Assembly: GCA_964597575.1 (NCBI GenBank)
Contig: CAZQXB010000001.1
Span: forward strand, 778,892 to 842,891
Direction of reading: 5' to 3'
Source: an uncultured Gammaproteobacteria bacterium
Lineage (GTDB): Bacteria; Patescibacteriota; Patescibacteriia; Magasanikbacterales; UBA922
Length of the DNA stretch: 64,000 bases
In this document: one piece after another, positions 1 to 64,000 of the stretch
How positions within the stretch are numbered: position 1 is the first letter of the stretch
Layout: every line of letters begins with the position of its first letter
Translations under genes and position numbers: made by a program
The notes under the pieces: model-generated
Database searches by the model: none
Seen by the model: only the letters and a program-made list of their open reading frames with translations
What the model was told of the DNA's origin: nothing

Positions 1-105
1 CGGCCCCTGGCCCATAGAGCGACTCACATCCTACCGAGTCGCTCTTTTCATTTATAAAGACGGATTGACATTTTCCCCTTTTTATGGCATGATATTGGGG
101 CATTT

Positions 106-179
106 GTCAGAGTAGCTCAGTTGGTAAGAGCGGAGCATTCATAACGCTCAGGTCGGGAGTTCGACTCTCCCCTCTGACA
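106..179 (+). tRNA. tRNA-Met (anticodon CAU; could also be a lysidine-modified Ile2 type)
   Basis: 74-nt cloverleaf read by eye. Perfect 7-bp acceptor stem gtcagag/ctctgac. D-arm gctc-agttggtaa-gagc. Anticodon loop ttCATaa. T-arm gggag-ttcgact-ctccc. Discriminator A. CCA not encoded. Confidence 0.8.
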
Positions 180-185
180 CAAAAA

Positions 186-214
186 ATACACCTACAAAAA
201 CAGGTGTATTTTTT
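186..214. terminator. Rho-independent terminator, probably bidirectional (tRNA on +, PBP gene on -)
   Basis: Hairpin tacacct-acaaaaac-aggtgta followed by a T6 run. An A-run on the other side gives a U-tract for the minus strand as well. Confidence 0.6.
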
Positions 215-229
215 ATGAAGAAAATCTCT

Positions 230-2050
230 CTACCTCGTCGGCGGAATCTGTAAGTACTGCAAGGCAAATTTCGCAATATCTCCAAATACCGGAGCCGCGG
301 TCGATGCAGAATACTCAACAGCAGGTTTTTCAAATTTAATAATCATAACAAAAGCAGGGTTTTCTGCTGGAGCAAACCCGACAAACGAGTGATTGTACGC
401 ATTTTCAATATAGCCCCCAGGCCCAGCGATTTGGGCGGTTCCTGTTTTCCCCGCCACCAAATACCCTGGTACTTTTGCTGGGGTACCATGACCTTTGTCG
501 ACCACACTCACAAGCATGCTTTTTAGCAAAGATGCGGCTCGAGAACTCATCACTTGCCGAAGTTCTTGAGGTTGTATTTTTTCTACCTTGCCGCTGCTAT
601 AACGAATTTCTGAAACAATTCGAGGTAAAACCAAATTTCCTCCGTTCGCAATCGCGGCGTACGCACTCACTAATTGAATCGGGGTCACAGTAATCCCCTG
701 TCCGAACGACGCGGTCGCAGTATAGCAGTCAAAATCACGTTTCGGATTTTTATTGAGCGATTCAATATTTCCCGCCACTTCTGTATCAAGAGTAATACCG
801 GTTTTCGTACCAAATCCAAATGTTTCCACATACTGCTTCAAACGCGTTTTTCCGAGCTTTTCTGCTAACCACACCATGCCGGTATTAATAGAATTATCTA
901 ATACGCCAATCATGGTTTGATCTTGATAGGCCTTATTTCCCGCATTTTGAATTGGTTTGTCACATACCCCTTCTCGAATACCCGAATCATAAAAATGAGT
1001 CTCTGGAGTAACTAGCCCTTCGTCGAGTGCCGCGGCCATGGCCACAGGCTTAAACACTGAACCCGGTTCATACGCCGTAAACACGGTATGGTTATTGTAA
1101 CTTGATACCTCGGCCACCTTGCCGTAATTATTAGGATCAAACGCCGGAGTGTTACACATCGCCAAAATATCCCCATTTTGAGGATTCATCATAACAAGAC
1201 TCGCACTTTCTGCTTTATAAAGAATCGCGGCCTTCTTGAGGCGTTCACAGGCCATAAACTGGAGCGTACGATCAAGGGTGAGAACCACATCCGCCCCATC
1301 TTCGACCGCCGTAAACGCTTGTCCGGCAACAGGAATAAGTCGACCGCTCGCGCTCCGTACCCCTTCAACAAACCCACCACTTCCAGCCAGGACCTTATCG
1401 AAATACCCCTCAATGCCATAGCGTCCAATGGCTTCTGCTTTATCGGTTTTTCCGACAAAGCCAACCACGTGCGAAGCAAGCTCGCCTTCTGGGTAGTACC
1501 GCTCTGCGTGTCGCTCAAGTGCAATACCCAAAATCTTTTTATCGGCAATCTTACTCGCGAGAGCATCGTCAATTTTAGGCAAAATCGGCTCGTACGGATC
1601 ATCGGGTTTTGAGAGCGTCACAAAATAGCGAAGTTTTTCTTCATCGTTTGCACCAGTGACCGCAGCAAGTTCCCGAGCTGAAGAATCAGCCATTTCTGGG
1701 GTAGTAATTGCTCGAGTATCGGCAAATACGGTGAACGTATCTTTATTTAATGCCACCGGAAAAATTTCTTTGGAATGACTATTCTGCCAATATACTAATC
1801 CACGCTGCGGGCTCATTTTTGCAACGACGCCTTGAATTTCTTCAGCTTTAGCCAAGTACTCTCCGTGCTCTACCACCATAAGCCAAAACAAGCGGAGTAC
1901 CATTACTACCCCAATACCGGCGAGCACCGTAAAGAGCCAGGTCAAACGGTGTTCATACATCTGTGTTCGTGATCCGAGCATGGTTTTAAATTCTGCGATC
2001 TTTTCCAGTGCGTCGTTCAGCCGTCTCCTTATCGATAAGCCCCTCCTCAA
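230..2050 (-). CDS. Penicillin-binding protein, class B transpeptidase (PBP2/FtsI family)
   Basis: 606-aa ORF with an N-terminal TM helix, SxxK (SVFKP) and KTGT motifs, and a transpeptidase-like C-terminus. The start may instead be the ATG at 1981 (MLGSR), 4 nt after the pilT stop. Confidence 0.85.
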   Translation of the reverse strand: MRRGLSIRRRLNDALEKIAEFKTMLGSRTQMYEHRLTWLFTVLAGIGVVMVLRLFWLMVVEHGEYLAKAEEIQGVVAKMSPQRGLVYWQNSHSKEIFPVALNKDTFTVFADTRAITTPEMADSSARELAAVTGANDEEKLRYFVTLSKPDDPYEPILPKIDDALASKIADKKILGIALERHAERYYPEGELASHVVGFVGKTDKAEAIGRYGIEGYFDKVLAGSGGFVEGVRSASGRLIPVAGQAFTAVEDGADVVLTLDRTLQFMACERLKKAAILYKAESASLVMMNPQNGDILAMCNTPAFDPNNYGKVAEVSSYNNHTVFTAYEPGSVFKPVAMAAALDEGLVTPETHFYDSGIREGVCDKPIQNAGNKAYQDQTMIGVLDNSINTGMVWLAEKLGKTRLKQYVETFGFGTKTGITLDTEVAGNIESLNKNPKRDFDCYTATASFGQGITVTPIQLVSAYAAIANGGNLVLPRIVSEIRYSSGKVEKIQPQELRQVMSSRAASLLKSMLVSVVDKGHGTPAKVPGYLVAGKTGTAQIAGPGGYIENAYNHSFVGFAPAENPAFVMIIKFEKPAVEYSASTAAPVFGDIAKFALQYLQIPPTR

Positions 2051-3056
2051 CCAAATCTTTCAGCGCATTTTCCATGGTTTGCATACTATCTTTGCCTCCG
2101 GTTTGAATGGCGCTCCGAATTTGCGCAATATTATTTTCTTTAATTAAGTTGGCAATCGCCGGGGTATTCACTAAAATTTCTCGGGCCGCAATTCTTCCGC
2201 CACCTGTTTTTGGTACTAACTGCTGAGCCACAATACCTCGAAGTACTGACCCAAGCTGAATAAGAATCTGTTTTTGCTTTGGACCGTCAAACACATCCAC
2301 AATACGCTCAACTGCTTCAGCAGCACTTGAAGTATGAAGCGTCGAAAACACCAAATGGCCAGTTTCTGCAGCTGTAAGCACCGTTGCGATGGTTTCTGGA
2401 TCACGCATTTCCCCTACCAAAATAACATTCGGATCTTGACGTAAAACATGTTTCAGTGCCGCGGCAAAAGATTTTGTATCAACTCCGATTTCGCGCTGTT
2501 CAATCAAACTTTGTTTCTCCTCGAAAACAAACTCTACTGGATCTTCAATGGTAATAATATGGGAACGGCGTGTTTTATTTATTTCTTCTACCATGGCGGC
2601 AAGGGTCGTGGATTTTCCGTGTCCGGTGGGGCCGACCACAAGCACGAGCCCATCCATGAGAGACATGAAATTTTTAAGGGCTGGTTCAAAACGAAGCGTT
2701 TCAATATCAGGAATTTTGGGAGGAATCAAACGAGCCGCAAGCCCAATCTTTCCTTCCTGCTGATGCACATTCACACGAAAACGCGCCCCATCTACTTCGT
2801 AGCTGAAATCGAGTTCAAGATCCTCTTCGTACCGCTTTTTTTGTTCACTCGTGAGAAGCTCAAAAATTCCCGCCTCCAATTCCTTTGGATCAAGCACGGT
2901 ATCGTTGACATCCTGAAGCTCTCCATCGACTCGAATAAGTGGTTTTTCCGCGGCGACCAAATGAATATCCGACGCTTTTGCGTCAATGGCAGATTGAAAA
3001 AAGGTATTCAGGGTTTTCATAAAAAATACAGGTATTTCTATAGCGTATTTTACCAC
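1986..3056 (-). CDS. pilT: Type IV pilus retraction ATPase PilT
   Basis: 356-aa ORF with Walker A GPTGHGKST and PilT-like conserved blocks (e.g. VLRQDPNVILVGEMRD). The likely GTG start at 3056 is preceded by an AGGGGG Shine-Dalgarno. An alternative ATG lies at 3020. Confidence 0.85.
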   Translation of the reverse strand: MVKYAIEIPVFFMKTLNTFFQSAIDAKASDIHLVAAEKPLIRVDGELQDVNDTVLDPKELEAGIFELLTSEQKKRYEEDLELDFSYEVDGARFRVNVHQQEGKIGLAARLIPPKIPDIETLRFEPALKNFMSLMDGLVLVVGPTGHGKSTTLAAMVEEINKTRRSHIITIEDPVEFVFEEKQSLIEQREIGVDTKSFAAALKHVLRQDPNVILVGEMRDPETIATVLTAAETGHLVFSTLHTSSAAEAVERIVDVFDGPKQKQILIQLGSVLRGIVAQQLVPKTGGGRIAAREILVNTPAIANLIKENNIAQIRSAIQTGGKDSMQTMENALKDLVEEGLIDKETAERRTGKDRRI

Positions 3057-3103
3057 ACCCTAACCCCCTGTGCTATACTACGCGTAATCACTGATTCCCC
3101 TTT

Positions 3104-3502
3104 ATGAACATATCAAAAACCCTAGCCAAGGAAATAGCTCTCTATATTGTGGTTGGGGTAGGCGGCGTACTGGTTGATGCCTTCACATTTTGGTTGGCCC
3201 TTCGTTTCGGTGCACCGACCATTTTTGCTCAGTGGCTAGCGGCCTTTGCTGGCTCCACCCACAACTTTATATGGCATTACAAGCTGGTCTTTACGCATAA
3301 CCAAAGCATGGGAAAAACCTACATCTACTCAACAGTGATGACCGGGCTCATTGTGATTCTCTCGGGGCCACTCCTTCTGTTTGTCCAATCGATCTTAGAA
3401 AATATTTGGATTAGTAAAATTGTTGTGATTGCAACCACAGCTCTTTTTGCCTACCTCATACGAAAACTATATATCTTCCGCCAAACGTATCCGATAACTT
3501 AG
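3104..3502 (+). CDS. GtrA family membrane protein (polyprenyl-phosphate-sugar flippase-associated)
   Basis: 132 aa with 4 TM helices and a GtrA-like pattern. It sits in a glycosylation locus. Confidence 0.6.
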   Translation: MNISKTLAKEIALYIVVGVGGVLVDAFTFWLALRFGAPTIFAQWLAAFAGSTHNFIWHYKLVFTHNQSMGKTYIYSTVMTGLIVILSGPLLLFVQSILENIWISKIVVIATTALFAYLIRKLYIFRQTYPIT

Positions 3503-3506
3503 GGTA

Positions 3507-3839
3507 TCATTTTTGTCGCTTTTTTGCAGCTTCAATTTCTTCTTTGAGAACTTCCCACTGTCGAGTAAGAAGGCTTGTCAAAAACTTTTCCACATTTTTC
3601 GCAAGATGGTGCTTTTTGGTATATTCTTTGACCATTTGTTTTACCAAACGAACATACTGATGGCGTGTAAACTGTTTCCAGGTGGGAGACGCGAGTACTG
3701 TTTTTTTCATGTCTAAAAAGAGAGTTGCAGCCTCCCCTTCCATTTTTTCTTTCGCAGCTCTTCCTTTTGTGGTGGTAAACAACCACATGATTGCCGCTCC
3801 GAGAAGACCTCCGACCACGAATTTCTGAGAATGTTTCAT
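3507..3839 (-). CDS. Hypothetical small membrane-anchored protein (YtxH-like?)
   Basis: 110 aa with a Gly-rich N-terminal TM segment (VVGGLLGAAIMWLF) and a charged helical tail. Confidence 0.4.
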   Translation of the reverse strand: MKHSQKFVVGGLLGAAIMWLFTTTKGRAAKEKMEGEAATLFLDMKKTVLASPTWKQFTRHQYVRLVKQMVKEYTKKHHLAKNVEKFLTSLLTRQWEVLKEEIEAAKKRQK

Positions 3840-3862
3840 AGAGAGAGGTTAGTGAATATCTC

Positions 3863-5020
3863 TTAGTATACCTTAGGTGCGTGTCTCTCGGCAACGCGTT
3901 GGTAAAGATCCATAAGAGTGTCCGCAATCCTATCCCATGAGTACAGAGCCACAGTATCTTCGCGCAGCTGTGTTTGGTCTTTAAGACTCCAAGGCGTAAC
4001 CAATTGATCCTGGAGAGCCTGAGCGAGGAGAGCTGGGTTTCCCGGGGGAACGACTCGTCCATGGCCTTTTTTGGCAACCGTACGAAGCCCTGGGAGGTCA
4101 GAGGCAACAACGGGCACACCACTTGCCATCGCCTCAAGAAGTACAAGGCCAAAAGCCTCACCTCGTGTAACGGAAGGAAGCGTAAACACATCGGCGAGGT
4201 TATACATATAAGGAAGTTCGTCGTCAGAGACCCGACCGGTGAAATGGGTAACATCTTCAATATGAAGGGTAGATGCTTCTTTTTCATAGGCAACTCGGTG
4301 CGAGCCATCACCCACTAAAAGCAATTGCACCCGCTCTCCCCGCTTTTTGAGAATAGAAATGGCCTGCAGCAAAATAGGAATACCCTTAAAAGCATGCGCT
4401 TCATCCATCCCCCCAACAAACAAAATCGTTTTGAAATCTTTTCGTAAACCGAAGCGATCGATAAGTATTTGTTTTTTTGGTCGGATAGAAAAGCGGAGAG
4501 GGTCAACCCCAAAAGGAATCTCGTGCCAGATATGGGGGTAGCGTGCGAAATGGCGAGTGGCACTTGTAGTTTGCATATAGTCAAATGTACTCGCGATGCA
4601 GGCGTCGGCCGCACGCAAAAGACGAGGAAGAACTACAGCCTGAGAAAGACGAAAAATCATACCAAGAAACCCGTGAGTGACAGGCTCCATATGGTAACTG
4701 AGCACCAAAGGAATGTTCGGATGAAGTGTTTTAAACGAAGCGATCATTTCATGAGCACCAAAAAAGGGATAGTGAAAATGAACAAGCTCAGCGCCTTCAA
4801 GCGCCTTAAAAAGCCCAGGAGTGAAGGCTCCATTGCCGTATGAAGCAAGGGTCGGGAGTCGAACGACGGTAGGGTCTGGTGGTATATTTTTCTTGTATCG
4901 CGGAGTAACCGCAATAACATCATGCCCACGAGCTCGGAGCGCTTGGCACATTTCAAAAGCCACCTGGCCCATGCCGGCCTTATATGGCGGATATACACAG
5001 ACCACGTGGACTACACGCAT
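3863..5020 (-). CDS. Glycosyltransferase family 4
   Basis: 385 aa with a GT-B fold signature. The E-x7-E region is present (LEAMASGVPVVASD). Confidence 0.8.
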   Translation of the reverse strand: MRVVHVVCVYPPYKAGMGQVAFEMCQALRARGHDVIAVTPRYKKNIPPDPTVVRLPTLASYGNGAFTPGLFKALEGAELVHFHYPFFGAHEMIASFKTLHPNIPLVLSYHMEPVTHGFLGMIFRLSQAVVLPRLLRAADACIASTFDYMQTTSATRHFARYPHIWHEIPFGVDPLRFSIRPKKQILIDRFGLRKDFKTILFVGGMDEAHAFKGIPILLQAISILKKRGERVQLLLVGDGSHRVAYEKEASTLHIEDVTHFTGRVSDDELPYMYNLADVFTLPSVTRGEAFGLVLLEAMASGVPVVASDLPGLRTVAKKGHGRVVPPGNPALLAQALQDQLVTPWSLKDQTQLREDTVALYSWDRIADTLMDLYQRVAERHAPKVY

Positions 5021-5023
5021 ACA

Positions 5024-5359
5024 CTATTTTTTAGAAATGTCTCGCAAAGCAAGTTCGCGGACAAGGGAGGTGAGCTGGCGCTCGAGTCGATCAAAATGAA
5101 CTTCAGCTCGAAATAAGAGTGCAAAAATGAGAGTAATGGCAGCGTACACAACGAGGTCAGCTCCACGGCCAATACCGAAAGTTTCGGCGACTCGAGAAGC
5201 ACTCTCAGGCCACAATGTTACAAGTGTTGCTAAACACCAAAAACAAAGCCATAAAAGAAGCGCTCGCGCGGACCATGACTTTCGAATTTTCAAATACACT
5301 CCCCCAATTGACGCAAGCACTGCCACCCCTAAAAATACCCACTGAAAAGTAATAAGCAT
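5024..5359 (-). CDS. DUF2304 family membrane protein
   Basis: 111 aa with 3 TM helices and a C-terminal coiled segment (RLERQLTSLVRELALR). This is a typical companion of GT2 genes. Confidence 0.6.
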   Translation of the reverse strand: MLITFQWVFLGVAVLASIGGVYLKIRKSWSARALLLWLCFWCLATLVTLWPESASRVAETFGIGRGADLVVYAAITLIFALLFRAEVHFDRLERQLTSLVRELALRDISKK

Positions 5360-5361
5360 AT

Positions 5362-6021
5362 TTATGAAGAAAAACGACCAAAAAATAAATCGCGCAATAC
5401 TTTAAACCCTTGGAAAAACCGCTGACCATACCGGTGATACGTCACATGAATGGGCAACTCTCCATATCGCAAATGTGCCCGACCAACCAGTACCGGTATT
5501 TCGCTTGCATGAGCCATTCGATCTTGAGTGATACGAAGTTGTGGCAAGGCAGTACCGCGAATAACCCGAAACCCACAATGACTATCTGACAGAGTGATGC
5601 CACCGAGAACATGATTGATTAATTTAGCTCCAGGCCAAATAACAAAGCGTTTCATGGCTGGAAGTTTATACTCGGCAGAATGGATTCGCTTGCCAATAAC
5701 AATATCAAGTTTTTTTTCTTCAAGAAGGTGAATTCCTCGGGCCACATCTTCTACGTCAAACTGGTCATCCCCATCGAAATGAACAACTACCTCTGCTTGA
5801 ACTATTTTGGCATACTCGTGGCCCGTTTGAAGCGCTGCACCCTGACCTCGATTAATCACATGGCGCAAAACCACAGCCCCGGCTTCAGTCGCCGCTTTAT
5901 GTGTTTCATCAACCGACCCATCATCAACTACGACTATTTGGTCTACATACGAAGAAAGGTTCCGCACAACGGAACCAATTTTCTTCTCTTCATTCAGCGC
6001 AGGAACTATTGCGAGACGCAT
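5362..6021 (-). CDS. Glycosyltransferase family 2 (polyprenol-phosphate sugar synthase-like, Dpm1/GtrB type)
   Basis: 219 aa with a GT-A N-terminus (VPALNEEKKI, VVVDDGSVDET) and a DxD-like region. Confidence 0.8.
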   Translation of the reverse strand: MRLAIVPALNEEKKIGSVVRNLSSYVDQIVVVDDGSVDETHKAATEAGAVVLRHVINRGQGAALQTGHEYAKIVQAEVVVHFDGDDQFDVEDVARGIHLLEEKKLDIVIGKRIHSAEYKLPAMKRFVIWPGAKLINHVLGGITLSDSHCGFRVIRGTALPQLRITQDRMAHASEIPVLVGRAHLRYGELPIHVTYHRYGQRFFQGFKVLRDLFFGRFSS

Positions 6022-6044
6022 ACGAAAAACACAGAAGGGGCGCC

Positions 6045-7064
6045 TTAAAAGGCCATAAATTCCTTATTAGCAATAGCATAATCAATAGTTTGACGCAAGC
6101 CATCTTCAAGACGAACGAGTGGTAACCAACCAAGGGCTTCTTTGGCGCGACGAAGGTCAGGAACGCCTTTTTTACTCATGTACGCAAGCGGGGTATCAAA
6201 CACTACCCGGGAGCGAGATTTCGTCATGGCCAAAATAAGTTCAGCCACATCGGTCATACGATAAATTTGATCTGCTCCCAAATTCACAATGTGCGTTTCT
6301 GGAGCAGTACGCATCAGACGAATCATGCCATCAACCACATCAGACACATAGCAGAGAGATTGCGACAATTCTCGATCACCATAAATAATCACGTCTTTCC
6401 CTTCGAGCGCGTTCACAATAAAATCGGGAATGAGCAAGCCATCACGCAAACGCATGCGCGGTCCGTAGGTAGGAAAAACACGCGCAATTTTAGCATCCAC
6501 TCCATGAACCTGCCGATACGTTTCAACACAGGTTTCGCCAAACCGCTTTCCCTCATCATAGCATGCACGGCTCGAAAGATGGTCAACTTTCCCCTCATCA
6601 GTTTCAGCGAACATGAAATGATCTCGAGTGGGTTCTCCGTAAATAACTGAACTTGAAGAAAAAACGTATTTAGCACGATGTTCGCGTGCGAGTTCGAGTG
6701 TCATCATCACCCCAATGGAATTCGCAGCCAGTGATTGGAGCTTGTGCGATTCAAAGTTTTTTGGACTTGTCGGGCAAGCCAAATGGTAAATTTCTTGAAC
6801 ACCCTGGTACTTCACATGAAATTTATCGAGTTCGGGAAACTGCGTTAAATCAATGGGTTTAGTGACATCGTACTTAATAAATTCAAAATCGGGATACTGA
6901 AGCAAGTGTTCAATATTTTGAATACCAGAATTGGACAAATCATCAATACAAATCACTTTCGCGTCACGAAGTAATCGCTCGGAAAGGTGCGACCCCAAAA
7001 ATCCGGCACCGCCGGTAACAATCACATTCTTTTTTTCAAAGACTCCGGTATTTTTTTCAAACAT
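6045..7064 (-). CDS. UDP-glucuronate decarboxylase-like NAD-dependent epimerase/dehydratase (UXS family)
   Basis: 339 aa with the GGAGFLGSH Rossmann motif and RACYDEGKR characteristic of UXS enzymes. Confidence 0.8.
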   Translation of the reverse strand: MFEKNTGVFEKKNVIVTGGAGFLGSHLSERLLRDAKVICIDDLSNSGIQNIEHLLQYPDFEFIKYDVTKPIDLTQFPELDKFHVKYQGVQEIYHLACPTSPKNFESHKLQSLAANSIGVMMTLELAREHRAKYVFSSSSVIYGEPTRDHFMFAETDEGKVDHLSSRACYDEGKRFGETCVETYRQVHGVDAKIARVFPTYGPRMRLRDGLLIPDFIVNALEGKDVIIYGDRELSQSLCYVSDVVDGMIRLMRTAPETHIVNLGADQIYRMTDVAELILAMTKSRSRVVFDTPLAYMSKKGVPDLRRAKEALGWLPLVRLEDGLRQTIDYAIANKEFMAF

Positions 7065-7115
7065 ACTTCTTTTTTAGTATACCACACCAAGTAACGAGAA
7101 GGATACTATCTTTTG

Positions 7116-9152
7116 TTACAAAAGGGGTTCAGTAAACATCTCGAGCCGACTGTTGGGTGGAAGATCAGGGAATTCCCACATCTCAAGCAGCCGTGGACGG
7201 TCATCAAAAACACGAATCGTTTTTCCATTATCCGTTCGTTTTACCACGACCTCAAGATACCGATCGCCGTATAAATCCGCCAAAAGAACTTGGGTCGTAC
7301 TTTTCGCACCCCCTTCTCCTATCGGAAATGCTCGAAGTTCGACTCCTTCATAGGTAAGGTAAGAAACCATTGGACCACTGCCCTGATTATGACCAACCAC
7401 AATTTCAAGGGCATCATCTCCAGTAATATTTCCAATAGCTAAGCTCGTTGGCATACGTACTTTTGGAAGTGAGACTGTATGCTGAACTGATCCATTCGAT
7501 GCAAACAACCGAAGCACGACAGCTCCCTTCGCATCGGCCATGACCGCGGCTACTTCACCTAAAGATGCACTCGGATTGCGTACAATGGTCAGAGCTTTAA
7601 GTGCCTGCCCTGGAGAAGCCGGCACCGTAAGACGCTTTACCCCAAAGAGTGAAAACACTTCGTACCACGTTGACGCATTAGGGACATACACCACAATTTC
7701 AGGAGCATCGGTTCGAGTAACGAAGCCAACAGCCATCTTCGCGTTCGCCGGAGCCGCAATTCTTTTATCACTCACAAGCGTAAAATCACTGGTGTACAAC
7801 CGCAAACGAGCATTCTTAGAATCGACACGTGAAAGCGAAATGTAGGCTAAGTCACCACGAAAAAAGATGGTTTCAACTTGAGTAGCATCCGCAAAAACTT
7901 CTATTTTTTTCTCCTCTCCTAATGAGGAGTTTTTCGCATGTACTTCAAAAGATGACTGGCCTGTGCGCCAAATAGCGAGAGCTCGTGGAATAAACGCGGT
8001 TCGAGTGAGTGCTGCTTTCTCTACCGCCCCAAAGGCTTGAACTAACCCTCGTCCAAAAAGAGCAGCATACTCATCTTCATTTTTCGGCGTCGTTTTAGAG
8101 ACGCTTTCAAATAACGCGGTATACAATTCTTTTGCTTGCCACTCTGGCTGAACACTTTTCACAAGCGCCAAAATTCCGCTTACGAATGGAGCAGCATACG
8201 ACGTTCCACGTTTGCCTGTGGCATAAGCCTCTACAAAACCAACGGCCGGATCATTCGCAATCGTACTCGCAATATCGACACCCGGGGCAGTTACATCAAT
8301 ACAACTTGAACCGCTATTCGAAAACTGAGCAAACATACGCCCTTCGCGAATCGCACTTACCCCAACCACTGTCTGCGCATTTTGAAGAGCGTCCGCACAG
8401 ACTGGATACTGTGGAGTTGTGTTCAGATCAAACAAGCTATTTCCTGCAGCGGCCACCATTGCTACTCCGTGAAAAGCAGCGTACTCAACCGCTGAACGAA
8501 GTTCGGTATCGTACGCACTTCCTACCAAACTTACATTAATAATGTCAGCTCCATTATCAACGGCATATCGAATCGCCTTTCCAAGAACAAAGCTCTCTGA
8601 AACCCCAGTTTCATCAACAACACGCACGCTCATAAGCTTCACGCGCCAATTGATGCCACGACCATGGATTCCATTGTCTCCGCGAGCGCCAATAATTCCG
8701 GCGACAATAGTTGCGTGACTAATATTTTCATGTTCTTCCGCTGAAAGATTCGTTCGAAGGCGCGGGCGCACATTGGGGTTCCCCCCTACCTCATCTGGCC
8801 CAATTTCTCCATCCCCATTCAAATCATCTGGAATAAAATTCCATCCGTACACATCATCAACATACCCATTTCGGTCATCATCAAGACCATTTTGAGCAAT
8901 CTCCCGACGGTTCGTCCAAATATTCTGAACTAAATCTGGGTGATCAATATCAATACCGTTATCAATAACAGCAACCACAGTATCGTCTGAACCCGTCGTA
9001 ATCTCCCATGCCTCAGGGACACGAAGTAACTCATACGCCCAGCGCAAGGGCTCTGGATCATTTGAAACTTTCGCATGTACTAGCCCTGGAAAACCCAAAA
9101 AAAGAATAAGCAAAAGAAGAAAGGGACGCACCAAAGAAAGACGTCTGCACAT
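7116..9152 (-). CDS. Secreted S8 family serine peptidase (subtilase) with a C-terminal FG-GAP-like repeat region
   Basis: 678 aa with a signal peptide. Catalytic Asp (VIDNGID), His (HATIVAG) and Ser (GTSYAAP) regions are present. The C-terminus carries repeats ending in EIVV. Confidence 0.85.
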   Translation of the reverse strand: MCRRLSLVRPFLLLLILFLGFPGLVHAKVSNDPEPLRWAYELLRVPEAWEITTGSDDTVVAVIDNGIDIDHPDLVQNIWTNRREIAQNGLDDDRNGYVDDVYGWNFIPDDLNGDGEIGPDEVGGNPNVRPRLRTNLSAEEHENISHATIVAGIIGARGDNGIHGRGINWRVKLMSVRVVDETGVSESFVLGKAIRYAVDNGADIINVSLVGSAYDTELRSAVEYAAFHGVAMVAAAGNSLFDLNTTPQYPVCADALQNAQTVVGVSAIREGRMFAQFSNSGSSCIDVTAPGVDIASTIANDPAVGFVEAYATGKRGTSYAAPFVSGILALVKSVQPEWQAKELYTALFESVSKTTPKNEDEYAALFGRGLVQAFGAVEKAALTRTAFIPRALAIWRTGQSSFEVHAKNSSLGEEKKIEVFADATQVETIFFRGDLAYISLSRVDSKNARLRLYTSDFTLVSDKRIAAPANAKMAVGFVTRTDAPEIVVYVPNASTWYEVFSLFGVKRLTVPASPGQALKALTIVRNPSASLGEVAAVMADAKGAVVLRLFASNGSVQHTVSLPKVRMPTSLAIGNITGDDALEIVVGHNQGSGPMVSYLTYEGVELRAFPIGEGGAKSTTQVLLADLYGDRYLEVVVKRTDNGKTIRVFDDRPRLLEMWEFPDLPPNSRLEMFTEPLL

Positions 9153-9164
9153 AAAGGAAACGCT

Positions 9165-11003
9165 TTAGCGTTCTTGAAGAACACCACCATCAAAAAACGA
9201 AGGAAGAGCTACAAGAGGGTCAATATTTTTCTGTGTTCGTACGCTCCCTTCTACCGCCGAACGATACTTTGGTTTAACCGAGAAACGTGTCTGATGATTC
9301 CCGAGCAAAAACTGCTCACTCGTGGATCGACCGAGAGAGGTGAAAAATCCTGACGGAGCTCGGTGAGCATAGGAATTGGTGCCGAGTTGAACCAGAGAGC
9401 CATGAGGGTAGTGGTAACTATCCTTAGGTAGTTTTGACAACTTACCCCCGGTTGTTGGTGAGCGTCCCGCCATAATGTCCCTTCCATCGCTCACTCCATT
9501 TCCATTGGTATCAGCGCGCATGGGGTTGGTGAGCCAATACACCACCTCTTCATAGTCTGAGACAGCATCATTATCACTGTCCGTTCGCGCATCGCTTGAT
9601 CCGTACTCTTGTTCACTTTCTGCATCGAGCCCATCGCCATCAAAATCTTTCGCCCCAGGAACCGTACTTCCGGTTGAAATGATGGTATAGGCGGTTCGTT
9701 CTGTTCCAGAGAGCTCCACCAAACGGCCTGGCCAACCCGCACCATAAAGAAGATTTGCTTCTGTTTCTGAACGCAAATGCCTCAAGGTACAGCCATACTC
9801 CACAGCAAAGACCCGTGCATCACCACGAAATTTGACAAGCCAGGTGCCTGGGCGAATACAAACAGGGGCTCCAATACCATAACGGTCAATTTCTCCCGAA
9901 GAGACACTTGCAAGCGAAGCATCTGAAGGAAACCATGACTCAAACACCTTCTGTGACATAGGATGAAGCGCGCGATCACGCCCAAAATAAAGCACCTGCC
10001 CTCGTGCATCTTTTACAACCACGCCGGGTGTTAAGGTTCCGGCCTGGGGCTGTGGCCGAAGCGTTGCAACACTTGGTTTATAGGTAATGGTCTGACGAAC
10101 AGTAGAGGTAGTTTTATCACGGTCGTAGAACTCAACATACACCGTATGAATTCCTGACCGATTTTCCAAAGTCCACGGCATTGCCTGTCGGGGTGTGCGC
10201 CATACTCCGTCGTTTAAGGTGGAAGTATTACTTACCCGAAATGACTGAATATCGGACGGATACGAAAAGAGAAGATTGACCTGCGGCACCTTCGTTTCTT
10301 TCGCACCATTATTAATGGTGAACGTAGGCTTCTTGACCGCCCGATCGACTACCTCAATGGAATCCTGAAAAATATTACTTTGTTTATACTCCCCCGTGTT
10401 CCGATCAATTTCAGTATATTCAAATTGTGCGTATATGGTTTTTCGTCCGAGTCCATTATCAAGCCGGTGGCGAAGCGTGGCGATTGGTTTTCTCCACGCC
10501 ACAGTATCCATAGGAAGGCTATTCGACACACGCATGCGGCGAATATTTTTAGGAATTCCAATTTCCACAGACACCAAACTACTGCTCGTCTCGTCATCTC
10601 CGCCTTCAATAATAAGATATCCCTCTTGGTTCAAGTAATAGATAATGGTATCGGAATAAATCGCACTATCGACATAATTCCGATTACGAAATTCCACATA
10701 AACGGTTTTTCTTCCCGAACCCTCAGACAAATACCAGTTTTTTAACTCCGGACGAAACACACGCCAGTCGGCCCCAGCTACTTCATCGCGACTATTTCCA
10801 ATACGCATATGCGTCGTAGTGGTCGGTGCCTTAAACGTAAGCGTAACAAAACGATCGCTCGTTGAGCGAACATTTTTATTTATCACAACACTTGGTTTAA
10901 TAACCGTAGCTGCTTCAGTGAAGCTAAACCACAAAATTCCAGGGATAGCCAAAACCGCGACAAACAGAAGGAGTTGAAATTGCCTGGTAAACCTGGTATA
11001 CAT
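9165..11003 (-). CDS. Secreted hypothetical protein with Ig-like tandem domains and thrombospondin type 3-like Ca-binding repeats
   Basis: 612 aa with a signal/TM N-terminus and three roughly 95-aa repeats (KTVYVEF, KTIYAQFE, HTVYVEF). The C-terminus has DxDxDG motifs (DFDGDGLD, DSDNDAVSD, DTNGNGVSD). Confidence 0.6.
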   Translation of the reverse strand: MYTRFTRQFQLLLFVAVLAIPGILWFSFTEAATVIKPSVVINKNVRSTSDRFVTLTFKAPTTTTHMRIGNSRDEVAGADWRVFRPELKNWYLSEGSGRKTVYVEFRNRNYVDSAIYSDTIIYYLNQEGYLIIEGGDDETSSSLVSVEIGIPKNIRRMRVSNSLPMDTVAWRKPIATLRHRLDNGLGRKTIYAQFEYTEIDRNTGEYKQSNIFQDSIEVVDRAVKKPTFTINNGAKETKVPQVNLLFSYPSDIQSFRVSNTSTLNDGVWRTPRQAMPWTLENRSGIHTVYVEFYDRDKTTSTVRQTITYKPSVATLRPQPQAGTLTPGVVVKDARGQVLYFGRDRALHPMSQKVFESWFPSDASLASVSSGEIDRYGIGAPVCIRPGTWLVKFRGDARVFAVEYGCTLRHLRSETEANLLYGAGWPGRLVELSGTERTAYTIISTGSTVPGAKDFDGDGLDAESEQEYGSSDARTDSDNDAVSDYEEVVYWLTNPMRADTNGNGVSDGRDIMAGRSPTTGGKLSKLPKDSYHYPHGSLVQLGTNSYAHRAPSGFFTSLGRSTSEQFLLGNHQTRFSVKPKYRSAVEGSVRTQKNIDPLVALPSFFDGGVLQER

Positions 11004-11014
11004 ACAGGATAGAA

Positions 11015-12436
11015 TTGAATAGTCGTAGTATACGAAATTTTCTTATTCTTCGCAACGGTATGATGGCTTTCCGCATAAAACAACTCATTTTACTTACCGG
11101 GGACCTCGCCCTTATGTACGCGGGCCTCTGGGGAGGGCTCGGTTTACGCACACTGTCTATCCCCTCAGCTGACCTTTGGGGTCGGCACGTTCCTATCTTT
11201 ACCCTCACTTTTTTGTGCTGGGTTGTAATCAATTACATTAATGGACTCTACGACGCCACCCGCACCTACCCCATACGTCGTTTCGCCGAAACCGGCATCA
11301 TGGCCCTCATGACTGGGGTCATCTTTTTCTACTTATTTGGAGAAGCAGGATTCTCGCCAAAAACCATTCTTCTTATTGCAGCCACCCTTACCTACATCGG
11401 TATTGGATTTTGGCATATTCAGTTTGGAAAAGCCCAAGGCAACATTCGCCTGCAGACAAAAATTGCCTTTGCTGGCTTAACCGAGGAGGCCGTTGGACTT
11501 ATCTCCATCCTCCAAAAGGAGCCTGAAAGGGGATATCGCATTGAAGCCATTTTTGATGCCGACCCAAAAGACTTCCCAACCCTCGCTTCTAGTACTTCTT
11601 TGCCTTTTTACAAGAAAGAAAAAATGAAGGAAATTTTTACGGAAAAAGGAATTAGTACTGTTATTTTGGTACCGCTCAATCAAAATGCTGAAGTGATGCC
11701 AGCACTTTACCCTGTTCTCTTCTCTGATGTCTCAGTAAAAACGCTTTCAGATTTCTATGAAGAAATTACCGGACGTATTCCCCACTCTCTTTTTTCTGAA
11801 GAGTCATTTTTAAGCAACCTCAAACGAGAAAGAAACCCCCTCTACCGCCATATTCGTCGCACAGTCGACTTACTCGCGGTGCTTCTTATCGGCAGCGTCT
11901 TTTTGATTCTCTTCCCCTTCATTGCCATTCTTATCAAGGTGAGTTCCCCAGGCCCTCTCTTTTTTAAACAAAAACGTACCGGCGAATACGGGCAGATATT
12001 TTGGATGCACAAACTTCGCTCGATGTATGCGCTTTCGCCAGACGGAAGTGCTGAACTTCATGGTTTTGAATTTGCGAAAAAGGAAGATAAACGAGTAACA
12101 CCCATTGGGAAATGGCTTCGCCGCATGCGCATTGATGAGTTGCCACAATTATGGAATTTGGTGCGCGGAGATATTACGCTCATTGGCCCACGACCAGAGC
12201 GACCTGAGATTGTCGCAGAGCTTGAAGCCCGCATGCCATACTATGCACTTCGAAACATGGTTAAACCGGGGTTGACCGGTTGGGCTGTACTTCATCAAGA
12301 TTATACCGACACCATTGAACGCTCTCTTGAAAAACTGCAGTACGATTTATACTATATAAAAAACCGTTCACTCTTACTTGACATGGCGATTCTTCTCAAA
12401 ACCATTGATAAAATTATCCGCATGAAGGGGCAGTAA
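11015..12436 (+). CDS. Polyprenyl-phosphate sugar phosphotransferase (bacterial sugar transferase, WbaP/PssY family)
   Basis: 473 aa with multi-TM segments and the conserved C-terminal catalytic domain (KLRSM, DELPQLWNLVRGDITLIGPRPERP). The true start may be the internal Met at about 11063. Confidence 0.8.
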   Translation: MNSRSIRNFLILRNGMMAFRIKQLILLTGDLALMYAGLWGGLGLRTLSIPSADLWGRHVPIFTLTFLCWVVINYINGLYDATRTYPIRRFAETGIMALMTGVIFFYLFGEAGFSPKTILLIAATLTYIGIGFWHIQFGKAQGNIRLQTKIAFAGLTEEAVGLISILQKEPERGYRIEAIFDADPKDFPTLASSTSLPFYKKEKMKEIFTEKGISTVILVPLNQNAEVMPALYPVLFSDVSVKTLSDFYEEITGRIPHSLFSEESFLSNLKRERNPLYRHIRRTVDLLAVLLIGSVFLILFPFIAILIKVSSPGPLFFKQKRTGEYGQIFWMHKLRSMYALSPDGSAELHGFEFAKKEDKRVTPIGKWLRRMRIDELPQLWNLVRGDITLIGPRPERPEIVAELEARMPYYALRNMVKPGLTGWAVLHQDYTDTIERSLEKLQYDLYYIKNRSLLLDMAILLKTIDKIIRMKGQ

Positions 12437-12484
12437 GGGGTGATTGATAAATAAAATTTTGACCAAAGATGCCATAGGCAGGCC

Positions 12485-12513
12485 TTGATTTTTTCTCTAG
12501 AAGATGCTATTCT
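12485..12513 (+). promoter_or_regulatory. Candidate sigma70 promoter for lipoprotein gene A
   Basis: TTGATT, a 17-nt spacer, then TATTCT. A GGAGG Shine-Dalgarno lies 8 nt before the ATG at 12575. Confidence 0.35.
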
Positions 12514-12574
12514 TTTTTTGCTTCCCTATGGTAGATCCAACGTGATCGCTTAGGCTAAAGCGGAGGTTAAACGA

Positions 12575-13147
12575 ATGATTGCAAAGTGTCTGGGAAAGTA
12601 CATGGTCCTACCTCACGTCCTCCTGGCGTTCACTCTGATCTTCGCCGCTGCATGCGGCGGGCAGGAGATGGAGGAAGAGGCTTACGGTGAGACCGCCTCG
12701 CCGTCCTACGCCACCGACTGTGCTGGACAGCCGCCCGGCGCGATCGTGGCGGTGACCGCCGTCCAGAAGCAGTACAGGTACGTCAGCACGAACGCACACG
12801 CGTTCACTGTGAACGCGACCAGCCCCTACGGCTGGTTCACGTTCAACAACCGGTCCACGTTCTTCGGGCAGCAAGTGTACTCGGCAATCGTCATACCGGC
12901 TCAGTTTCACTACGCCAACTACGCGCTCCCTTCCTACCCGGGAGTAGTATGGCTACTCCCTTCGTCCGGTACTTTGCCGCCGGGAACCCAGCTTTGGTGG
13001 CACACTGAAGTTCCAGGAGCCATGGGATCAACCTTGCTCGATCTAGATGAGGTGGGGCAGAGCCCGCAAGTCCTCAGATATAGCGCGAGGGACACGAGTC
13101 ACACGCAGGTAGGAAACGTGACTCTTAGCTACGTCTGCGGAAACTAG
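12575..13147 (+). CDS. Hypothetical lipoprotein (GC-rich, no recognisable family)
   Basis: 190 aa with a signal peptide ending at a lipobox-like AAAC. Codon third positions are strongly GC-biased, unlike neighbouring genes. Two further Cys residues are present. Confidence 0.6.
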   Translation: MIAKCLGKYMVLPHVLLAFTLIFAAACGGQEMEEEAYGETASPSYATDCAGQPPGAIVAVTAVQKQYRYVSTNAHAFTVNATSPYGWFTFNNRSTFFGQQVYSAIVIPAQFHYANYALPSYPGVVWLLPSSGTLPPGTQLWWHTEVPGAMGSTLLDLDEVGQSPQVLRYSARDTSHTQVGNVTLSYVCGN

Positions 13148-13261
13148 GCTCTGCCACATAACGGCGCCTCCTCCCCCCTCACGTTTCACCAGTTGCCGTA
13201 TACAGTTGTAGCCAGTTCGTTCATTGTCGAACAACCCGCTCCTGTTCAAAAACTGGTTCCC

Positions 13262-13292
13262 AAAAAAAGAGCTTTTACGGAGGCTCTTTTTT
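13262..13292 (+). terminator. Putative rho-independent terminator after lipoprotein gene A
   Basis: Hairpin aaagagc-ttttacggag-gctcttt followed by a T-run. Confidence 0.4.
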
Positions 13293-13416
13293 GGTACATA
13301 CATTTTCGAAAACCCGACTGCTCGCTAAAAAAGGAGAAACACTAAACTACCTATAAAAACCACCATTATGAATTGTAAAAATCGCTTAATCTAGCTGTTT
13401 TTTATGAATAACCTAT

Positions 13417-13445
13417 TGACAAAACCACTATTTTGTGCTATAGTG
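13417..13445 (+). promoter_or_regulatory. Near-perfect sigma70 promoter (TTGACA-17-TATAGT) for lipoprotein gene B
   Basis: TTGACA at 13417-13422, a 17-nt spacer, then TATAGT at 13440-13445. A 90-nt structured leader follows. Confidence 0.6.
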
Positions 13446-13542
13446 CGCTGTTCCGAGGCCAAAAAGCTTCACATAAACGGAACTCGACTGCCTTACAGTC
13501 GACAACCTAAAACCCTGGATTCTTCCAGAGAAAGGCTCAACC

Positions 13543-14010
13543 ATGAACCTCAAGCGTATCGCTCTTTCCCTGGTCATCGCGATCGTCAGTGCCTTCATCG
13601 GGTGCGCAGCGGGCTCCCCCCAGCAGCACCACAAGGCCGAGGTGGCCGAAGAGCGACCTACCGGCGGAGGGTGGCAGACGAAGCACTTCTACTGTACCCT
13701 CATGATGGGCAACGTGTGCCCCGACATCTCGGCCCTGCACAAGCTCGACCATCTCCTCGACGAGGTGTTGAGCGAAGGAGGCTCGAGGGACGTCCACGAT
13801 GTCGCTGAGGGGATGATCGAAAAATCCACCACCCTGGACGGCGCCGAGATGCGCCTCAGCATGGTGCCCGAGGACGCCAAGACGCCCGTCGGGTGCCGAG
13901 GGGGTTGCGGATTCATCGAGCTCCGGACACTGGATGGACGGCGCTGGATCGTCACTGTCGAAGGGAGCCGGGAGATCAACGGAAACGTGATCTTCTGGCC
14001 GGAACAGTGA
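13543..14010 (+). CDS. Hypothetical lipoprotein with 4 Cys in the mature part (GC-rich, no recognisable family)
   Basis: 155 aa with a signal peptide and an IGC lipobox (AFIGC). Cysteines occur in the blocks FYCTLMMGNVCPD and GCRGGCGF. It has the same GC3-biased codon usage as gene A. A weak terminator hairpin ccccac/gtgggg plus T-run follows at about 14018-14050. Confidence 0.6.
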   Translation: MNLKRIALSLVIAIVSAFIGCAAGSPQQHHKAEVAEERPTGGGWQTKHFYCTLMMGNVCPDISALHKLDHLLDEVLSEGGSRDVHDVAEGMIEKSTTLDGAEMRLSMVPEDAKTPVGCRGGCGFIELRTLDGRRWIVTVEGSREINGNVIFWPEQ

Positions 14011-14079
14011 CACATACCCCACCACTATACAGTGCGTGGGGTAAAATTATTTTTGGAGCATATGAGCCACAAAAAATCC

Positions 14080-14994
14080 TTACACCACATTCCACAATTT
14101 TTTCATCTCAAGCACTCCCTCTTCTAAAGAAATTATCGGCTCCCAGCCTAAAAGAGTTTTTGCTTTATCATTATCGGCTTTAGTAAAACGAACATCGCCC
14201 AAACGTGGCGGTACAAACTGTGTCTCCCCACCAATTAATTTGGCCAGGGCATTTACAGAAACAGGTTGGCCATTCCCAATGTTAATACACTCCCCTTTTC
14301 CAACCGTTGTTGCTGCCATGGCCAAAACATTGGCACGGGCAATATCTGACACGTGCGTGTAATCTCGATAATATTCGCCATCGCCACAAATCGTCATGGG
14401 TTCCCCCTTCCGGCGCTGTTCTAAGAACTTTCCGATGACAAGTGCATAGGCTCCTTGTGGATCCATGTAAGGACCATACACATTAAAGTAACAGAGTGCC
14501 ACCGTTTCAAGGCCATAGAGAGATGAAAAAAGACGGCAATACTCTTGCCCTGCCAACTTTTGCAGCGCATAAGGGCTTTGTGGATCGGGCTTCATGTCTT
14601 CGGTAATCGCCACATCCCCGCGATTTCCACCATAGATAGAAGATGACGTGCTAAAAATGACCCGCTTCACTTTCGCATCCCGTGCCGCCAAAAGAACATT
14701 CAGGGTTCCGTTAACATTGTGATCGTTTGTTATAAGTGGCTGCTCTACCGAAAATGGTACGCGCGGAACTGCCGCCAGATGAAAGACACCGTCGACACCC
14801 TGAACCGCCGAAGCGACTGCGCTCAAATCTCGAATATCTCCCTCACGATACTCAACCCCTTCAATGACTCGTTCAGGAAAACGCCCTCCCAAATAATTAT
14901 CAAACACGCGTACCGCATGACCTTCTGACAAAAGTTGTTTCACCAAGTTCGTTCCGATAAATCCTGCTCCCCCAGTAACAAGATACAGTGCCAT
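14080..14994 (-). CDS. NAD-dependent UDP-sugar 4-epimerase (GalE/WbpP-like SDR)
   Basis: 304 aa with GGAGFIG, YxxxK (SPYALQK) and extended SDR epimerase architecture. Confidence 0.75.
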   Translation of the reverse strand: MALYLVTGGAGFIGTNLVKQLLSEGHAVRVFDNYLGGRFPERVIEGVEYREGDIRDLSAVASAVQGVDGVFHLAAVPRVPFSVEQPLITNDHNVNGTLNVLLAARDAKVKRVIFSTSSSIYGGNRGDVAITEDMKPDPQSPYALQKLAGQEYCRLFSSLYGLETVALCYFNVYGPYMDPQGAYALVIGKFLEQRRKGEPMTICGDGEYYRDYTHVSDIARANVLAMAATTVGKGECINIGNGQPVSVNALAKLIGGETQFVPPRLGDVRFTKADNDKAKTLLGWEPIISLEEGVLEMKKLWNVV

Positions 14995-15004
14995 AAAGAA
15001 AAAA

Positions 15005-16390
15005 TTATTCTTTGGTACCCATGTATGGTGAACCTACTGCAATAATAGAAAACCCCGCATCTCTTAACTCACTAAAACGATGCTGAAGCATACGCCTGCC
15101 ATCCATAATAAGTGGCCGCTTCTTTTCTCCGAGAAGCAGATCGCCGAGACCGCGAAACTGCGGCCAATCGGTCGCAACGATGACCACATCAGCGCCTTTC
15201 ACTGCTTCGTATTCATGCGAGGCATAGGAAATCACCGTGTCAACTGGAAATTCTTTTTGGAAACCTTCCATAGCTGCAGGGTCGTATAACTGAATACGAG
15301 CCACACCTTTTTCACGCAAAAATTGGACCATGGAAATACTTGGGGAGTTGCGAATATCATTGGTATCACGTTTAAATGCCAAACCAAGAATCGCGACCGT
15401 TTTACCGCTCCAAGAGAAATGCGCTTCTTTCTCTGCACGAGCCAAGAAAAGTTCGAGTTGGCGCTTATTCGCTAAATAGGTTTCATTCACAAGCACTGCC
15501 TCGGTTCCCGCCATTTGTAATTGATGCGACAGTGATCGTGCATCTTTAATAAAACAGCTTCCGCCCGCATATACACTGTCGTAAAAACCCCAGGTACCGA
15601 TACGAGGGTCGCTCGTCATAATGCGACGAATCGTTTCAAACTGCACATCAGGAAAGGCTTCACAGGTTCGACCAACAACATCAAAACACACCGCTAGTCG
15701 ATTGAAGAGATAAAAATTGGCTAACAGTTTTCCAGCAGCAGCTTCTTTCGGATTCACCTCCAAGTATTGAACCGTTGGTGAATCATGAAATCGTTGATAA
15801 ATTTCACGCATCACTAAAAAATCTTCCTCTCGCCATGCCCCAACCACAATACGATCGGGCTTGAGAGAGCCCGCAATCGCCTTTCCTTCAACTAAAAATT
15901 CTGGATTCGAAACCACACCCACGTGCTTTACACCGGCTTCTTCCAAAATGGCGTCGGTACGAAGCACCATATCAATCGGTACCGTACTCTTATTCACAAC
16001 CACAAGCCGCTTCGTTTGCGCTCCCCCATTTCGTTTTGTGAGTGCTTCGGCCAATTGAGCGGCCGCAGTATTGTAGTACGTCAAATTACTTTCCCCTGTT
16101 TCTCCAATTTCAGGAGTAGGCAAACACATAAACACCGCGTCACAGGTGTCTAAAAAGGAAGAAAGATCGGCGTAGTTGGTACTGAAGGTGATTCGATCTT
16201 TGTGGCGAATGAGCAAATCCGATAAGCCTTCCTCAAAAAGACACGATTCAATGGCCTCACGGTTTCCTGATCCTAATTTTTGAATTTTTCGCTCATCAAC
16301 ATCGTAAACAAACACTCGGTGCCCGCTGTCCGCTGAAACGGCCGCCGAGCACGAGCCAACAAAGCCTGCCCCGATGTAGGCGATGTTCAT
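15005..16390 (-). CDS. Nucleotide-sugar dehydrogenase (UDP-glucose 6-dehydrogenase family)
   Basis: 461 aa with an N-terminal GAGFVGS Rossmann fold and a UDPG/MGDP dehydrogenase central/C-terminal layout. Confidence 0.8.
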   Translation of the reverse strand: MNIAYIGAGFVGSCSAAVSADSGHRVFVYDVDERKIQKLGSGNREAIESCLFEEGLSDLLIRHKDRITFSTNYADLSSFLDTCDAVFMCLPTPEIGETGESNLTYYNTAAAQLAEALTKRNGGAQTKRLVVVNKSTVPIDMVLRTDAILEEAGVKHVGVVSNPEFLVEGKAIAGSLKPDRIVVGAWREEDFLVMREIYQRFHDSPTVQYLEVNPKEAAAGKLLANFYLFNRLAVCFDVVGRTCEAFPDVQFETIRRIMTSDPRIGTWGFYDSVYAGGSCFIKDARSLSHQLQMAGTEAVLVNETYLANKRQLELFLARAEKEAHFSWSGKTVAILGLAFKRDTNDIRNSPSISMVQFLREKGVARIQLYDPAAMEGFQKEFPVDTVISYASHEYEAVKGADVVIVATDWPQFRGLGDLLLGEKKRPLIMDGRRMLQHRFSELRDAGFSIIAVGSPYMGTKE

Positions 16391-17328
16391 ACTTGGGTAC
16401 GGAAGTAATCAATCGTAATCTGGAGTCCGGTTTTCAAATCAAAAGTGGGTTCCCAATCTAAGAGTTGTTTTGCTTTTGTAATATCAGGGCGGCGGCGTGT
16501 GGGGTCATCTTGAGGAATAGGGCGATACACCACTTCACTTTGTGTTTTTGTGGCCCCTCGCACCCGTTCAGCAAATTCAGTAATCGTTATTTCTTCTGGG
16601 TTTCCTAAGTTAATTGGCCCGGTAATCGCGAGTGGTGATTCCATCATCGCGATAAAACCACGGACCAGGTCGTCTACGAAACAAAAACTGCGTGTTTGGC
16701 TGCCGTCGCCAAAAACCGTCATTTGCTCGCCACGAAGCGCCTGAAGAACGAGGTTTGAAACCACTCGCCCATCGTCGAGTGCCATTTTCGGCCCATAGGT
16801 GTTAAAAATACGCACCACCTTAATCGGTACGCCAAATCCGCGATGATAATCAAAAAAGAGCGCCTCGGCACACCGCTTGCCTTCGTCATAACATGCGCGT
16901 GGACCAATACAATTCACTGATCCTCGATATTCTTCATACTGCGGATGAATTTCAGGGTCGCCATACACCTCAGATGTTGACGCCTGAAGAATCGTGGCTC
17001 CTTTTTCTTTTGCCACCTCAAGCACATGCATCACACCAACGGTATTGGTTTGAATGGTGTGGATTGGATTTTTTTGATACTGCACGGGCGACGCAGGGCA
17101 AGCCAAATTATATATTTCGTGCACTGGCTCATCGATAGAAAATTGTTCAATAATGTCGTGTTCAATGAGCACAAAGTCCGGGTGAACCAAAAGCGCCTCG
17201 ATGTTCTTCTTTGATCCTGTTGAAAAATTATCAACACAAAGAACCCGATTTCCTCTTTCCAAAAGCCGCTCACACAGATGTGAACCAATAAACCCGGCTC
17301 CACCCGTCACCAGAATTGTCTTTTTCAT
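16387..17328 (-). CDS. UDP-glucuronate decarboxylase (UDP-xylose synthase, UXS)
   Basis: 313 aa with STSEVYGDP and RACYDEGKR blocks, very close to canonical UXS. Confidence 0.85.
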   Translation of the reverse strand: MKKTILVTGGAGFIGSHLCERLLERGNRVLCVDNFSTGSKKNIEALLVHPDFVLIEHDIIEQFSIDEPVHEIYNLACPASPVQYQKNPIHTIQTNTVGVMHVLEVAKEKGATILQASTSEVYGDPEIHPQYEEYRGSVNCIGPRACYDEGKRCAEALFFDYHRGFGVPIKVVRIFNTYGPKMALDDGRVVSNLVLQALRGEQMTVFGDGSQTRSFCFVDDLVRGFIAMMESPLAITGPINLGNPEEITITEFAERVRGATKTQSEVVYRPIPQDDPTRRRPDITKAKQLLDWEPTFDLKTGLQITIDYFRTQV

Positions 17329-17339
17329 AAAAACCTCGT

Positions 17340-18203
17340 TTATTTCTTTGGTTTCACCATATTCTTACATAACGCTCGAAAGTATGCAAGCCAAATACCC
17401 ACCCAAACCAACCCCCGAAAAACCCCTGAATGGACCCCCGCGAAGTGTTTATCGTAGTAGAGCCACATCGCATGGTAGAAGTTTCGAATCGACCGGACCC
17501 GACTCTTTTTACTGCTCTGCCCGCCTAAATGGGTAATAACGGACGTATGTACGTAGTGAATAGGAAATCCGGCATCAAGCACCCTTTTACATAAATCCAA
17601 GTCTTCTCCATACATGAAAAAACGCTCATCAAAACCCCCGACAGCGTGATAGACCTCTCGTCGAAAAAGCATGGCTGCCCCGGAAATAGCCTCAACCACA
17701 CCTGAAACATCGGGTGATTCCGCCTCCCCTTTATAGGCGTTCAGTCGTTTTGAACCCGGAAATAACTTGCCGATCCCAGATAAGTAGAAAAAAGAATTGA
17801 TTGGATTGGGCAACCGGCGCCGACACGCATGTTGAAATGACCCATCGCTATTCAACAGCTTAGGCCCAACCATTCCAACTTCAGCATGTTCCGAAAGATA
17901 CTGAACTAATACATCGACTGCTCCTTCATGGGTGATCGTATCGCTGTTTAATAAAAAAAGAAAATTTCCTGTAGCTCGTTTCAGTCCAATATTATTCGCT
18001 TTTCCAAATCCTAAATTAGCTTCATTCACGATAAGCACCACGTCCGGAAATTCTGCTTTGACCATCTCCACACTTCCGTCGGCCGAGGCATTATCGACCA
18101 CAATCACCTCAAGCTGTACGCGGGTTGCCTGAAAAAGTGAGGCGAGAGTTTGCCGAAGTAAATCTTTGGTGTTCCAATTCACGATAATTACAGAAGTACG
18201 CAT
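17340..18203 (-). CDS. Glycosyltransferase family 2
   Basis: 287 aa with VIIVNWNT, VVDNASADGS and DxD motifs. It shares a near-identical 109-bp tract with the GT2 at 19213-20097. Confidence 0.8.
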   Translation of the reverse strand: MRTSVIIVNWNTKDLLRQTLASLFQATRVQLEVIVVDNASADGSVEMVKAEFPDVVLIVNEANLGFGKANNIGLKRATGNFLFLLNSDTITHEGAVDVLVQYLSEHAEVGMVGPKLLNSDGSFQHACRRRLPNPINSFFYLSGIGKLFPGSKRLNAYKGEAESPDVSGVVEAISGAAMLFRREVYHAVGGFDERFFMYGEDLDLCKRVLDAGFPIHYVHTSVITHLGGQSSKKSRVRSIRNFYHAMWLYYDKHFAGVHSGVFRGLVWVGIWLAYFRALCKNMVKPKK

Positions 18204-18209
18204 AGTGGA

Positions 18210-19202
18210 TTATGAAACCGTGTTCGACTGCGGAGGAACAACTTCCCCTCTGAGACGCTGCCACACCCCAACTACATACCCGACCATTTTCGCACCGTCT
18301 CCGAGCATAATGATTCCGGGAAGCAGAAAATAACCGAGGAACCGCTGCATATCTGAGAGCGGTCTTGCAAAAAGAGAAAAACGTTGCCAAAACTTTTTTA
18401 TATAGAGACACGCCCCCACAAACACAACCGGCGCAAAGAGAAGATAATACCCCCCTTGTGCAAAAAGAAAAAGGGACGTAAGTAAACCTCCATACACAAC
18501 ATACCGAATAACCTGCCGGTGAAGCCACAAATTTGCATGCCCGTCTCCACGGGTATACTTATATACCTGACGCAGATATTGTTTGAGCGTTGGTCTTGGT
18601 CGCCAAAAAACCAATGGTTGGCGCACATAGGCAAAAGAGGCTCCGGTATCGCGAAGCGCCAAATCAAAGACAACATCTTCACAAATCGGAAGCCATTCTG
18701 GATATCCTCCAACCGCCTGCCACAAGGTTTTTGTAAATGCGACTGAACGGCTTGATGGCAACCAATCACGTCGAAATTCTTCTGGAGCAGGTGTTGTTGC
18801 GGCAGCGAGCAAATATGCCTTTAGCGTATCTGACTCAAAAAACCACGGACCAAAAGCGGTTGCCGACACAGTCGCTTTTCCCTCGACAATGGGCCCGGTA
18901 ATCGCCTCAAACCATGATTCTCCATATCTGCACCCGGCATCAGCTACCACAATAATATCCCCGGACGCTTGTCGAATCGCTTCGTTTCTTCCCACAGAAA
19001 TATTTCCTTCCTTCTGCACCACTTTTAATTCACTATATTGTTTCATCCCCACCTCTTTTAACCATTCATATGTTCCGTCCGTTGAGCCACCATCAACCAC
19101 CACGACCTCACGAACCCCTTGCTGAAGAGCACACAAACTATCAAGCCAGGCTTCAATATGTTCGCGCTCATTTTTTACAGTTGTAATAAGAGAAACAGAC
19201 AT
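18210..19202 (-). CDS. Glycosyltransferase family 2 with C-terminal TM helices
   Basis: 330 aa with a GT-A N-terminus (VVVDGGSTDGT) and a hydrophobic C-terminal third. Confidence 0.75.
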   Translation of the reverse strand: MSVSLITTVKNEREHIEAWLDSLCALQQGVREVVVVDGGSTDGTYEWLKEVGMKQYSELKVVQKEGNISVGRNEAIRQASGDIIVVADAGCRYGESWFEAITGPIVEGKATVSATAFGPWFFESDTLKAYLLAAATTPAPEEFRRDWLPSSRSVAFTKTLWQAVGGYPEWLPICEDVVFDLALRDTGASFAYVRQPLVFWRPRPTLKQYLRQVYKYTRGDGHANLWLHRQVIRYVVYGGLLTSLFLFAQGGYYLLFAPVVFVGACLYIKKFWQRFSLFARPLSDMQRFLGYFLLPGIIMLGDGAKMVGYVVGVWQRLRGEVVPPQSNTVS

Positions 19203-19212
19203 AACAGTAATG

Positions 19213-20097
19213 CTAACGAAAACGTGTTTTTATAAACACAGACACTCTTCCAAAGAGGGTAATGAGTGCAAGAAGAGAAAACTTTCGCAAACCAGTATAC
19301 TGCTTTCTTACAAAAAGTGACAGGCTCAAAAGAAAGTGTTTTAAGCGTTCGGCATCGTGAGTTCGCGTATAACTTCCACCATACACATGCATAACGGGTG
19401 GCGTCGCAATAACTCGCACGTCGAAACCCTTCCGTTTTAACCGCCACGCAAGATCAGTCTCTTCAAAATACATAAAGTACTCCTCACCCAAAAATCCCAC
19501 CTCTTTCAAAGCACTCATCCGCAAAAGACAGGCGGCTCCGGTTGCGTAATCGACGGGAAGTCCGTCTGGCGGAATGGTCTGTGGAAACACGGCCATATCA
19601 TGAAACCATGCCCGGACACGACTCGGCAAAAAGCTCGTAACGGGAAGTAGATACCGAAGAACGTTAAAAAATGTAGGAAAGTATCCCCCTACGGATTGAA
19701 GCGTCCCATCCGGGTACACCATTTGCGGCCCGACCATCGCAACTTTGGGATGGTTATCCAAATAGCCGACGAGCGACTGAAGCGTCTCTTCGTGTACTTC
19801 CGTATCACTATTTACAAGCCAACCATAGGTTTCATCAAGGCAATTTTGTAGCGCCCGATTATTTGCTTTTCCAAATCCTAAATTAGCTTCATTCACGATA
19901 AGCACCACGTCCGGAAATTCTGCTTTGACCATCTCCGCACTTCCGTCGGTTGAGGCGTTATCGACCACAATAATTTTTTTCAAAGAAAAACTGCTTTTGT
20001 GCAAAGCCAGAAGAGCCCGACGAGTAAGCTCACGCGTATTGAAACTGACGACGATGGCCACAACAGTGCTAGCGCTTTGGGCATTCATACAAATCAA
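19213..20097 (-). CDS. Glycosyltransferase family 2 (paralog of 17340-18203)
   Basis: 294 aa with IVVDNASTDGS and the shared block EMVKAEFPDVVLIVNEANLGFGKANN. Confidence 0.8.
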   Translation of the reverse strand: MICMNAQSASTVVAIVVSFNTRELTRRALLALHKSSFSLKKIIVVDNASTDGSAEMVKAEFPDVVLIVNEANLGFGKANNRALQNCLDETYGWLVNSDTEVHEETLQSLVGYLDNHPKVAMVGPQMVYPDGTLQSVGGYFPTFFNVLRYLLPVTSFLPSRVRAWFHDMAVFPQTIPPDGLPVDYATGAACLLRMSALKEVGFLGEEYFMYFEETDLAWRLKRKGFDVRVIATPPVMHVYGGSYTRTHDAERLKHFLLSLSLFVRKQYTGLRKFSLLALITLFGRVSVFIKTRFR

Positions 20098-22210
20098 AGA
20101 TCACTTTAAAATACCCAACACTATCTGTCTTCGTACACCGTGAAGCTACGACATTTCGAATGACTTCTTCAGGGTCTTTCTGCCATGCTAAAAATTGCGT
20201 AAGCCAGACCCGCTCATGACGCTCTATAATATCTTCTACGTGAGAAAGTACTTCGGGGTCTGTATTCCCGCTAATTCGCTGATGCGGATAAATGGCACTG
20301 ACTTCAATCGGAGCGGTTTGATATACCCGAAATGATGGTGGCGGCTCAACTCCCTCAAGCCCATAGAATATTACTACATCTTGCGGTTCAGTTTTTGCAC
20401 CAAGCGCCTCTACGGCTTGACGCCAAGGTTCTCGTCCAAAAAGCGGATGAAAAAGATACAAAGCCAGAGTAATACTGTATGCCACACCCACTGCCCCTAT
20501 AATCCAGGATCCGGCTTTTTTTGAACGCTCAAGCAGAGCAACGCACCCATGAATAAGAGTAAGAGCGAGGAGCGGGTAGAGGGTAGCGTGATATCGCGGA
20601 TCAAAGAGGGAAACTTTGGTCGCCGATACGACCAGTGCCAAAGCAAAGGCAATACCACTTACAAACACAAGTGGCTGCACTTGTTTCCAGGCATATCGGC
20701 AGGCCATAAAAAGAACTGCACCGACCCCGATTGCCGCAAGCCCAATTACCGCGGTTGGCCAATACCAGTGCAAATGGTTCATGTCCGTAATCCCTACTCG
20801 CCCACCAAGAAATCCTAGTACAACAATCGCCGGGATTTGCCACCATGGTATGGTGAGAAAATGAGCAGCATCTTCATGGAGACGGGCCTCGGCTAAAACG
20901 TATACCCATGGCACATACAAAAGAAAAAGAGTGCCAACCGACAGAAGAAGTGCTTTAGTATCAATTCGACGCCAAAGTGCATAGACCAGCTGACCGACCA
21001 GCACAAACAAAATAGGGTAAAAGGTATAGAGAAGAATAATCGAGATCAAAAGGAAAGAAAGAACAGAACGTCTTTCTTTTGGTGAAGCCAAAAATCGTTC
21101 AAAACACATCCACTGAATAAGTGTGAGAAGTATAACAACCATCGACGACCGAAGCTCGCCTGCATAGTATAGGACAAACGGCGAGAGTGCCACGAGCCCG
21201 AGCGCGCTGTTCAGTACCCACGATTTTTTTTCAGGATACAACGTACGTACTCGCGCATAGAGGAGAAGAGTAAAAAGAATGAACGCCATCACACTCACTC
21301 CCCGAAGGATCGTTACCGATGGCGGAAAAATGAAAAGAAGAGTGTGGAGGAAAATATAGTATAGCGGCGGATGAAGATCGGTATGAATGGAACGATACAC
21401 TATTTCTCGCACACTATCTTGCGCAAACGACCAAGACAGTCCTTCATCGAGCCAAACCGATTGTCGCAGAGCAAGGCCAATGACCAGAAGTCCAAACGAA
21501 AGAAATCCTAAAAAGACACGGTGATTGGTCCAAATTCTTTGTGCCGTATAGCGCACGACCTGGCATGCAAACAAAAAATATTCCTTACTGTTGAGCTTTG
21601 AAACACTGTGCTTTCTCATGCGAAACGTAAATGGAAATTCTTTTACCGTCTGGTATGAACCCTTTACTAGAATTTCGAGAAGAATCTTATACCCGGTTGT
21701 GGTAAGCACGGTGTTTGCAATAACCTCTTTTTTCATGAGAAAAAAACCACTGAGCGGATCTTCTGTTCGAGTTAACTTTCTCGCCGCCCACACCCCACAC
21801 TCTGAGGTCATTCGCCGCCACCAGGCCCAAGATTCCACTTTGCTCGTTTCCCCAAAACGACTACCAATCGCGATATCTCCTCCGGCACGAAGGGCTGCAA
21901 TCATCTGAGGGAGAATCGAAGGATCATGGCTGAGGTCAGCATCCATTACCCCAACAAGATCTCCTTTGGCCACCGCAAATCCAGCACGCACTGCACTTCC
22001 AAGACCGGCCTTACCAGGGCGCTCAATGAGGTGAATCGGATATTTTTTCATGAGTTCTTTTACTACCATGGCCGTTTTGTCCGGAGAATTATCATCAACA
22101 ATAATATACTCAACATCTTCGTTCCGAAGATGTTCTGCAACCTCCTCAAGAAGAAGGGGCACATTTTTTGCCTCATTATAGGTAGGAATAATAAGAGAAA
22201 TACGAGACAT
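20069..22210 (-). CDS. Fusion protein: N-terminal GT2 polyprenol-phosphate sugar synthase (Dpm1-like) plus C-terminal polytopic GT-C/PMT-like membrane domain
   Basis: 713 aa. The N-terminus reads IIPTYNEAKN, DDNSPDKT, DADLSHDP. The remaining roughly 480 aa have at least 11 predicted TM helices. Confidence 0.7.
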   Translation of the reverse strand: MSRISLIIPTYNEAKNVPLLLEEVAEHLRNEDVEYIIVDDNSPDKTAMVVKELMKKYPIHLIERPGKAGLGSAVRAGFAVAKGDLVGVMDADLSHDPSILPQMIAALRAGGDIAIGSRFGETSKVESWAWWRRMTSECGVWAARKLTRTEDPLSGFFLMKKEVIANTVLTTTGYKILLEILVKGSYQTVKEFPFTFRMRKHSVSKLNSKEYFLFACQVVRYTAQRIWTNHRVFLGFLSFGLLVIGLALRQSVWLDEGLSWSFAQDSVREIVYRSIHTDLHPPLYYIFLHTLLFIFPPSVTILRGVSVMAFILFTLLLYARVRTLYPEKKSWVLNSALGLVALSPFVLYYAGELRSSMVVILLTLIQWMCFERFLASPKERRSVLSFLLISIILLYTFYPILFVLVGQLVYALWRRIDTKALLLSVGTLFLLYVPWVYVLAEARLHEDAAHFLTIPWWQIPAIVVLGFLGGRVGITDMNHLHWYWPTAVIGLAAIGVGAVLFMACRYAWKQVQPLVFVSGIAFALALVVSATKVSLFDPRYHATLYPLLALTLIHGCVALLERSKKAGSWIIGAVGVAYSITLALYLFHPLFGREPWRQAVEALGAKTEPQDVVIFYGLEGVEPPPSFRVYQTAPIEVSAIYPHQRISGNTDPEVLSHVEDIIERHERVWLTQFLAWQKDPEEVIRNVVASRCTKTDSVGYFKVIFDLYECPKR

Positions 22211-22212
22211 AC

Positions 22213-23400
22213 CTATTGATGTTTTTCAATAATTCTCTCTGAACCAACATGGAAATCATCGAACTCACTTCGTACCTTTAAAATAGTTTCAACGATGCAA
22301 ATCGGCCGGTACGAGCAACCTTGCATAATAAGAAATACCGGCATATACCCGAGCATCATTTGCAAAAGGTATGGAATCACCATGCAAAAAGCAATAACAC
22401 CACCAACAAACCACTTCTTTCCGGCATCATACCAGTGAATAAGCGGGTAGATCGCGAGTGGTAGAACGAACCAGGCAGCAATAAAAACCGTCCGGCTCAT
22501 GAAAATAGGCCAACCTAAATAGGAAAGACTTGGTAAGAAAATGGCTGCAAGGTATACCTTTATGTCAACGGAAAGAGTCGCACGATGACGCCACAACAAA
22601 TACGCACCGATTGCCGCCAAAAGCAGCCAGGCATTAAAAGTCGTCAAATGAATTCCAAACCATTTAAAGAAGGTGTACTCATGGGCGTAGATGCGCCAGT
22701 TATCCATGAGCCATTCATACGAAGAATATCCAAGCACCTTTCCTCGCCACTGATTTACCACAAGAGTAAACGCCGGAAGAATGGCATAGACCAGGCCCGC
22801 TTTTATCGTCGGTTTCAAGCCCGAGCGAAAAAGATGTTCAAGCAAAAGCCCAGCCATGAAAAGCGCACTCATGGAACCACTCTCTTTGGTGAGCATCCCC
22901 AAACTTACCGCGGCTCCCCCAGCCCACAAAAATCGCACAGCTTTTGTTTCTCGCCATCGCCAGGCAGTATACACTCCAATTACAAACCACGCGTAGCCAC
23001 CGATATCCTGTACCTGAGTCAAACCATACCGAAGCAGTGGATACGCTGGAACAAGAAGAAGAACCGCGGCCACACCAGCCAAACGCCGAGCAAACACTCG
23101 CCGAAATAATCCATAGGTGGCCAAAATCATGGCCACATAAAAAATGATGTTCGTAAAAATAAGGGAATTTACGGGCGAAAGAAATCGAAATACTGTTACT
23201 CCAACGATTGGATAGAAAGGGTTGAGATACCGATTCGGGTGGAGCGGGCTATCCCCCCCTCGAAATCGCTCAATCGTCCACACAAAACTGTCTGTATCAT
23301 TATTCGGACGAAAACCAAACACGACACTATACACGACAAGGTGAAGGATCGCAAACCCTACAATAAGAAGAAGGAGTCGGTTACGCTTTACCCAATCCAT
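22213..23400 (-). CDS. Polytopic membrane protein, putative GT-C type glycosyltransferase (hypothetical)
   Basis: 395 aa with about 10 TM helices and no soluble domain. It sits in an operon with GtrB-like GT2 genes. Confidence 0.5.
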
Positions 23401-24076
23401 ATTTTACAATGCAATAAAATGCTTTGACTCCATCTTTCCACGTAATCTTTTTTCCTTCGGCATAAGTCCGCCCATTATAGGAAATGCCGACCTCATAAAT
23501 TTTGATTCCTTTTACTTTAGCGAGCTTTGCCGTAATTTCCGGCTCAAATCCAAATCGATTCTGCTCAAGGGTAAGTGACTGAAGAATGGATCGACGAATC
23601 AATTTGTAACAAGTCTCCATGTCTGTCAGATTGATATTCGTAAACATGTTTGACGCAAGTGTTAGAATCTTATTTCCCACATAATGCCAGTAGTACACGA
23701 CGCGATGCGGACCACCCCCCAAAAAACGCGACCCAAACACGGCATCGGCCTGCCACATCGTAACTGGCTCTAAAAGCCGAGGGTACTCTGCTGGATCATA
23801 CTCTAAGTCAGCATCTTGGACCAAAACGAAATCCCCGGTAGCGTGAGTAAAACCGGTTTTTAAGGCACCACCCTTGCCTTTGTTTACCTCGTGGTGCACG
23901 ACAGTATATTTCGAAGATACACTTTCAAGAAGTTCTCGAGTTTTGTCTTTGGAACAATCATTGACGACAATAATTTCTTTTTCCCAGCCTGGAGTCGGGG
24001 CGTTTGCTACTTTTTCAAGAAGCATGAGAATTGTCTTTTCTTCGTTATAGGCCGGTACGACGATCGTGAGTTTCAT
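23381..24076 (-). CDS. Glycosyltransferase family 2 (dolichyl/undecaprenyl-phosphate sugar synthase-like)
   Basis: 231 aa with [21 protein letters not shown] and QDADLEYDP. Confidence 0.8.
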
Positions 24077-24084
24077 AATACAAG

Positions 24085-25326
24085 TTAAGTAATAATATGT
24101 TGGTATATGGCAGACAGGTTCTTACGAAAACGATCTGCAGTAAAATCCCCAGCTCGCACCTGTGCACGACCTGCCACACGAGCCCGCTCGAGAGGATCGT
24201 CGTAGCGAAGGATCGCCGTAGCAATGTCCCCGGGACTCATCGGATTTACCAGAATCGCCGCGTCCCCCACCACGTCTGGAATCGCACCAGAACGAGCGGC
24301 GATGATTGGGCAGCGATTCATCATGGCTTCAACGAGCACATACCCAAACTGCTCTTGCCATAAAAAAGTAGGCACACTCGCGAGAATGAAGCAGTGCGCA
24401 TATTGATAAAAGGCACGCACTTCAGCATTCGGAAGACGTGGAATATACGTTACCGTGTCTTCAAGCTTCCACTCTTTGAGAAGCGATAAAATATAGGAAG
24501 CCTCGGGGCCCGAGCCCACCATAACCAGATGCTTATCTTTCAATTTTCCCTGAAAAGCGAGCATCTGCCAGGCAAACAATACATCGTACACACCTTTTTC
24601 CTTCACCATGCGGTTCACCATCATGATTAATTTTTTTCCACTCGATCGAAGGGTTTCCAAAACAGGTGAAAAGGAAACGGTCGTTTCAAGGGGTATAAGC
24701 CCTGGCGAAAGCACGGTTATTTTTTCCTGCGGTACCCCATACGAAGAAAGAAGTGCGGCTGAGGTTTCTGACACCGGCAAAAAAAGATCCACCCCTTCTA
24801 CCACCTCTGCGATACGACCCTGCATCCGTCGACGCCAAAGCCGTGGTGGATGAGCAAATGGTGGAATGTATCCAAATTCAAAACGACCAAAACTATTATC
24901 CCAGACCGTCGTAACCACCTTCAGTGCCGGATTTTGTTTTTTGGCACGCACCGCCTGAAGCGTATACGAAAAATACAGTTCTGCCGTGTGGGCAATATGC
25001 ATGCCTTTTAGTACTCGCTCAAGACCGTGCATCGTCTGAAGCCCGGCCAAACACACCCGGTCAAGAACAGAGGTGATGCGTGTGTCCGAAGAAGAGGGCA
25101 ACCGGAGCACAGGAAACCCCAGGGTGTCGGTGGGGTAAAGATTTTTTTTGCTCGCAATGCCCGTAACCGAAAAATCCCCTGGGAGAGCATCCCACATTTT
25201 TCCCTCCCACGGATTTAGGCTATCCCCTCTTACGAGTGCGACTTGCGTCGGTCCTCTTGCCATATACGATAGTATAACGCGCTGTAGTAAACGTATTGTT
25301 GGAGTGCAATATTCCAGCCAGTCCAC
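24085..25326 (-). CDS. Glycosyltransferase family 4 (atypical N-terminus)
   Basis: 413 aa. The C-terminal GT-B domain carries the [19 protein letters not shown] motif. The start is uncertain because the ORF overlaps the upstream gene by about 97 nt. Confidence 0.65.
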
Positions 25327-26066
25327 GAAGTAAAAAGTCCATTTTTAAGCTGACCAAGAAAATTTTTAACCGGATAGACCAGCAGAAAAAACAAAGGGTG
25401 CGAACGAACTTTTTTTGTATACAGAACCCAATTTTCTGGAGTATCCTGAAATGTTTCGTAGCATACCTTTTCTGGAAAGAAATATGGTACATGGGAACGA
25501 AGCCAATAGTCTCGTTTGCGGTTGGCTGTCTCCCATGACAGATTACTATATAATGGGCGATGGCGCAAAAAAAGTGATGTTTTCTTTACAGCCCCGCCTA
25601 CTCGGAGCCCTTCTTGGGGAATACCCCAGTACTGCAAAGCGCTCCGACGGGCTAAACAAAACTTTTGCACCCCTTGGGAGTGAAACGGCCTCTTTCCATC
25701 CCACAACTCCCATTGGAAAATATATCCATTCACGTTTGGGTTAGCAACCAACCGACGAATTTCTGCGTACACCTCGGGCGAGCCATCGAGGTACTCATCT
25801 GCATCAATCTGGAAAATCCACTCACCCTTTGCTAACTCAAACGTTCGAGAACGATGAGGCTCTGCAATACCAATATGAGGACGCTCTTCTAAGGTCGCCC
25901 CAAACTCCTTCGCTAAGCGCTGTGCGACTTCATCACACACACCATCATAGACCATGACAATATCCTGAACAAGCGGACGCACACTTTGAAGTGCACGCCG
26001 AAGCATATCTTCTTTCTCTTGATAAACCACGAGGCAGGCGGTGATTGGATGGTTGGAAGAAATCAT
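25230..26066 (-). CDS. Glycosyltransferase family 2-like protein
   Basis: The ATG at 26066 (MISSNHPITACLVVY) is preferred, as it abuts the upstream stop at 26063. The longer ORF to 26177 would overlap by 115 nt. DxD-like QIDADEY is present. Confidence 0.6.
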   Translation of the reverse strand: MISSNHPITACLVVYQEKEDMLRRALQSVRPLVQDIVMVYDGVCDEVAQRLAKEFGATLEERPHIGIAEPHRSRTFELAKGEWIFQIDADEYLDGSPEVYAEIRRLVANPNVNGYIFQWELWDGKRPFHSQGVQKFCLARRSALQYWGIPQEGLRVGGAVKKTSLFLRHRPLYSNLSWETANRKRDYWLRSHVPYFFPEKVCYETFQDTPENWVLYTKKVRSHPLFFLLVYPVKNFLGQLKNGLFTSWTGWNIALQQYVYYSALYYRIWQEDRRKSHS

Positions 26067-27496
26067 ATACTTTTCTTTGAAGATTGCTTTTCGAAAACCC
26101 ACACGAGAAAATGCGCCATACGGTCTGACCCAAAAAACGGAACGCTGCGAACCTTCGCAAAGTCGTGAACTTTCCACGCCAGTCGCCGAGCGGTACGATG
26201 AATGAGTTGAAAAAAAGTTGATTGTGGAATGTCACTTTTGTAAAAGGTGTCTAACAAACGTGAGGAGTACATTTCCTTGTAATTGCGAATGTCCTCTTCA
26301 CTTGGCGACCAAGGAGTCAACACATACACCGCGGGAAGCTTCACTAATTGTGGTTCTTGCAAAATTGAATGACCTTTACTATCTAGAATCTCCACAAACG
26401 CTTTTTCCACCTGTCTAGTTACTTTTTCTGGATCATACACTTCCCTTACCTTTTTATTACCCGCAGTACCCATCTCCTCTCTTTTTGATTTATTCTTCCC
26501 GAGAAAAATAACGGCTCCAGCCATCTGTTCTGGAGTATTGGCGATATACCCATTCTTTCCATGATCCACTTGCTCGATCTGCCCATTATCCTTATTCGGG
26601 GTACTATGCGTGATAACAGGCTTCTTCCAATACATCGCCTCATTAATTGTATTTCCAAACGCTTCACCAATCTTTGAAGTGTGAGTCAAAATATCAATGG
26701 TCTGGTAGAAGCGATGAACTTCTGCCTCATTCGCGGTTTCAGGAATAAGCACCACCTTATCCTCTGACCACATCTTTCGAACCCAATTTTTTCGTGAGGA
26801 TGGAACATCTTGAATCAGACAAGTGATCTCTGGGTTTTGCTTAAAAAGAATTGGTAGCATTTCTAAGAGTAAATCACTCCACTTGGTAATATCGGGTCGA
26901 CCCAACCTACCGATAACAAGATTATTTTTTGGAATCTTAAGAAATCTTTTATACTCCTCAATCTGCTCTGGTGTAAGCCTGTAATTTTCAAAAGAGGCGC
27001 AATCTACTGGGTTATATACCACATGCATTTTTTTGGGATTATACCCCCCACCAGTAGCCGAAATAAACCTCTCATTCAACATCATCTTACTTTTTAGCAA
27101 ATGCATATCAATCACACTACCCGTGACCGAATCATACTGACCAAACACATTGGTCTCAACAATTGCTGCTTGCGGAAGCATCACTCTTAATTTCTGCAGC
27201 AGCTCGCGCTCAAGCTGATTAGGCCCGCCTGAACGGTGAATATGAATCACGGCGGGTTGCTCTTTTTCAGCAAGGGCAAATATTTTCTCAAGGTCTCCCG
27301 CAGCCACCAGTGTTGGAATCCCCAACGACTCAAAATCTTTTTGCCGAGAACCCCCTTCTCCATAGGATATCGCAAAAATCTGAAAATAATCCTTTCGTAA
27401 ATATTTGCAAAAAGAAAACATGGTCCGCTGAGCTCCCGCGTAGGCAAACGAAGTATTAATCTCAAAGACTTTTATTTTTTGAGCTGCTTCATCCAT
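26063..27496 (-). CDS. Glycosyltransferase family 4
   Basis: 477 aa with a GT-B C-terminal domain (IGEAFGNTINEAMYWKKPVITH). Confidence 0.7.
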   Translation of the reverse strand: MDEAAQKIKVFEINTSFAYAGAQRTMFSFCKYLRKDYFQIFAISYGEGGSRQKDFESLGIPTLVAAGDLEKIFALAEKEQPAVIHIHRSGGPNQLERELLQKLRVMLPQAAIVETNVFGQYDSVTGSVIDMHLLKSKMMLNERFISATGGGYNPKKMHVVYNPVDCASFENYRLTPEQIEEYKRFLKIPKNNLVIGRLGRPDITKWSDLLLEMLPILFKQNPEITCLIQDVPSSRKNWVRKMWSEDKVVLIPETANEAEVHRFYQTIDILTHTSKIGEAFGNTINEAMYWKKPVITHSTPNKDNGQIEQVDHGKNGYIANTPEQMAGAVIFLGKNKSKREEMGTAGNKKVREVYDPEKVTRQVEKAFVEILDSKGHSILQEPQLVKLPAVYVLTPWSPSEEDIRNYKEMYSSRLLDTFYKSDIPQSTFFQLIHRTARRLAWKVHDFAKVRSVPFFGSDRMAHFLVWVFEKQSSKKSI

Positions 27497-29358
27497 AGTT
27501 CAATCATAAGGAGTGCCCACAAGTGATTACTGTAGTCAGCCACCTTTTCTTCGTGATCACGAAAAACGCGCTTGAGGGTTGTTTCCGAAAAAATGGATTT
27601 CGTTTCAGCCGCAGAGTCAAAAAGTACCTCTTTCGCAAATACCCCAAACTTCTCACGAAACAGTCGGTCGAGTGGCATACTGAACCCTTGTTTGGGGCGA
27701 TTCAATACCGACTGCGGCAAAATATCCTGAACGACTTGTCGCCACACCCACTTGCCTCCTTGGCGCAAATGAAGCCGGGCTGGAATCTGGTTCGCCAAAG
27801 CAACGACCCGAGGATCCAAAAATGGTGAACGCACTTCTAGAGCCGAGTGCATGCTCGCCATATCTACCTTATACAAGTATCCATCAGGAAGGCGTCCTTC
27901 TTGATCAGCAAGAAGTGCCGCCGCGAGGGGCCCTTCGGGCAGATATTGCTTTACCCAGTTATATAGTGCGCTTTTCTTCTTTTGACTCAAAATGCGCGCA
28001 CGAAAAGTGTCGGTAAAAAGATCGGCTTCCGTAATATATCTTTTGGAAATAGGTAAAGCGTCTTTCCAAACACTAAATCTTTTTACATACATATCGGCGA
28101 CGTCTCCGGTCATCACTTCAAGCGGGTACGCTGCTCGAGGCGATACGATAGCCGCTGCTCGCGCCGCCGCCACCCGGAGGGTATTCGGAACATGAGCGTA
28201 GGCACGAAAGAGGCGCATATGCTGGTATGTATCGTACCCACCAAATAATTCATCGGCCCCATCCCCTCCCAAAACGACGGTCGAATGTTTTTTCATGTGC
28301 TCGGCCACAATAAGGCTTGGAACAGCAGATTGGTCGGTGAATGGCTCATCGTAGGTTTCAGCCACTCTTAAAACAAACGCTTCAAGAGATGTCTCTGGCA
28401 CAATAATTTCTTCATGTATATCTGACAGGCCAAAATGTTTGGCCACGCTTCTCGCTGAACGCGTATCATCATTTTCGCCCCCCAGCGCAACACAGTATGT
28501 TTTTGGTTTGAAACCCGCTGCTGAAAGTGCAGCCACAACTGAACTCGAGTCCACTCCACCACTTAGAAAGGCGCCGACCGGCACGTCAGAAGTAACGAGG
28601 CGTGCTACCGCTGCCTCAGAAAATGCTTTCCACAAATCTTTCTTCATCACCTGAAGAGAAGGCATGACTCTCGTCTGATTTTCTCGTCGAGCATATCGAC
28701 GAACCTGAACAACACCGCGGTGCCATACTAACGTATGACCAGCAGGGAGTTTAGAAACTCCCTGAATTCCAGTTTGTGGTGCCGGCACAAACCGGAGCGA
28801 AAGGACGTCCGGAAAAACAGACCAATCAATGTCTTTTTTTATCTCAGGGTGGGTTAAGAGAGCCTTCAGTTCTGAGGCAAAAAGAAGTGTTTCTCCAAGC
28901 TCGGTATAGACAAAAGGTTTTTCCCCCATAGGGTCACGCGCGGCAAACAAGCGCTCTTCGTGCGTATCCCAAATAGCAAAAGCAAACATGCCATTCAATT
29001 TTTCCAAACACGCTTCTCCCCACGCAGCATAAGCAGTCAAAAGAACCTCGGTATCGCTTTCTGAAGAAAAAGAATGACCAAGGAGGCGCAACTCTTCACG
29101 GAGCGCTTGATAGTTAAAAATCTCTCCATTGAAAACGATAACGTAACGAGCATCATGACTTTGCTTTGGCTGTACCCCACCCAAAGAGAGGTCGATAATA
29201 GACAACCGTGCATGCCCAAAAGCAGCCGTTTGCTTCTCATTCACCCACTCTCCTTCGGCGTCTGGTCCACGATGACGAACTGCAAGGCGCATCTGTCGGA
29301 CATGAGAGGGCCGGTTCGAGAGAGGGCGTTGTCCGACACTGCCGACAATGCCACACAT
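27472..29358 (-). CDS. asnB: Asparagine synthase (glutamine-hydrolysing) family amidotransferase
   Basis: 628 aa with an MCGI N-terminal nucleophile and an SGGVDSS PP-loop. In glycan loci these enzymes often amidate uronic acids. Confidence 0.85.
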   Translation of the reverse strand: MCGIVGSVGQRPLSNRPSHVRQMRLAVRHRGPDAEGEWVNEKQTAAFGHARLSIIDLSLGGVQPKQSHDARYVIVFNGEIFNYQALREELRLLGHSFSSESDTEVLLTAYAAWGEACLEKLNGMFAFAIWDTHEERLFAARDPMGEKPFVYTELGETLLFASELKALLTHPEIKKDIDWSVFPDVLSLRFVPAPQTGIQGVSKLPAGHTLVWHRGVVQVRRYARRENQTRVMPSLQVMKKDLWKAFSEAAVARLVTSDVPVGAFLSGGVDSSSVVAALSAAGFKPKTYCVALGGENDDTRSARSVAKHFGLSDIHEEIIVPETSLEAFVLRVAETYDEPFTDQSAVPSLIVAEHMKKHSTVVLGGDGADELFGGYDTYQHMRLFRAYAHVPNTLRVAAARAAAIVSPRAAYPLEVMTGDVADMYVKRFSVWKDALPISKRYITEADLFTDTFRARILSQKKKSALYNWVKQYLPEGPLAAALLADQEGRLPDGYLYKVDMASMHSALEVRSPFLDPRVVALANQIPARLHLRQGGKWVWRQVVQDILPQSVLNRPKQGFSMPLDRLFREKFGVFAKEVLFDSAAETKSIFSETTLKRVFRDHEEKVADYSNHLWALLMIELWMKQLKK

Positions 29359-29367
29359 ACTAGAAAA

Positions 29368-30192
29368 TTATTTTTGAGCGATGATTACGATATTCCACGC
29401 GTATCGCTTTAAAAAGGGCAGAACTTTAAACACGACTCGGTCGATCACAGCTAAGCGCGTATAGAGCGGCTCTAATTTTTTATGATCCGTTAAAATCTTT
29501 TTCCAGTATCGTTCTTTATTCGGATGGACACGATCAATGAAGAAGAATTTCAAAAAAATGAAAAGAGTTGCGAACCAAAATGTTTCATACCGTACCGGAG
29601 AAAAATGCCGACGGAAAATTTCGATCTGATGCATTTTAATCGGATGTTCATCTTCGGTGCGAACTCCCATAGCCATGCGTCGATAGACATTAATGACTGG
29701 GTTATGCGCCACAGGATCCCACGACACAAAAATACCACCGGGACGAAGAACGCGCTTTGATTCAATGAGAGCGGCTTCAATATCAACATGATGCAGCAAA
29801 TTTGCTGCGTACACCACGTCAAATGACGCATCAGGAAAAGGAATTTTATCCGCATACGCCTGTGCTGTATGAACCGATGTCCCATGGAGAGCGGCTACTT
29901 TTTTAACCACCTCGAGCATTCCACTTGAAATATCAGTCGCCGTCACCTCAGCTCCCTGCTTCGCGAAATACACGGCTCCTTCCCCTGCTCCCGACCCCAG
30001 TTCTAAGACCTTTTTTCCCTTCAAATCCCCAATCGACGAAATAATAAAGCGATTTTCCGGAGAGGTGCACGCCTCAAAAAACTCGTCGACCATGACCTCT
30101 TTTGGATCAATCGAACCAGCCCATTCATCGTGAAAATGCTCTTCTTTATCTAACACCTGAGATGAGGTCGTCATAAAAAAATAAGTTTGCAC
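29368..30192 (-). CDS. Class I SAM-dependent methyltransferase
   Basis: 274 aa with motif I VLELGSGAGEG and Methyltransf_11-like spacing. Confidence 0.75.
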   Translation of the reverse strand: MQTYFFMTTSSQVLDKEEHFHDEWAGSIDPKEVMVDEFFEACTSPENRFIISSIGDLKGKKVLELGSGAGEGAVYFAKQGAEVTATDISSGMLEVVKKVAALHGTSVHTAQAYADKIPFPDASFDVVYAANLLHHVDIEAALIESKRVLRPGGIFVSWDPVAHNPVINVYRRMAMGVRTEDEHPIKMHQIEIFRRHFSPVRYETFWFATLFIFLKFFFIDRVHPNKERYWKKILTDHKKLEPLYTRLAVIDRVVFKVLPFLKRYAWNIVIIAQK

Positions 30193-30200
30193 TTAGGACA

Positions 30201-31154
30201 TTAGGTTGCTGCATTTTTACTTTCCACCCGAGCCACAATATACAACGGACGATTCTTTGAACCCTCAAAAATACGTCCGATATATTCGCCGATGGTGCCT
30301 AAAATAATAATTTGGATGCCACCAATCATAATAATCGACAGAAGAATTGTGGTGAGACCCGGCACGGTTTTCGTTGTAAAAAGTCGTAAAAAAAGAATAT
30401 ATACTGCTCCGGCAAATCCCAAACCAGCAATAGCGTACCCAACAAAGTTCACAATTTTTAGCGGAGCGTAGGAAAAAGAAAAAATAGCATCCTTACTAAG
30501 GGCAATCATTTTCCGAAGCGGGTATTTTGTTTCTCCTGCAAACCGTGCATCTCGGTTATATTGAATAATGGTACTCCGAAACCCAACCCAAGGAATGAGG
30601 CCGCGAACGAAACGGTGGCGCTCTCGCATATTCCGAAGTTCCGTCACCACAGGCCGGGCAATCAAGCGAAAATCTGCCGTATCAAGTGGAATATGAATTT
30701 TACAAATGCGCGAAATAAGACGATAGAACATTTTCGCACTCGCACGTTTAAACCACGTCTCTCCCTTCCGCGCGAGACGCTGGGCAAACACGACCTCATA
30801 CCCTTCTTCCGCTTTCTGAAATAAGTCAGCAATAAACTCCGGGGGGTCTTGTAAATCTGCATCAATCGTCACAACGTAATCCGCGCTACTATAGTCAATA
30901 CCCGCAGTAATCGCAATTTGGTGTCCAAAATTACGGCTAAAATGAAGCACCTTAACCCCCTCATGCTCACGAGCAAACACATCAAGAATGCCTGGTGTTT
31001 TATCTTTCGACCCATCGTTTATAAAAATAAACCGAACTTCGGCGGCAAGAGTACTCTGCAGTTTTAACAATCGCTCAAACAAGGCTGGTAAACACTCCTC
31101 TTCATTAAAAACAGGGATAACGACATCGAGTGTTTTTCGTGCGGATGGAATCAT
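30201..31154 (-). CDS. GT2 polyprenyl-phosphate glycosyltransferase (ArnC/GtrB-like) with two C-terminal TM helices
   Basis: 317 aa with VIPVFNEE, NDGSKDKT, IDADLQDPPE and a C-terminal TM pair typical of GtrB/ArnC. Confidence 0.85.
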   Translation of the reverse strand: MIPSARKTLDVVIPVFNEEECLPALFERLLKLQSTLAAEVRFIFINDGSKDKTPGILDVFAREHEGVKVLHFSRNFGHQIAITAGIDYSSADYVVTIDADLQDPPEFIADLFQKAEEGYEVVFAQRLARKGETWFKRASAKMFYRLISRICKIHIPLDTADFRLIARPVVTELRNMRERHRFVRGLIPWVGFRSTIIQYNRDARFAGETKYPLRKMIALSKDAIFSFSYAPLKIVNFVGYAIAGLGFAGAVYILFLRLFTTKTVPGLTTILLSIIMIGGIQIIILGTIGEYIGRIFEGSKNRPLYIVARVESKNAAT

Positions 31155-31227
31155 ACATGGGACTAAACTGCTCTTCGCATAATACGTTCAATGTACACAA
31201 AAATGCCTGGTTTGTACATACCTAGGC

Positions 31228-32841
31228 CTAGCGCATACGAGCGAACAACTCTCCCCACCACTTGACCCGAAGTTTTGTAGGGAAAAAAGAAGTGACCGCA
31301 ATAACCAGACGATTTTTGAATCCTAGGAACAAAAAAGGCTTCTTTTTTGAAATTGCTTCAAGAATATGATCTGCCACTTCAAGCGGAGAAAGAAGCGGGC
31401 CACTACTTCTGACCCCTGCACGTTCTTGGAATGCCGTATTTGTACCTGAAGGTGAACACGTTACGACAGAGCACGATTCCTTTTGCTCGTACCAAAGGGC
31501 GCTTGACCAACTCAGGATAAACGCTTTGGTTGCGGCATACACACCCATACCCGGAAGTGGATGGTGACCCGCGGAACTCGCAATATTTACCACTGTACCA
31601 CCATGGCGAGCAATCGTTGGAAGAAGTGCTCTTGTTAAAAGAACTGGGGCCATCATATTCACGCCCATCATGAGGGCGAGCTGTTCTTCGGACATAGTAT
31701 CGAAATCGCCCTTAAATCCCACCCCAGCATTATTAATAAGTACAAAAAGTGGATACTCCCGAGTGGTCTCAATGACGGTTTGAATTCCATCCACAGTAGA
31801 GAGGTCTGCGCAAATAATTCGATTTCCCTTGAGCTCTGCCATACGCTTAATCTGTTTGTCAACCAAAAGAAGGGGTTTTCCTTCGGCATGAAGACGGCAG
31901 GCTAATTCATAGCCAATACCGCTATTCGCACCGGTCACGAGCCAGTACCCGGTATTCACCACATGATCACGAATCACCCCAAGTATTGCGTCAGAAAAAA
32001 GGCGTGGTTGTTTGTTTTTAAAAAATGTCTCACGAAATGATTCGTCGGGGGTAAAAAGTGCGTCCGCCACTCCCGTATTCTTGAGAAGCGGGAAAAAATT
32101 TTTTACCGAGCGAGGCAACCAGGTCAAACCAGGAAATGGAATTTGAGCTAAGGATCGACCGGTAATGTGCTCATGAATTGCGACAAAGATGCGACCAAAA
32201 GAAATTACTTCTGTTTCAGCAATAAAGGTCTTTCCTTTTACCCTGTCAGAACCAATACAGGCAATAAGAACCGCAACCAAATCTTCCACATGAATTACCG
32301 AGACTTGATTTGATATCTTCAGACGAAATATCCAATGCTTACGATACGCTAGGGTTACTAAATGACTGATAGCATCTTTCGTTGCCATGCCACGACCATA
32401 TACCGAACTGGGGCGAATGACTGTATACGGCACACTGCTTGCCGTAATAGCCTTTTCCTCTTTAGCCATTAATTCAGATTGAGGCCCACGCGCCGGCTGA
32501 CCGAGAACAACCAGATGTTTTCCTTTTTTACCTCCTTCTAGTGCCTGGAGAAGAGCAGAAATTGAAGCGCCACCTGAGGCATCAAAAAATATCGTAGCGC
32601 TCTCTAAAAGTGCTTCCCGATACACCGACGGCTCTTCAATAGAGCCATTTAGTACACGAATTCTTGGATCTTCCAAAGACAGTGGTGTTTTCGATAAAAC
32701 CCAAACTACGCTTGACGGGCTAAGCGTAGTAAGAAGTGCCGACAACAACTGAGAGGAGACAAAACCCCGGATATCAGTTAAAAAAACCGTGGCGGTTATT
32801 TCTCCCATAAACGTTCCGGAATATTTGGTGCTTTTGGCCAA
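31228..32841 (-). CDS. Two-domain oxidoreductase: N-terminal NAD(P)-binding epimerase/dehydratase-like domain fused to a C-terminal classical SDR
   Basis: 537 aa. The C-terminus has TGANSGIG, NNAG and YAATK. The N-terminal half is paralogous to the N-terminus of 35908-37485. Confidence 0.7.
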   Translation of the reverse strand: MAKSTKYSGTFMGEITATVFLTDIRGFVSSQLLSALLTTLSPSSVVWVLSKTPLSLEDPRIRVLNGSIEEPSVYREALLESATIFFDASGGASISALLQALEGGKKGKHLVVLGQPARGPQSELMAKEEKAITASSVPYTVIRPSSVYGRGMATKDAISHLVTLAYRKHWIFRLKISNQVSVIHVEDLVAVLIACIGSDRVKGKTFIAETEVISFGRIFVAIHEHITGRSLAQIPFPGLTWLPRSVKNFFPLLKNTGVADALFTPDESFRETFFKNKQPRLFSDAILGVIRDHVVNTGYWLVTGANSGIGYELACRLHAEGKPLLLVDKQIKRMAELKGNRIICADLSTVDGIQTVIETTREYPLFVLINNAGVGFKGDFDTMSEEQLALMMGVNMMAPVLLTRALLPTIARHGGTVVNIASSAGHHPLPGMGVYAATKAFILSWSSALWYEQKESCSVVTCSPSGTNTAFQERAGVRSSGPLLSPLEVADHILEAISKKKPFLFLGFKNRLVIAVTSFFPTKLRVKWWGELFARMR

Positions 32842-34028
32842 TATTTGATTTTTCGATATGGTCCTGGACGAGTCGTATTGTAAATTTCTGGATATCGGGC
32901 TTTAACTTTTTCAATAACATCAAATATCCCCTCCTCACCAACGGGCTTTAACTTACGAAAGCGCGTTTTAAATTGAATCCATAAGCGTTCACGGAGCGTT
33001 GAAAACGAACGAGCTGAAAGGGTCATTTCTGGGTAACTCCCAAAATTGCAGCCTGTACACTTTTTTGCAATCGATTTTACTGATTCGCGAAACTGATACG
33101 ATTTGTAGACTTCAGGAAAGTGATCATCGTACACATAGATCTTTTCTGGATACCGAAAATCACAGCACGGAGCAAACGCGCCGTCAGGAAGCATTGCAAA
33201 ATACAAATTTGGCGTATCACACACATCATCTTTCCTCCAATTTGGACGGCCTGTTGTAATAAAATGATAAATCGAATCAAGATAATCGTCTGAATCAAAC
33301 AGTGCATATCCCTGACGTTTTTTCTTCTTTAAGCGCTGAATCAATTCACGAATTTTGGGGTAATCTTCTTCTTTGAATTTAAAGTACTCATCATACCCTC
33401 GAAAATTCATCGGGCTTGAGGTTTGGGTAATATGCACTGGCACAAGCGAAAGCCACCAACCAATTTCTGTGGCAAAATCTAAAATAGCATCGATTTCGTC
33501 AATGTTGTATTGAGATAACACGCACCCAAGGGCACAAATCGAATCTTTCGGAGGAAACGTATTATTAATAAACCCAATGGTTTTCATGGCGTTGTTCCAT
33601 GAATGCGGCAAGCCATTAATATAGTCAGAAAGCTCTTCGTCGAGAGAATCGATACTTACATTAATATCGCGAGCTCCATACTCAACGCACTTCGCAATTT
33701 TATCTTTTTTATGATACAACCCAGCCGTCTGGAGACGGACATCAAGCTTGTTTTGCTTGAAAATACGAACGATATCATCAATATCTGGGCGCAAAAAAGG
33801 TTCTCCGCCAGTAAGGAGAACGACCCCAGCACCAATTTTTACCAAATTCTTTGCAATTTTTTCAATTTTATCCGGAGTGAACGGTTCAATATCCTGATTT
33901 GCCTCTACGATATTACACATTTTGCACTTCTGATGGCAGTATTTTGCAATATAAAACTGAATGTAAAAGGGTGAATCCTTCGTCATGAGTGCCCGAGCCA
34001 TCGACCGTTTTGTCTGAAGAGAAAACAT
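32796..34028 (-). CDS. Radical SAM domain protein (possible SPASM/twitch C-terminal Cys cluster)
   Basis: 410 aa with CxxxCxxC (CHQKCKMC) near the N-terminus, LTGGEPFLR, and C-terminal Cys (CCDF, CTGCNFG). Confidence 0.75.
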   Translation of the reverse strand: MFSLQTKRSMARALMTKDSPFYIQFYIAKYCHQKCKMCNIVEANQDIEPFTPDKIEKIAKNLVKIGAGVVLLTGGEPFLRPDIDDIVRIFKQNKLDVRLQTAGLYHKKDKIAKCVEYGARDINVSIDSLDEELSDYINGLPHSWNNAMKTIGFINNTFPPKDSICALGCVLSQYNIDEIDAILDFATEIGWWLSLVPVHITQTSSPMNFRGYDEYFKFKEEDYPKIRELIQRLKKKKRQGYALFDSDDYLDSIYHFITTGRPNWRKDDVCDTPNLYFAMLPDGAFAPCCDFRYPEKIYVYDDHFPEVYKSYQFRESVKSIAKKCTGCNFGSYPEMTLSARSFSTLRERLWIQFKTRFRKLKPVGEEGIFDVIEKVKARYPEIYNTTRPGPYRKIKYWPKAPNIPERLWEK

Positions 34029-34120
34029 AATAAATGTAACATGAAAGGCAGCCTGAACGACCGTTCGTGCACCTCCAAAATAGTAGCATGGGAAGTCTGT
34101 TTCGTCAAAAGCCTCACCCT

Positions 34121-35911
34121 CTATCGAAGGGCATAAATAATGTACTGATTATTTTCATAGACAGGCACCTCTTCTCGCGCCGTATACCCCGGAGAAGTTT
34201 TATCAAAAATAACAAAATCCGCATCCTTGGTCCTGAATTCCGAAAGTTCAATCTGATTGTATCGACTCCAATCAAACACCCCCCATTCGACCACGGTAAA
34301 CCGAAGCTCAAGCAACCGATCGTACGCTGGGAAAAAATACTCTGGGATATAACTTAATTGAAATAAATCGCAAGTGTTCACATAAATACTATTCTTTGTA
34401 ATGAATCGAAACGCACCGGAAAACATGCAATTATTCGGCGGGATGATAAACATTTTTCCCTTATACTGTTTTGCCCAGGTAAGCACCCCCCCAAATTCAG
34501 GGTGGGCTTTGGTGAGGCCGTAATTTTTGTCGATATCAAAACTAAAATTGAACTGGTTCTCGCCATGAAGAAGTCGGTACACTTTATGGAGCTTATTATT
34601 GAACTTATGTTCAAACATCCCAAGCACTATGATTGCAATAATGAGGGGCGGAAGAATAAGTAAACGTCTTTTTTTCACCGCCCCAATTGATTGATCAGCC
34701 AGAAGCCACGTGTTCCATTTTTTCTCCCCAAAAAATTTTTCTACCTGAAGCGCATAATACCCGAACACGAGAAGTAAAAGCCCGAGACCGAGGCGATGCG
34801 ACGGAACAATAAGACTCCCTATAAGCGTAAGTGCGGCAGTAATTGAGGTGAGTGTTTTCTTACGATATAAATTCCACGAGAGTATCGTAAAGAGAAGCAC
34901 AAACAACGGTTTAATAATATACGTTGCCCGAGAGGCAAAGTAGAGATAGAAAAACTGAACGTGGTGAATAACGTATACGTTCACCAACCAAATACCGACG
35001 AGTACAAAGGCTGCGGTAAACAGACGAAAAATAGTCTGTTCATGTAAAATAACGAACTGTTTTTTTGCTCGGACAAAGAGAAGAAATATCCAAGCGGCAA
35101 GAGTAAATGCGTAGGCCTCGGGGTAGCTCTCAATATAGATGTGCCCAAACCAATATCCGTTTAAGCTGCGAAAAAGCCGAAAAAACTTTTCTGCGTCAAC
35201 TACCGGACCAATACGTGAAAGAGCCAGAAAGACATTCGGAAGAAAAAGTAAACCGGCGATCACTGACCCAATTAAGAATTCTCGATACTTTTTCGTCTGC
35301 CACGCATCGTAGAGCATAAGGAGCCCAAACGAACACATGAAAAAGATACCCGACGGCGGATGAAGATAGGTGGTTAAACTCGCGATTGTAATACTCCACA
35401 CCGGTTTTTTAAGAAGATACAAATAAAGAGCCCACGTTTGAGCAAAGAGGACGCTCGAAACCGGACTCAAATAAAACAAAGGAATTGTCGACCCCCCAAT
35501 CGCAAAACGCTCACCAACAAAAAGCATGAGAAACATGGCCGCCACCGTAAGCCATTTATTTTTCGTCAGAAGAAGAAAAATATTATACCAGGCAAGTAGG
35601 AGAAGGAGGCCAATCGGAAAACTAATCAAAACATCGGCCAATGGAAAATTGCTGGCATACCCTGGAACGTAGTAGAGAAGCTGATAGAGAATGAAGTTCC
35701 CTTTGAGACTGCCGAGGACTCCAAGATCATTATGCGCAAACGCCTGGCTGTCCATCCGCCGGATTGTCATGGCATACCCATACGAGCCGTCGCCATTTAA
35801 CGTGAAGGTGGAGGCGAGCATATACGCTGCCACCATACCCAAAAGTACAACCAGTACCATGCCGCGGGGAAATTGAATGTTACGCCATATCTCTTGGAGA
35901 TCTTTGATCAT
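34121..35911 (-). CDS. Large polytopic membrane protein with a C-terminal extracytoplasmic domain (putative GT-C glycosyltransferase, paralog A)
   Basis: 596 aa with about 12 TM helices plus a roughly 170-aa C-terminal soluble domain. It is clearly paralogous to 37485-39299. Confidence 0.6.
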   Translation of the reverse strand: MIKDLQEIWRNIQFPRGMVLVVLLGMVAAYMLASTFTLNGDGSYGYAMTIRRMDSQAFAHNDLGVLGSLKGNFILYQLLYYVPGYASNFPLADVLISFPIGLLLLLAWYNIFLLLTKNKWLTVAAMFLMLFVGERFAIGGSTIPLFYLSPVSSVLFAQTWALYLYLLKKPVWSITIASLTTYLHPPSGIFFMCSFGLLMLYDAWQTKKYREFLIGSVIAGLLFLPNVFLALSRIGPVVDAEKFFRLFRSLNGYWFGHIYIESYPEAYAFTLAAWIFLLFVRAKKQFVILHEQTIFRLFTAAFVLVGIWLVNVYVIHHVQFFYLYFASRATYIIKPLFVLLFTILSWNLYRKKTLTSITAALTLIGSLIVPSHRLGLGLLLLVFGYYALQVEKFFGEKKWNTWLLADQSIGAVKKRRLLILPPLIIAIIVLGMFEHKFNNKLHKVYRLLHGENQFNFSFDIDKNYGLTKAHPEFGGVLTWAKQYKGKMFIIPPNNCMFSGAFRFITKNSIYVNTCDLFQLSYIPEYFFPAYDRLLELRFTVVEWGVFDWSRYNQIELSEFRTKDADFVIFDKTSPGYTAREEVPVYENNQYIIYALR

Positions 35912-37485
35912 ATTTTTTTATATACACGCATGGTGCGTGATGCAGGCCAAAAATGACGCACCCGGTGTTCCTGCACTCTTTTTGCTCCGAGTTCCAAAAG
36001 GAGAGCGTCCCAATCGCTTGGCGCGCGAAAGTGAAGTGTATCTTTTTTATACAAAAGATTGTCCCAAAACGTAGTCCACCACACATCTGGCATATCGTTT
36101 GCATCGACCTCTTTCATGACAAAAATCCCGCCAGGACGAAGCGTTTCTAGAACTTTTTTTAATAACTCACGTTGTTTTTCCTCTCCGTGATGATGAAGGA
36201 CATCGTTTACAATCACCGCTTCGGCGTCTTTTACTTCTACGTCTTCCATGCGTCGACAAACAAAGGTAGCATTCGGTGATGCGGCCGAAGTTGCCTGAGC
36301 AATCCGTTTTTCATCAACATCAATGCCGATCATACGTGCGCCCGGGATCGCCTGCCCAAGAAGATTCGTGAGCATCCCCTCTCCGCACCCTAAGTCGAGG
36401 ATGGTTCCACCGACTGGCAAAACTTCTTTGAAAAAAGAAACGGGGTAAAGAGACAGCTTGAGCCAGGCTCCAAAAAACCCAAAACCGATTTGGGTATATT
36501 TATGGACTTGTTTAAAAAGTGACGTATTGGTAGCAATAACATCTCGGATACCCTTCTCAAAAGAGACGGGGGCAGTGATTCCAAAATCGTGCATATACGA
36601 CTCTCGATCAGCATAGAGATAGTCGACAAACAAATTGGCAACGGTGAGTGGAATACCGTAATGAAATTTTTTTACAAACCAAGAAACGCAGGTGGGCACT
36701 GGTATCTGACGGGGGGTCGTTCCAGTTACTTCCTTTCCGATGATACGGAATATGGCTCCGATAGACAACGCTTCAGTGGTTCCGAAATACGTCTTCCCTA
36801 TCACTTTGGTATTTCCTATGCAGGAGATAAACGATTGTACAAGATCCCCCACATAGATAAGAGAAACACGGCCTGGAAATTGAATTCTCGTCAACAGTGA
36901 ACGCTTGTAAACCATAGACACAAACGTATTGATATGAGAATTAGATCGCATGTGTGTTCCATATACCCATGTCGGACGAATAATGGTAAAGGGAAGGCCG
37001 CTCTCTTTGACCCATTGCTCTGATTTCAATTTTGACTTTCCATACTGCGTTCGTGGTGCCGGAGTACTTTCAATCGTAAGAGGAAGTGAGAAGGTGTCTT
37101 TTTTATGTCGATCCACAGCACCAATCGTACTTATAAAAATAAAATTTTTCAGCTGACGACTGTCGGACTTCAGAATATCAACCAGGTGTTTCGTCGACTC
37201 AAAATTCACCCTTTCATCCTCGGCGCCACCTCCAAAAAAATTGACGTTGGCACCGAGATGAAACACATACTGTGCCTCACGAATTTCAGTCGCATGCCTT
37301 TTAATATCACGGAGGTCTCCCTTGAGAGCAATAACACGGGGATCAGAAAAAACCACGTCATTTCGTACAAGCACATAAATCTTCGCACGCTCAGAAATAG
37401 TGGAGAGAAGGTGTGCTAAAAAATGTTTACCGATAAATCCAGTTGCCCCGGTTATGAATATCGTTGTCTGCTCTTCCATATACAT
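35908..37485 (-). CDS. Two-domain protein: N-terminal NAD-dependent epimerase/dehydratase-like domain fused to a C-terminal class I SAM methyltransferase
   Basis: 525 aa. The N-terminus has FITGATGFIGKH. The C-terminus has ILDLGCGEGM and DVLHHHGEE (Methyltransf motifs I and post-II). Confidence 0.7.
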   Translation of the reverse strand: MYMEEQTTIFITGATGFIGKHFLAHLLSTISERAKIYVLVRNDVVFSDPRVIALKGDLRDIKRHATEIREAQYVFHLGANVNFFGGGAEDERVNFESTKHLVDILKSDSRQLKNFIFISTIGAVDRHKKDTFSLPLTIESTPAPRTQYGKSKLKSEQWVKESGLPFTIIRPTWVYGTHMRSNSHINTFVSMVYKRSLLTRIQFPGRVSLIYVGDLVQSFISCIGNTKVIGKTYFGTTEALSIGAIFRIIGKEVTGTTPRQIPVPTCVSWFVKKFHYGIPLTVANLFVDYLYADRESYMHDFGITAPVSFEKGIRDVIATNTSLFKQVHKYTQIGFGFFGAWLKLSLYPVSFFKEVLPVGGTILDLGCGEGMLTNLLGQAIPGARMIGIDVDEKRIAQATSAASPNATFVCRRMEDVEVKDAEAVIVNDVLHHHGEEKQRELLKKVLETLRPGGIFVMKEVDANDMPDVWWTTFWDNLLYKKDTLHFRAPSDWDALLLELGAKRVQEHRVRHFWPASRTMRVYKKI

Positions 37486-39299
37486 TATAAACTAAGATCG
37501 TAAACAACATACCTCGCACTCTCAAATACAGGAGAGCCTCCACGAGGCTTAAACCCTGAAGAACGTTTATCGAAAATGGCAAAATCCGCACCAGTCGACT
37601 TCAAAACAGCATCACTCATTGTATTATACCCAGAAAAATCAAGCTGACGCTCTCCGGTAATACGAAACCCCAACGCCGACATTCGGTGATACCCTTCAAG
37701 AAAATCTTTCGGGCTATAGCTCAGCTGACCCATATCATCAATATTGGCGTAGATACTATTTTTAGTAAAATATCGAAAGTACACAAAATCGTTTCGGCCA
37801 TCAAGGGGAACCAAAAATAGTTTTCCTTTGTATTGTTTGGCCCAGTCTACCAGTTCACTAAACGGTGGATTAGTTCGAGAAACAGAATAATTTCGGTCAA
37901 AATCAAAGGAAAAATTAAACACATTATTGCCACGGAGAAGTTGATAGACCTTATAAAACTTATTATTTCTTAGGTACCCAAAGACACCCGCGAGAAGTAC
38001 CAAAACAAGGAGAAGAATTTTTAGATTTCTCTTCTCCTCCTCACGCGTTTGTGGTTCAAAAAACCAAAGAAGTTTTGCTTCAAAAAGATAGCAAAGTGTA
38101 ACAAGAATAAGAATCAATGCTCCCGCCCACGAGGAAAGTGTCATCATGCTCACAGCCACTAGAAGGGCCAGAATCTTTGGTAGCCAATTTCGTCGTGAAA
38201 ACAAATGGTCAAAAACGAGCACCAAATACAACACACTTAAGGGCTTGATGATGTAGAATGCACGAGCGACAAAGGTGGTGTAATAAATATTGAGGTTACC
38301 GTGCGCGTAAAAATTAAGAAGCCAGACTGCACTTCCTAAAAATCCGATAATCATAAATCGAATCAGCATCTCTTGTCGCTCCACAACAAACTTTTTCTTG
38401 AAGTAAAGAACAAGAACGAGAAAGAGAGCTGCGAATGTGTATGCGTAGGTATGAGAAAAATATGACTCAACAAAAAGCGCCGAGACTTGCCGGATCTGAA
38501 ACATGATCGCAAAGAAAAGCTCTTTCTCTTCTTCAGACAGAGTCAGGTTATTTCCCAAAAGATAGATATTGGGTGCCACAATAACAAAGGCAGCCAAAAG
38601 AGGTTTCAAAAGATCGGAGAAACGTTTTGAACGCCAGACTTCTAAAAAAAGACAGGCACTCAGAATACCGAGGAAGACAAAACCAGAAGCAGGGTGCATG
38701 TAGGCGGTAACCCCAAGCAGGGCAAAACTGATAATATAACGCGCGCGGAGAAAATAGTAGAAGGCAAAAACTTGTAGAAAGTGAACACTTCCAATAGACG
38801 TAAAAATAAAAAATGGGATAGGGTACCCATGAAGGAATAATTTTGTATCAGAAAAGAGCAGGAAAAAAATGGCCAAAAGAACTATTTTTTTATTGTTGAC
38901 CAACACGCGAAAAACATTGTACCAGGCAAGTACCAAAAGAAGTGTAAGTGGGGTACTGAAAACAAAATCACGAAGGTTATAATTATCCGCAAAAAGAGGA
39001 ATAAGCGCGAGCAGCCGGTACAGCAAAAAATTTCCTGCTCCACTATTTACGAGAACATCACTCGCATGATAGAACGATGGATTTGCCAAACGCTCTGTAA
39101 TTGCATACCCAAAAAAACAGTCTCCACAAATACTGAAGGCGTTCAGAAATGCGTAAACCGTAACCATGGCAATAAGCATGAGTGCTTCAAGACCACTTGG
39201 AATGTGGATCTCCCTCAATACTTCCCTACATTTTGCTAACCCCATACGAATCCATGTCATAGGAGAGTCATGAGACATAACGACGAGCTCGTTTAACAA
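37485..39299 (-). CDS. Large polytopic membrane protein with a C-terminal extracytoplasmic domain (putative GT-C glycosyltransferase, paralog B)
   Basis: 604 aa with the same architecture as 34121-35911. The shared C-terminal blocks are FTKNSIY, GQLSYSP and GADFAIFDK. Confidence 0.6.
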   Translation of the reverse strand: MLNELVVMSHDSPMTWIRMGLAKCREVLREIHIPSGLEALMLIAMVTVYAFLNAFSICGDCFFGYAITERLANPSFYHASDVLVNSGAGNFLLYRLLALIPLFADNYNLRDFVFSTPLTLLLVLAWYNVFRVLVNNKKIVLLAIFFLLFSDTKLFLHGYPIPFFIFTSIGSVHFLQVFAFYYFLRARYIISFALLGVTAYMHPASGFVFLGILSACLFLEVWRSKRFSDLLKPLLAAFVIVAPNIYLLGNNLTLSEEEKELFFAIMFQIRQVSALFVESYFSHTYAYTFAALFLVLVLYFKKKFVVERQEMLIRFMIIGFLGSAVWLLNFYAHGNLNIYYTTFVARAFYIIKPLSVLYLVLVFDHLFSRRNWLPKILALLVAVSMMTLSSWAGALILILVTLCYLFEAKLLWFFEPQTREEEKRNLKILLLVLVLLAGVFGYLRNNKFYKVYQLLRGNNVFNFSFDFDRNYSVSRTNPPFSELVDWAKQYKGKLFLVPLDGRNDFVYFRYFTKNSIYANIDDMGQLSYSPKDFLEGYHRMSALGFRITGERQLDFSGYNTMSDAVLKSTGADFAIFDKRSSGFKPRGGSPVFESARYVVYDLSL

Positions 39300-40065
39300 A
39301 AAGAATAGTCAGATTTTTTATGGAAATCCAAAGCGGCATCCGCCTTGAAGCATGTTCTTTGGCAAACACTTCTGGTACGGGTTCCTGAATACGTCGGCCG
39401 ATACCCGTGTAGGTTAGTCTTCGTTTACGACCCCGAGTTCCGCCTGAACTGTACGCAGCATCATCAAGAGGCGAGCGAGTAAGATGTGAGACATGCCAGT
39501 AACGCTCTTTCATCCACAACACCTCTGCCACCTCAAAAAAAACGTGATTCTCGCTATCACGGAGCATATCGTGGTCATAATCCCCTGCCCAATGCACTCC
39601 TCGTGTTTTTTTAAATGCTCGCGGAGAAAACCAACCCTGCTTCCCAAGCATATGGTACGCACCCTCTTTGCGTGTCTCGTGGAAAATATCACCAACGCAC
39701 AGATAAAACGGCACGATAACACACTCTGCATTAGGCTGACTGATTAAACGGAGCAGCTCTTCCCCTCCGCGTTTCGTCCAAATCTCATCTCCGTCAACAA
39801 TAAGGCACCACTCGGTATTTGTTCTTTCAATCATTTCTTGCCGAAGCGCGGTATGGCGCACACGGTCACACGGCCCCTTCTCTTCAAAAAGAATTTTTTC
39901 TGGAAACTCTCTCCTGACTCGCTCAATAATTTCAACCGTTGCGTCGGTTGATCCGGTATCAAATACCATGACTTGGTCGGCAAATGAAACAACCGAACGA
40001 AGTACGGCTTCAATAAAACACTCTTCATTTACGACAATACAGTGGACTGTAAATTTCGAAGGCAT
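39268..40065 (-). CDS. Glycosyltransferase family 2-like protein
   Basis: 265 aa with MVFDTGSTDAT and IVDGDEIW (DxD). Confidence 0.65.
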   Translation of the reverse strand: MPSKFTVHCIVVNEECFIEAVLRSVVSFADQVMVFDTGSTDATVEIIERVRREFPEKILFEEKGPCDRVRHTALRQEMIERTNTEWCLIVDGDEIWTKRGGEELLRLISQPNAECVIVPFYLCVGDIFHETRKEGAYHMLGKQGWFSPRAFKKTRGVHWAGDYDHDMLRDSENHVFFEVAEVLWMKERYWHVSHLTRSPLDDAAYSSGGTRGRKRRLTYTGIGRRIQEPVPEVFAKEHASRRMPLWISIKNLTILFVKRARRYVS

Positions 40066-40067
40066 AC

Positions 40068-41399
40068 TTACAAAGTAACAAGTGTTTTTCTCCGACGAAC
40101 ATACTCTGCGGCCACAACAGTATAGACATTCATAAGAAAGACTGTTCCAAAAAACGAGAAACTTGCTCCAATCACCCCAAATTGGGGAATAAGCACCATG
40201 TTAGCGCCAATCGTAATTGCAAGCTGAAGCACTCCTCCAATAGCAAGCACTTTCGTTGCATTTAATGCTGAAATCATGAGTGACCATGGCAGGGCAAGAA
40301 AATTGAGCAAAATACTATAACTCAAAATAACATAGACATTCATGGAGGCTGCGTACTCCGGCCCAAAAAGAAGAGGGAGAAAAACTTTAGACGGATAAAT
40401 AAAAAGTGCCAAACAAATTACTAAGGGGATAATTTTTCGATACATTGCTTTAAGCAATGTTTGCATTTCTAATACCGTTGCTTTCGCACTCATTTTTGGT
40501 GCAAGAACTGTTGTAAGCGACTGCAGCATATAGGTATAGAACACAATGAGTTGCATGCCGGCACTGTAAATGGCCACGTCTTTTACCGATAAATACCGAC
40601 TGATGAGTGTTTGATCAACCCGAGAGGCAATGATAATAAGAAAAGACCATATCATAACCCAAACACTAAACGAAAAAAGTTTCTGCCTCATTATAGCAAC
40701 CTCCTCGGAAGGAATAATGGTCCGTGAAAATCCTTTGGGTAACTGAGGAAGAGTTCCCAAAGTAACAAGCCACGGCACCGTAATATAGGCAAGAAGGAGG
40801 AGGCGAAGATCAAGAACCCCACAAAATACTAAACCCGCCACAAAAACAAACCGCAAAGTCCCTTTTATGGCATTCACTCGGGCAGCCGCCAAAAAACGTT
40901 GCGTCGCTTGCAAATAGACACTAATTGCTGCCGATAAAATAACCCCTCCCACGCCGAGAAAGGCGAGTTGAAAATACGGAGTGAGTGCTTCTTCATGATA
41001 CAAATGACGCGCTAACACCCCGGAGAGCAAAAGTCCACCAAGGGTAATACACAGAGTAAGGAAAAGGCGCCAACGCCACATCAATTTCACAAGGACCTTT
41101 AGTTTACTTTCTTCATGCTGGGCATAATAGTACGATGCAAAACGAAGAAAAGCGGCATTTAATCCAAAATCTGACAAATCGGTTACAGCCCCCAACACCA
41201 GAAGCGCCAACCCAAACATACCAAAAGCTTCTTGGGAAGTACTTCTTGCTAAAACTAAATTGGTCGCAAAAAGAGCAACATTATTTACAAACGAGCCAAT
41301 ATACACAACCGAAACATCACGGAACGCTTTCAGTTGAAATGTATTTCGAAGCACCTGAAACATACAGCTAATCAATAACCCGCTCTCCGTTTGTTGCAT
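40068..41399 (-). CDS. Oligosaccharide flippase (Wzx / polysaccharide biosynthesis protein, MOP superfamily)
   Basis: 443 aa with about 12 TM helices and a Wzx-like N-terminal region. Confidence 0.7.
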   Translation of the reverse strand: MQQTESGLLISCMFQVLRNTFQLKAFRDVSVVYIGSFVNNVALFATNLVLARSTSQEAFGMFGLALLVLGAVTDLSDFGLNAAFLRFASYYYAQHEESKLKVLVKLMWRWRLFLTLCITLGGLLLSGVLARHLYHEEALTPYFQLAFLGVGGVILSAAISVYLQATQRFLAAARVNAIKGTLRFVFVAGLVFCGVLDLRLLLLAYITVPWLVTLGTLPQLPKGFSRTIIPSEEVAIMRQKLFSFSVWVMIWSFLIIIASRVDQTLISRYLSVKDVAIYSAGMQLIVFYTYMLQSLTTVLAPKMSAKATVLEMQTLLKAMYRKIIPLVICLALFIYPSKVFLPLLFGPEYAASMNVYVILSYSILLNFLALPWSLMISALNATKVLAIGGVLQLAITIGANMVLIPQFGVIGASFSFFGTVFLMNVYTVVAAEYVRRRKTLVTL

Positions 41400-42114
41400 C
41401 TTCCCCTTCTACCCCAAGAAAAGAGTGAGAGACTACCCGGGTTCCTGACCAATACGCAGGCAAAAGAAATTCGGCCGGATAATCAAGAAGTGCAAAAGGA
41501 AGTGAAGACCACAGGGCCCGACGCCACCGCCAAAATTCGTAGCCAGGAAACCCATAGGCACGGGTCGAGAGATACTTAGGGCGGAGAAGCCGACCATGAA
41601 GCCCTGGCCCCTCCCAAGACGTAAGAGTGGCTTTAGGGGTAAGGATATAGCGTCCGCTCACCTTATAATACCACGATGCGCCTTTTGGTATGGTAGGGGC
41701 GAGCGCTAAAAGCATGGCAATTTCACCGAGACTTTTGAGCCGACTATCAACCAGGCGTCGCACCAGCCAGTGCTTTCCAACATGAACCACGCGAATGTCT
41801 GTATCTTCTAAAAGCTCTAGGGGTAATTTAGAGCTTCCCTCTGCCACAATAATACTGACTTTCCCAAAAAGACGTTTCACTGAAGCAATGGTTTCTTTGG
41901 TCTGTTTCAGCCGATCGAGAGGCGCATACACCGAGCGGACTGGCGTGTAGCTGAGGGGTTTTGTTGTCGGCTGGATAACCGACGTAATTATGACACACGG
42001 CGAAGCACTCGTCGTCGGTCGAGACCGCTTCCAAAACAACGCAGCCACAAAAACCATGACTTGCCACGGCCAAACCACACACACTCGGTACAGTTGTCGA
42101 AAAACAAAAAACAT
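41368..42114 (-). CDS. Hypothetical protein (N-terminal TM; possible nucleotide-sugar transferase fold)
   Basis: 248 aa with no confident family match. Confidence 0.45.
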   Translation of the reverse strand: MFFVFRQLYRVCVVWPWQVMVFVAALFWKRSRPTTSASPCVIITSVIQPTTKPLSYTPVRSVYAPLDRLKQTKETIASVKRLFGKVSIIVAEGSSKLPLELLEDTDIRVVHVGKHWLVRRLVDSRLKSLGEIAMLLALAPTIPKGASWYYKVSGRYILTPKATLTSWEGPGLHGRLLRPKYLSTRAYGFPGYEFWRWRRALWSSLPFALLDYPAEFLLPAYWSGTRVVSHSFLGVEGEDATNGERVID

Positions 42115-42123
42115 ACGAATGTC

Positions 42124-42792
42124 TTACCCCTCTCGTTTGGCTTGATAGATAAACTGAATTGCAAAAAATTCTGGAAATGAATGAAGAAGGGGTTTGAGTG
42201 GATACCCGAGGCGACGCAAAAATCGCTCGTGCGATCCTGAACAGGGACGCGCAGACTCTACCAGATATCCCGCACTCTGTATCATCTCAGTCGCCGTTTT
42301 TTTGGTAAAAAAACGAAGGTGCGTTCGATCAAGAATTCCTGCATCCTCATAGGTAAAACGACCACAAAGGAGAGCTTTACGAATAGAGTAATGTGCAATG
42401 TTTGGCATGGAGATCACCAGTTTTCCTTGTGGAGCAAGGAGGGGCCGAAGACGTTGAAGTACTTTGACTGGGTCAACCATGTGTTCAAGAACGTCTGCCA
42501 AAAAAAGAACGTCAAATTGACCGGCCTCTGCTGCATGCCGCTCAATAAATTCTTCCACCGTCTCTTGAAATAACTTCGCATACCCAACACTTGAGGCATC
42601 ACGAAAAAGGGTCTCAACCGGCTCAATTCCCCACACCTCACACTTTTTTTCATGAATAAGGTACTCCCCCATATATCCACTTGCTGTTCCAACCTCAAGA
42701 ACACGGCTCTTCGCAGGAACTGTTTCTAAAAGAAGCTGGTGTGTACTAAACGGAGCAGGGTCGTATCGATATGTTCTTTTGGAATTATTCAT
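42124..42792 (-). CDS. Class I SAM-dependent methyltransferase
   Basis: 222 aa with VLEVGTASGYMG, DVLFLADVLEHM and ISMPN. Confidence 0.75.
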   Translation of the reverse strand: MNNSKRTYRYDPAPFSTHQLLLETVPAKSRVLEVGTASGYMGEYLIHEKKCEVWGIEPVETLFRDASSVGYAKLFQETVEEFIERHAAEAGQFDVLFLADVLEHMVDPVKVLQRLRPLLAPQGKLVISMPNIAHYSIRKALLCGRFTYEDAGILDRTHLRFFTKKTATEMIQSAGYLVESARPCSGSHERFLRRLGYPLKPLLHSFPEFFAIQFIYQAKREG

Positions 42793-44311
42793 AGAGGGTC
42801 TGTTTTACTCGGGCACGAATAAGTAAAAAGAGTGGATACCCCCACACACCGAGAGCGACTATGGCACCGAACCAAAAAAACGGAGTTGGGTCATTGTGTA
42901 TGGACGTGTTTGAGATGAACCACAAGGGATAAAAGAAAAACGGTGCGGAACATATCCAAATCCACAGTCGTTTCGGCAGGCGAATAAGGTTCCGGCGTAT
43001 ACAGTACCAAGCAAACGGCAAAAGCCACGCAGTATACCACGGCCAAAAAGATTTTTGCCAAACCATAAGGAAAACGAGGAAGGAAAGAGTGATTGCACCT
43101 ACGGTCTGTTCTTCACCCCACACCGTTCGAAAGAAAAGTGCCTGAAATGCTTTTTTTATCAGTGGCCAAAGGAGCCAGACAAGAAGAACGAAGAGTGTGC
43201 CTTGAACACCCCGAGTTAAATACCAGTGGTATCCTTCACCAAGAAGCGACTGTGACAGTGGTTTTAATCCGTAGTATACAGTGGAAAATAAACTCATGAC
43301 CGCCCATTTTGACTGCATGAGAATAGGGGTAAACACTTTTGGACCATTCCAATATGGTGCCCACGCGGCAACAGTGAGAACGGTTACGACGCCACCCCCG
43401 AGGAGCAGATCTTTCAAGCGCACTGACCAATTTTTTCCCGTATCCTGCCACCACCACAAGAAAAACCATGGTGCTGTAAAAAGCGGAAGAAATTTAAGCC
43501 ACACCCCAACCATCAAAATCCCCGCCACAAAAACCCACTGACGGCTCCGAGCAAAAATGATTGCTAACAAAACAGTGATCACCCACAGCGCATCAAAGTG
43601 ACCATTCGTCACCCATTCAAAAAGAAGAATCGGAAAAAAGAGAAGCCAAATTTTTTTTTGAGATGTTGGTACTTCCTTTTCCAAAAGTTGTGAAAGGAGA
43701 AAAACTAAAAAAATCAAAGCTCCCACCATGAGCATCTTCCACAAAAAGAGAAATAAAAATGGATTTCCTTGGCTCGCTTTTTCTACGAGCACAAAAAGGT
43801 CAGCTGCAAGCGGACCGTACGAAAAGCCATGCACCGTGCTATCGGGCAAAGTATTCCCCGCAAACACATAGGAACGAGGCCAGGATTCGACAAACGGGTT
43901 CACCCCCTCAAGAATAGCTTGCCCTGCGGCTCGATAATACGTCATGTCGCTTGAACCGAGCGGAACAATAAGAAACGCAAGGCAGGCCACCAGTGGAAAA
44001 AGCCAACGATAGGTTGCTTTAGAAAAAAGCTCCTCCCTCTTTAAAAGAAAAGTGGTGGCGCCAGCAAAGAGTATTCCGACAAAAATAAGAAGAGCACCAA
44101 TACCCACAGCCTGGAGAGTAGTCGTTGGGGCCTGGCAGGTGAGCCAACCCACTTGCCACGCGCAAACACCGACAAGCGAACGGTACCACAAAAAAAGTGA
44201 CGGCACAGCAAGAATACCAAAGCCAAACAGAAGGGTGAGAAGTGGGGCCTCGCGGCGAAGACGAGCGATCATAGAGGACGACGAATAGTGGCAATAAGAG
44301 ATACCCCCCAA
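42785..44311 (-). CDS. Polytopic membrane protein, putative GT-C type glycosyltransferase (hypothetical)
   Basis: 508 aa with about 13 TM helices and Trp-rich loops. Confidence 0.5.
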   Translation of the reverse strand: MGGISYCHYSSSSMIARLRREAPLLTLLFGFGILAVPSLFLWYRSLVGVCAWQVGWLTCQAPTTTLQAVGIGALLIFVGILFAGATTFLLKREELFSKATYRWLFPLVACLAFLIVPLGSSDMTYYRAAGQAILEGVNPFVESWPRSYVFAGNTLPDSTVHGFSYGPLAADLFVLVEKASQGNPFLFLFLWKMLMVGALIFLVFLLSQLLEKEVPTSQKKIWLLFFPILLFEWVTNGHFDALWVITVLLAIIFARSRQWVFVAGILMVGVWLKFLPLFTAPWFFLWWWQDTGKNWSVRLKDLLLGGGVVTVLTVAAWAPYWNGPKVFTPILMQSKWAVMSLFSTVYYGLKPLSQSLLGEGYHWYLTRGVQGTLFVLLVWLLWPLIKKAFQALFFRTVWGEEQTVGAITLSFLVFLMVWQKSFWPWYTAWLLPFAWYCIRRNLIRLPKRLWIWICSAPFFFYPLWFISNTSIHNDPTPFFWFGAIVALGVWGYPLFLLIRARVKQTLYE

Positions 44312-45009
44312 GGAAGTGTGCCGAGAAGACGAAACATCCCGTATTCAAAAAAATAAGGAATACTCATGACTCCGGAAATAAATGGTGACACTGGCCGGAC
44401 GTCTGACGTTTTTTTCTCTTTTTGAAACAAACGCATATACTGCCGAACCAAGACTACCCCCGGCAAAATAGTGGCATGAATCCAGCCAATACGGCTTTCT
44501 TTCGCAACGGAAGTAATCAGCGAGCGGAATGTCTTTTTAGTATACCGACGCTTATGGTGCAGAGCTACGTCGTGATACGACCAAAGGCTTGGGTGAGCCG
44601 GAACCGTGACCACAATAGTGCCGCCCGGCTTTACGACGCGATACAATTCCTTCATGACCTGCTCATCGTTATCGACATGCTCAATCATATCAAGCGCCGT
44701 AACGACATCAAATGACGCATCAGGGAATGGCAAGGCCGTAGCCTCTCCGAGGGTAACTCGCTGGCCTTTTTTTTCACAAAATGACTTTGCAAGAGGACTC
44801 ATATCAAGACCTTCAGCCGCAAAACCAAGCTCACTCAATTCTAAAAGAACTGCCCCGGTGCCACACCCCACATCGAGTGCCCGAAGTGAGCCTTCTGACG
44901 CACGAACCCCATTGTGTTCTAGGGCGAGACGCAAAAAATGACGCTTGGCTTTAAACCACCAATGGTCCTGCTCCAAAATATTCATTGATGCGTACTCCTC
45001 TTGTTCCAT
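44269..45009 (-). CDS. Class I SAM-dependent methyltransferase
   Basis: 246 aa with ALDVGCGTG, DVVTALDMIEHV and VKPGGTIVV. Confidence 0.75.
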   Translation of the reverse strand: MEQEEYASMNILEQDHWWFKAKRHFLRLALEHNGVRASEGSLRALDVGCGTGAVLLELSELGFAAEGLDMSPLAKSFCEKKGQRVTLGEATALPFPDASFDVVTALDMIEHVDNDEQVMKELYRVVKPGGTIVVTVPAHPSLWSYHDVALHHKRRYTKKTFRSLITSVAKESRIGWIHATILPGVVLVRQYMRLFQKEKKTSDVRPVSPFISGVMSIPYFFEYGMFRLLGTLPWGVSLIATIRRPL

Positions 45010-45012
45010 AGC

Positions 45013-45771
45013 CTAACGATATTTACCACTGACACGGTTCGATAGCATTTGCCCGAGTTCCTGAAGCGAGCGAATAACGGCCTGAAATACTTTTACCCGG
45101 GAATCATCATCGTGGGCCCAAGCAACCGGCATTTGACGAACAGGGATTTTGTGAATATGCGCGATATAAAGAAGCTCGGTATCAAACCCCCAGCGATCAA
45201 TGCGAGCCCGAGGAAAAATGACATCAGCCGCATCCCTATGAAACGCTTTAAACCCGCACGTAAAATCTTTAATTCCTGGAACCAAAAGGTTAGAAAGTTT
45301 CGTAAAACCATGACCCAAAAAGGTACGGATCGATGACTCACTTTTTTGAATTGCGGAACCCTCCAATCGCCGACTCCCGATAACAATACGATCGGTTGGC
45401 GCCAGGACCTCCAAAAGATGATTAAATTCAGTAAGTGGAGTCGCGAGATCGATATCAAAAAATAAAACCCACTCACCTTTTGCATGTTTTGCCCCTTGTC
45501 GGACCGCGTATCCTTTCCCGTGGTTTTCAGAATAGGTGACAAGTTCGAACTGATATCTTTTCTGATACTCACGAAGCATTTTTTCTGTCTCATCTTTTGA
45601 TCCGTCATTCACAAAAAGAATTTCTACCGGCATCGGCACTGATTGAAAAAAAGAAAAAATCTGGTCAATCGTCTTAGGGATACGTCGTGTTTCGTTATAC
45701 ACCGGAATAACAATAGAAAAACGCGGTCGCTCCATATTAATTAAGAGAATATTTCTTGATAAGCTCTTCAC
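45013..45771 (-). CDS. Glycosyltransferase family 2 (polyprenol-phosphate sugar synthase-like)
   Basis: 252 aa with IVIPVYNE, VNDGSKDET and FDIDLATP. Confidence 0.8.
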   Translation of the reverse strand: MKSLSRNILLINMERPRFSIVIPVYNETRRIPKTIDQIFSFFQSVPMPVEILFVNDGSKDETEKMLREYQKRYQFELVTYSENHGKGYAVRQGAKHAKGEWVLFFDIDLATPLTEFNHLLEVLAPTDRIVIGSRRLEGSAIQKSESSIRTFLGHGFTKLSNLLVPGIKDFTCGFKAFHRDAADVIFPRARIDRWGFDTELLYIAHIHKIPVRQMPVAWAHDDDSRVKVFQAVIRSLQELGQMLSNRVSGKYR

Positions 45772-47749
45772 GAGTGGCTCCTAAATCAATACCCGAGGAA
45801 ACTGCGAGATCTAACGTTTTCTTCACTGCTTCTTTTTGACTTGTTACGTCATAGAGCCACAGAAGCCGAATCCAGCTCTCACGAATTTTCGGATCACTCT
45901 CCACGGCCCCCTGAAGCAAGGCCTCGGCTTCGGCAAATTTTCCTAAACGGGTCTTAATCGTAGCAAGCGTAAACGCAAGCTGTTGGCGCTTTGGCGAAAA
46001 AGGGATTGCTTGCTGCATGATCTCTTCAGCCTGAACAAGATATGATTGCTTTCCAGTAAGAACCGCCTGTTGCTCAAAGAGACTCGCCAATTGAATATTA
46101 ATACGCACATCGCGAGGATGAAGTGTGTGATTTTTTTCAAGCTCAAGAGCAGCTTTTACAAGAAACGCTTCAGCAAGCTCTTTCTGTTTTTGCTCGGCCA
46201 GTGGCCCAGCCACCTCGCCCATCACTCTCCCGACATCGTTACGCACATCATCAATATGTGGCGTAGGGATAGCAAGTGTTTCATCGTAGAGGGCAATAGC
46301 AGCTTGTGGGTTTCCATACACCGCCTGAACCGTTTTGAGCGCAGATTGGTTTGCGCGTTTTGGACTTATGTCCGTACTATATAAAAGTAAAAGTACAATG
46401 ATCCCAGCCCCAAGTACTGACGGCCAAGAAATCGCTTTTTTTGCTTCCCCTGTTTTTGCATGCTCACCCATGACGTAACCTGCGAGAAGAGCTAAAAAGA
46501 AGAAAAACGAAAGATACGAAGTCGGATTTTCAAAAACAAACAAGTTATGAACTAGGTGAGCTACAGTAAACCCGACCATCACAATAGCTGTTGCACTATT
46601 TATTCTTCCCGATTTCACGAGCCTGAAAATGGTATACACGGCAGCAGCAAATAACCCTAAATAACTTGCCACCCCAAGAACCCCCTGCGTCGCGAGGGTA
46701 TTCATGATCACGTTATGGGCATTATCGAACCAGGTTTCTCCATACCCAAACCGTAAAAATTCTGGACGATAAAATTCGTTAAAGGCGTAATAATAATTAT
46801 TCGGCCCCCATCCAAACACCGGTTTTGCTTTCCAGGCCTCAAAAGCCACTTTCCAGGCCATTAAACGGGTGCTTGCCGTCCCCTCAGAAAGCTCAGTGTT
46901 CAAAAGCGGGCCAAGCGAAGGGATCTCGCGGATAAACGAAGTCTGTCGAAACGAAACAAGCAAGGCTAAAACAATGACACCGAGAGCAATAACTCCGAGC
47001 GCAGGACGCCGAACTTTCGCATCAAAACGATACTTCCATAGTGTTAAAATGCTTATAATTCCAAGACCACTGAAAACCCCAAGGAGTGTTCCTCGAGTTC
47101 CACCCATGAAAATACCGAGAAATCCAAGAAAGGCACCAACGAGATAGGCGTATCGAACTGACATTTTAGCCACAGTGTCTTCAAAAAACATCCAGACTCC
47201 GAGAGCTAAAATAAACAAACCGTATCCACTTAAATAAATAGGGTTTCCGAGTGTTGCCGAAACACGGGTTGCCCCACGATTCAAAAACCACTCTGGATCA
47301 ATTTTTTGCCGCACCGCAAGAAGCATGACTAAGCTCCCTACCCCCAAAGCGACACGCTCAAGGAATCTCCAATCTTCTTTTTTCCGAATAACCGAGGAAA
47401 GAATAAGTGCGTAGGCGCCATAATGAAGCAAGGTAAAAAGACCAAGCATGCGCTCGTGGTTATTCCACAAACTTTGGTATGGATCTACTCCGAAAATGGT
47501 CGACAAAAGCCAGCTGAACAAAAAAGCGCACAAAACAAACACGAGGGCGATCTTTTTTGGAGCATACGCTTTTACATCTGAAAAGAGTAAGACGCTATAT
47601 ACTCCGATCATCACAAGAACGACCGAACGAAAAAAAAGAATTTTTGGTACGATAAAAGGAAAGATATAATCCGATGGGAACACCATGAGTGGCACGAGAA
47701 ACGCAATGGCTCCAAGACCAAGAATCACCCTCTCAAGAATTCGCTGCAT
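45737..47749 (-). CDS. O-antigen ligase (Wzy_C) family membrane protein with C-terminal TPR repeats; candidate O-oligosaccharyltransferase
   Basis: 670 aa with about 12 TM helices, a Wzy_C-like periplasmic loop (STRLMAWKVAFEAWKAKPVFGWGPNNY) and a C-terminal roughly 220-aa TPR-like helical region. Confidence 0.75.
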   Translation of the reverse strand: MQRILERVILGLGAIAFLVPLMVFPSDYIFPFIVPKILFFRSVVLVMIGVYSVLLFSDVKAYAPKKIALVFVLCAFLFSWLLSTIFGVDPYQSLWNNHERMLGLFTLLHYGAYALILSSVIRKKEDWRFLERVALGVGSLVMLLAVRQKIDPEWFLNRGATRVSATLGNPIYLSGYGLFILALGVWMFFEDTVAKMSVRYAYLVGAFLGFLGIFMGGTRGTLLGVFSGLGIISILTLWKYRFDAKVRRPALGVIALGVIVLALLVSFRQTSFIREIPSLGPLLNTELSEGTASTRLMAWKVAFEAWKAKPVFGWGPNNYYYAFNEFYRPEFLRFGYGETWFDNAHNVIMNTLATQGVLGVASYLGLFAAAVYTIFRLVKSGRINSATAIVMVGFTVAHLVHNLFVFENPTSYLSFFFFLALLAGYVMGEHAKTGEAKKAISWPSVLGAGIIVLLLLYSTDISPKRANQSALKTVQAVYGNPQAAIALYDETLAIPTPHIDDVRNDVGRVMGEVAGPLAEQKQKELAEAFLVKAALELEKNHTLHPRDVRINIQLASLFEQQAVLTGKQSYLVQAEEIMQQAIPFSPKRQQLAFTLATIKTRLGKFAEAEALLQGAVESDPKIRESWIRLLWLYDVTSQKEAVKKTLDLAVSSGIDLGATREELIKKYSLN

Positions 47750-47752
47750 ACA

Positions 47753-48532
47753 CTAGTAGATATGTTCGTCAAACCAGATTTCTTTGATTGCAACTTCAGC
47801 TTCTTTTACTTGGGCATTTGGAACACTGACCGCAAGATACCAATCATTCAGCACATTCGGAACCACGAGAAGTGATCGTCCGTTTGCATTACTTGTCACC
47901 TTAAATGCAGTATAGTCGCCCAATGTTCCGGCAATAAGCCGGCCAGTCCCCCGTAAACCTAACTGCGTGATAAGCTCAGCCTCTGGAGTTGAGGTGGTGA
48001 GGCAGGAAAAACATTTTGGACTAAACCCTGAAATAGACGGAAGTGCTTCACCCTTTCCATACCACCACACCAGCGTTTCTGTTTTCCCTCGGGCGGTTGA
48101 GGTAACAAAACTCATGCGATAGATATCAATACCTTTTTCTTTTGTAACAACAGGGCTCCCCCACGCTTGGTTGTAGCACATGGTAAGTGATGTTCCGCCG
48201 AGCACATACACCTCATCACCCCGACTCCGGCAGGTATTTGCGAAATCATATCGCACCATAACCAATTCAAATTCCTCTCTACTCGAAACCCGGGCACCAA
48301 AGCGATCACGACAAAACTTTTGTCCCTCATCGAGAACAGGAAATATTGGTGGACAAACACAGTACGGAGCAGTTGAAGTAACATCTCCGCCAGAAGCTTC
48401 GCACGACAGCGCTAAGGTCGCCCGCTCACGTTCACGGGCTTCTTTCTTTATATAGAGATACGAAGAAACGATAAGTACCGAAAAGAAAAGCAGATACCCA
48501 ATACCTTGGAAAATAGAGCGAGGAGAAGTCAT
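47753..48532 (-). CDS. Hypothetical membrane-anchored Cys-rich protein
   Basis: 259 aa with an N-terminal TM helix and at least 10 Cys. It is the first gene after the promoter at 48544-48572. Confidence 0.5.
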   Translation of the reverse strand: MTSPRSIFQGIGYLLFFSVLIVSSYLYIKKEARERERATLALSCEASGGDVTSTAPYCVCPPIFPVLDEGQKFCRDRFGARVSSREEFELVMVRYDFANTCRSRGDEVYVLGGTSLTMCYNQAWGSPVVTKEKGIDIYRMSFVTSTARGKTETLVWWYGKGEALPSISGFSPKCFSCLTTSTPEAELITQLGLRGTGRLIAGTLGDYTAFKVTSNANGRSLLVVPNVLNDWYLAVSVPNAQVKEAEVAIKEIWFDEHIY

Positions 48533-48543
48533 ATAATGACGCC

Positions 48544-48572
48544 ACTATACCATGAGGGAAAGAACCCGTCAA
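48544..48572 (-). promoter_or_regulatory. Near-consensus sigma70 promoter (TTGACG-17-TATAGT) giving a near-leaderless start for the long minus-strand operon
   Basis: On the minus strand, TTGACG (48572-48567), a 17-nt spacer and TATAGT (48549-48544). Only 11 nt separate the -10 from the ATG at 48532. Confidence 0.55.
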
Positions 48573-48589
48573 AAGACCTTTGAACCCTA

Positions 48590-48628
48590 CCCAAAAACAA
48601 AACTCCCCCGCCGAAGCGAGGGAGAATT
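48590..48628 (-). terminator. Strong rho-independent terminator after the giant surface-protein gene
   Basis: The minus strand reads ctccctcgc-ttcg-gcgggggag followed by ttttgttttt. The stem is GC-rich with a UUCG-type loop. Confidence 0.7.
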
Positions 48629-48648
48629 TGTTTCCTATCACGAAAGGA

Positions 48649-51600
48649 TTACCCTTGACGTGAAAGTGAAGTACCAACGACATCATATGAATCTGATGCA
48701 ACGTATGCTTCAGAGTTCACTGAACCGTTAACTGGAGTGTAGTAGTATTCAACTACGCCATTTGCCCAGTTATCTTCGAATTCGTCGGCTGAAGCGTCGT
48801 AGCCAGTAGCGCCGTCAAGTTTCGGTGAAACTGAAACGGTGATCTGACCAACACCACTCGCTTTACCATTGAACATAGCGGTAGTGTCAGCAACCAAGAT
48901 GAGGGTGCGTGAGCTACCAACTGGAATGGTGAAGTTATCGAGAAGGCTGTTCGTGTCATTTGATTGACCGAATACAACGTTCAAAGTGTTACCTGCTGAA
49001 GCATTGACACCGTTTGTGATGCCGATACCACCAGCGAGGCTAGCGGTGCTCGTTGCAGCGATCTGTGTTCCAAGACCACCTGACGAGTTCGCTTCCCAGA
49101 GTTGCCATGTTCCGATCGTACCAGTTGCAGTTCCGTTTGCAGTAAGACCACTTGCAGCCACATTAATGGTTGTAGTAGAAATACGCATTTCACGGTCACC
49201 ACTGTTGGTGATGCTGAACTGGAAGATCTTAGCTTGTGATGACTGTTCCAAAGTTGAACCAATGTTCACCGAAGCGATCACTGGAGCAGTGTTGTGGAAC
49301 AAGTAGAACGATGAAGTAGCAAAACGAACTGAAGTCGTATTTGCACCTGACGTTGTGCTGTCGATCTGAGCTAATCCAAGCTCCCCGCCTGACGCTGCAA
49401 CGATGCGAACATCGTTGGTGTCATTGTTGCTACGAATAGCAAACGCGTTGATGCTTGCAACATCCATGGTACCTGAACCGTTAATTTCACCCTTCAAAAC
49501 AATGTACTTAGTTTCGTCTGCACCAACTGAGTAGTTAAGCCCAGTGAAGCGAACGTAACCTGCACTTGATCCTGGAGTGTAGCTTGCTGAACCGATAGGA
49601 GTTGACATGTTGTTTGAATCGTAGAGATACAACGTGCCAAAGTTTCCTGCTGAAGTATCAGAAGCTAATGTGTCGTCTACAACCTGGAAGGTAAGACGTT
49701 CAATATTAACAGTTTCGTTTTCAGCCTTGATTGACCACTTACCAAGCTGCATCGGAGCAGCACTTGGAGTGCGGATCGATGAGATGGTCGTGCTGTCATT
49801 TGATGCAGCGATAACAACGTTAGCAGCACCAAAGGTAATCGTCTGGCCGGTAACAGCAGTAGCTGTGTCACTGTTGCTGGTCGATTGACCAACGTAGGTA
49901 ACAGCGAAGCTTACTGAAGTCGTACCAGATGAAGTTGATTCAGTGTCTGACCATACTTTGATCACCTTCTGCTCATTCGCAGCGAGTGCGAGTGAGAAGC
50001 TGAAGCTGTTCGATGAAGTAGCAACAGTGCTGAGGGTTGAACCCAAAGCGTTGTTGTTTGCATCACGAAGTTCAAGGTTCTTCAAGTATGTAGGAGCGCT
50101 GAATGCGCCACCGCCATTAAATGAAACGGTTGCGTTTGTAATGCTTACAGCTTCTGCATCACCTGCACGCACAACGAAGCGACCCACTTCGATCTTCGAA
50201 CCTAGGGAAGCTGTGCGGTTACCAAGTGCTGTGTCTTTCGACAAAGTCAAGCTGGTAGTGTCTGCAGTAAGCGTGTTACCTGCAACAACTGACGTAGCGA
50301 GATCGCTGAAGTCATTTGTTGAGAGACGTTTCGCATACAAGTTACCGAACGATACCGTATAGGTAGCAGTTCCAGTAGCTGTTGTTGGGATGTTCCCGAT
50401 AACTTCAACAACTTTCGTTTCGCCTGAAGCAATATTGATATATTGCGAAAGGTTGTACTGAGTTGCGCTGTTATAGAGGCTTGAACCAGCTGAAACGGTA
50501 AGAACCGTAACACCATCAACCACTACGCGAACGTTGCCGGTCAAACCAGCTGCGCCAGCGAATGATGAGGTAGCAACACGAAGTGCTGCTTTGCGGATTT
50601 CAAGATCTTCACCTACGGCCTTGAGGTCGTAGCGAGCAAGAACGCGATCGGTAGCACCAGCTGAAACGCGAGTTGATGGTGAATCATTGCGTTTTGAAAC
50701 TGAAGCTGAACCTGACTTCATCTTGAACCAACCGTCTGATGACGATACAGCCAAGAATGATGCTGGCAACACGTAAAAACCTGTTGAAGCATCTTGAAGC
50801 AAGATGTCGTAATCGTTCTGAACTTGCGCGCGGAAGTAGTTACCTGAACCATCATTGATCTTACCACGGAGTGTAACTACGCGGTTTGAACCTTCTGGAA
50901 TCGTGTAACCATTTGCGATGTTGAATGAAACGTAGCGGTCAGTAATTTGAGTAGCAGTACCAAGAACGGTATTGTCTGGAGCGCGGAGCTCAAGATCAGT
51001 TACGTCACGGTCCTGAAGGCTACCCTGGAAGTACACGCGAATATTCTTCAAGTGTACATCGTTATTACCACTCGTTTCGCTGATGCGGATCTTCAAAAGA
51101 TCTTTTACTTCAGCAATTTCAACGTTCCCTGCGGTTCCGCTTGATGGTTCAGTACCCAACCCACCAACTGACTGACCAGTTAAGGTTACAGTTGAGAGTG
51201 CGTCATCGCCATCAGTTAAACCAAAGGTGTTCCCAATAATTGGAAATGCGCCTGAAACAGTACCGTTTGAGATAATGTCAGAAGCAAGAGCAATATTAGC
51301 ACCAACAGTACCACCAGTTGCGTCGCTTGCTAAGTTCATAGCAACCGTCAAAACTTTTGATGAACCTGCTGGAATTGTTACTGCGTCAACACCGAAGTTG
51401 ATTGTTACTTTATCTTCCGAGTTGAAAGATGACATAACATCACCAAGGCGCATACCATCAACCCAAGCGCTTACGCCTGAGATCTTTGAGTTTGCAACCA
51501 AGCCAGTTTTGCGAACAGTAATACCTGAAACGCGAACTGGAGCGCTGTTTGCCATGAGGTTGATTTTCAAAACCTCATTATACGCAGTGCTGTTTGAGAG

Positions 51601-52434
51601 TGTCGTACCTACTGGGGTATTTGCACTCAAACCAACTGAAAGGGCACCACCGGTTGGGGTAGGACCTGGAGTTGGGTTAGGTGTTGGGTTAGGGTTCACT
51701 GAACCTGAACCAGCACCTTGTGTTGGATCCATGCTGAGGTCAGCACGCATCACGTTTGAACCAGTACCAAACGAGTTGAATGTTGATTGAGGAACGGTCG
51801 CAACATATCCTGAAAGGAATGAAGGAACGCCACCATCAACCATGCGGAGCATTCCGCCTTCAACCATGTATACAGCTGATGATGAAGCGAGTTTCACAAG
51901 CATACCATTTACTGGCATACCAGTGCTGTCACCTGCAACAACGCTGAAGTTCGCCCAGAACGCTGGATGTACATCGTACACTTTGCGGTTCCAGTTGCTG
52001 CCAGCAAGCATTGCTGCTGCGGCTTCGCTTGCGATACGGCGAATTTTGTTTCCAGATTCTACTACGTAAACGGAGTTAGAAGCTTGGAGTTTGACCAAAG
52101 TACCAGGACGGAAGTTTACGCCGTATGGTGCTGCGGTTGGCATGGTGTAGTTATCGAAGCATGATGGATCAATTGTCACCACACCTGAGTAATCTGCGAA
52201 CCATGATTTGTAGACATTTGCATTTGGGAAAAACAACGGTTGTAAATTCTGGTTAAGAATGTAAACCGCTGGATCTCCAGCGACCTTGAACTGACTGCCA
52301 ACCTGAAGGGCTGGGCATTCAACAGCTTGCGCTGCCAAAGGTGCAAGGGCCGCAACTCCCATGCTCCACAAAATAGTGGTAACAACCACTGACATTGTGA
52401 AGCCTTTTTTTACAGCTTTTAAAGCACTATTCAT
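48649..52434 (-). CDS. Giant secreted repeat-rich surface protein (candidate S-layer / surface glycoprotein)
   Basis: The preferred start at 52434 (MNSALKAVKKGFTMSVVV...AQA) gives a classic signal peptide. The ORF extends to 52572. It has three roughly 50-aa N-terminal repeats (SxxVYxVExG), a PT-rich linker NPNPTPNPTPGPTPTGG, then about 1000 aa that are Thr/Ser/Gly/Asn/Val-rich, presumably beta-rich, with almost no Cys. Confidence 0.75.
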   Translation of the reverse strand: MNSALKAVKKGFTMSVVVTTILWSMGVAALAPLAAQAVECPALQVGSQFKVAGDPAVYILNQNLQPLFFPNANVYKSWFADYSGVVTIDPSCFDNYTMPTAAPYGVNFRPGTLVKLQASNSVYVVESGNKIRRIASEAAAAMLAGSNWNRKVYDVHPAFWANFSVVAGDSTGMPVNGMLVKLASSSAVYMVEGGMLRMVDGGVPSFLSGYVATVPQSTFNSFGTGSNVMRADLSMDPTQGAGSGSVNPNPTPNPTPGPTPTGGALSVGLSANTPVGTTLSNSTAYNEVLKINLMANSAPVRVSGITVRKTGLVANSKISGVSAWVDGMRLGDVMSSFNSEDKVTINFGVDAVTIPAGSSKVLTVAMNLASDATGGTVGANIALASDIISNGTVSGAFPIIGNTFGLTDGDDALSTVTLTGQSVGGLGTEPSSGTAGNVEIAEVKDLLKIRISETSGNNDVHLKNIRVYFQGSLQDRDVTDLELRAPDNTVLGTATQITDRYVSFNIANGYTIPEGSNRVVTLRGKINDGSGNYFRAQVQNDYDILLQDASTGFYVLPASFLAVSSSDGWFKMKSGSASVSKRNDSPSTRVSAGATDRVLARYDLKAVGEDLEIRKAALRVATSSFAGAAGLTGNVRVVVDGVTVLTVSAGSSLYNSATQYNLSQYINIASGETKVVEVIGNIPTTATGTATYTVSFGNLYAKRLSTNDFSDLATSVVAGNTLTADTTSLTLSKDTALGNRTASLGSKIEVGRFVVRAGDAEAVSITNATVSFNGGGAFSAPTYLKNLELRDANNNALGSTLSTVATSSNSFSFSLALAANEQKVIKVWSDTESTSSGTTSVSFAVTYVGQSTSNSDTATAVTGQTITFGAANVVIAASNDSTTISSIRTPSAAPMQLGKWSIKAENETVNIERLTFQVVDDTLASDTSAGNFGTLYLYDSNNMSTPIGSASYTPGSSAGYVRFTGLNYSVGADETKYIVLKGEINGSGTMDVASINAFAIRSNNDTNDVRIVAASGGELGLAQIDSTTSGANTTSVRFATSSFYLFHNTAPVIASVNIGSTLEQSSQAKIFQFSITNSGDREMRISTTTINVAASGLTANGTATGTIGTWQLWEANSSGGLGTQIAATSTASLAGGIGITNGVNASAGNTLNVVFGQSNDTNSLLDNFTIPVGSSRTLILVADTTAMFNGKASGVGQITVSVSPKLDGATGYDASADEFEDNWANGVVEYYYTPVNGSVNSEAYVASDSYDVVGTSLSRQG

Positions 52435-52694
52435 AGGAATAATACGTGCGGCGACGAGCGCGCCTTCTGACAAAGCAGAAAGGTCCCATCGACACAATTT
52501 TATAATATACCCCCATGTGTCACGACTCGTTGCCGAGCCTCGACTTTTTGGTGTCACATGCCTCGCATTCAATCGCAGGCCCGCGGTGAATGAAAGGGTT
52601 TACCAAGTCAGATAATGACCTGGACCATACTGTATGGCATTCGGACGCCTGACCGAGGTCAAGCATACGTAGCCATACAATATGTAGTATTTTC

Positions 52695-54020
52695 TTACCG
52701 CACCACCGGTTGTGGTGACGGGGAAGCCTGTGTTGAGGAACTCGTTGCCGCAGAACCAGTTGGTGCGGGGGCAGTACTTACCGTACCAGTTGCGGTTGAA
52801 GCCGGTGGAACTGGTTGAGGTAACGACGTACTGTACACTTTGAGCGTTATTTCCGGAGTGACTGATGTTTCAATTTCTTTTTTCAAATTGAGTGCAGTTT
52901 GTAGTTTTTCAAGTGCTCCTCGCAAATTTTCTTGACCAAGCAGCACTTTTGCATCAGCCACAGCCTGAGCCGCAGTCTCCACCTTCTCTTGAACTGTTCT
53001 TTCTGGCGCGACTACTGTTGGTATAGTACCTGTTGCTGTAGAAGAAGTTGTTACAACAGCCATAGGAATAGTACTCGTTTCTGTTGACGCACCAGCAGTA
53101 CTTGAAACAGTAGAAGAAGCTGAACTTGGAGTAGACGCCTCAACAACAGGCAGGGTACCAGTAGCCGTAGAGGAAGCTACTGATTGAAGGGCGTTAAATG
53201 TTGATTCTAAACTAACAAGAGCTTTTTCAAGCGTAAGATTTACCGCTTGAGAGGATCCTTCTGAAGGAGTAGGGCCATTTGCAATAATGTGAGCGGCGGT
53301 AACCACAGCATTCACATTTGTTTCTGCAACTAAATTTGCGACAACAGCAACCTCTGTTTTTACGGCCATCGAAAGATCTGTTGATTTTATTTCGGTCGGA
53401 ATATTTGTAACAGAATTTGATAAATCGGTAGCGATCTGAGAAGTTTTTTCTGACACCACACTGAGAAGAGCAGAAGGATCACCTGAAGAAGTTTTTACTT
53501 TTTGAATCTCTTCATTTGTTGATTTAATATTTTCTTTCAAAGAAAGCACGACGGTCTTTGCCTGCTCCTGCTTTTTAACAACATCACTTGGAGAAGTTTG
53601 AATTTTTTTCAACTCCCCTGCTCGCTTCTGTGCATGATTCAAAAGAACTACCACTTTTTCCCCGTTACTGCCAGCAAGAAGCAGTTCCTTTTTTTCATTG
53701 ACTTTTTTAACACTATATAAGAAGTCTCCTGGTAAACTTGATTCTGCGGCTGAAACTGACACACCCCATCCATATATTGCTACACCGAAAATAAGAACGT
53801 AGACGAATGAAGCGCGGGCAATGGTTGCGATTGGACGAGGTAATAAAAACGAAAGAAAGTTTGAGAAATTTTTTGCTCGTGATGGAGATGCTTCCCGACG
53901 AGGGGCTCCCGGAACCTCATTCATCAGGCGCGCCGAAACACGCGACTTCCATTCAGCGCGAGGAGCGAGGGTCGGCAGAGCCGAAAGAGACTTCAATTGT
54001 GACCGAAGGTCACGATTCAT
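52695..54020 (-). CDS. Anti-sigma factor-like membrane protein with DUF5667-type domain and Ser/Thr/Ala-rich C-terminus
   Basis: 441 aa, overlapping the sigma gene stop. The cytoplasmic N-terminus is followed by a single TM (FVYVLIFGVAIYGWGV) and the block GDFLYSVKKVNEKKE. The C-terminal tail is low-complexity and S/T/A/P-rich. Confidence 0.65.
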   Translation of the reverse strand: MNRDLRSQLKSLSALPTLAPRAEWKSRVSARLMNEVPGAPRREASPSRAKNFSNFLSFLLPRPIATIARASFVYVLIFGVAIYGWGVSVSAAESSLPGDFLYSVKKVNEKKELLLAGSNGEKVVVLLNHAQKRAGELKKIQTSPSDVVKKQEQAKTVVLSLKENIKSTNEEIQKVKTSSGDPSALLSVVSEKTSQIATDLSNSVTNIPTEIKSTDLSMAVKTEVAVVANLVAETNVNAVVTAAHIIANGPTPSEGSSQAVNLTLEKALVSLESTFNALQSVASSTATGTLPVVEASTPSSASSTVSSTAGASTETSTIPMAVVTTSSTATGTIPTVVAPERTVQEKVETAAQAVADAKVLLGQENLRGALEKLQTALNLKKEIETSVTPEITLKVYSTSLPQPVPPASTATGTVSTAPAPTGSAATSSSTQASPSPQPVVR

Positions 54021-54588
54021 ACAAAGGATTCCGAGGTTGGCGTTTAATAACTTCTTCTAATTTTTTCGTGGCGCGATGCAGAGTAACACGGACCGCAGTT
54101 TGCTTCTTTTGCAAGGCTTCGGCAATTTCTTTGACTGACATCTCTTCCACGTAACGAAGAAAAATGACATCTTGATATTCTTGCTTCAACTGCTTTACTG
54201 CCTGAAGAAGCATTTCAGCATCTCCAGATTTTGCAGCCGCTTCGAATGCACTTGGTCGTGAGTCTGGAGTTTCCATAACCACATCAACCGACTCTGTTGG
54301 ATGTTTGGCTCGGCTACGATAGAAATCAATAATCGTACTCCGAGCAATGGTATACATGAATGCGCGGAAATGACGAACTTCTTCACGTTCAGAATTTGTA
54401 AGATACTGCCACGCTTTGGCAAACGTTTCAGCGGCTACATCTTCTGCTTCTTCGCGATGAGCAATTTTTAAAGCCACAAACCGGTAGATAGCCGAGGCAT
54501 ACTTTTGATACAGTATACTAAAGGCATCGCGGTCATGGTGGTGGCGAATGCGAAAAAGAAGAGTCAATTCATTCTGCACACTATCCAT
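54010..54588 (-). CDS. ECF-type sigma-70 family RNA polymerase sigma factor
   Basis: The ATG at 54588 (MDSVQNELTLL) is preferred. The ORF extends to 54693 through an unlikely hydrophobic N-terminus. Region 2 (YRFVALKIAHREEAEDVAAETFAKAW) and a region 4 HTH (MSVKEIAEALQKKQTAVRVTLHRATKKL) are present. Confidence 0.8.
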   Translation of the reverse strand: MDSVQNELTLLFRIRHHHDRDAFSILYQKYASAIYRFVALKIAHREEAEDVAAETFAKAWQYLTNSEREEVRHFRAFMYTIARSTIIDFYRSRAKHPTESVDVVMETPDSRPSAFEAAAKSGDAEMLLQAVKQLKQEYQDVIFLRYVEEMSVKEIAEALQKKQTAVRVTLHRATKKLEEVIKRQPRNPLYES

Positions 54589-54751
54589 ACAAGAAGACGT
54601 GAGAAAAGGAAAAACGTTACACCCAGCACTGTCACAACCAAAAAAGATATCTACGAGTATAGCCAAAAAAGCGGAAAAAAACAAGGCCCACACCCCTTAA
54701 ATACGGTTTTTTGATTACCTTAGTGATACCATTTTGTAAAAAGGATTTTAT

Positions 54752-54763
54752 TTGTGTACACAA
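54752..54763. promoter_or_regulatory. 12-bp perfect palindrome TTGTGTACACAA (candidate operator)
   Basis: Seen directly in the sequence. It lies 38 nt upstream of the -35 of the HTH gene promoter and within the upstream region of the divergent sigma gene. Confidence 0.4.
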
Positions 54764-54800
54764 GCCTATACAAATAAAAGTATACGCCTTCACAGCGCTC

Positions 54801-54829
54801 TTGACAAAACCCTAAAATTATGCTATATA
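54801..54829 (+). promoter_or_regulatory. Near-consensus sigma70 promoter with extended -10 (TTGACA-17-TGcTATATA)
   Basis: TTGACA at 54801-54806, a 17-nt spacer, TG at 54821-54822 and TATATA at 54824-54829. A second palindrome TTGTATACAA at 54843-54852 lies just downstream of the -10. Confidence 0.55.
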
Positions 54830-54882
54830 TTGTGTAGACTATTGTATACAAAAAAAGCTTACTTTCTCTTTTTTTCCTGCTT

Positions 54883-55212
54883 ATGTCATCCCCTGCTCTT
54901 ACGAGCGCTACCCCCGAAAAGCATCCCGAGGTTGTCCGCGTCTCTATTTCAGAGGCTGCTCGCCTCTTTGGGGTAAACGCTCAAACGATCCGCCGCGCAA
55001 TTAAACAAAATGAGATCACCTATATCGTTGTTGCCGGCCGCTATAAGCTCAACTTTGAAAGTTTGGTGAAATGGTCTCAACAAAAAACAACCATTAAAAA
55101 CAAGCTCAATGAACGCGGGATTGGCCAGTATATTGATCAATGGAAGATTTCAAACACTCTCTACTCCCCAAGCCCAAAATTAGTCACCCCTGAAGAAGAA
55201 ACGCATAGCTAA
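54883..55212 (+). CDS. Helix-turn-helix DNA-binding protein (excisionase/MerR-like HTH_17 type)
   Basis: 109 aa with the HTH ISEAARLFGVNAQTIRRAIKQNEI near the N-terminus. Confidence 0.65.
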   Translation: MSSPALTSATPEKHPEVVRVSISEAARLFGVNAQTIRRAIKQNEITYIVVAGRYKLNFESLVKWSQQKTTIKNKLNERGIGQYIDQWKISNTLYSPSPKLVTPEEETHS

Positions 55213-55242
55213 AAAATACCGACCGTGAGGTCGGTATTTTTA
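55213..55242. terminator. Bidirectional rho-independent terminator between convergent genes
   Basis: ataccgacc-gtga-ggtcggtat flanked by an A-run upstream and a T-run downstream. Confidence 0.7.
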
Positions 55243-55254
55243 ATGAAAAATTTC

Positions 55255-57066
55255 TTATTCCGGAAGGACTGCGGTTCCCGCTGCACGACCTTGAAGATCG
55301 TGTGGAAGCGCCGTAGACAAGCCCTTTGTTATTTGCTCCCGCAGCATACGATTTGTAATCGGATCAAAGGCCTCACCTTGGACAGAATCAACCAGCGTAA
55401 CAATCGTCCCCGCCATATCAGATGTTGGGGTAAACACAATTTCAAAAGCAACTTCAACTGTTTGAAACGGCTGAAGAGTACGACCATACCAGGTTATTTT
55501 TTTCTTCGCTTCATCAAAAACAGGAGTGTCGCCGCGTGTCACACTCGTTTGGCCAGTCAGCATAACCGCCCGCGGAAGGCTCACACTCAGTATTGGTTTT
55601 TCGGCCAACCCTCGCCCATTTTTCAAGGTAATAATCACCCAGTATTTCGTTGTCGCATTAACGCGTGGAGGTAGTGCCCCGCGACCCAACTGATCACCCT
55701 CAGAAGTGAAGTAACGAACCTCTGCATCAAGCGCAATACGGGTTCCAAGCATAAGTTGTGGAAGCTCAGCCTCACCCCTTAATTCACTTACTGTATCCCC
55801 GAGCCTTGCTTGCCCAACGACGCGCACCCGAACCACCTCGCTTGTCGCATCAGTACGTACAGGAAGACTCATGTTTTGTACAACCTCTTCACCTTTTCGA
55901 AGCGACACATCGCCAAGCGGTACGCGCACCCCACCGGAAATTCGAGTACTTTTTGTAAGCGTTCGAAGAAGTGCCGCTGTGTCTATCACCGCCTCATCAA
56001 ACAACACATCGACTGCCGAAGCACGGACAGCACCATCTTCAGTATTTTTTATGGTAACCGTAAGAGGAATCTTTTCCCCAGGCGCAGTGCTTGTTATTGC
56101 CCCATTCCACTGACCACGAATTTCAATGGCGGCCTGACTCACCACCCCCGAAGACGCAATCGGCAGCTGTGGCAAAGAAACACCATCAGAAATAATCTCA
56201 GGCGTAAACTGAATTCGATAAGCGCGATCGGAGGTGCGAAATTGCGTCGACATCCACCCCTCAAGTTCTGCCACCTGCCCTGGCAATAGCGACTCTATGC
56301 GCCAACCAAGAGGGGTAATGGTTCCAAGGTCGGCACGAAGATCGTGAAACGTAACTCCTCGCGGAGGCGCGAGTGGCACAAAAACAGTATACCCATTCAC
56401 CCCTCCTTCATGCCGAAGCGAAAACCGAAATGAACCCTGCCCATTCCGTACAACCTGCTCCGGCAAACTGAGATGTCCTCCAATAACACTGTCTCTTCCT
56501 AAGATAGTTGCGTGATTCGCTCCTAAAAACAGGTGAGTATTTTCTTCATAGATATGAACCGCAAAAACCGCTTCTTCACCTAACTGGCTGATGTATACCC
56601 CATCGACGACCAAAGAAAAGGTTGTGGTATTCGTAAAATCGAGCGGAAAGTGAACCGTGCCTGTTGCATATTCTTTTTCAGAAACAGTAATATGAGTAGG
56701 AGAAAAACCTTTCGGCCACTCGACCCTCGCTTCTGCGTGAAGATTTTCGATATCACTCGGGCGAATGATATCTGCTCGAAGGGTAAGCGTGTCTCCGGTT
56801 TTTACCCTTCCTTCTGGGAGATACATAACCACAATGGCGCGCGGGCTTACAGGTGGTGTGTATAAATAGTATCCAAGGGCCGCTGCAGCAAATAAAAGGG
56901 TGCTTGTAAGAAGTGCAAGATCAAAAAAAAACAATTTTCTGGCATGCCGAAATCGCAGAGCATATCGGCGCAGATAGTAATGATGAAGAAACGTAAAAGG
57001 AGATGCCATAATAAATACAATCCTCTCTAGTATAGAGATAGAAGAGAGATGTTTCAATATCCCCAA
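55255..57066 (-). CDS. Large hypothetical membrane-anchored protein with repeated beta-rich (Ig-like?) segments
   Basis: 603 aa with an N-terminal TM helix (FFFDLALLTSTLLFAAAALGYYLY) and no recognisable catalytic motifs. Confidence 0.5.
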   Translation of the reverse strand: MGILKHLSSISILERIVFIMASPFTFLHHYYLRRYALRFRHARKLFFFDLALLTSTLLFAAAALGYYLYTPPVSPRAIVVMYLPEGRVKTGDTLTLRADIIRPSDIENLHAEARVEWPKGFSPTHITVSEKEYATGTVHFPLDFTNTTTFSLVVDGVYISQLGEEAVFAVHIYEENTHLFLGANHATILGRDSVIGGHLSLPEQVVRNGQGSFRFSLRHEGGVNGYTVFVPLAPPRGVTFHDLRADLGTITPLGWRIESLLPGQVAELEGWMSTQFRTSDRAYRIQFTPEIISDGVSLPQLPIASSGVVSQAAIEIRGQWNGAITSTAPGEKIPLTVTIKNTEDGAVRASAVDVLFDEAVIDTAALLRTLTKSTRISGGVRVPLGDVSLRKGEEVVQNMSLPVRTDATSEVVRVRVVGQARLGDTVSELRGEAELPQLMLGTRIALDAEVRYFTSEGDQLGRGALPPRVNATTKYWVIITLKNGRGLAEKPILSVSLPRAVMLTGQTSVTRGDTPVFDEAKKKITWYGRTLQPFQTVEVAFEIVFTPTSDMAGTIVTLVDSVQGEAFDPITNRMLREQITKGLSTALPHDLQGRAAGTAVLPE

Positions 57067-57147
57067 CTTCTGCCAAAAAATGATTTTTTATGTTAAATTG
57101 GCCAAAATTAAGCGTATTCAGACAAAAGTTATCCCCTCTTCTCCCCC

Positions 57148-57176
57148 TTGACAAAATCCCTAAAAAAAGCTATAAT
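57148..57176 (+). promoter_or_regulatory. Perfect consensus sigma70 promoter TTGACA-17-TATAAT
   Basis: TTGACA at 57148-57153, a 17-nt spacer and TATAAT at 57171-57176. A GAGGT Shine-Dalgarno sits 5 nt before the ATG at 57202. Confidence 0.65.
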
Positions 57177-57201
57177 AAGCCGTTATTATTAAGCGTGAGG
57201 T

Positions 57202-58350
57202 ATGCGTATTGCCATGATCGGACAAAAGGGCATTCCAGCCACCTCAGGGGGTGTCGAGCGTCATGTGAATGATCTCGCTGTTTCCCTGAGTAAAGAAGGG
57301 CACGCCGTTGTGGTGTATGCTCGTCCTTGGTATACGCAATCAACTCCAGACACGGTTGACGGTGTTAGCATGGTGTATATCGGATCTCTTCACACCAAAC
57401 ACCTCGACACTATTACCTATACTTTTTTGGCTACGCTTCACGCCATGCGTCGCCGCCCCGATATTATTCATTATCACGGCGTAGGACCTGCACTTCTTTC
57501 GTGGATTCCTAAAATTTTTGCCCGAAAGACTACGATTGTCACGACATTTCATTCCATCGACCGCAAACATCAAAAATGGGGTGTATTTGCTCGCATGATG
57601 CTTCGCTTAGGTGAATGGGCAACCTGCCAGTTTGCTGATCGTGTTATTTCGGTTTCCCCAACCATTCAGCAATATGCTCGGGATGTATACGACCGCGAAA
57701 CGGTGTATATTCCAAATGCCGTTCCAGAACGACACGACACTCCAAGCACTGAACCTCTCCAAAAATTTGGGATTACTTCAGGATCGTATCTTCTTATGGT
57801 TTCTCGCCTTATTCCTCATAAAGGCGCTCATTACTTGGTGCAAGCGTACCAAGAGTTAGAAAAAACCCGTCCCGATCTGGTAAAGAATATCCCCCTCGTT
57901 ATTACAGGAGACGGATACTACACCGAATCGTATACAAAAAAACTTGATACCTTGATCAATAAAAACAAACACATTATTCGAACCGGAGCAGCTGCAGGCG
58001 AAACACTTTCAGCACTGTATGCACACGCAAAACTTGTTGTTCACCCATCGGATAACGAAGGTTTACCGCTTGTCGTTCTTGAAGCCATGAGTTATGGCAA
58101 ACCGATTTTGGTTTCAAATATCACGGAACATGCGTACCTTATTCCGAATCATGAATTTCAATTTGACCAAGGAAGTGTTTCCTCGCTTACCCACAAGCTC
58201 ATCACCTTGCTTGAAGCATCGAAAGAAGTTCTTGATCGCGCGGGGCAAGACAATAAAAAACATATGGAACTTGAATTCACCCTAGAGCGTATGGTTCGAC
58301 GAACAGCACACCTCTACGAACAGGCAGTCAACTCGAAGAGAAAAAAATAA
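57202..58350 (+). CDS. Glycosyltransferase family 4
   Basis: 382 aa. The N-terminus is MRIAMIGQKGIPATSGGVERHV. The C-terminal GT-B domain reads NEGLPLVVLEAMSYGKPILVSN. Confidence 0.85.
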   Translation: MRIAMIGQKGIPATSGGVERHVNDLAVSLSKEGHAVVVYARPWYTQSTPDTVDGVSMVYIGSLHTKHLDTITYTFLATLHAMRRRPDIIHYHGVGPALLSWIPKIFARKTTIVTTFHSIDRKHQKWGVFARMMLRLGEWATCQFADRVISVSPTIQQYARDVYDRETVYIPNAVPERHDTPSTEPLQKFGITSGSYLLMVSRLIPHKGAHYLVQAYQELEKTRPDLVKNIPLVITGDGYYTESYTKKLDTLINKNKHIIRTGAAAGETLSALYAHAKLVVHPSDNEGLPLVVLEAMSYGKPILVSNITEHAYLIPNHEFQFDQGSVSSLTHKLITLLEASKEVLDRAGQDNKKHMELEFTLERMVRRTAHLYEQAVNSKRKK

Positions 58351-58361
58351 AATAACACCAC

Positions 58362-58397
58362 AAAACCCTCGACACTGTGCCGAGGGTTTTGTTTTTT
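58362..58397. terminator. Bidirectional rho-independent terminator
   Basis: aaaaccctcg-acactgtgc-cgagggtttt followed by gtttttt. A-rich sequence on the 5' side serves the convergent minus-strand gene. Confidence 0.7.
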
Positions 58398-58403
58398 CCT
58401 GAA

Positions 58404-60404
58404 CTATACGCCGGTATCTCGTGTCAAAAGAATAATATCATCGACCCCGTCAAAATTGACGTCAGCCGTATCGATAAGGAGCGTACTTGGCCGTTTCGTG
58501 ATAGGGGTAGAATCAGGAAGCACTCGCACACCCAAAGCTGAAAAAATTCCAAGCGTTGCTTTACTTGCATTTAAACCGCCAACAACAATTTCGCTTGCCC
58601 CACCTGGCACAACATTCCCAACGGCCACAGCCAGGCCTCCGGTCGTTTGCGGTCCAAATGGTACCCATTCTCGAAGTCGTGTGGCCGCTGCAGAATAAAT
58701 CCCCACCGTCCCCGCCCTTCCGCCGCCACTCCCAACCACAATCTCAGGCCCTGATCCATCGGATACATCACCTGCGCCGACCGTCATCCCTCCCGACCAT
58801 TTTGGCCCAAAAGGAAAAACATCGGTAGCTAAAACATCGCCATACAGACTATATATTTTGAGCGGCGCTACGACTCCAGCTCCGGGCACTATGACTATTT
58901 CTTTTTTTCCATCGTCCTCGGCATCAAACACAGCAAAACGAAGTTCTGCTTTGAAATTAGCTGTATACGGAAACACCTCAGCGATACGTTTCCCCTCATG
59001 ATTCAAAACCGTGAGCCGGGCCCCGTTCGCAATCACGATATCTCGCTCGCCATCACCATTCATATCCGTTCGAATCGTCGTAACTCCTGGCGGGATACTA
59101 CTATCGAATGTAAAAAAACCGTTCCGAACACGCTCGCCTTTTCCGTTTACAAAACGCGCAAACCAGCCATTCGGGTACACCAATTCTTCAAGTGTTTTGA
59201 GCGGCTTTAGTAACACGACTCCGTCGGTTGGGCCAACCGTAACCTCTTCAACAATCGCGCCACTATTCACAGCCCGATCCTGAACTCCAGTTATTTTTTC
59301 ATACTCTGAAAGAAGTGGCACGTGTACACTTTTTTCGCCCCCATTCACAATAGCTCGACCGCGCGCAAACTCACGCTGCCACACAGAATCCTCTGCCCCA
59401 ACCGGTGCGGCTTCTCCAACCGGAACACCCAAATCAATATCGTACTCGTCGTACCACCACAGCTGTCCGTGATTTTTGTCTCCAAAATCAAACGAAAAAT
59501 AATGATCGCTTAAAAGCGCACTCGTAAACCCAAGCCGCATAGCCGGATAATTCATCTGATTCCCGGTATTTCCGGAATTGCTATTCATAATATTCACGCG
59601 CGGGGGCAGCCGCAGCCGTGCATTCGCCCCTGCTTTCGCAAATAACTCGGCAAACCGCTTTTTATCATAATTCTCAAGAAGCATGCCGTTTAATTCTTTG
59701 GTATATGCTGGCGTGTCATTATTTCCGACAAGCACAATCGGATTTTTCGCCAGTGCCCGCGTCTGAGCAAACAAGCTAACCATACCCGCATGCCACCGCA
59801 CATCTGGCGCCCGATCTTCAGCCCCGTCATGATCAAGATCAAGCGGACCTGGGGCAAAATAGGAAATATTATCCCAGGCATTGTCGTAAAAAATACCGTT
59901 CCACAAACCGGTCGAAAGTACTTCGCGGGTCATGAAGTCGGCTAAATACTCGGTCCAGGTTTTTCCACCCACCCGAGGGCATTCTGGCGTTACATTCAGA
60001 AGTGTTGTACCTGGCCAAAATGATTTTTTCGCTCCATCGGGCGCTGTCACATACCACCGCGGATCAATGCCTTGAAACAGGCGGTACCGCATAGGAAAAA
60101 GCTGTTTCAGTCCAGAAAAATCGTAAAATGTTTCCTGGCTTGCGACATAGGCGAGCAAAATAATATCGGGATTTCGGCGACGAAGTTCACGGAGCTCTCC
60201 TGGGTAAAGCACTTGAAAATCCATGGGCAAAATAAGCAGATCCCATTTTGCAAGTGAGACCACATCACTTTGGGTCATTTTGGTTGCCAAAAACATGTTC
60301 GCAAGTTTTGGCGCTGCTGTTGAAACTTTTGTACTCGGCACCTCAGCCAAAAGAATCCTCGGAAAAAAGAGGAGGAACGCAAGCATCACCAGACGATACT
60401 TCAT
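58404..60404 (-). CDS. Secreted protein: N-terminal glycosyl-hydrolase-like (GHL) domain plus C-terminal FG-GAP/VCBS repeat beta-propeller-like region
   Basis: 666 aa with a signal peptide (MKYRLVMLAFLLFFPRILLA). The C-terminus carries at least 5 repeats of the Dx[DN]GDGxxD...EIVVG type. Confidence 0.65.
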   Translation of the reverse strand: MKYRLVMLAFLLFFPRILLAEVPSTKVSTAAPKLANMFLATKMTQSDVVSLAKWDLLILPMDFQVLYPGELRELRRRNPDIILLAYVASQETFYDFSGLKQLFPMRYRLFQGIDPRWYVTAPDGAKKSFWPGTTLLNVTPECPRVGGKTWTEYLADFMTREVLSTGLWNGIFYDNAWDNISYFAPGPLDLDHDGAEDRAPDVRWHAGMVSLFAQTRALAKNPIVLVGNNDTPAYTKELNGMLLENYDKKRFAELFAKAGANARLRLPPRVNIMNSNSGNTGNQMNYPAMRLGFTSALLSDHYFSFDFGDKNHGQLWWYDEYDIDLGVPVGEAAPVGAEDSVWQREFARGRAIVNGGEKSVHVPLLSEYEKITGVQDRAVNSGAIVEEVTVGPTDGVVLLKPLKTLEELVYPNGWFARFVNGKGERVRNGFFTFDSSIPPGVTTIRTDMNGDGERDIVIANGARLTVLNHEGKRIAEVFPYTANFKAELRFAVFDAEDDGKKEIVIVPGAGVVAPLKIYSLYGDVLATDVFPFGPKWSGGMTVGAGDVSDGSGPEIVVGSGGGRAGTVGIYSAAATRLREWVPFGPQTTGGLAVAVGNVVPGGASEIVVGGLNASKATLGIFSALGVRVLPDSTPITKRPSTLLIDTADVNFDGVDDIILLTRDTGV

Positions 60405-61630
60405 ACAAGATTCTGATATACCTCCTCGATTTTTATTCCGTGCGCGACCGGGTCATTTTCTCGCATTACTTCTTCTCGATTCGCGGCACCTATTTTTTCT
60501 CTTTCTTCTCGCTTCGCATTAAACCAATAGCGAATCGTTTCTGCAAGCACTGTCGCATTTCCCGCAGGCGCTGCCATATGGGCCGGAATCATTTCAGGAA
60601 TTCCTCCAATCGCACTTCCGATAACCACCTTCCCCATCGCCTTCGCCTCAAGGATGGCTAAGGGATAATTTTCATACCACACCGACGGCACCACAACGAA
60701 CCTGGCTGATCCAATCACTCGATATAACTCGAGCCCCGACAAAAAACCAGCAAAGGTTACATTGCGGATATGCAAATCTTCTGCGCGCTTTTCAAGTGCT
60801 TGCCGCATGGGCCCATCACCACAAATCACATACGGAATTTCTGGTGTCGCACTCGCAGCGGCAAATAATGTTTCAAGCCCCTTCTCTTCCGAGAGTCGGC
60901 CAGAGTAGACCACGGTTCCATTGTCTTCTGTTGTCATATCAGGAAACCCGTGAGCATCCACAGGATGCGGAATGTGCACCAATTTTTCTGGATTCCACCC
61001 CATACGACGGAACAATTCATACGAAAAAAGGGAGGGACAAATCAGTACATCAATATTTTTTTCGTATACGCGCAACATTTTGTGATGCAGAATCATTTCT
61101 GCCACACAAATCGCACTATACAGCCGACTATTTTTAATACTTTTATTCAAAATGGCGCGTACATACCACCCCATCATTTCTTCTTCATGAATCTGACCAT
61201 GATGAAACAGCGTGTAATTTGGAGAAAGCAAAGCATAATCATGGACCGTCATGACAACCGGAATTTTTTTGTCGGCCAAAACCGGCAGAATGGACGGAGA
61301 AATGTGGTGATAAATATTGTGGAGGTGCGCCACATGCACCGACTGATCTTGAAGAAGTCGCTTCATTTCTTTGGCTGCTTCTTTCGACCACAGCATTGTT
61401 TTCACTCCGTGCACTTTTTCTGAAAAACGCATCTTTTCTGGCTCGTGAATATCAATCGACGGAATAAAATACGACTCAAAAGGAGTGGGTAAATTTTGCG
61501 GATGCTTTGTCGAAAACGGAATTACGACATGATTCTGTTTACCGAGAATGGACGACAAATCCAGCATGTATTTCGATGCGCCATCCCGTGGCCAAAAATA
61601 CTTGTGGACCTGCAAAATATTCATACGCAC
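60401..61630 (-). CDS. Glycosyltransferase family 4
   Basis: 409 aa with a GT-B fold. The C-terminal block is ENYPLAILEAKAMGKVVIGSAIGG. Confidence 0.8.
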   Translation of the reverse strand: MRMNILQVHKYFWPRDGASKYMLDLSSILGKQNHVVIPFSTKHPQNLPTPFESYFIPSIDIHEPEKMRFSEKVHGVKTMLWSKEAAKEMKRLLQDQSVHVAHLHNIYHHISPSILPVLADKKIPVVMTVHDYALLSPNYTLFHHGQIHEEEMMGWYVRAILNKSIKNSRLYSAICVAEMILHHKMLRVYEKNIDVLICPSLFSYELFRRMGWNPEKLVHIPHPVDAHGFPDMTTEDNGTVVYSGRLSEEKGLETLFAAASATPEIPYVICGDGPMRQALEKRAEDLHIRNVTFAGFLSGLELYRVIGSARFVVVPSVWYENYPLAILEAKAMGKVVIGSAIGGIPEMIPAHMAAPAGNATVLAETIRYWFNAKREEREKIGAANREEVMRENDPVAHGIKIEEVYQNLV

Positions 61631-61631
61631 T

Positions 61632-62711
61632 CTAGCGTTTTACGATATTTCGATACACCGATTCGTACGCTGCGACCATTCGGGCACGCGCAAAATGCTG
61701 TTTCGCATACACCCGCGCTGCCTCGGCTACCCGCACCGCTTCCTCAGGGTGCATAAGGATATTTCGAAGAGCATTTCGGAGCGCCTCGGAATCGTTTGGT
61801 GGAACAAGGAAACCGGTTTTATTATGCTGAATCAGTTCTGGCAAACCCCCAACCCGAGAAGCAAGAATGGGGCGGGCTGCGGCCATCGTTTCCATAGCCA
61901 CGATACCAAGACCCTCCCAAAGTGAGGGCATAAGAATAATATCATGTTTTTGAAGTGTCCCAGGCACGTCTGAAGTTGCAGGGGCAAACGAAACGCGATC
62001 ATTTAAATCGAGCTGCTCCACGAGCACACGAAGTTCGTCGTGCATTTCTCCGTCTCCAACAATCGACAAGTGCCATGGAATATCGGTCATTTTCGACAAG
62101 GCACGGAGTGCTACTGGTATTCCTTTTTGCGGCACTAATCGCCCAATCATAAGGAGCTTTGGCGTGGAAGAAAATACTGGCAGGGGTACCGACATGAACC
62201 GATCGAGGTCAATGCCGTACCGAATAACACATGAACCCGCGGCTTTATTCTTGTATGTTTTCATGGCAAACACATTGACCGCTTCAGAACATGCTACATA
62301 CGCGCGCGACAAGGGCGAGAGCACTCGTTTGACGAATAAACGAAGTCGGCCGACATCGGCGTCAATATTATGCTCTGTTGTTACGACTGGAATTCCAAGT
62401 GATCTCGCAGCGAGCCTGCCCCACACATCGCCCCCGAACAAATGCGTATGCACCAAATCTGGCTTCATATTTTGAAGCGCCGCACGAAGCGCAAAAAATA
62501 GCCCAACACTCACTTTCCCCCGCTTTGGCACTAATCGCACGTTCGCGCCCCCCGGCAAAATTTCTTTCACCATCGGCACGGCATCTTTTAAAACAATAAT
62601 ACTATACCGAAAATGATGATGATCTCCCCCATTCACAATATCAACCACGCAGCGTTCAGCCCCGCCGTAATTTAAGGTCGGAATAATATGAACAACATGC
62701 AACGGTTTCAT
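61632..62711 (-). CDS. Glycosyltransferase family 4
   Basis: The preferred start at 62711 (MKPLHVVHIIPTLNYGGAE) abuts the upstream stop at 62716. The ORF extends to 62768. EGLGIVAMETMAAARPILASRVGG is present. Confidence 0.8.
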   Translation of the reverse strand: MKPLHVVHIIPTLNYGGAERCVVDIVNGGDHHHFRYSIIVLKDAVPMVKEILPGGANVRLVPKRGKVSVGLFFALRAALQNMKPDLVHTHLFGGDVWGRLAARSLGIPVVTTEHNIDADVGRLRLFVKRVLSPLSRAYVACSEAVNVFAMKTYKNKAAGSCVIRYGIDLDRFMSVPLPVFSSTPKLLMIGRLVPQKGIPVALRALSKMTDIPWHLSIVGDGEMHDELRVLVEQLDLNDRVSFAPATSDVPGTLQKHDIILMPSLWEGLGIVAMETMAAARPILASRVGGLPELIQHNKTGFLVPPNDSEALRNALRNILMHPEEAVRVAEAARVYAKQHFARARMVAAYESVYRNIVKR

Positions 62712-62715
62712 ATGG

Positions 62716-63996
62716 TTAATTCTGTGGTGCAGGGCGAAGCACATGCACACCGGCAATAGCCACCCCAAACGGTAGCCACATCACACTTTGAAAGTACGAT
62801 GTATTAAAAAGTTCAAACACCATAATACCGGTCACCATTAAAAGAAGGGCTATCGCCATTGGCCGGTCGCCTTCATGGGAATATCGTACCTGCCTCCACA
62901 CGGTCATAAATACGTAAAGCAAAAATCCTAAAAAGAAAAGAACACCAAGGCCACCTTCTTCAAGAAGAACCTTTTGCAAAAATCCATGCGCATCAAGAGG
63001 CTCCCCAAAATCAATCGTATAGGCATTCGTTTCACCAAGTAACTTCTGATAGGTCCCAGGCCCATACCCAAGCCACGGCTCCCTTAGCGCATAAAACCAC
63101 GTGGCCTCACTTGCTGCCACCCGGGCAGACGTAGAACTGGCCACAATTGAGGTCGTTAAAAAGTACCCCATGTATAAAAGGATTGGCAGAAACACCACTA
63201 AAAACGGAAGAATACTTTTCGACCATTCTACAAATTTTGCTTTTACTCCTTGTCGCGACAAAAAGAGCACTGCGACCATGGCCTGTGTAAGCATCGCGAG
63301 CCACGCTGCGCGCGACAGTGTGAGAAGTGCAGCGAGCCCAATGATGCCTGCCCCAAGCAAGTACCACGTGCGTTCACGTTTTTTTCCCTCCATCGCTAAA
63401 GCCACAACAAGAGGAAGAAGCACAACCAAAGGTTCTGCTAATAAATTATGGTTGTAGCCAAGTGGCGCAATACCAAAAATGTTATATGGCACCAACCGAA
63501 CTACCGCCCCCTGAGACACTGCCACAAGTGATGAAAGTCCAAACAGGGCAATACCAATAGCAAGAAAGGCCCACAGTTTTACTGCGCGATAAAATATTTC
63601 TCGATCACGAATCACGATGAGCGGAAACCACAAAAATGCGACATACGCAAAAGCCATCACGCGAAACCAGTATTTGAACGATGAGCCTGTAATGCCATCG
63701 TATACCATGAAGGCCGACACGAGAGCCAAGAGAAGAAATAGACCATAATACCGAAAGCCCCACAATTTTTGCACTAAGAGATGTGTTGAGGCGCCGGGCA
63801 TGCGCAGAAACCAAGCTACTGCGAGTGCAAGTAAACACCCTACGGCTAAAAATTCTACGAGTGGAGCATTCAGCCCGGGAATAATGGGCAGTGTTTTCGC
63901 CCATGCAAAACGGCTGAAATCAATTTGCCACCCCAGAAAAAAACCAAAAAATAAAATTACATACAAACCAATCTCCAAATGACGTGACAAAATCAC
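62716..63996 (-). CDS. O-antigen ligase / Wzy-like polytopic membrane protein
   Basis: 426 aa with about 11 TM helices and the Wzy_C-like loop LTLSRAAWLAM. The start lies close to the window edge. Confidence 0.65.
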   Translation of the reverse strand: MILSRHLEIGLYVILFFGFFLGWQIDFSRFAWAKTLPIIPGLNAPLVEFLAVGCLLALAVAWFLRMPGASTHLLVQKLWGFRYYGLFLLLALVSAFMVYDGITGSSFKYWFRVMAFAYVAFLWFPLIVIRDREIFYRAVKLWAFLAIGIALFGLSSLVAVSQGAVVRLVPYNIFGIAPLGYNHNLLAEPLVVLLPLVVALAMEGKKRERTWYLLGAGIIGLAALLTLSRAAWLAMLTQAMVAVLFLSRQGVKAKFVEWSKSILPFLVVFLPILLYMGYFLTTSIVASSTSARVAASEATWFYALREPWLGYGPGTYQKLLGETNAYTIDFGEPLDAHGFLQKVLLEEGGLGVLFFLGFLLYVFMTVWRQVRYSHEGDRPMAIALLLMVTGIMVFELFNTSYFQSVMWLPFGVAIAGVHVLRPAPQN

Positions 63997-64000
63997 AACC

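Follow-up and report, generated by a model that had tools for sequence, protein, structure and literature searches.

What does an O-antigen-ligase-family enzyme do two genes downstream of the gene for a giant, Ser/Thr-rich secreted protein? In the 64,000-nucleotide stretch of DNA analysed here (the window; Table 1), a sequence-only reading had proposed that the two belong to a protein O-glycosylation system. All the features it named were found at the coordinates it gave. The reading we favour, though it is evenly poised, is that the locus is a module for O-glycosylating a surface protein in the manner of S-layer glycosylation; by analogy, the Wzy_C/TPR enzyme would most likely attach sugars to the giant protein. 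If this is true, a tiny uncultured CPR bacterium (Magasanikbacteria) would possess S-layer-type glycosylation as in Gram-positive bacteria.

Table 1. Features of the locus and of associated genes in the window
Feature	Position	Strand	Details
Initiating phosphoglycosyl transferase (Bac_transf)	11015..12436	+	E 1e-54
Variable part of glycan operon	39268..45009	-	Domain searches
Wzx-type flippase	40068-41399	-	Polysacc_synt E 1e-16
GT2 glycosyltransferase	45013..45771	-	Glycos_transf_2 E 7e-29
Wzy_C/TPR gene	45737-47749	-	Second gene downstream of giant gene
C-terminal TPR domain of ligase-like enzyme	45737..46309	-	Residues 481-670, predicted outside membrane
Wzy_C/WaaL-fold membrane domain of ligase-like enzyme	46310..47749	-	Residues 1-480, 13 TM helices
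Single-pass membrane protein	47753..48532	-	259 aa, N-terminal TM, Cys-containing outer domain
Promoter-like site before downstream glycan operon	48544..48572	-	Consensus match only
Intrinsic terminator directly 3' of giant gene	48603..48624	-	9-bp stem, 7 GC pairs, then T-run
Giant secreted surface protein	48649-52434	-	1261 aa; mature 126.6 kDa, pI 4.8, 2 Cys
Ser/Thr-rich beta-sandwich domains	48652..51639	-	~1000 aa, about eight domains; DSSP strand pattern of model
Disordered Gly/Ser/Pro/Thr linker, candidate O-glycosylation site	51640..51708	-	NPNPTPNPTPGPTPT; low model confidence
Three-repeat N-terminal module, presumed cell-wall anchor	51730..52305	-	Residues ~44-235; repeat statistics
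Putative signal peptide	52324..52434	-	Residues 1-37, AQA/V; read from sequence, N-terminus common to homologues
DUF5667 single-pass membrane protein, anti-sigma-like layout	52695..54020	-	DUF5667 E 3e-8
ECF-type sigma factor, first gene of conserved block	54010..54693	-	Sigma70_r2 + r4_2
Second Wzy_C protein, without TPR	62716..63996	-	426 aa, Wzy_C E 1.7e-9

The giant gene has two possible starts, an ATG at 52434 that yields the 1261-residue protein and a TTG that extends the frame to 52572; we favour the ATG because the N-termini of homologues support it. The resulting N-terminus (MNSALKAVKK, a hydrophobic stretch, then AQA/VE) reads by eye as the Sec-type signal peptide already claimed for it. 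Of the module that follows, the number of repeats stood but their length did not, each measuring ~60 to 65 residues instead of about 50. Repeats 2 and 3 are significantly similar (z 9.4) and repeats 1 and 3 weakly so (z 3.4); repeat statistics found no likeness between repeats 1 and 2, and the AF2 model shows three small units resembling each other. Copies of the module are present in 3264 cluster representatives, at the N or C terminus of unrelated extracellular proteins, as well as in another ORF of the window (9165-11003), and some giant homologues carry SLH or PG_binding_1 in its place. Such substitution implies that the repeats provide wall anchoring, and we presume from these sequence patterns that the module is a cell wall anchor, one of a previously undescribed type.

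Beyond it, the Pro/Thr linker and the ~1,000 residues of Thr/Ser-rich beta-type sequence described in the sequence-only reading were both recovered. The linker NPNPTPNPTPGPTPT falls within the first low-confidence stretch of the AF2 model (protein residues 243-258, model residues 205-220, pLDDT <50; pLDDT of the model 87.8), and two further such stretches are short and near the C terminus. Across homologues its Ser/Thr/Pro share has a median of 0.375, compared with 0.26 for the entire protein, and the linker is our best guess for an acceptor site; we know of no sequon for such O-glycosylation. The body is all-beta in the model, which gave about eight beta-sandwich domains, and its Ser plus Thr content is 20 to 36% per 100 residues (22% overall versus a window median of 11%). 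Such richness is usual in beta-rich surface proteins, a point against the module. For the model, Foldseek returned only generic Ig-like arrays (PrgB Ig-like domains, alpha-2-macroglobulin, and the Haloferax S-layer protein), and family, database, and Foldseek searches revealed no homology to known S-layer families, another point against the module. The relatives of the giant protein form a family of ~1250-residue proteins in Magasanikbacteria.

The enzyme proved to be, as first described, an O-antigen-ligase-family protein with a C-terminal TPR domain. With 72 bits, its Pfam Wzy_C match is well above the 31.7 cutoff; the TPR matches (24.3, 22.1, and 18.6 bits) lie slightly under the Pfam cutoffs, and the domain is corroborated by PDB TPR matches, OGT and SPINDLY among them, and by the structural model. 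The topology derives from the helix count and the positive-inside rule (Lys/Arg at 11 of 42 residues in inner loops versus 3 of 54 in outer loops), and the added 13th helix is predicted to place the TPR on the outside. The model likewise predicts an extracellular TPR domain beside the catalytic loop, and its pTM (0.90) suggests that the membrane and TPR domains are fixed relative to each other.

Profile comparison matched the enzyme to both WaaL (E 2.9e-7, 33 bits) and PglL (E 1.3e-6, 31 bits). WaaL, with its slightly higher score, is the top structural and profile match, and Pfam PglL_A matched 0 of 32 enzyme-family members even at E <= 10, both points against the module. The membrane domain also matches PDB 9rmk, an 'Oligosaccharyltransferase' that we identified as Neisseria PglL from its residue numbering. 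Aligned with Neisseria PglL by hhalign (95% probability), the enzyme pairs R295 with R298, G313/G315 with G316/G318, H345 with H349, E/D407 with E404, and P409 with P406, and thus possesses the Glu-x-Pro residues said to be PglL-specific; the equivalence of His400 is ambiguous, as HMMER and hhalign differ. Sequence and modelled fold do not separate protein transferases from WaaL-type lipid ligases, which also counts against the module.

A serious, if tentative, alternative is that the enzyme is a cell wall polysaccharide ligase or polymerase, which polymerises Und-PP-linked repeat units or joins the finished chain to a lipid or to the wall and not to protein. The polymer would be the matrix or secondary wall polymer holding the giant protein, and the adjacency would reflect a common envelope role. 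Besides the WaaL matches and the unmatched PglL_A, this is favoured by the nearly invariant outer loops of the enzyme, which, set against a giant protein that diverges to 24% identity, would suit a conserved, small, non-protein acceptor and count against the module. Many Gram-positive Wzy_C proteins are wall-polysaccharide polymerases, e.g., TuaE, and S-layer genes often lie beside anchoring-polymer genes, e.g., B. anthracis csaAB. Secondary wall polymer systems are available for comparison (bioRxiv 10.1101/2025.04.02.646754).

Gene neighborhoods weigh on the other side. Of the Magasanikbacteria species loci, 59 were informative in that 6 kb or more of sequence precedes the Wzy_C/TPR gene; searching from the enzyme, we found a giant homologue upstream of it, in the same orientation, in 51 of these. 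From the other end, a Wzy_C gene directly follows each of the five giant homologues examined, whose identities range from 46% to 24%. Since most related species share the pair, the enzyme would most likely glycosylate the giant protein. The flanking sugar genes are replaced from locus to locus while the pair is kept and the enzyme remains 38 to 65% identical, so that a relaxed-donor ligase or transferase fits better than a repeat-unit-specific Wzy polymerase. Nor did we find a Wzz-type chain-length regulator in the window, whose ORFs of at least 150 residues offer no competing ligation route (LCP ligase, Wzz, or ABC exporter), a point for the module. Giant variants anchored by PG_binding_1, itself a peptidoglycan binder, still have Wzy_C downstream (L007 and L088); because the pair survives this anchor swap, the link would be to the body of the giant protein and not to a particular anchor polymer. 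The external TPR, fused to the enzyme in the window and encoded by a neighbouring gene in L006 and L007, is a feature reported, fused or adjacent, for the protein transferases WsfB, WsaA/WsaB, and TfpW, and together with the Glu-x-Pro residues it also speaks against a wall polymer.

Eight of the 59 loci have no giant homologue upstream, four of these having only smaller ORFs of other kinds, and in four loci the enzyme is preceded by another type of large secreted protein (PLC-like plus LTD). The latter would suit a general protein O-oligosaccharyltransferase for which the giant protein is not the main or sole substrate and whose targets would include low-complexity stretches rich in Ser/Thr/Ala/Pro, pilins, or other secreted proteins, an explanation that we consider improbable. 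The DUF5667 protein, also conserved upstream, would provide such a segment: following a Lys/Arg-rich N-terminus and one TM helix (~residues 64-89), its extracellular tail (residues 266-441) is 32% Ser plus Thr and 55% Ser/Thr/Ala/Pro, a composition that makes it a possible second acceptor, and Neisseria PglL modifies flexible low-complexity regions (PMC3643930). A PilT gene lies within the window as well, but no pilin gene is close to the locus. Moreover, DUF5667 homologues occur in 29 of 80 loci, so the giant-enzyme link is the tighter one, and L007 keeps giant and Wzy_C genes without the sigma/DUF5667 pair. A sigma homologue lies upstream in 43 of the 80 related loci and also in L001, L003, L005, and L006; constitutive S-layer genes do not usually have an ECF sigma pair upstream, a further point against the module.

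Very unlikely, in our judgment, is that the adjacency is an inherited gene order of one clade without functional meaning, the two genes acting independently. Nearly all loci do come from a single lineage, Magasanikbacteria, and a strong terminator separates the genes; one follows the giant gene in all 52 related loci, whereas of 793 other genes 23% are followed by some terminator-like site and 5% by one with dG <= -15. However, the pair is kept while its flanks reshuffle and the proteins diverge down to 24%, and in many related loci a second Wzy_C paralogue sits between the giant and enzyme genes with the block intact.

Under the O-glycosylation reading, we propose the following model. The giant gene would be transcribed alone, between the sigma/anti-sigma-like pair and the terminator, giving an abundant secreted ~127-kDa protein held on the cell wall by its three repeats, with its ~eight beta-sandwich domains pointing outward. 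A separate downstream operon, preceded by the promoter-like site (TTGACG, 17 nt, TATAGT, upstream TG; 10/12 matches), would encode the small membrane protein (no match in domain and family searches; homologue in only 4 of 80 loci), the enzyme, and then variable sugar genes. First among these, the GT2 gene shares 35 bp at its start with the end of the ligase gene and has a downstream homologue in 30 of 80 loci; then come a methyltransferase, a 508-aa polytopic membrane protein, a methyltransferase, a 248-aa protein, the Wzx-type flippase, and a GT2 (homologues in 7, 6, and 1 of 80 loci for the 508-aa protein, Wzx, and the 248-aa protein). The glycan would be assembled on undecaprenyl pyrophosphate by the Bac_transf initiator and many GT2/GT4 transferases and carried across the membrane by the flippase. 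On the outer side, the enzyme would transfer it en bloc to Ser/Thr (or Tyr) residues of the giant protein while the latter emerges from the Sec channel, docked by the external TPR. The analysis shows gene content, fold, topology, conserved residues, and the recurrent gene pair; the Und-PP donor, protein acceptor, acceptor sites, and S-layer lattice formation are all inferred. Domain searches bore out the flippase, phosphotransferase, and second Wzy-like gene assigned from sequence, and the en-bloc lipid-linked pathway looks complete, at the domain level only; the phosphoglycosyl transferase lies 29 kb away on the opposite strand. The second Wzy_C gene adjoins three GT4 genes, and its product, a candidate polymerase or second ligase, retains in the catalytic loop the Arg and His typical of ligases. 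In none of the 80 loci was a homologue found within 10 kb of the enzyme gene.

Among known systems, WaaL of Cupriavidus metallidurans (PDB 7tpg/7tpj) shares with the enzyme a large outer loop with conserved Arg and His. WaaL differs in having 12 helices and no TPR, and its acceptor is lipid A-core, whereas the window has no LPS genes. To our knowledge, CPR bacteria generally have none.

Like Neisseria and Acinetobacter PglL, the enzyme has a Wzy_C core in which the Arg/Arg/His set, Gly-x-Gly, and Glu-x-Pro residues align. Many related loci have two tandem Wzy_C paralogues, resembling the tfpO-pglL tandem of Acinetobacter. Unlike PglL, the enzyme is unmatched by PglL_A and has an extra helix and a ~190-residue external TPR domain, its presumed target is a 127-kDa beta-sandwich protein and not a pilin, and its host, a CPR bacterium, is not known to have an outer membrane. 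Its gene lies just past the presumed target, and pglL genes commonly adjoin their target gene, with Acinetobacter PglL/TfpO O-oligosaccharyltransferases encoded beside pilin or ComP genes (PMC3643930). Pseudomonas aeruginosa TfpW glycosylates pilin, has a periplasmic TPR, and is encoded directly after pilA (bioRxiv 10.1101/2020.04.19.049825). It too is a polytopic transferase with a large C-terminal TPR outside and a gene directly downstream of the target (here presumed), but it is a GT-C (ArnT-like) enzyme using a polyprenol-phosphate sugar donor, not of the Wzy_C/WaaL fold.

Lastly, the S-layer glycosylation (slg) loci of Geobacillus stearothermophilus NRS 2004/3a and Paenibacillus alvei combine the surface proteins SgsE/SpaA with the S-layer transferases WsaB/WsfB; Wzy_C is present in both transferases, the TPR is fused to the C terminus of WsfB but supplied to WsaB by the product of an adjacent gene, WsaA, and sgsE adjoins the glycosylation cluster yet is transcribed separately (PMC2943079). 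The window differs in its Wzx-type flippase (slg loci use a Wzm/Wzt ABC transporter), its CPR host, and a surface protein unrelated to SgsE/SpaA with its own anchor module. It shares the large secreted surface-protein gene beside a glycan cluster, with separate transcription (here read from the conserved terminator), a predicted Wzy_C transferase with the TPR fused or encoded next to it (likened to WsaB/WsfB by domain description), a Bac_transf-type initiating enzyme, and an asparagine-synthase homologue (wsfA; 27472-29358 in the window). The functional link first drawn between the two genes is thus supported in part: a WaaL-type activity is not separable by sequence or fold, but the conserved pairing, the predicted external TPR, and the PglL-like residues favour the link, and the match to the layout of S-layer glycosylation loci (PMC2943079) lends it support.

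A surface-protein gene next to one for a Wzy_C transferase is a known arrangement in Firmicutes and Proteobacteria. What is new here is the lineage, an unrelated surface protein with an undescribed anchor module and a Wzx route replacing the ABC exporter, together with the fact that the genes for the secreted surface protein (the giant protein) and the ligase-like Wzy_C/TPR enzyme form a conserved unit across Magasanikbacteria, the name borne by the metagenome-derived genomes that hold the closest relatives of both. The bacterium behind the window accordingly belongs to this CPR group (Candidatus Magasanikbacteria). A Wzy_C gene lies immediately 3' of the gene in five out of five giant-protein homologues, at 46%, 37%, 36%, 28% and 24% identity, and also downstream of a PG_binding_1 variant on a short contig. 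Scanning species-representative genomes from the enzyme gave 80 loci; among the 59 with at least 6 kb of upstream sequence, to which the count was limited, 51 have a co-oriented giant homologue lying upstream, and the gap is shorter than 1.1 kb in 25 loci. In four of the eight exceptions (L055, L057, L068 and L070) the slot of the giant gene is taken by another secreted protein of about 1000 to 1300 aa with a lamin-tail domain (LTD), joined in three of these proteins, including those of L055 and L070, by a Zn-dependent phospholipase C-like domain.

A beta-helix region is present in the slot protein of L057. A second Wzy_C paralogue sits between the two genes in about a third of the 51 loci; loci with such a paralogue, of about 680 to 790 aa, are many (L009, L014, L019, L020, L027, L031, L032, L034, L043, L058, L064, L065, L069, L074, L083 and L084; also L001); in the window, which is without this paralogue, a 259-aa membrane protein occupies the place. 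Many Magasanikbacteria-type loci (L008, L012, L014, L016, L017 and others) are labelled "uncultured Gammaproteobacteria bacterium," probably a placeholder or an incorrect label.

Features of the locus, in window positions
Feature	Position	Strand
Subtilase with long C-terminal extension	7116-9152	minus
ORF with second copy of the three-repeat module	9165-11003	minus
Plus-strand island	12001-14025	plus
Fully overlapping antisense ORFs	13537-14025 and 13543-14010	
713-aa GT2 fused to large polytopic membrane domain, then 395-aa weakly PMT_2-like membrane protein	20069-23400	minus
Asparagine-synthase homologue	27472-29358	minus
Radical SAM enzyme	32796-34028	minus
Polytopic paralogue, ~600 aa	34121-35911	minus
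Polytopic paralogue, ~600 aa	37485-39299	minus
508-aa polytopic protein	42785-44311	minus
Wzy_C/TPR enzyme	45737-47749	minus
Terminator of the giant gene	48624-48603	minus
Giant protein, 1261 aa	48649-52434	minus
Three-repeat module (R1-R3)	51730-52305	minus
ECF sigma factor and DUF5667 genes, directly upstream of giant gene	52695-54693	minus
603-aa protein	55255-57066	minus
GHL15 + FG-GAP protein	58404-60404	minus
Second Wzy_C gene	62716-63996	

The giant gene starts at the ATG at 52434, a start backed by the N termini of homologues, and its product belongs to a family of proteins of about 1250 aa. The N terminus has the look of a Sec signal peptide, with AQA as its last residues and V as the next. 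Behind it lie three repeats of about 60 to 65 aa each; in pairwise alignments compared with shuffles, R2/R3 gave a z of 9.4 and R1/R3 a z of 3.4, while R1/R2 was not significant. Self-BLAST detected no internal repeats, and the units were confirmed only by these alignments and the AF2 model, in which three small, mutually similar N-terminal units are present. The linker, NPNPTPNPTPGPTPT, sits in the first of three low-confidence stretches of the model, the remaining two being short and near the C terminus; across homologues its Ser/Thr/Pro content has a median of 0.375 (versus 0.26), and its composition is conserved. The final ~1000 aa consist of beta strands throughout. Ser and Thr make up 22% of the whole protein (window median, 11%), and the mature form has a mass of 126.6 kDa, a pI of 4.8 and only two Cys.

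Local confidence in the AF2 model is good, at a pLDDT of 87.8; its low pTM (0.45) is normal for many domains strung in a row. The strand pattern of the model indicates about eight beta-sandwich domains. The giant protein matched nothing in Pfam, NCBIfam or PDB sequences, and an NCBIfam scan of ten locus proteins returned noise only. Foldseek retrieved generic Ig-like arrays alone (PrgB, alpha-2-macroglobulin and integrins, with a Haloferax S-layer protein at rank 30), which gave no basis for naming a specific S-layer family. The sequence-only reading had described a signal peptide, three repeats of roughly 50 aa, a linker and a Ser/Thr-rich beta part of about 1000 aa; all are present, the repeats being slightly longer.

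The three-repeat module, presumed to be a cell wall anchor, is common to 81 of the 91 giant-protein homologues. In others its slot is filled by SLH (P0053), by a coiled coil plus PG_binding_1 (P0039, P0068 and P0091) or by other repeat modules, and homologues with a swapped anchor keep the body and the C-terminal SDSY-x-V-x-G end. In being secreted and in having its presumed wall anchor distinct from a body that would form the array, the giant protein conforms to S-layer proteins. An exhaustive search found the module in 3264 cluster representatives, 1195 of them at E <= 1e-10 (a word-indexed homology search with the same module gave two matches only), at the N or C termini of proteins 195 to 2178 aa long, and the window itself holds a second copy. 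Elsewhere it accompanies beta-propellers, a GH113-like hydrolase, MBG-domain giants, SH3b and an archaeal-type S-layer domain. Judged from this distribution, the module is a mobile unit; it has no Pfam family and is probably an undescribed CPR cell wall-binding domain. The SLH-anchored variant (P0053; L089 to L091) is carried by nine ~3.67-kb contigs of separate runs, all ending within about 140 bp of the gene boundaries, a recurrent and odd fragmentation that keeps the neighbors out of view, as is also the case for one PG_binding_1 variant. Other likely surface proteins flank the cluster: the subtilase, the GHL15 + FG-GAP protein and the 603-aa protein, which is rich in beta structure, crosses the membrane once and is conserved upstream, usually on the opposite strand, in 24 of the 80 loci.

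A strong GC-rich hairpin with a T-run follows the stop codon of the giant gene, and an equivalent terminator follows its homologue in 52 of 52 related loci (among L008 to L087). For other genes of the same loci (n = 793), any terminator-like site was found in 23% and one with a dG of <= -15 in 5%. Such a transcription stop is very conserved for a CPR gene. Taken together, anchor swapping, the mobility of the anchor module and the conserved strong terminator point to the giant protein being a wall-anchored, abundant coat protein. Upstream of the pair, an ECF sigma factor recurs in 43 and a DUF5667 single-pass membrane protein in 29 of the 80 loci, which suggests that expression of the giant gene is regulated rather than constitutive. 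Ser, Thr, Ala and Pro account for 55% of the outer tail of the DUF5667 protein, and one might therefore imagine a general O-glycosylation system whose substrates are this tail or other proteins; we consider this unlikely.

With respect to the enzyme, the product of the second gene downstream of the giant gene, the combination of a Wzy_C domain and a C-terminal TPR region fused to it holds: Wzy_C (Pfam PF04932) scores 72.2 bits against a gathering cutoff of 31.7 and matches 32 of 32 family members tested. The model has 13 membrane helices and the WaaL-type polytopic fold with its large extracytoplasmic loop. With the N terminus inside, the short inner loops contain 11 K/R in 42 residues and the outer ones 3 in 54, and this predicted topology puts residues 267-346 (the large loop) and 481-670 (the TPR domain) outside. 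Invariant residues gather on the outer face; among them, R219, R295 and H345, which do not vary among 53 sequences, correspond to the Arg/Arg/His sets of Escherichia coli WaaL (R215/R288/H338) and PglL (R224/R298/H349). HMMER aligns them to all three PglL residues, and hhalign agrees for R295 and H345.

The membrane-domain profile matched two solved proteins, WaaL (7tpg; E 2.9e-7) and 9rmk, an "Oligosaccharyltransferase" (E 1.3e-6), whose aligned segment reproduces in its numbering the Neisseria PglL residues given in PMC3643930. Aligned to this segment by hhalign at 95% probability, the enzyme pairs R295 with R298, G313/G315 with G316/G318, H345 with H349, E/D407 with E404 and P409 with P406. 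Of the five residues reported as conserved in PglLs and absent from WaaL (G316, G318, H400, E404 and P406; PMC3643930), G313/G315, E/D407 and P409 correspond to four by both HMMER and hhalign, and the His400 equivalent is ambiguous, being aligned by HMMER only with a different spacing. Pfam PglL_A (PF15864) matched none of the 32 family members even at E <= 10. The enzyme firmly belongs to the Wzy_C/WaaL-PglL superfamily; its placement in the protein-transferase branch is no more than suggestive.

Possibly, though against the odds, the enzyme is a ligase or polymerase acting on a wall polysaccharide and not on protein. Its closest match in fold, and by a narrow margin in profile, is WaaL; outer loops that hardly vary would fit a conserved nonprotein acceptor; and many Gram-positive Wzy_C proteins build wall polysaccharides. 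No lpx or waa genes lie within the 64-kb window. The window's downstream sugar genes are seldom shared among the 80 loci (GT2 in 30, the 508-aa membrane protein in 7, Wzx in 6 and a 248-aa protein in 1), and the transferase sets of annotated loci are quite unlike one another. Despite these differing sugar genes, the enzyme is 38 to 65% identical across the 80 species loci, which, with the lack of a Wzz in the window, argues against a repeat-unit polymerase and favors a ligase or transferase that tolerates different donors and is tied to the giant-protein body. An enzyme making an anchor polymer for the three-repeat module is rated lower, since the pairing survives when the anchor is exchanged for the peptidoglycan-binding PG_binding_1, which again favors a tie to the body. 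The external TPR domain likewise favors a ligase or transferase over either alternative. That the adjacency is merely inherited gene order seems very improbable to us. Through the conserved pairing, the enzyme gene adjoins that of its presumed protein substrate in the manner of PglL-type enzymes, whose genes usually lie next to the target gene (PMC3643930), and we infer that the enzyme acts on the giant protein.

Minus-strand genes for sugar-nucleotide enzymes, glycosyltransferases, methyltransferases and membrane proteins fill nearly all of the 64 kb. The second Wzy_C gene, Wzx-type flippase and Bac_transf initiating enzyme proposed earlier were all recovered, and the window contains no ABC transporter. 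The second Wzy_C product may act as a polymerase or as another ligase; naming it the Wzy polymerase was not adopted, as it keeps the ligase-type catalytic-loop Arg and His plus part of the E-x-(P/T)-S-Y motif. Inside the glycan cluster are an asparagine-synthase homologue and a radical SAM enzyme. Pfam recognizes neither of the two ~600-aa polytopic paralogues (34% identical; E 3e-110), both of which carry a soluble domain at the C terminus; a fused epimerase/reductase-methyltransferase gene lies between the two, and they may be undescribed membrane glycosyltransferases. Elsewhere in the window, the GT2-polytopic gene and the PMT_2-like gene after it point to a polyprenol-phosphate-sugar route with glycosylation outside the membrane, which might be an alternative modification of proteins or glycans; PMT/PMT_2 genes adjoin the same module in L006. 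The 508-aa polytopic protein, without a family match, is encoded between two methyltransferase genes in the ligase-headed operon. Apart from the Bac_transf gene, the region has a single plus-strand island, encoding small putative secreted proteins and holding two fully overlapping antisense ORFs; GC rises there to 0.525, against about 0.46.

These data sharpen the protein O-glycosylation system of the sequence-only reading into an S-layer-glycosylation-type module, to which we give about an even chance. In this scenario, the enzyme would transfer species-variable sugars onto the giant protein, and the acceptor region would be the flexible Gly/Ser/Thr/Pro linker, our guess for the likeliest site. 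A bolder version, possible but doubtful, is that the ~1250-aa family is the long-sought Magasanikbacteria S-layer protein within a three-part module, comprising a CPR-specific anchor unknown to Pfam, a WaaL-fold O-oligosaccharyltransferase dedicated to the protein, which acquired a 13th helix and an external TPR with which to grip it, and an ECF sigma/anti-sigma pair in control of the coat. If this is true, coat assembly and glycosylation would for the first time be described in molecular terms for a CPR lineage. CPR/Patescibacteria make up much of bacterial diversity, with almost none cultured, and their envelopes are visible by cryo-EM and molecularly undefined. Two preprints and one review mention S-layers in some Patescibacteria without going further, and in the literature searched we found nothing linking CPR bacteria with O-antigen-ligase-family enzymes or describing this Magasanikbacteria surface protein family. 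The locus supplies a candidate main surface protein of one CPR class, a wall-anchoring module found in thousands of CPR extracellular proteins and the enzyme most likely adding species-variable sugars to the surface protein. Surface composition, host attachment and phage or immune recognition thereby become testable by metaproteomics and heterologous glyco-engineering, and the enzyme may serve bioconjugation as a compact new O-oligosaccharyltransferase.

In Geobacillus and Paenibacillus S-layer glycosylation, the predicted transferases carry Wzy_C, with a C-terminal TPR in WsfB and a TPR neighbor, WsaA, in the case of WsaB (PMC2943079). Both arrangements have a parallel, the TPR being fused to the transferase in the window and encoded by a separate small gene adjoining a shorter Wzy_C gene in L006 and L007. 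In slg loci, the S-layer gene adjoins the glycosylation cluster yet has its own transcription (PMC2943079); in the window, the gene for the giant protein, a candidate S-layer protein, adjoins the cluster with a conserved terminator between. The asparagine-synthase homologue has a counterpart, wsfA, in the P. alvei locus (PMC2943079). TfpW, an unrelated membrane transferase with a periplasmic TPR, is also encoded right after its substrate gene (bioRxiv 10.1101/2020.04.19.049825). Unlike slg systems with Wzm/Wzt ABC export, the window has a Wzx-type flippase, and unlike described S-layer proteins, the giant protein has no homology to their families in Pfam, NCBIfam or PDB sequences. The enzyme also differs from a Wzy repeat-unit polymerase in not diverging along with the glycan genes. 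Finally, the tandem Wzy_C genes behind the giant gene in many related loci recall Acinetobacter tfpO-pglL, where tandem ligase-like genes reportedly follow the target gene.

Follow-up and report, generated by a model that had tools for sequence, protein, structure and literature searches.

How is the gene of a giant surface protein controlled when it lies directly behind a sigma/anti-sigma pair, in a group of bacteria whose gene regulation and envelope biogenesis are almost entirely uncharacterised? Most CPR/Patescibacteria are uncultivated and live as episymbionts, making contact with their hosts through the cell surface, and the locus described here belongs to an ultra-small member of this group with a Magasanikbacteria-like genome. 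It lies within a window (the whole stretch of DNA analysed) of 64,000 nucleotides. On the minus strand, an ECF sigma factor gene is followed by an overlapping DUF5667 anti-sigma gene, a 260-nt gap, the giant secreted protein gene, and a strong terminator (Table 1). The open reading frames and the gap agree with the coordinates given in the original prediction for this DNA; only the length of the giant protein had to be corrected, from 1262 to 1261 aa counted from the ATG at 52434. The same gene order is present in more than 20 Patescibacteria genomes at the species level (loci L001–L005, L007–L015, L017–L022, L025, L026, and L092), with sigma identity falling to about 38%. This order is not a product of chance, and the three genes form a conserved functional neighbourhood, in line with the earlier prediction.

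Table 1. Features of the sigma/anti-sigma/giant protein locus and its downstream neighbour, in window coordinates.
Feature	Position	Strand	Evidence
Sigma-70-type promoter TTGTTT-N17-TATACT (TGnTATACT in relatives), putative function	54656–54684	-	conserved block
ECF (BldN-type) promoter TGTAAC-N16-CGTC, predicted autoregulatory	54596–54621	-	motif and geometry
ECF sigma factor, BldN-like, 192 aa	54010–54588	-	Pfam, NCBIfam, PDB relatives
Single-pass anti-sigma factor, RsbN/DUF5667 type, 441 aa	52695–54020	-	DUF5667, hydropathy, BLASTP, profile-profile comparison
Structured intercistronic leader RNA, whole element	52435–52694	-	identity, folding energy, no Rfam match
5' domain: long-range stem AUUGUAUGGC / GCCAUACAGU around covarying hairpin (52664–52647)	52629–52681	-	RNAalifold
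Core motif: P1 (52560–52551 / 52523–52514), junction CAAAAAGUCGA (52550–52540), P2 with GCAA loop (52539–52524)	52514–52560	-	folding, covariance model
Hairpin P3, after AU-rich stretch (52509–52495) and before GCGC box	52463–52483	-	RNAalifold
Giant secreted surface protein of 1261 aa, with signal peptide, N-terminal domain resembling EccB repeats, Pro/Thr linker, and Ig-like domains in tandem	48649–52434	-	
Intrinsic terminator closing the transcription unit, 9 pairs (7 G-C) and T-run	48603–48624	-	
Wzy_C and TPR membrane protein, candidate glycan ligase/O-oligosaccharyltransferase	45737–47749	-	Pfam Wzy_C, E 5e-20

The sigma factor carries the Pfam domains Sigma70_r2 and Sigma70_r4_2 (PF04542 plus PF08281/PF04545) and belongs to the ECF (group IV) sigma-70 proteins, scoring 90.6 bits with TIGR02937 against a cut-off of 42.9 bits. 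Its top NCBIfam family is TIGR02952, the BldN family, at 123 bits; since the curated cut-off is 206 bits, the protein is classified by its sequence as BldN-like rather than as a BldN equivalog. The closest solved structure is chain A of 6DXO, which is the sigma factor in the RsbN-BldN complex. In BldN-family subgroup 1, an N-terminal pro-sequence is removed by proteolysis (PMC7826278). Such a pro-sequence is absent here: in this protein of 192 residues, region 2 begins as early as residue 26, and promoter geometry in 22 loci fixes the start codon.

Directly downstream, with an 11-nt overlap that covers the sigma stop codon, lies the gene of a DUF5667 protein that is built like the anti-sigma factors of the RsbN type. 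Short N-terminal helices in the cytoplasm are followed by one transmembrane segment (a hydropathy peak at about residues 64–85) and an extracytoplasmic domain, where Pfam places DUF5667 at residues 95–200. Both the single transmembrane segment and the S/T/A-rich tail noted previously are present, and the tail consists of 16% T, 14% S, and 14% A. The protein aligns with the RsbN orthologue of locus L089 over the LPGDxLYxxK region (BLASTP, E 4e-8). When the part from the N-terminus to the start of DUF5667 was compared with actinobacterial RsbN-like proteins, hhalign returned a probability of 97.6% (E 2.7e-12), a score that owes part to the transmembrane segment and the LPGD motif, with an alignment collinear from the N-terminal helix through that motif. 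The sigma/DUF5667 pairing is also found in actinobacterial loci, including an RsbN orthologue matching 6dxo_D. As far as these homologies indicate, the pair is related to BldN-RsbN of Streptomyces, and binding and inhibition of the sigma factor by its partner are predicted.

Two promoter-like elements precede the sigma gene. The distal, sigma-70-type block is kept in L001, L003, L006, L007, and L008 although the proteins are only about 50% identical. The proximal motif, TGTAAC-N16-CGTC, ends exactly 7 nt ahead of the sigma ATG and is the sole site with at most one mismatch in the 64-kb window. Related loci contain one exact site each, and the motif-N7-start codon geometry is exact in 22 of 35 CPR loci, among which the sequence of the spacer varies. 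At actinobacterial BldN loci, CGTAAC-N16-CGTT stands ahead of the DUF5667 gene; GTAAC (-35) and CGT (-10) motifs are conserved at the expected places in CPR and actinobacterial loci alike. The 7-nt distance between the conserved promoter and the start codon suggests that TGTAAC-N16-CGTC is recognized by this sigma factor, i.e., autoregulation, and that the sigma mRNA is leaderless or nearly so.

The giant gene had been proposed to be monocistronic and, tentatively, to be transcribed from a sigma-dependent promoter within the 260-nt leader. Neither part of this proposal was upheld. TGTAAC-N16-CGTC occurs only ahead of the sigma gene, and no relaxed version was found in 24 leaders; a regulon motif located elsewhere and missing from 52435–52694 is literally the outcome that the original prediction had named as contradicting it. 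Within the window's clade, no BldN-type, sigma-70, or extended -10 promoter was detected in the leaders or in the last 250–400 nt of the anti-sigma genes, and no true terminator was found in the leaders. The strong terminator ascribed to the giant gene was recovered, with a T-run behind its hairpin, and an equivalent one lies downstream of all 19 giant genes examined. Given that the leader lacks the promoter motif as well as any detectable sigma-70 promoter or terminator, the giant gene is most likely co-transcribed with the sigma and anti-sigma genes, and control via co-transcription is most likely the link that remains between the sigma factor and the giant protein. In the leaders of L010–L015 and L019, a long hairpin stands at the beginning and a tract containing U residues comes after it, where partial termination could occur.

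The placement of an abundant surface protein on one promoter with its regulators is unusual and counts against this explanation; proteins of the S-layer type normally require very strong promoters of their own. The giant gene might instead be transcribed from its own promoter, of a housekeeping or unrecognised type, situated in the 3' end of the anti-sigma gene or in the leader. It would then encode a constitutive major envelope protein, and the sigma pair would be a conserved neighbour that senses the surface layer, with a regulon consisting of itself only or lying elsewhere. Perfect sigma-70 promoters ahead of the downstream surface-protein gene in the distant lineages L028, L031, and L033 show that independent transcription occurs in relatives; there, and in L091, a consensus TTGACA-N15/16-TATAAT is located directly upstream of the equivalent leader, and many leaders have AU-rich -10-like stretches after helix P1. 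In the window and in L001, L003, and L007–L009, however, no sigma-70 match of at least 10/12 and no extended -10 is present in the leader or the 300–400 nt upstream of it, the sole 10/12 matches being located in L011 and L012, within the anti-sigma genes. A promoter would not fit between the anti-sigma stop codon of L021 and the RNA motif, which begins 18 nt further on. Moreover, it is evident from covariation that transcription covers the sequence as far as the AU-rich stretch, and no terminator separates the anti-sigma and giant genes. We consider this alternative less likely than co-transcription.

From comparative folding, the leader is a strongly covarying, conserved folded RNA rather than a promoter. 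Its DNA has about 80% column identity to loci whose sigma proteins share only 54%, and its minimum free energy of -103.3 kcal/mol corresponds to z = -6.1 on the gene strand versus z = -3.96 on the opposite strand. In the 5' domain, RNAalifold analysis of seven leaders placed an 11-bp stem in 7/7, with G-U changes, around an inner hairpin in which most pairs show compensatory changes. The core is composed of helix P1, a conserved single-stranded AAA(A/G)GUCGA segment, and hairpin P2, and lies about 100–145 nt from the giant start codon. Between it and the start codon sits P3, where RNAalifold pairs with compensatory changes occur in columns 232–279. The 'TGACAC direct repeat' of the original prediction can be understood in this context: the two GTGACA(C) copies are real, but not as a functional direct repeat; as CATGTGACAC / GTGACACATG, they make up the two sides of an imperfect inverted repeat, which forms P1. 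Similarly, the supposed AT-rich -10 element belongs to the covarying RNA structure.

The core architecture folds in 16 of 24 leaders, compared with 4.8% of shuffled flanks. In a 20-sequence core alignment, 90.9% of cells were paired versus 48.9% after shuffling and 33–45% after sliding; the RNA alignments were hand-registered from predicted helices, which inflates such percentages, and the two controls mitigate this effect but do not remove it. A covariance model of the core scored 47.7 bits at the leader and, with filters off, matched nowhere else in the window; it gave one match per locus, always in this leader position. It had no match in 53 non-CPR loci, and the motif is absent from L090 and L091, giant homologues without an adjacent sigma gene (two cases only). 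Searches of Rfam (release 15) returned no match to the leader, with thresholds of E<=10 for the window and E<=1 for four related loci; Rfam 15 appears to contain neither the P1-AAARGUCGA-P2 motif nor the UGUAUGGC/GCCAUACA domain.

The high structural stability of the element and its beginning 10–20 nt past the anti-sigma stop codon would also suit an independent small RNA gene or a structured 3' end of the sigma/anti-sigma transcript. Such an interpretation is highly improbable: the element has neither a promoter nor a terminator of its own, its conservation and covarying helices reach the giant start codon, and its position relative to the giant ATG is constrained.

Co-transcription would be compatible with the leader acting as a sensor, whether as a riboswitch or as an RNA that binds a protein. 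The AAARGUCGA junction would bind a metabolite (e.g., an envelope or glycan precursor) or a protein (a NusG-like antiterminator or the surface protein's partner) and thereby gate elongation or translation of the giant gene. An invariant single-stranded segment of 8–9 nt within fully covarying helices, resembling the conserved junction of an aptamer, is typical of ligand- or protein-binding RNAs; the fixed distance to the start codon, with more conserved helices downstream, and the single copy per locus point in the same direction. EAR RNA, LoaP leaders, and the RfaH ops site provide precedents for RNA or DNA elements in the leaders of long surface-structure operons. Nevertheless, no expression platform was identified in the leader: no alternative terminator/antiterminator or start-codon-sequestering pairing was found, and Shine-Dalgarno sequences are mostly missing from the genes of this genome, which leaves no obvious platform. 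Searches also yielded no Rfam family and no candidate ligand or binding protein, and we consider a sensor function unlikely. With some caution, and at odds clearly below even, the leader and its accessory domains might represent a new Patescibacteria-specific class of cis-acting regulatory RNA, riboswitch-like or protein-recruiting, which gates the main surface protein inside an ECF sigma operon. If so, this class would join a membrane signal, received by the anti-sigma factor, and an RNA-level signal on one transcript.

The explanation that we favour, with a probability of roughly 0.55, is a self-amplifying three-gene unit (BldN-type sigma, RsbN-type anti-sigma, leader RNA, giant gene, and terminator) in which the giant gene is expressed by read-through and the leader uncouples the outputs. 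Transcription would start from the two promoters upstream of the sigma gene, one sigma-70-type and one ECF-type; the latter would be read by the sigma factor itself, giving a transcript that begins at or next to its start codon. On sensing an extracytoplasmic cue via DUF5667, the anti-sigma factor would free the sigma factor, which would amplify the operon and, through read-through, raise giant gene expression too. Most probably, the leader RNA would uncouple the output of the giant gene from that of the two regulators, and the likeliest route would be a processing and 5'-stabilising site. Alternative roles would be to keep transcription of the long untranslated stretch from ending prematurely, or to bind a protein or ligand, so that processing/stabilisation, antitermination, and sensing are the candidate functions.

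The presumed target has the features of a secreted multi-domain surface protein, as expected earlier. Its N-terminus is signal-peptide-like, and its 91 homologues are all unnamed, with SLH or PG_binding_1 domains in a few. The N-terminal domain was modelled with a pLDDT of 84.9 and has EccB1/EccB5 as top PDB matches, the similarity to EccB periplasmic repeats reaching a probability of 0.9–0.98 but a TM-score of only about 0.2. Residues 265–720 (pLDDT 90.4, all-beta) match antigen I/II C123, PrgB Ig-like domains, and integrin legs; tandem Ig-like domains of this kind are typical of adhesin stalks. In these models, the EccB-like and Ig-like domains fit a wall-associated surface protein. A Wzy_C gene of the O-antigen-ligase/O-oligosaccharyltransferase type follows the giant gene almost everywhere (conserved in L001, L007–L009, L090, and L092), even without a sigma gene in L090; in the window it belongs to a separate downstream unit behind a promoter-like site at 48572–48544.

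The locus therefore offers a candidate major surface protein family with a candidate glycosylation partner, a BldN/RsbN-type switch of a kind earlier described as specific to Streptomyces development, whose predicted promoter is open to in vitro assay, and a well-supported structured RNA without an Rfam match that can be probed biochemically without culturing. It also indicates an old association of this sigma family with secreted surface-coat proteins.

Several known systems can be compared with this arrangement. The S-layer slpA genes of Lactobacillus and Thermus have long structured 5' untranslated leaders and, as here, the stably folded leader precedes the gene of a large secreted envelope protein. 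Unlike the leader described here, they follow dedicated strong promoters outside sigma/anti-sigma operons and share no motif with it; the giant protein is itself only a candidate S-layer protein. E. coli papBA and B. subtilis cggR-gapA are operons of regulator and structural genes with differential mRNA stability. They resemble the present locus in having upstream regulators, an abundant downstream structural gene, a structured intercistronic region, and a single terminator after the structural gene, and are proposed as a working analogy for the leader; they have no sequence relationship to it, and a role in cleavage or stability would be assigned here by analogy.

The closest relative is the Streptomyces sigma-BldN/RsbN system, classified as ECF121 (Casas-Pastor et al. 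2021, PMC7826278), with the RsbN-BldN structure 6DXO and rsbN as a known direct BldN target (PMC6101532). RsbN homologues were stated to occur only in Streptomyces (PMC6101532); contrary to this statement, DUF5667 partners adjoin BldN-like sigmas across Actinobacteria and CPR, which is evidence for a much wider distribution of RsbN-type anti-sigmas than the literature gives. The CPR sigma factor differs from BldN in falling below the equivalog cut-off and in lacking the pro-sequence, and the anti-sigma factor differs from RsbN in having a long S/T/A-rich tail and no region that aligns to helix alpha-1. The predicted promoter stands ahead of the sigma gene with leaderless geometry, not ahead of the anti-sigma gene; the presumed target is reached within the operon via a structured RNA, in contrast to the dispersed regulon promoters of Streptomyces, and the CPR host has no known developmental cycle. 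What the two systems share is a sigma factor closest to BldN in NCBIfam and PDB, an anti-sigma factor encoded immediately downstream with a short cytoplasmic N-terminus, one transmembrane segment, and an extracytoplasmic DUF5667 domain starting with LPGDxLYxxKR, a promoter motif of the GTAAC-N16-CGT type, and secreted cell-surface proteins tied to the module: chaplins and rodlins in Streptomyces, the giant protein here.

The original prediction's gene arrangement on the minus strand between 48649 and 54588 was confirmed: the open reading frames, their domains, the gap between the anti-sigma and giant genes and the terminator are as described. The anti-sigma protein carries a single hydrophobic segment at about residues 64-85 and a tail rich in T/S/A. 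The giant protein as deposited (public record P0087) has 1302 aa, compared with 1261 aa when counted from the ATG at 52434; its annotated start lies about 41 codons upstream of that position and falls inside the core motif of the leader RNA (region 52435-52557). The conserved signal peptide starts at the 52434 ATG, which makes an error in the deposited start probable.

Coordinates of genes, candidate promoters and leader RNA elements of the sigma/anti-sigma/giant gene locus
Feature	Position	Strand	Remarks
Second conserved block, TTGTTT-N17-TATACT	54684-54656	minus	70-100 nt upstream; TGnTATACT in relatives
Putative ECF promoter, TGTAAC-N16-CGTC	54621-54596	minus	followed by exactly 7 nt, then the sigma ATG
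ECF sigma gene	54588-54010	minus	192 aa; Sigma70_r2 and Sigma70_r4_2
Anti-sigma gene	54020-52695	minus	441 aa; overlaps sigma gene by 11 nt; DUF5667 at residues 95-200
Intercistronic gap (leader)	52694-52435	minus	260 nt
5' domain of leader	52681-52629	minus	covarying hairpin within stem AUUGUAUGGC/GCCAUACAGU; window's subclade
Helix P1	52560-52551 / 52523-52514	minus	arms are the two TGACAC copies
Single-stranded junction CAAAAAGUCGA	52550-52540	minus	enclosed by P1
Hairpin P2	52539-52524	minus	GCAA loop; enclosed by P1
Hairpin P3	52483-52463	minus	covarying; window's subclade
Giant gene	ATG at 52434	minus	1261 aa; N-terminus signal-peptide-like
Strong intrinsic terminator	48624-48603	minus	after the giant gene

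An identical layout was found on all contigs with sigma homologues of 46-57% identity: a 574-622-aa protein and an HTH_17 gene, then, divergently, the sigma gene, the DUF5667 gene, a gap of 100-380 nt, a giant gene (1180-1390 aa) and a Wzy_C gene, sometimes with a small or TPR protein just before the latter. A profile scan for the sigma factor, with one genome per species, returned about 25 loci from Patescibacteria (CPR), most of which keep this order; they are labelled Magasanik-, Falkow-, Buchanan-, Uhr-, Parcu- and Saccharibacteria and Nealsonbacteria. The reverse search, starting with homologues of the giant protein, re-found the full module in locus L092 and also returned L090 and L091, whose giant homologues have no neighbouring sigma gene, so the adjacency of the sigma module and the giant gene is strongly conserved but not obligatory. 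The window's 603-aa protein (55255-57066, minus strand), with faint CLIPPER/DUF7927 similarity only, is a member of the same conserved neighbourhood as the sigma module; its counterparts (574-622 aa) adjoin the HTH_17 gene in L001, L003, L007, L009 and L092. Loci L010, L015, L016, L017 and L023, which are of the Patescibacteria type and have a sigma factor 37-47% identical to that of the window, are found in TPA metagenome-assembled genomes titled 'uncultured Gammaproteobacteria bacterium', and these taxonomic labels look wrong. The window itself comes from a CPR bacterium, given that relatives of its sigma protein are named Magasanikbacteria/Patescibacteria.

Judged by sequence, the sigma/anti-sigma pair is BldN/RsbN-like. 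The top NCBIfam model for the window's sigma factor is the BldN family (123 bits, under the 206-bit cut-off), its closest solved structure is the sigma chain (chain A) of the RsbN-BldN complex 6DXO, and the other matches of the genome scan are actinobacterial BldN-like sigma factors. The genes downstream of these encode single-pass DUF5667 proteins, whose DUF5667 opens with the same LPGDxLYxxKR motif as in the CPR anti-sigma factors. The DUF5667 protein of L089, a Streptomycetaceae locus, matches the crystallised RsbN fragment 6dxo_D (E 1e-7) and aligns with the window's anti-sigma factor (E 4e-8). In profile-profile comparison, the N-termini of the CPR and actinobacterial anti-sigma factors match, through the transmembrane segment to the start of DUF5667, with 97.6% probability (E 2.7e-12), and the two align collinearly, starting at the first CPR helix. 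BldN belongs to group ECF121 (PMC7826278), and its targets in Streptomyces are rsbN and the surface-sheath genes for chaplins and rodlins (PMC6101532). RsbN homologues were said to be confined to Streptomyces (PMC6101532); contrary to that statement, our comparison shows that the DUF5667 partner is widespread. Searching the literature on DUF5667, ECF sigma factors in CPR and S-layer genes of CPR turned up nothing specific.

The -35 and -10 blocks of the TGTAAC-N16-CGTC motif upstream of the sigma gene are kept across relatives, and the sequence of the spacer is variable. The exact motif occurs once in the window, where 0.27 occurrences are expected by chance, and once per related locus; no other site with up to one mismatch is present in the 64 kb. 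The motif is separated by 7 nt from the sigma start codon in 22 of 35 CPR loci, and in six more distant ones it lies between the sigma and anti-sigma genes. Nearly all actinobacterial loci have CGTAAC-N16-CGTT in the latter place, in agreement with the published identification of rsbN as a direct target of BldN. We infer that TGTAAC-N16-CGTC is an autoregulatory ECF promoter, which would give a leaderless or near-leaderless sigma mRNA. The second conserved block looks, from its sequence, like a housekeeping promoter. An initial position-weight matrix was dropped, as it took in the ATG context and its secondary matches were meaningless. In L016 and L017, TGTAAC-N17-CGTC lies within the sigma coding region (at about 7267-7293), not upstream; it could have arisen by chance or be an internal promoter. 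The HTH_17 (MerR/excisionase-type) gene (54883-55212, plus strand), divergent from the sigma gene and present in all related loci, has a sigma-70-like promoter (TTGACA at about 54801-54806, N17, TATATA) that lies between two TGTATAC...GTGTA(T)ACA palindromes (54850-54831 and 54772-54753), of which relatives have perfect versions (TGTATACACTAGTGTATACA). The palindromes probably serve as an autoregulatory operator and might add a layer of control over the sigma operon.

A sigma-dependent promoter had been proposed within the leader itself. Exact, one-mismatch and several relaxed patterns revealed no ECF promoter in the leader of the window or in 24 leaders with 250 nt upstream, and GTAAC-N15-18-CGT occupied a conserved position in none of the 24 leaders, each searched with the last 250 nt of the anti-sigma gene. 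Within the window's clade, neither the leader nor the 300-400 nt upstream contains a sigma-70 site matching at least 10/12 positions or an extended -10; consensus sigma-70 promoters precede the equivalent region in the distant L028, L031 and L033, and also in L091. The combination of AAAGGTCGA with the AU-rich stretch was dropped as a promoter candidate because the distance between the two varies from 11 to 35 nt and what lies between them forms covarying helices. In the terminator scan, 19 of 19 giant genes were followed, at a distance of no more than about 80 nt, by a strong G+C-rich terminator; the leaders gave only weak hairpins with poor T-tracts, which belong to the RNA fold. Since neither a terminator nor a recognisable promoter separates the anti-sigma gene from the giant gene, the default would be to read the two as co-transcribed. 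The proposed link from the sigma factor to the giant gene is thus plausible via co-transcription, but the route through a leader promoter finds no motif to support it. We assign a probability of roughly 0.55 to the overall operon model, in which the sigma factor would autoregulate from TGTAAC-N16-CGTC upstream of its own start codon and would be linked to the giant gene through co-transcription, not through a promoter within the leader.

The leader is a conserved structured RNA without a match in Rfam 15, and it is the most novel element of the locus. Its 260 nt show about 80% column identity to loci whose sigma factor is only 54% identical, and its indels between loci are not multiples of three. 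The predicted fold has an energy of -103.3 kcal/mol; the z-score is -6.1 for the gene strand and -3.96 for the opposite strand. What had been described as a TGACAC direct repeat is in fact the two arms of helix P1. Almost every locus has the core motif, P1-[AAA(A/G)GUCGA]-P2, about 100-145 nt before the start codon of the giant gene; between loci, its helices differ in length and are unrelated in sequence. When the junction was constrained to be unpaired, 16 of 24 leaders folded the core architecture, compared with 4.8% of 4800 dinucleotide-shuffled controls. Plain MAFFT failed to keep the helices of the motif in register, and N-padded, hand-registered alignments were used instead. In the 8-sequence core alignment, 93.6% of cells pair (both-side changes in 14 of 14 pairs), and in the 20-sequence alignment 90.9%, versus 48.9% after shuffling and 33-45% with the partners slid, although the percentages for the two alignments are somewhat inflated because the register was set by hand from predicted helices. 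Double-change cells in the larger alignment number 122, against 42 after shuffling.

The covariance model built from the 8 sequences gave one match per CPR locus, always in the leader between the anti-sigma and giant genes, and recovered the motif in the independently reached L092; it is too narrow, finding L008, L010 and L022 at E of about 0.1 only and L017 and L025 weakly. It had no match in 53 actinobacterial and other loci and, with filters off, none elsewhere in the window. Having only an AAGGUCG-loop-CGAC hairpin without P1, the leaders of Saccharibacteria type (L028, L031, L033 and L034) were rejected as motif members. Leaders of the window's subclade contain, as further elements, two more hairpins, an AU-rich stretch and a GCGC box. 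In the subclade of L010-L015 and L019, the first 60-80 nt past the anti-sigma stop contain a long hairpin, with CUCUC...GAGAG in its arms, that stands in for the UGUAUGGC/GCCAUACA 5' domain, and after it a AAUUUGUUU-like tract that is conserved; the two may function as a weak attenuator or as a structural equivalent of that domain.

All 91 homologues of the giant protein (about 1200-1500 aa) are unnamed; SLH or PG_binding_1 domains occur in a few. A model of its N-terminal 240 residues (pLDDT >95 over residues 40-240) resembles the repeated periplasmic modules of EccB1/EccB5, with a Foldseek probability of 0.9-0.98 and a low global TM-score. Residues 265-720 (pLDDT 90.4) are predicted to form tandem beta-sandwich Ig-like domains, similar to antigen I/II, PrgB and integrin stalks. 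These models fit a wall-associated surface protein, which could be an S-layer subunit or an adhesin. A Wzy_C gene follows the giant gene in most loci with annotated downstream genes, and because it does so even without a sigma module, as in L090, this points to the giant protein and Wzy_C as a functional pair independent of the sigma factor. Such a neighbour is compatible with glycosylation of the giant protein. In the window, both the terminator and a separate promoter-like site (48572-48544) lie between the giant gene and the Wzy_C gene (45737-47749). Wzy_C genes are often fused to or adjoin TPR proteins (L090 8878-13244; L092 8831-11516; window 45737-47749), and two are present in L090.

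Of the window's 47 genes, only 7 have a Shine-Dalgarno-like sequence in front, so the giant gene is not special in having none. An extended -10 (TGGTATAGT, TGGTATACT) ends about 10-12 nt before the ATG of several genes (e.g. 48544-48572; upstream of 7064), which points to leaderless or very short-leader mRNAs as a common feature of this genome. Inspection by eye of the window and L001 leaders revealed no convincing pseudoknot partner for the junction and no convincing pairing to the start-codon region, and no expression platform could be defined in the leader. The place of the leader RNA in the apparent operon, with two regulators before it and a probably abundant structural protein after it, suggests that it would act as a processing and 5'-stabilising element, as in papBA or cggR-gapA. 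It could also shield the long untranslated stretch from premature termination. A site that binds a ligand or a protein would be just as typical a reading of an invariant junction held by covarying helices.
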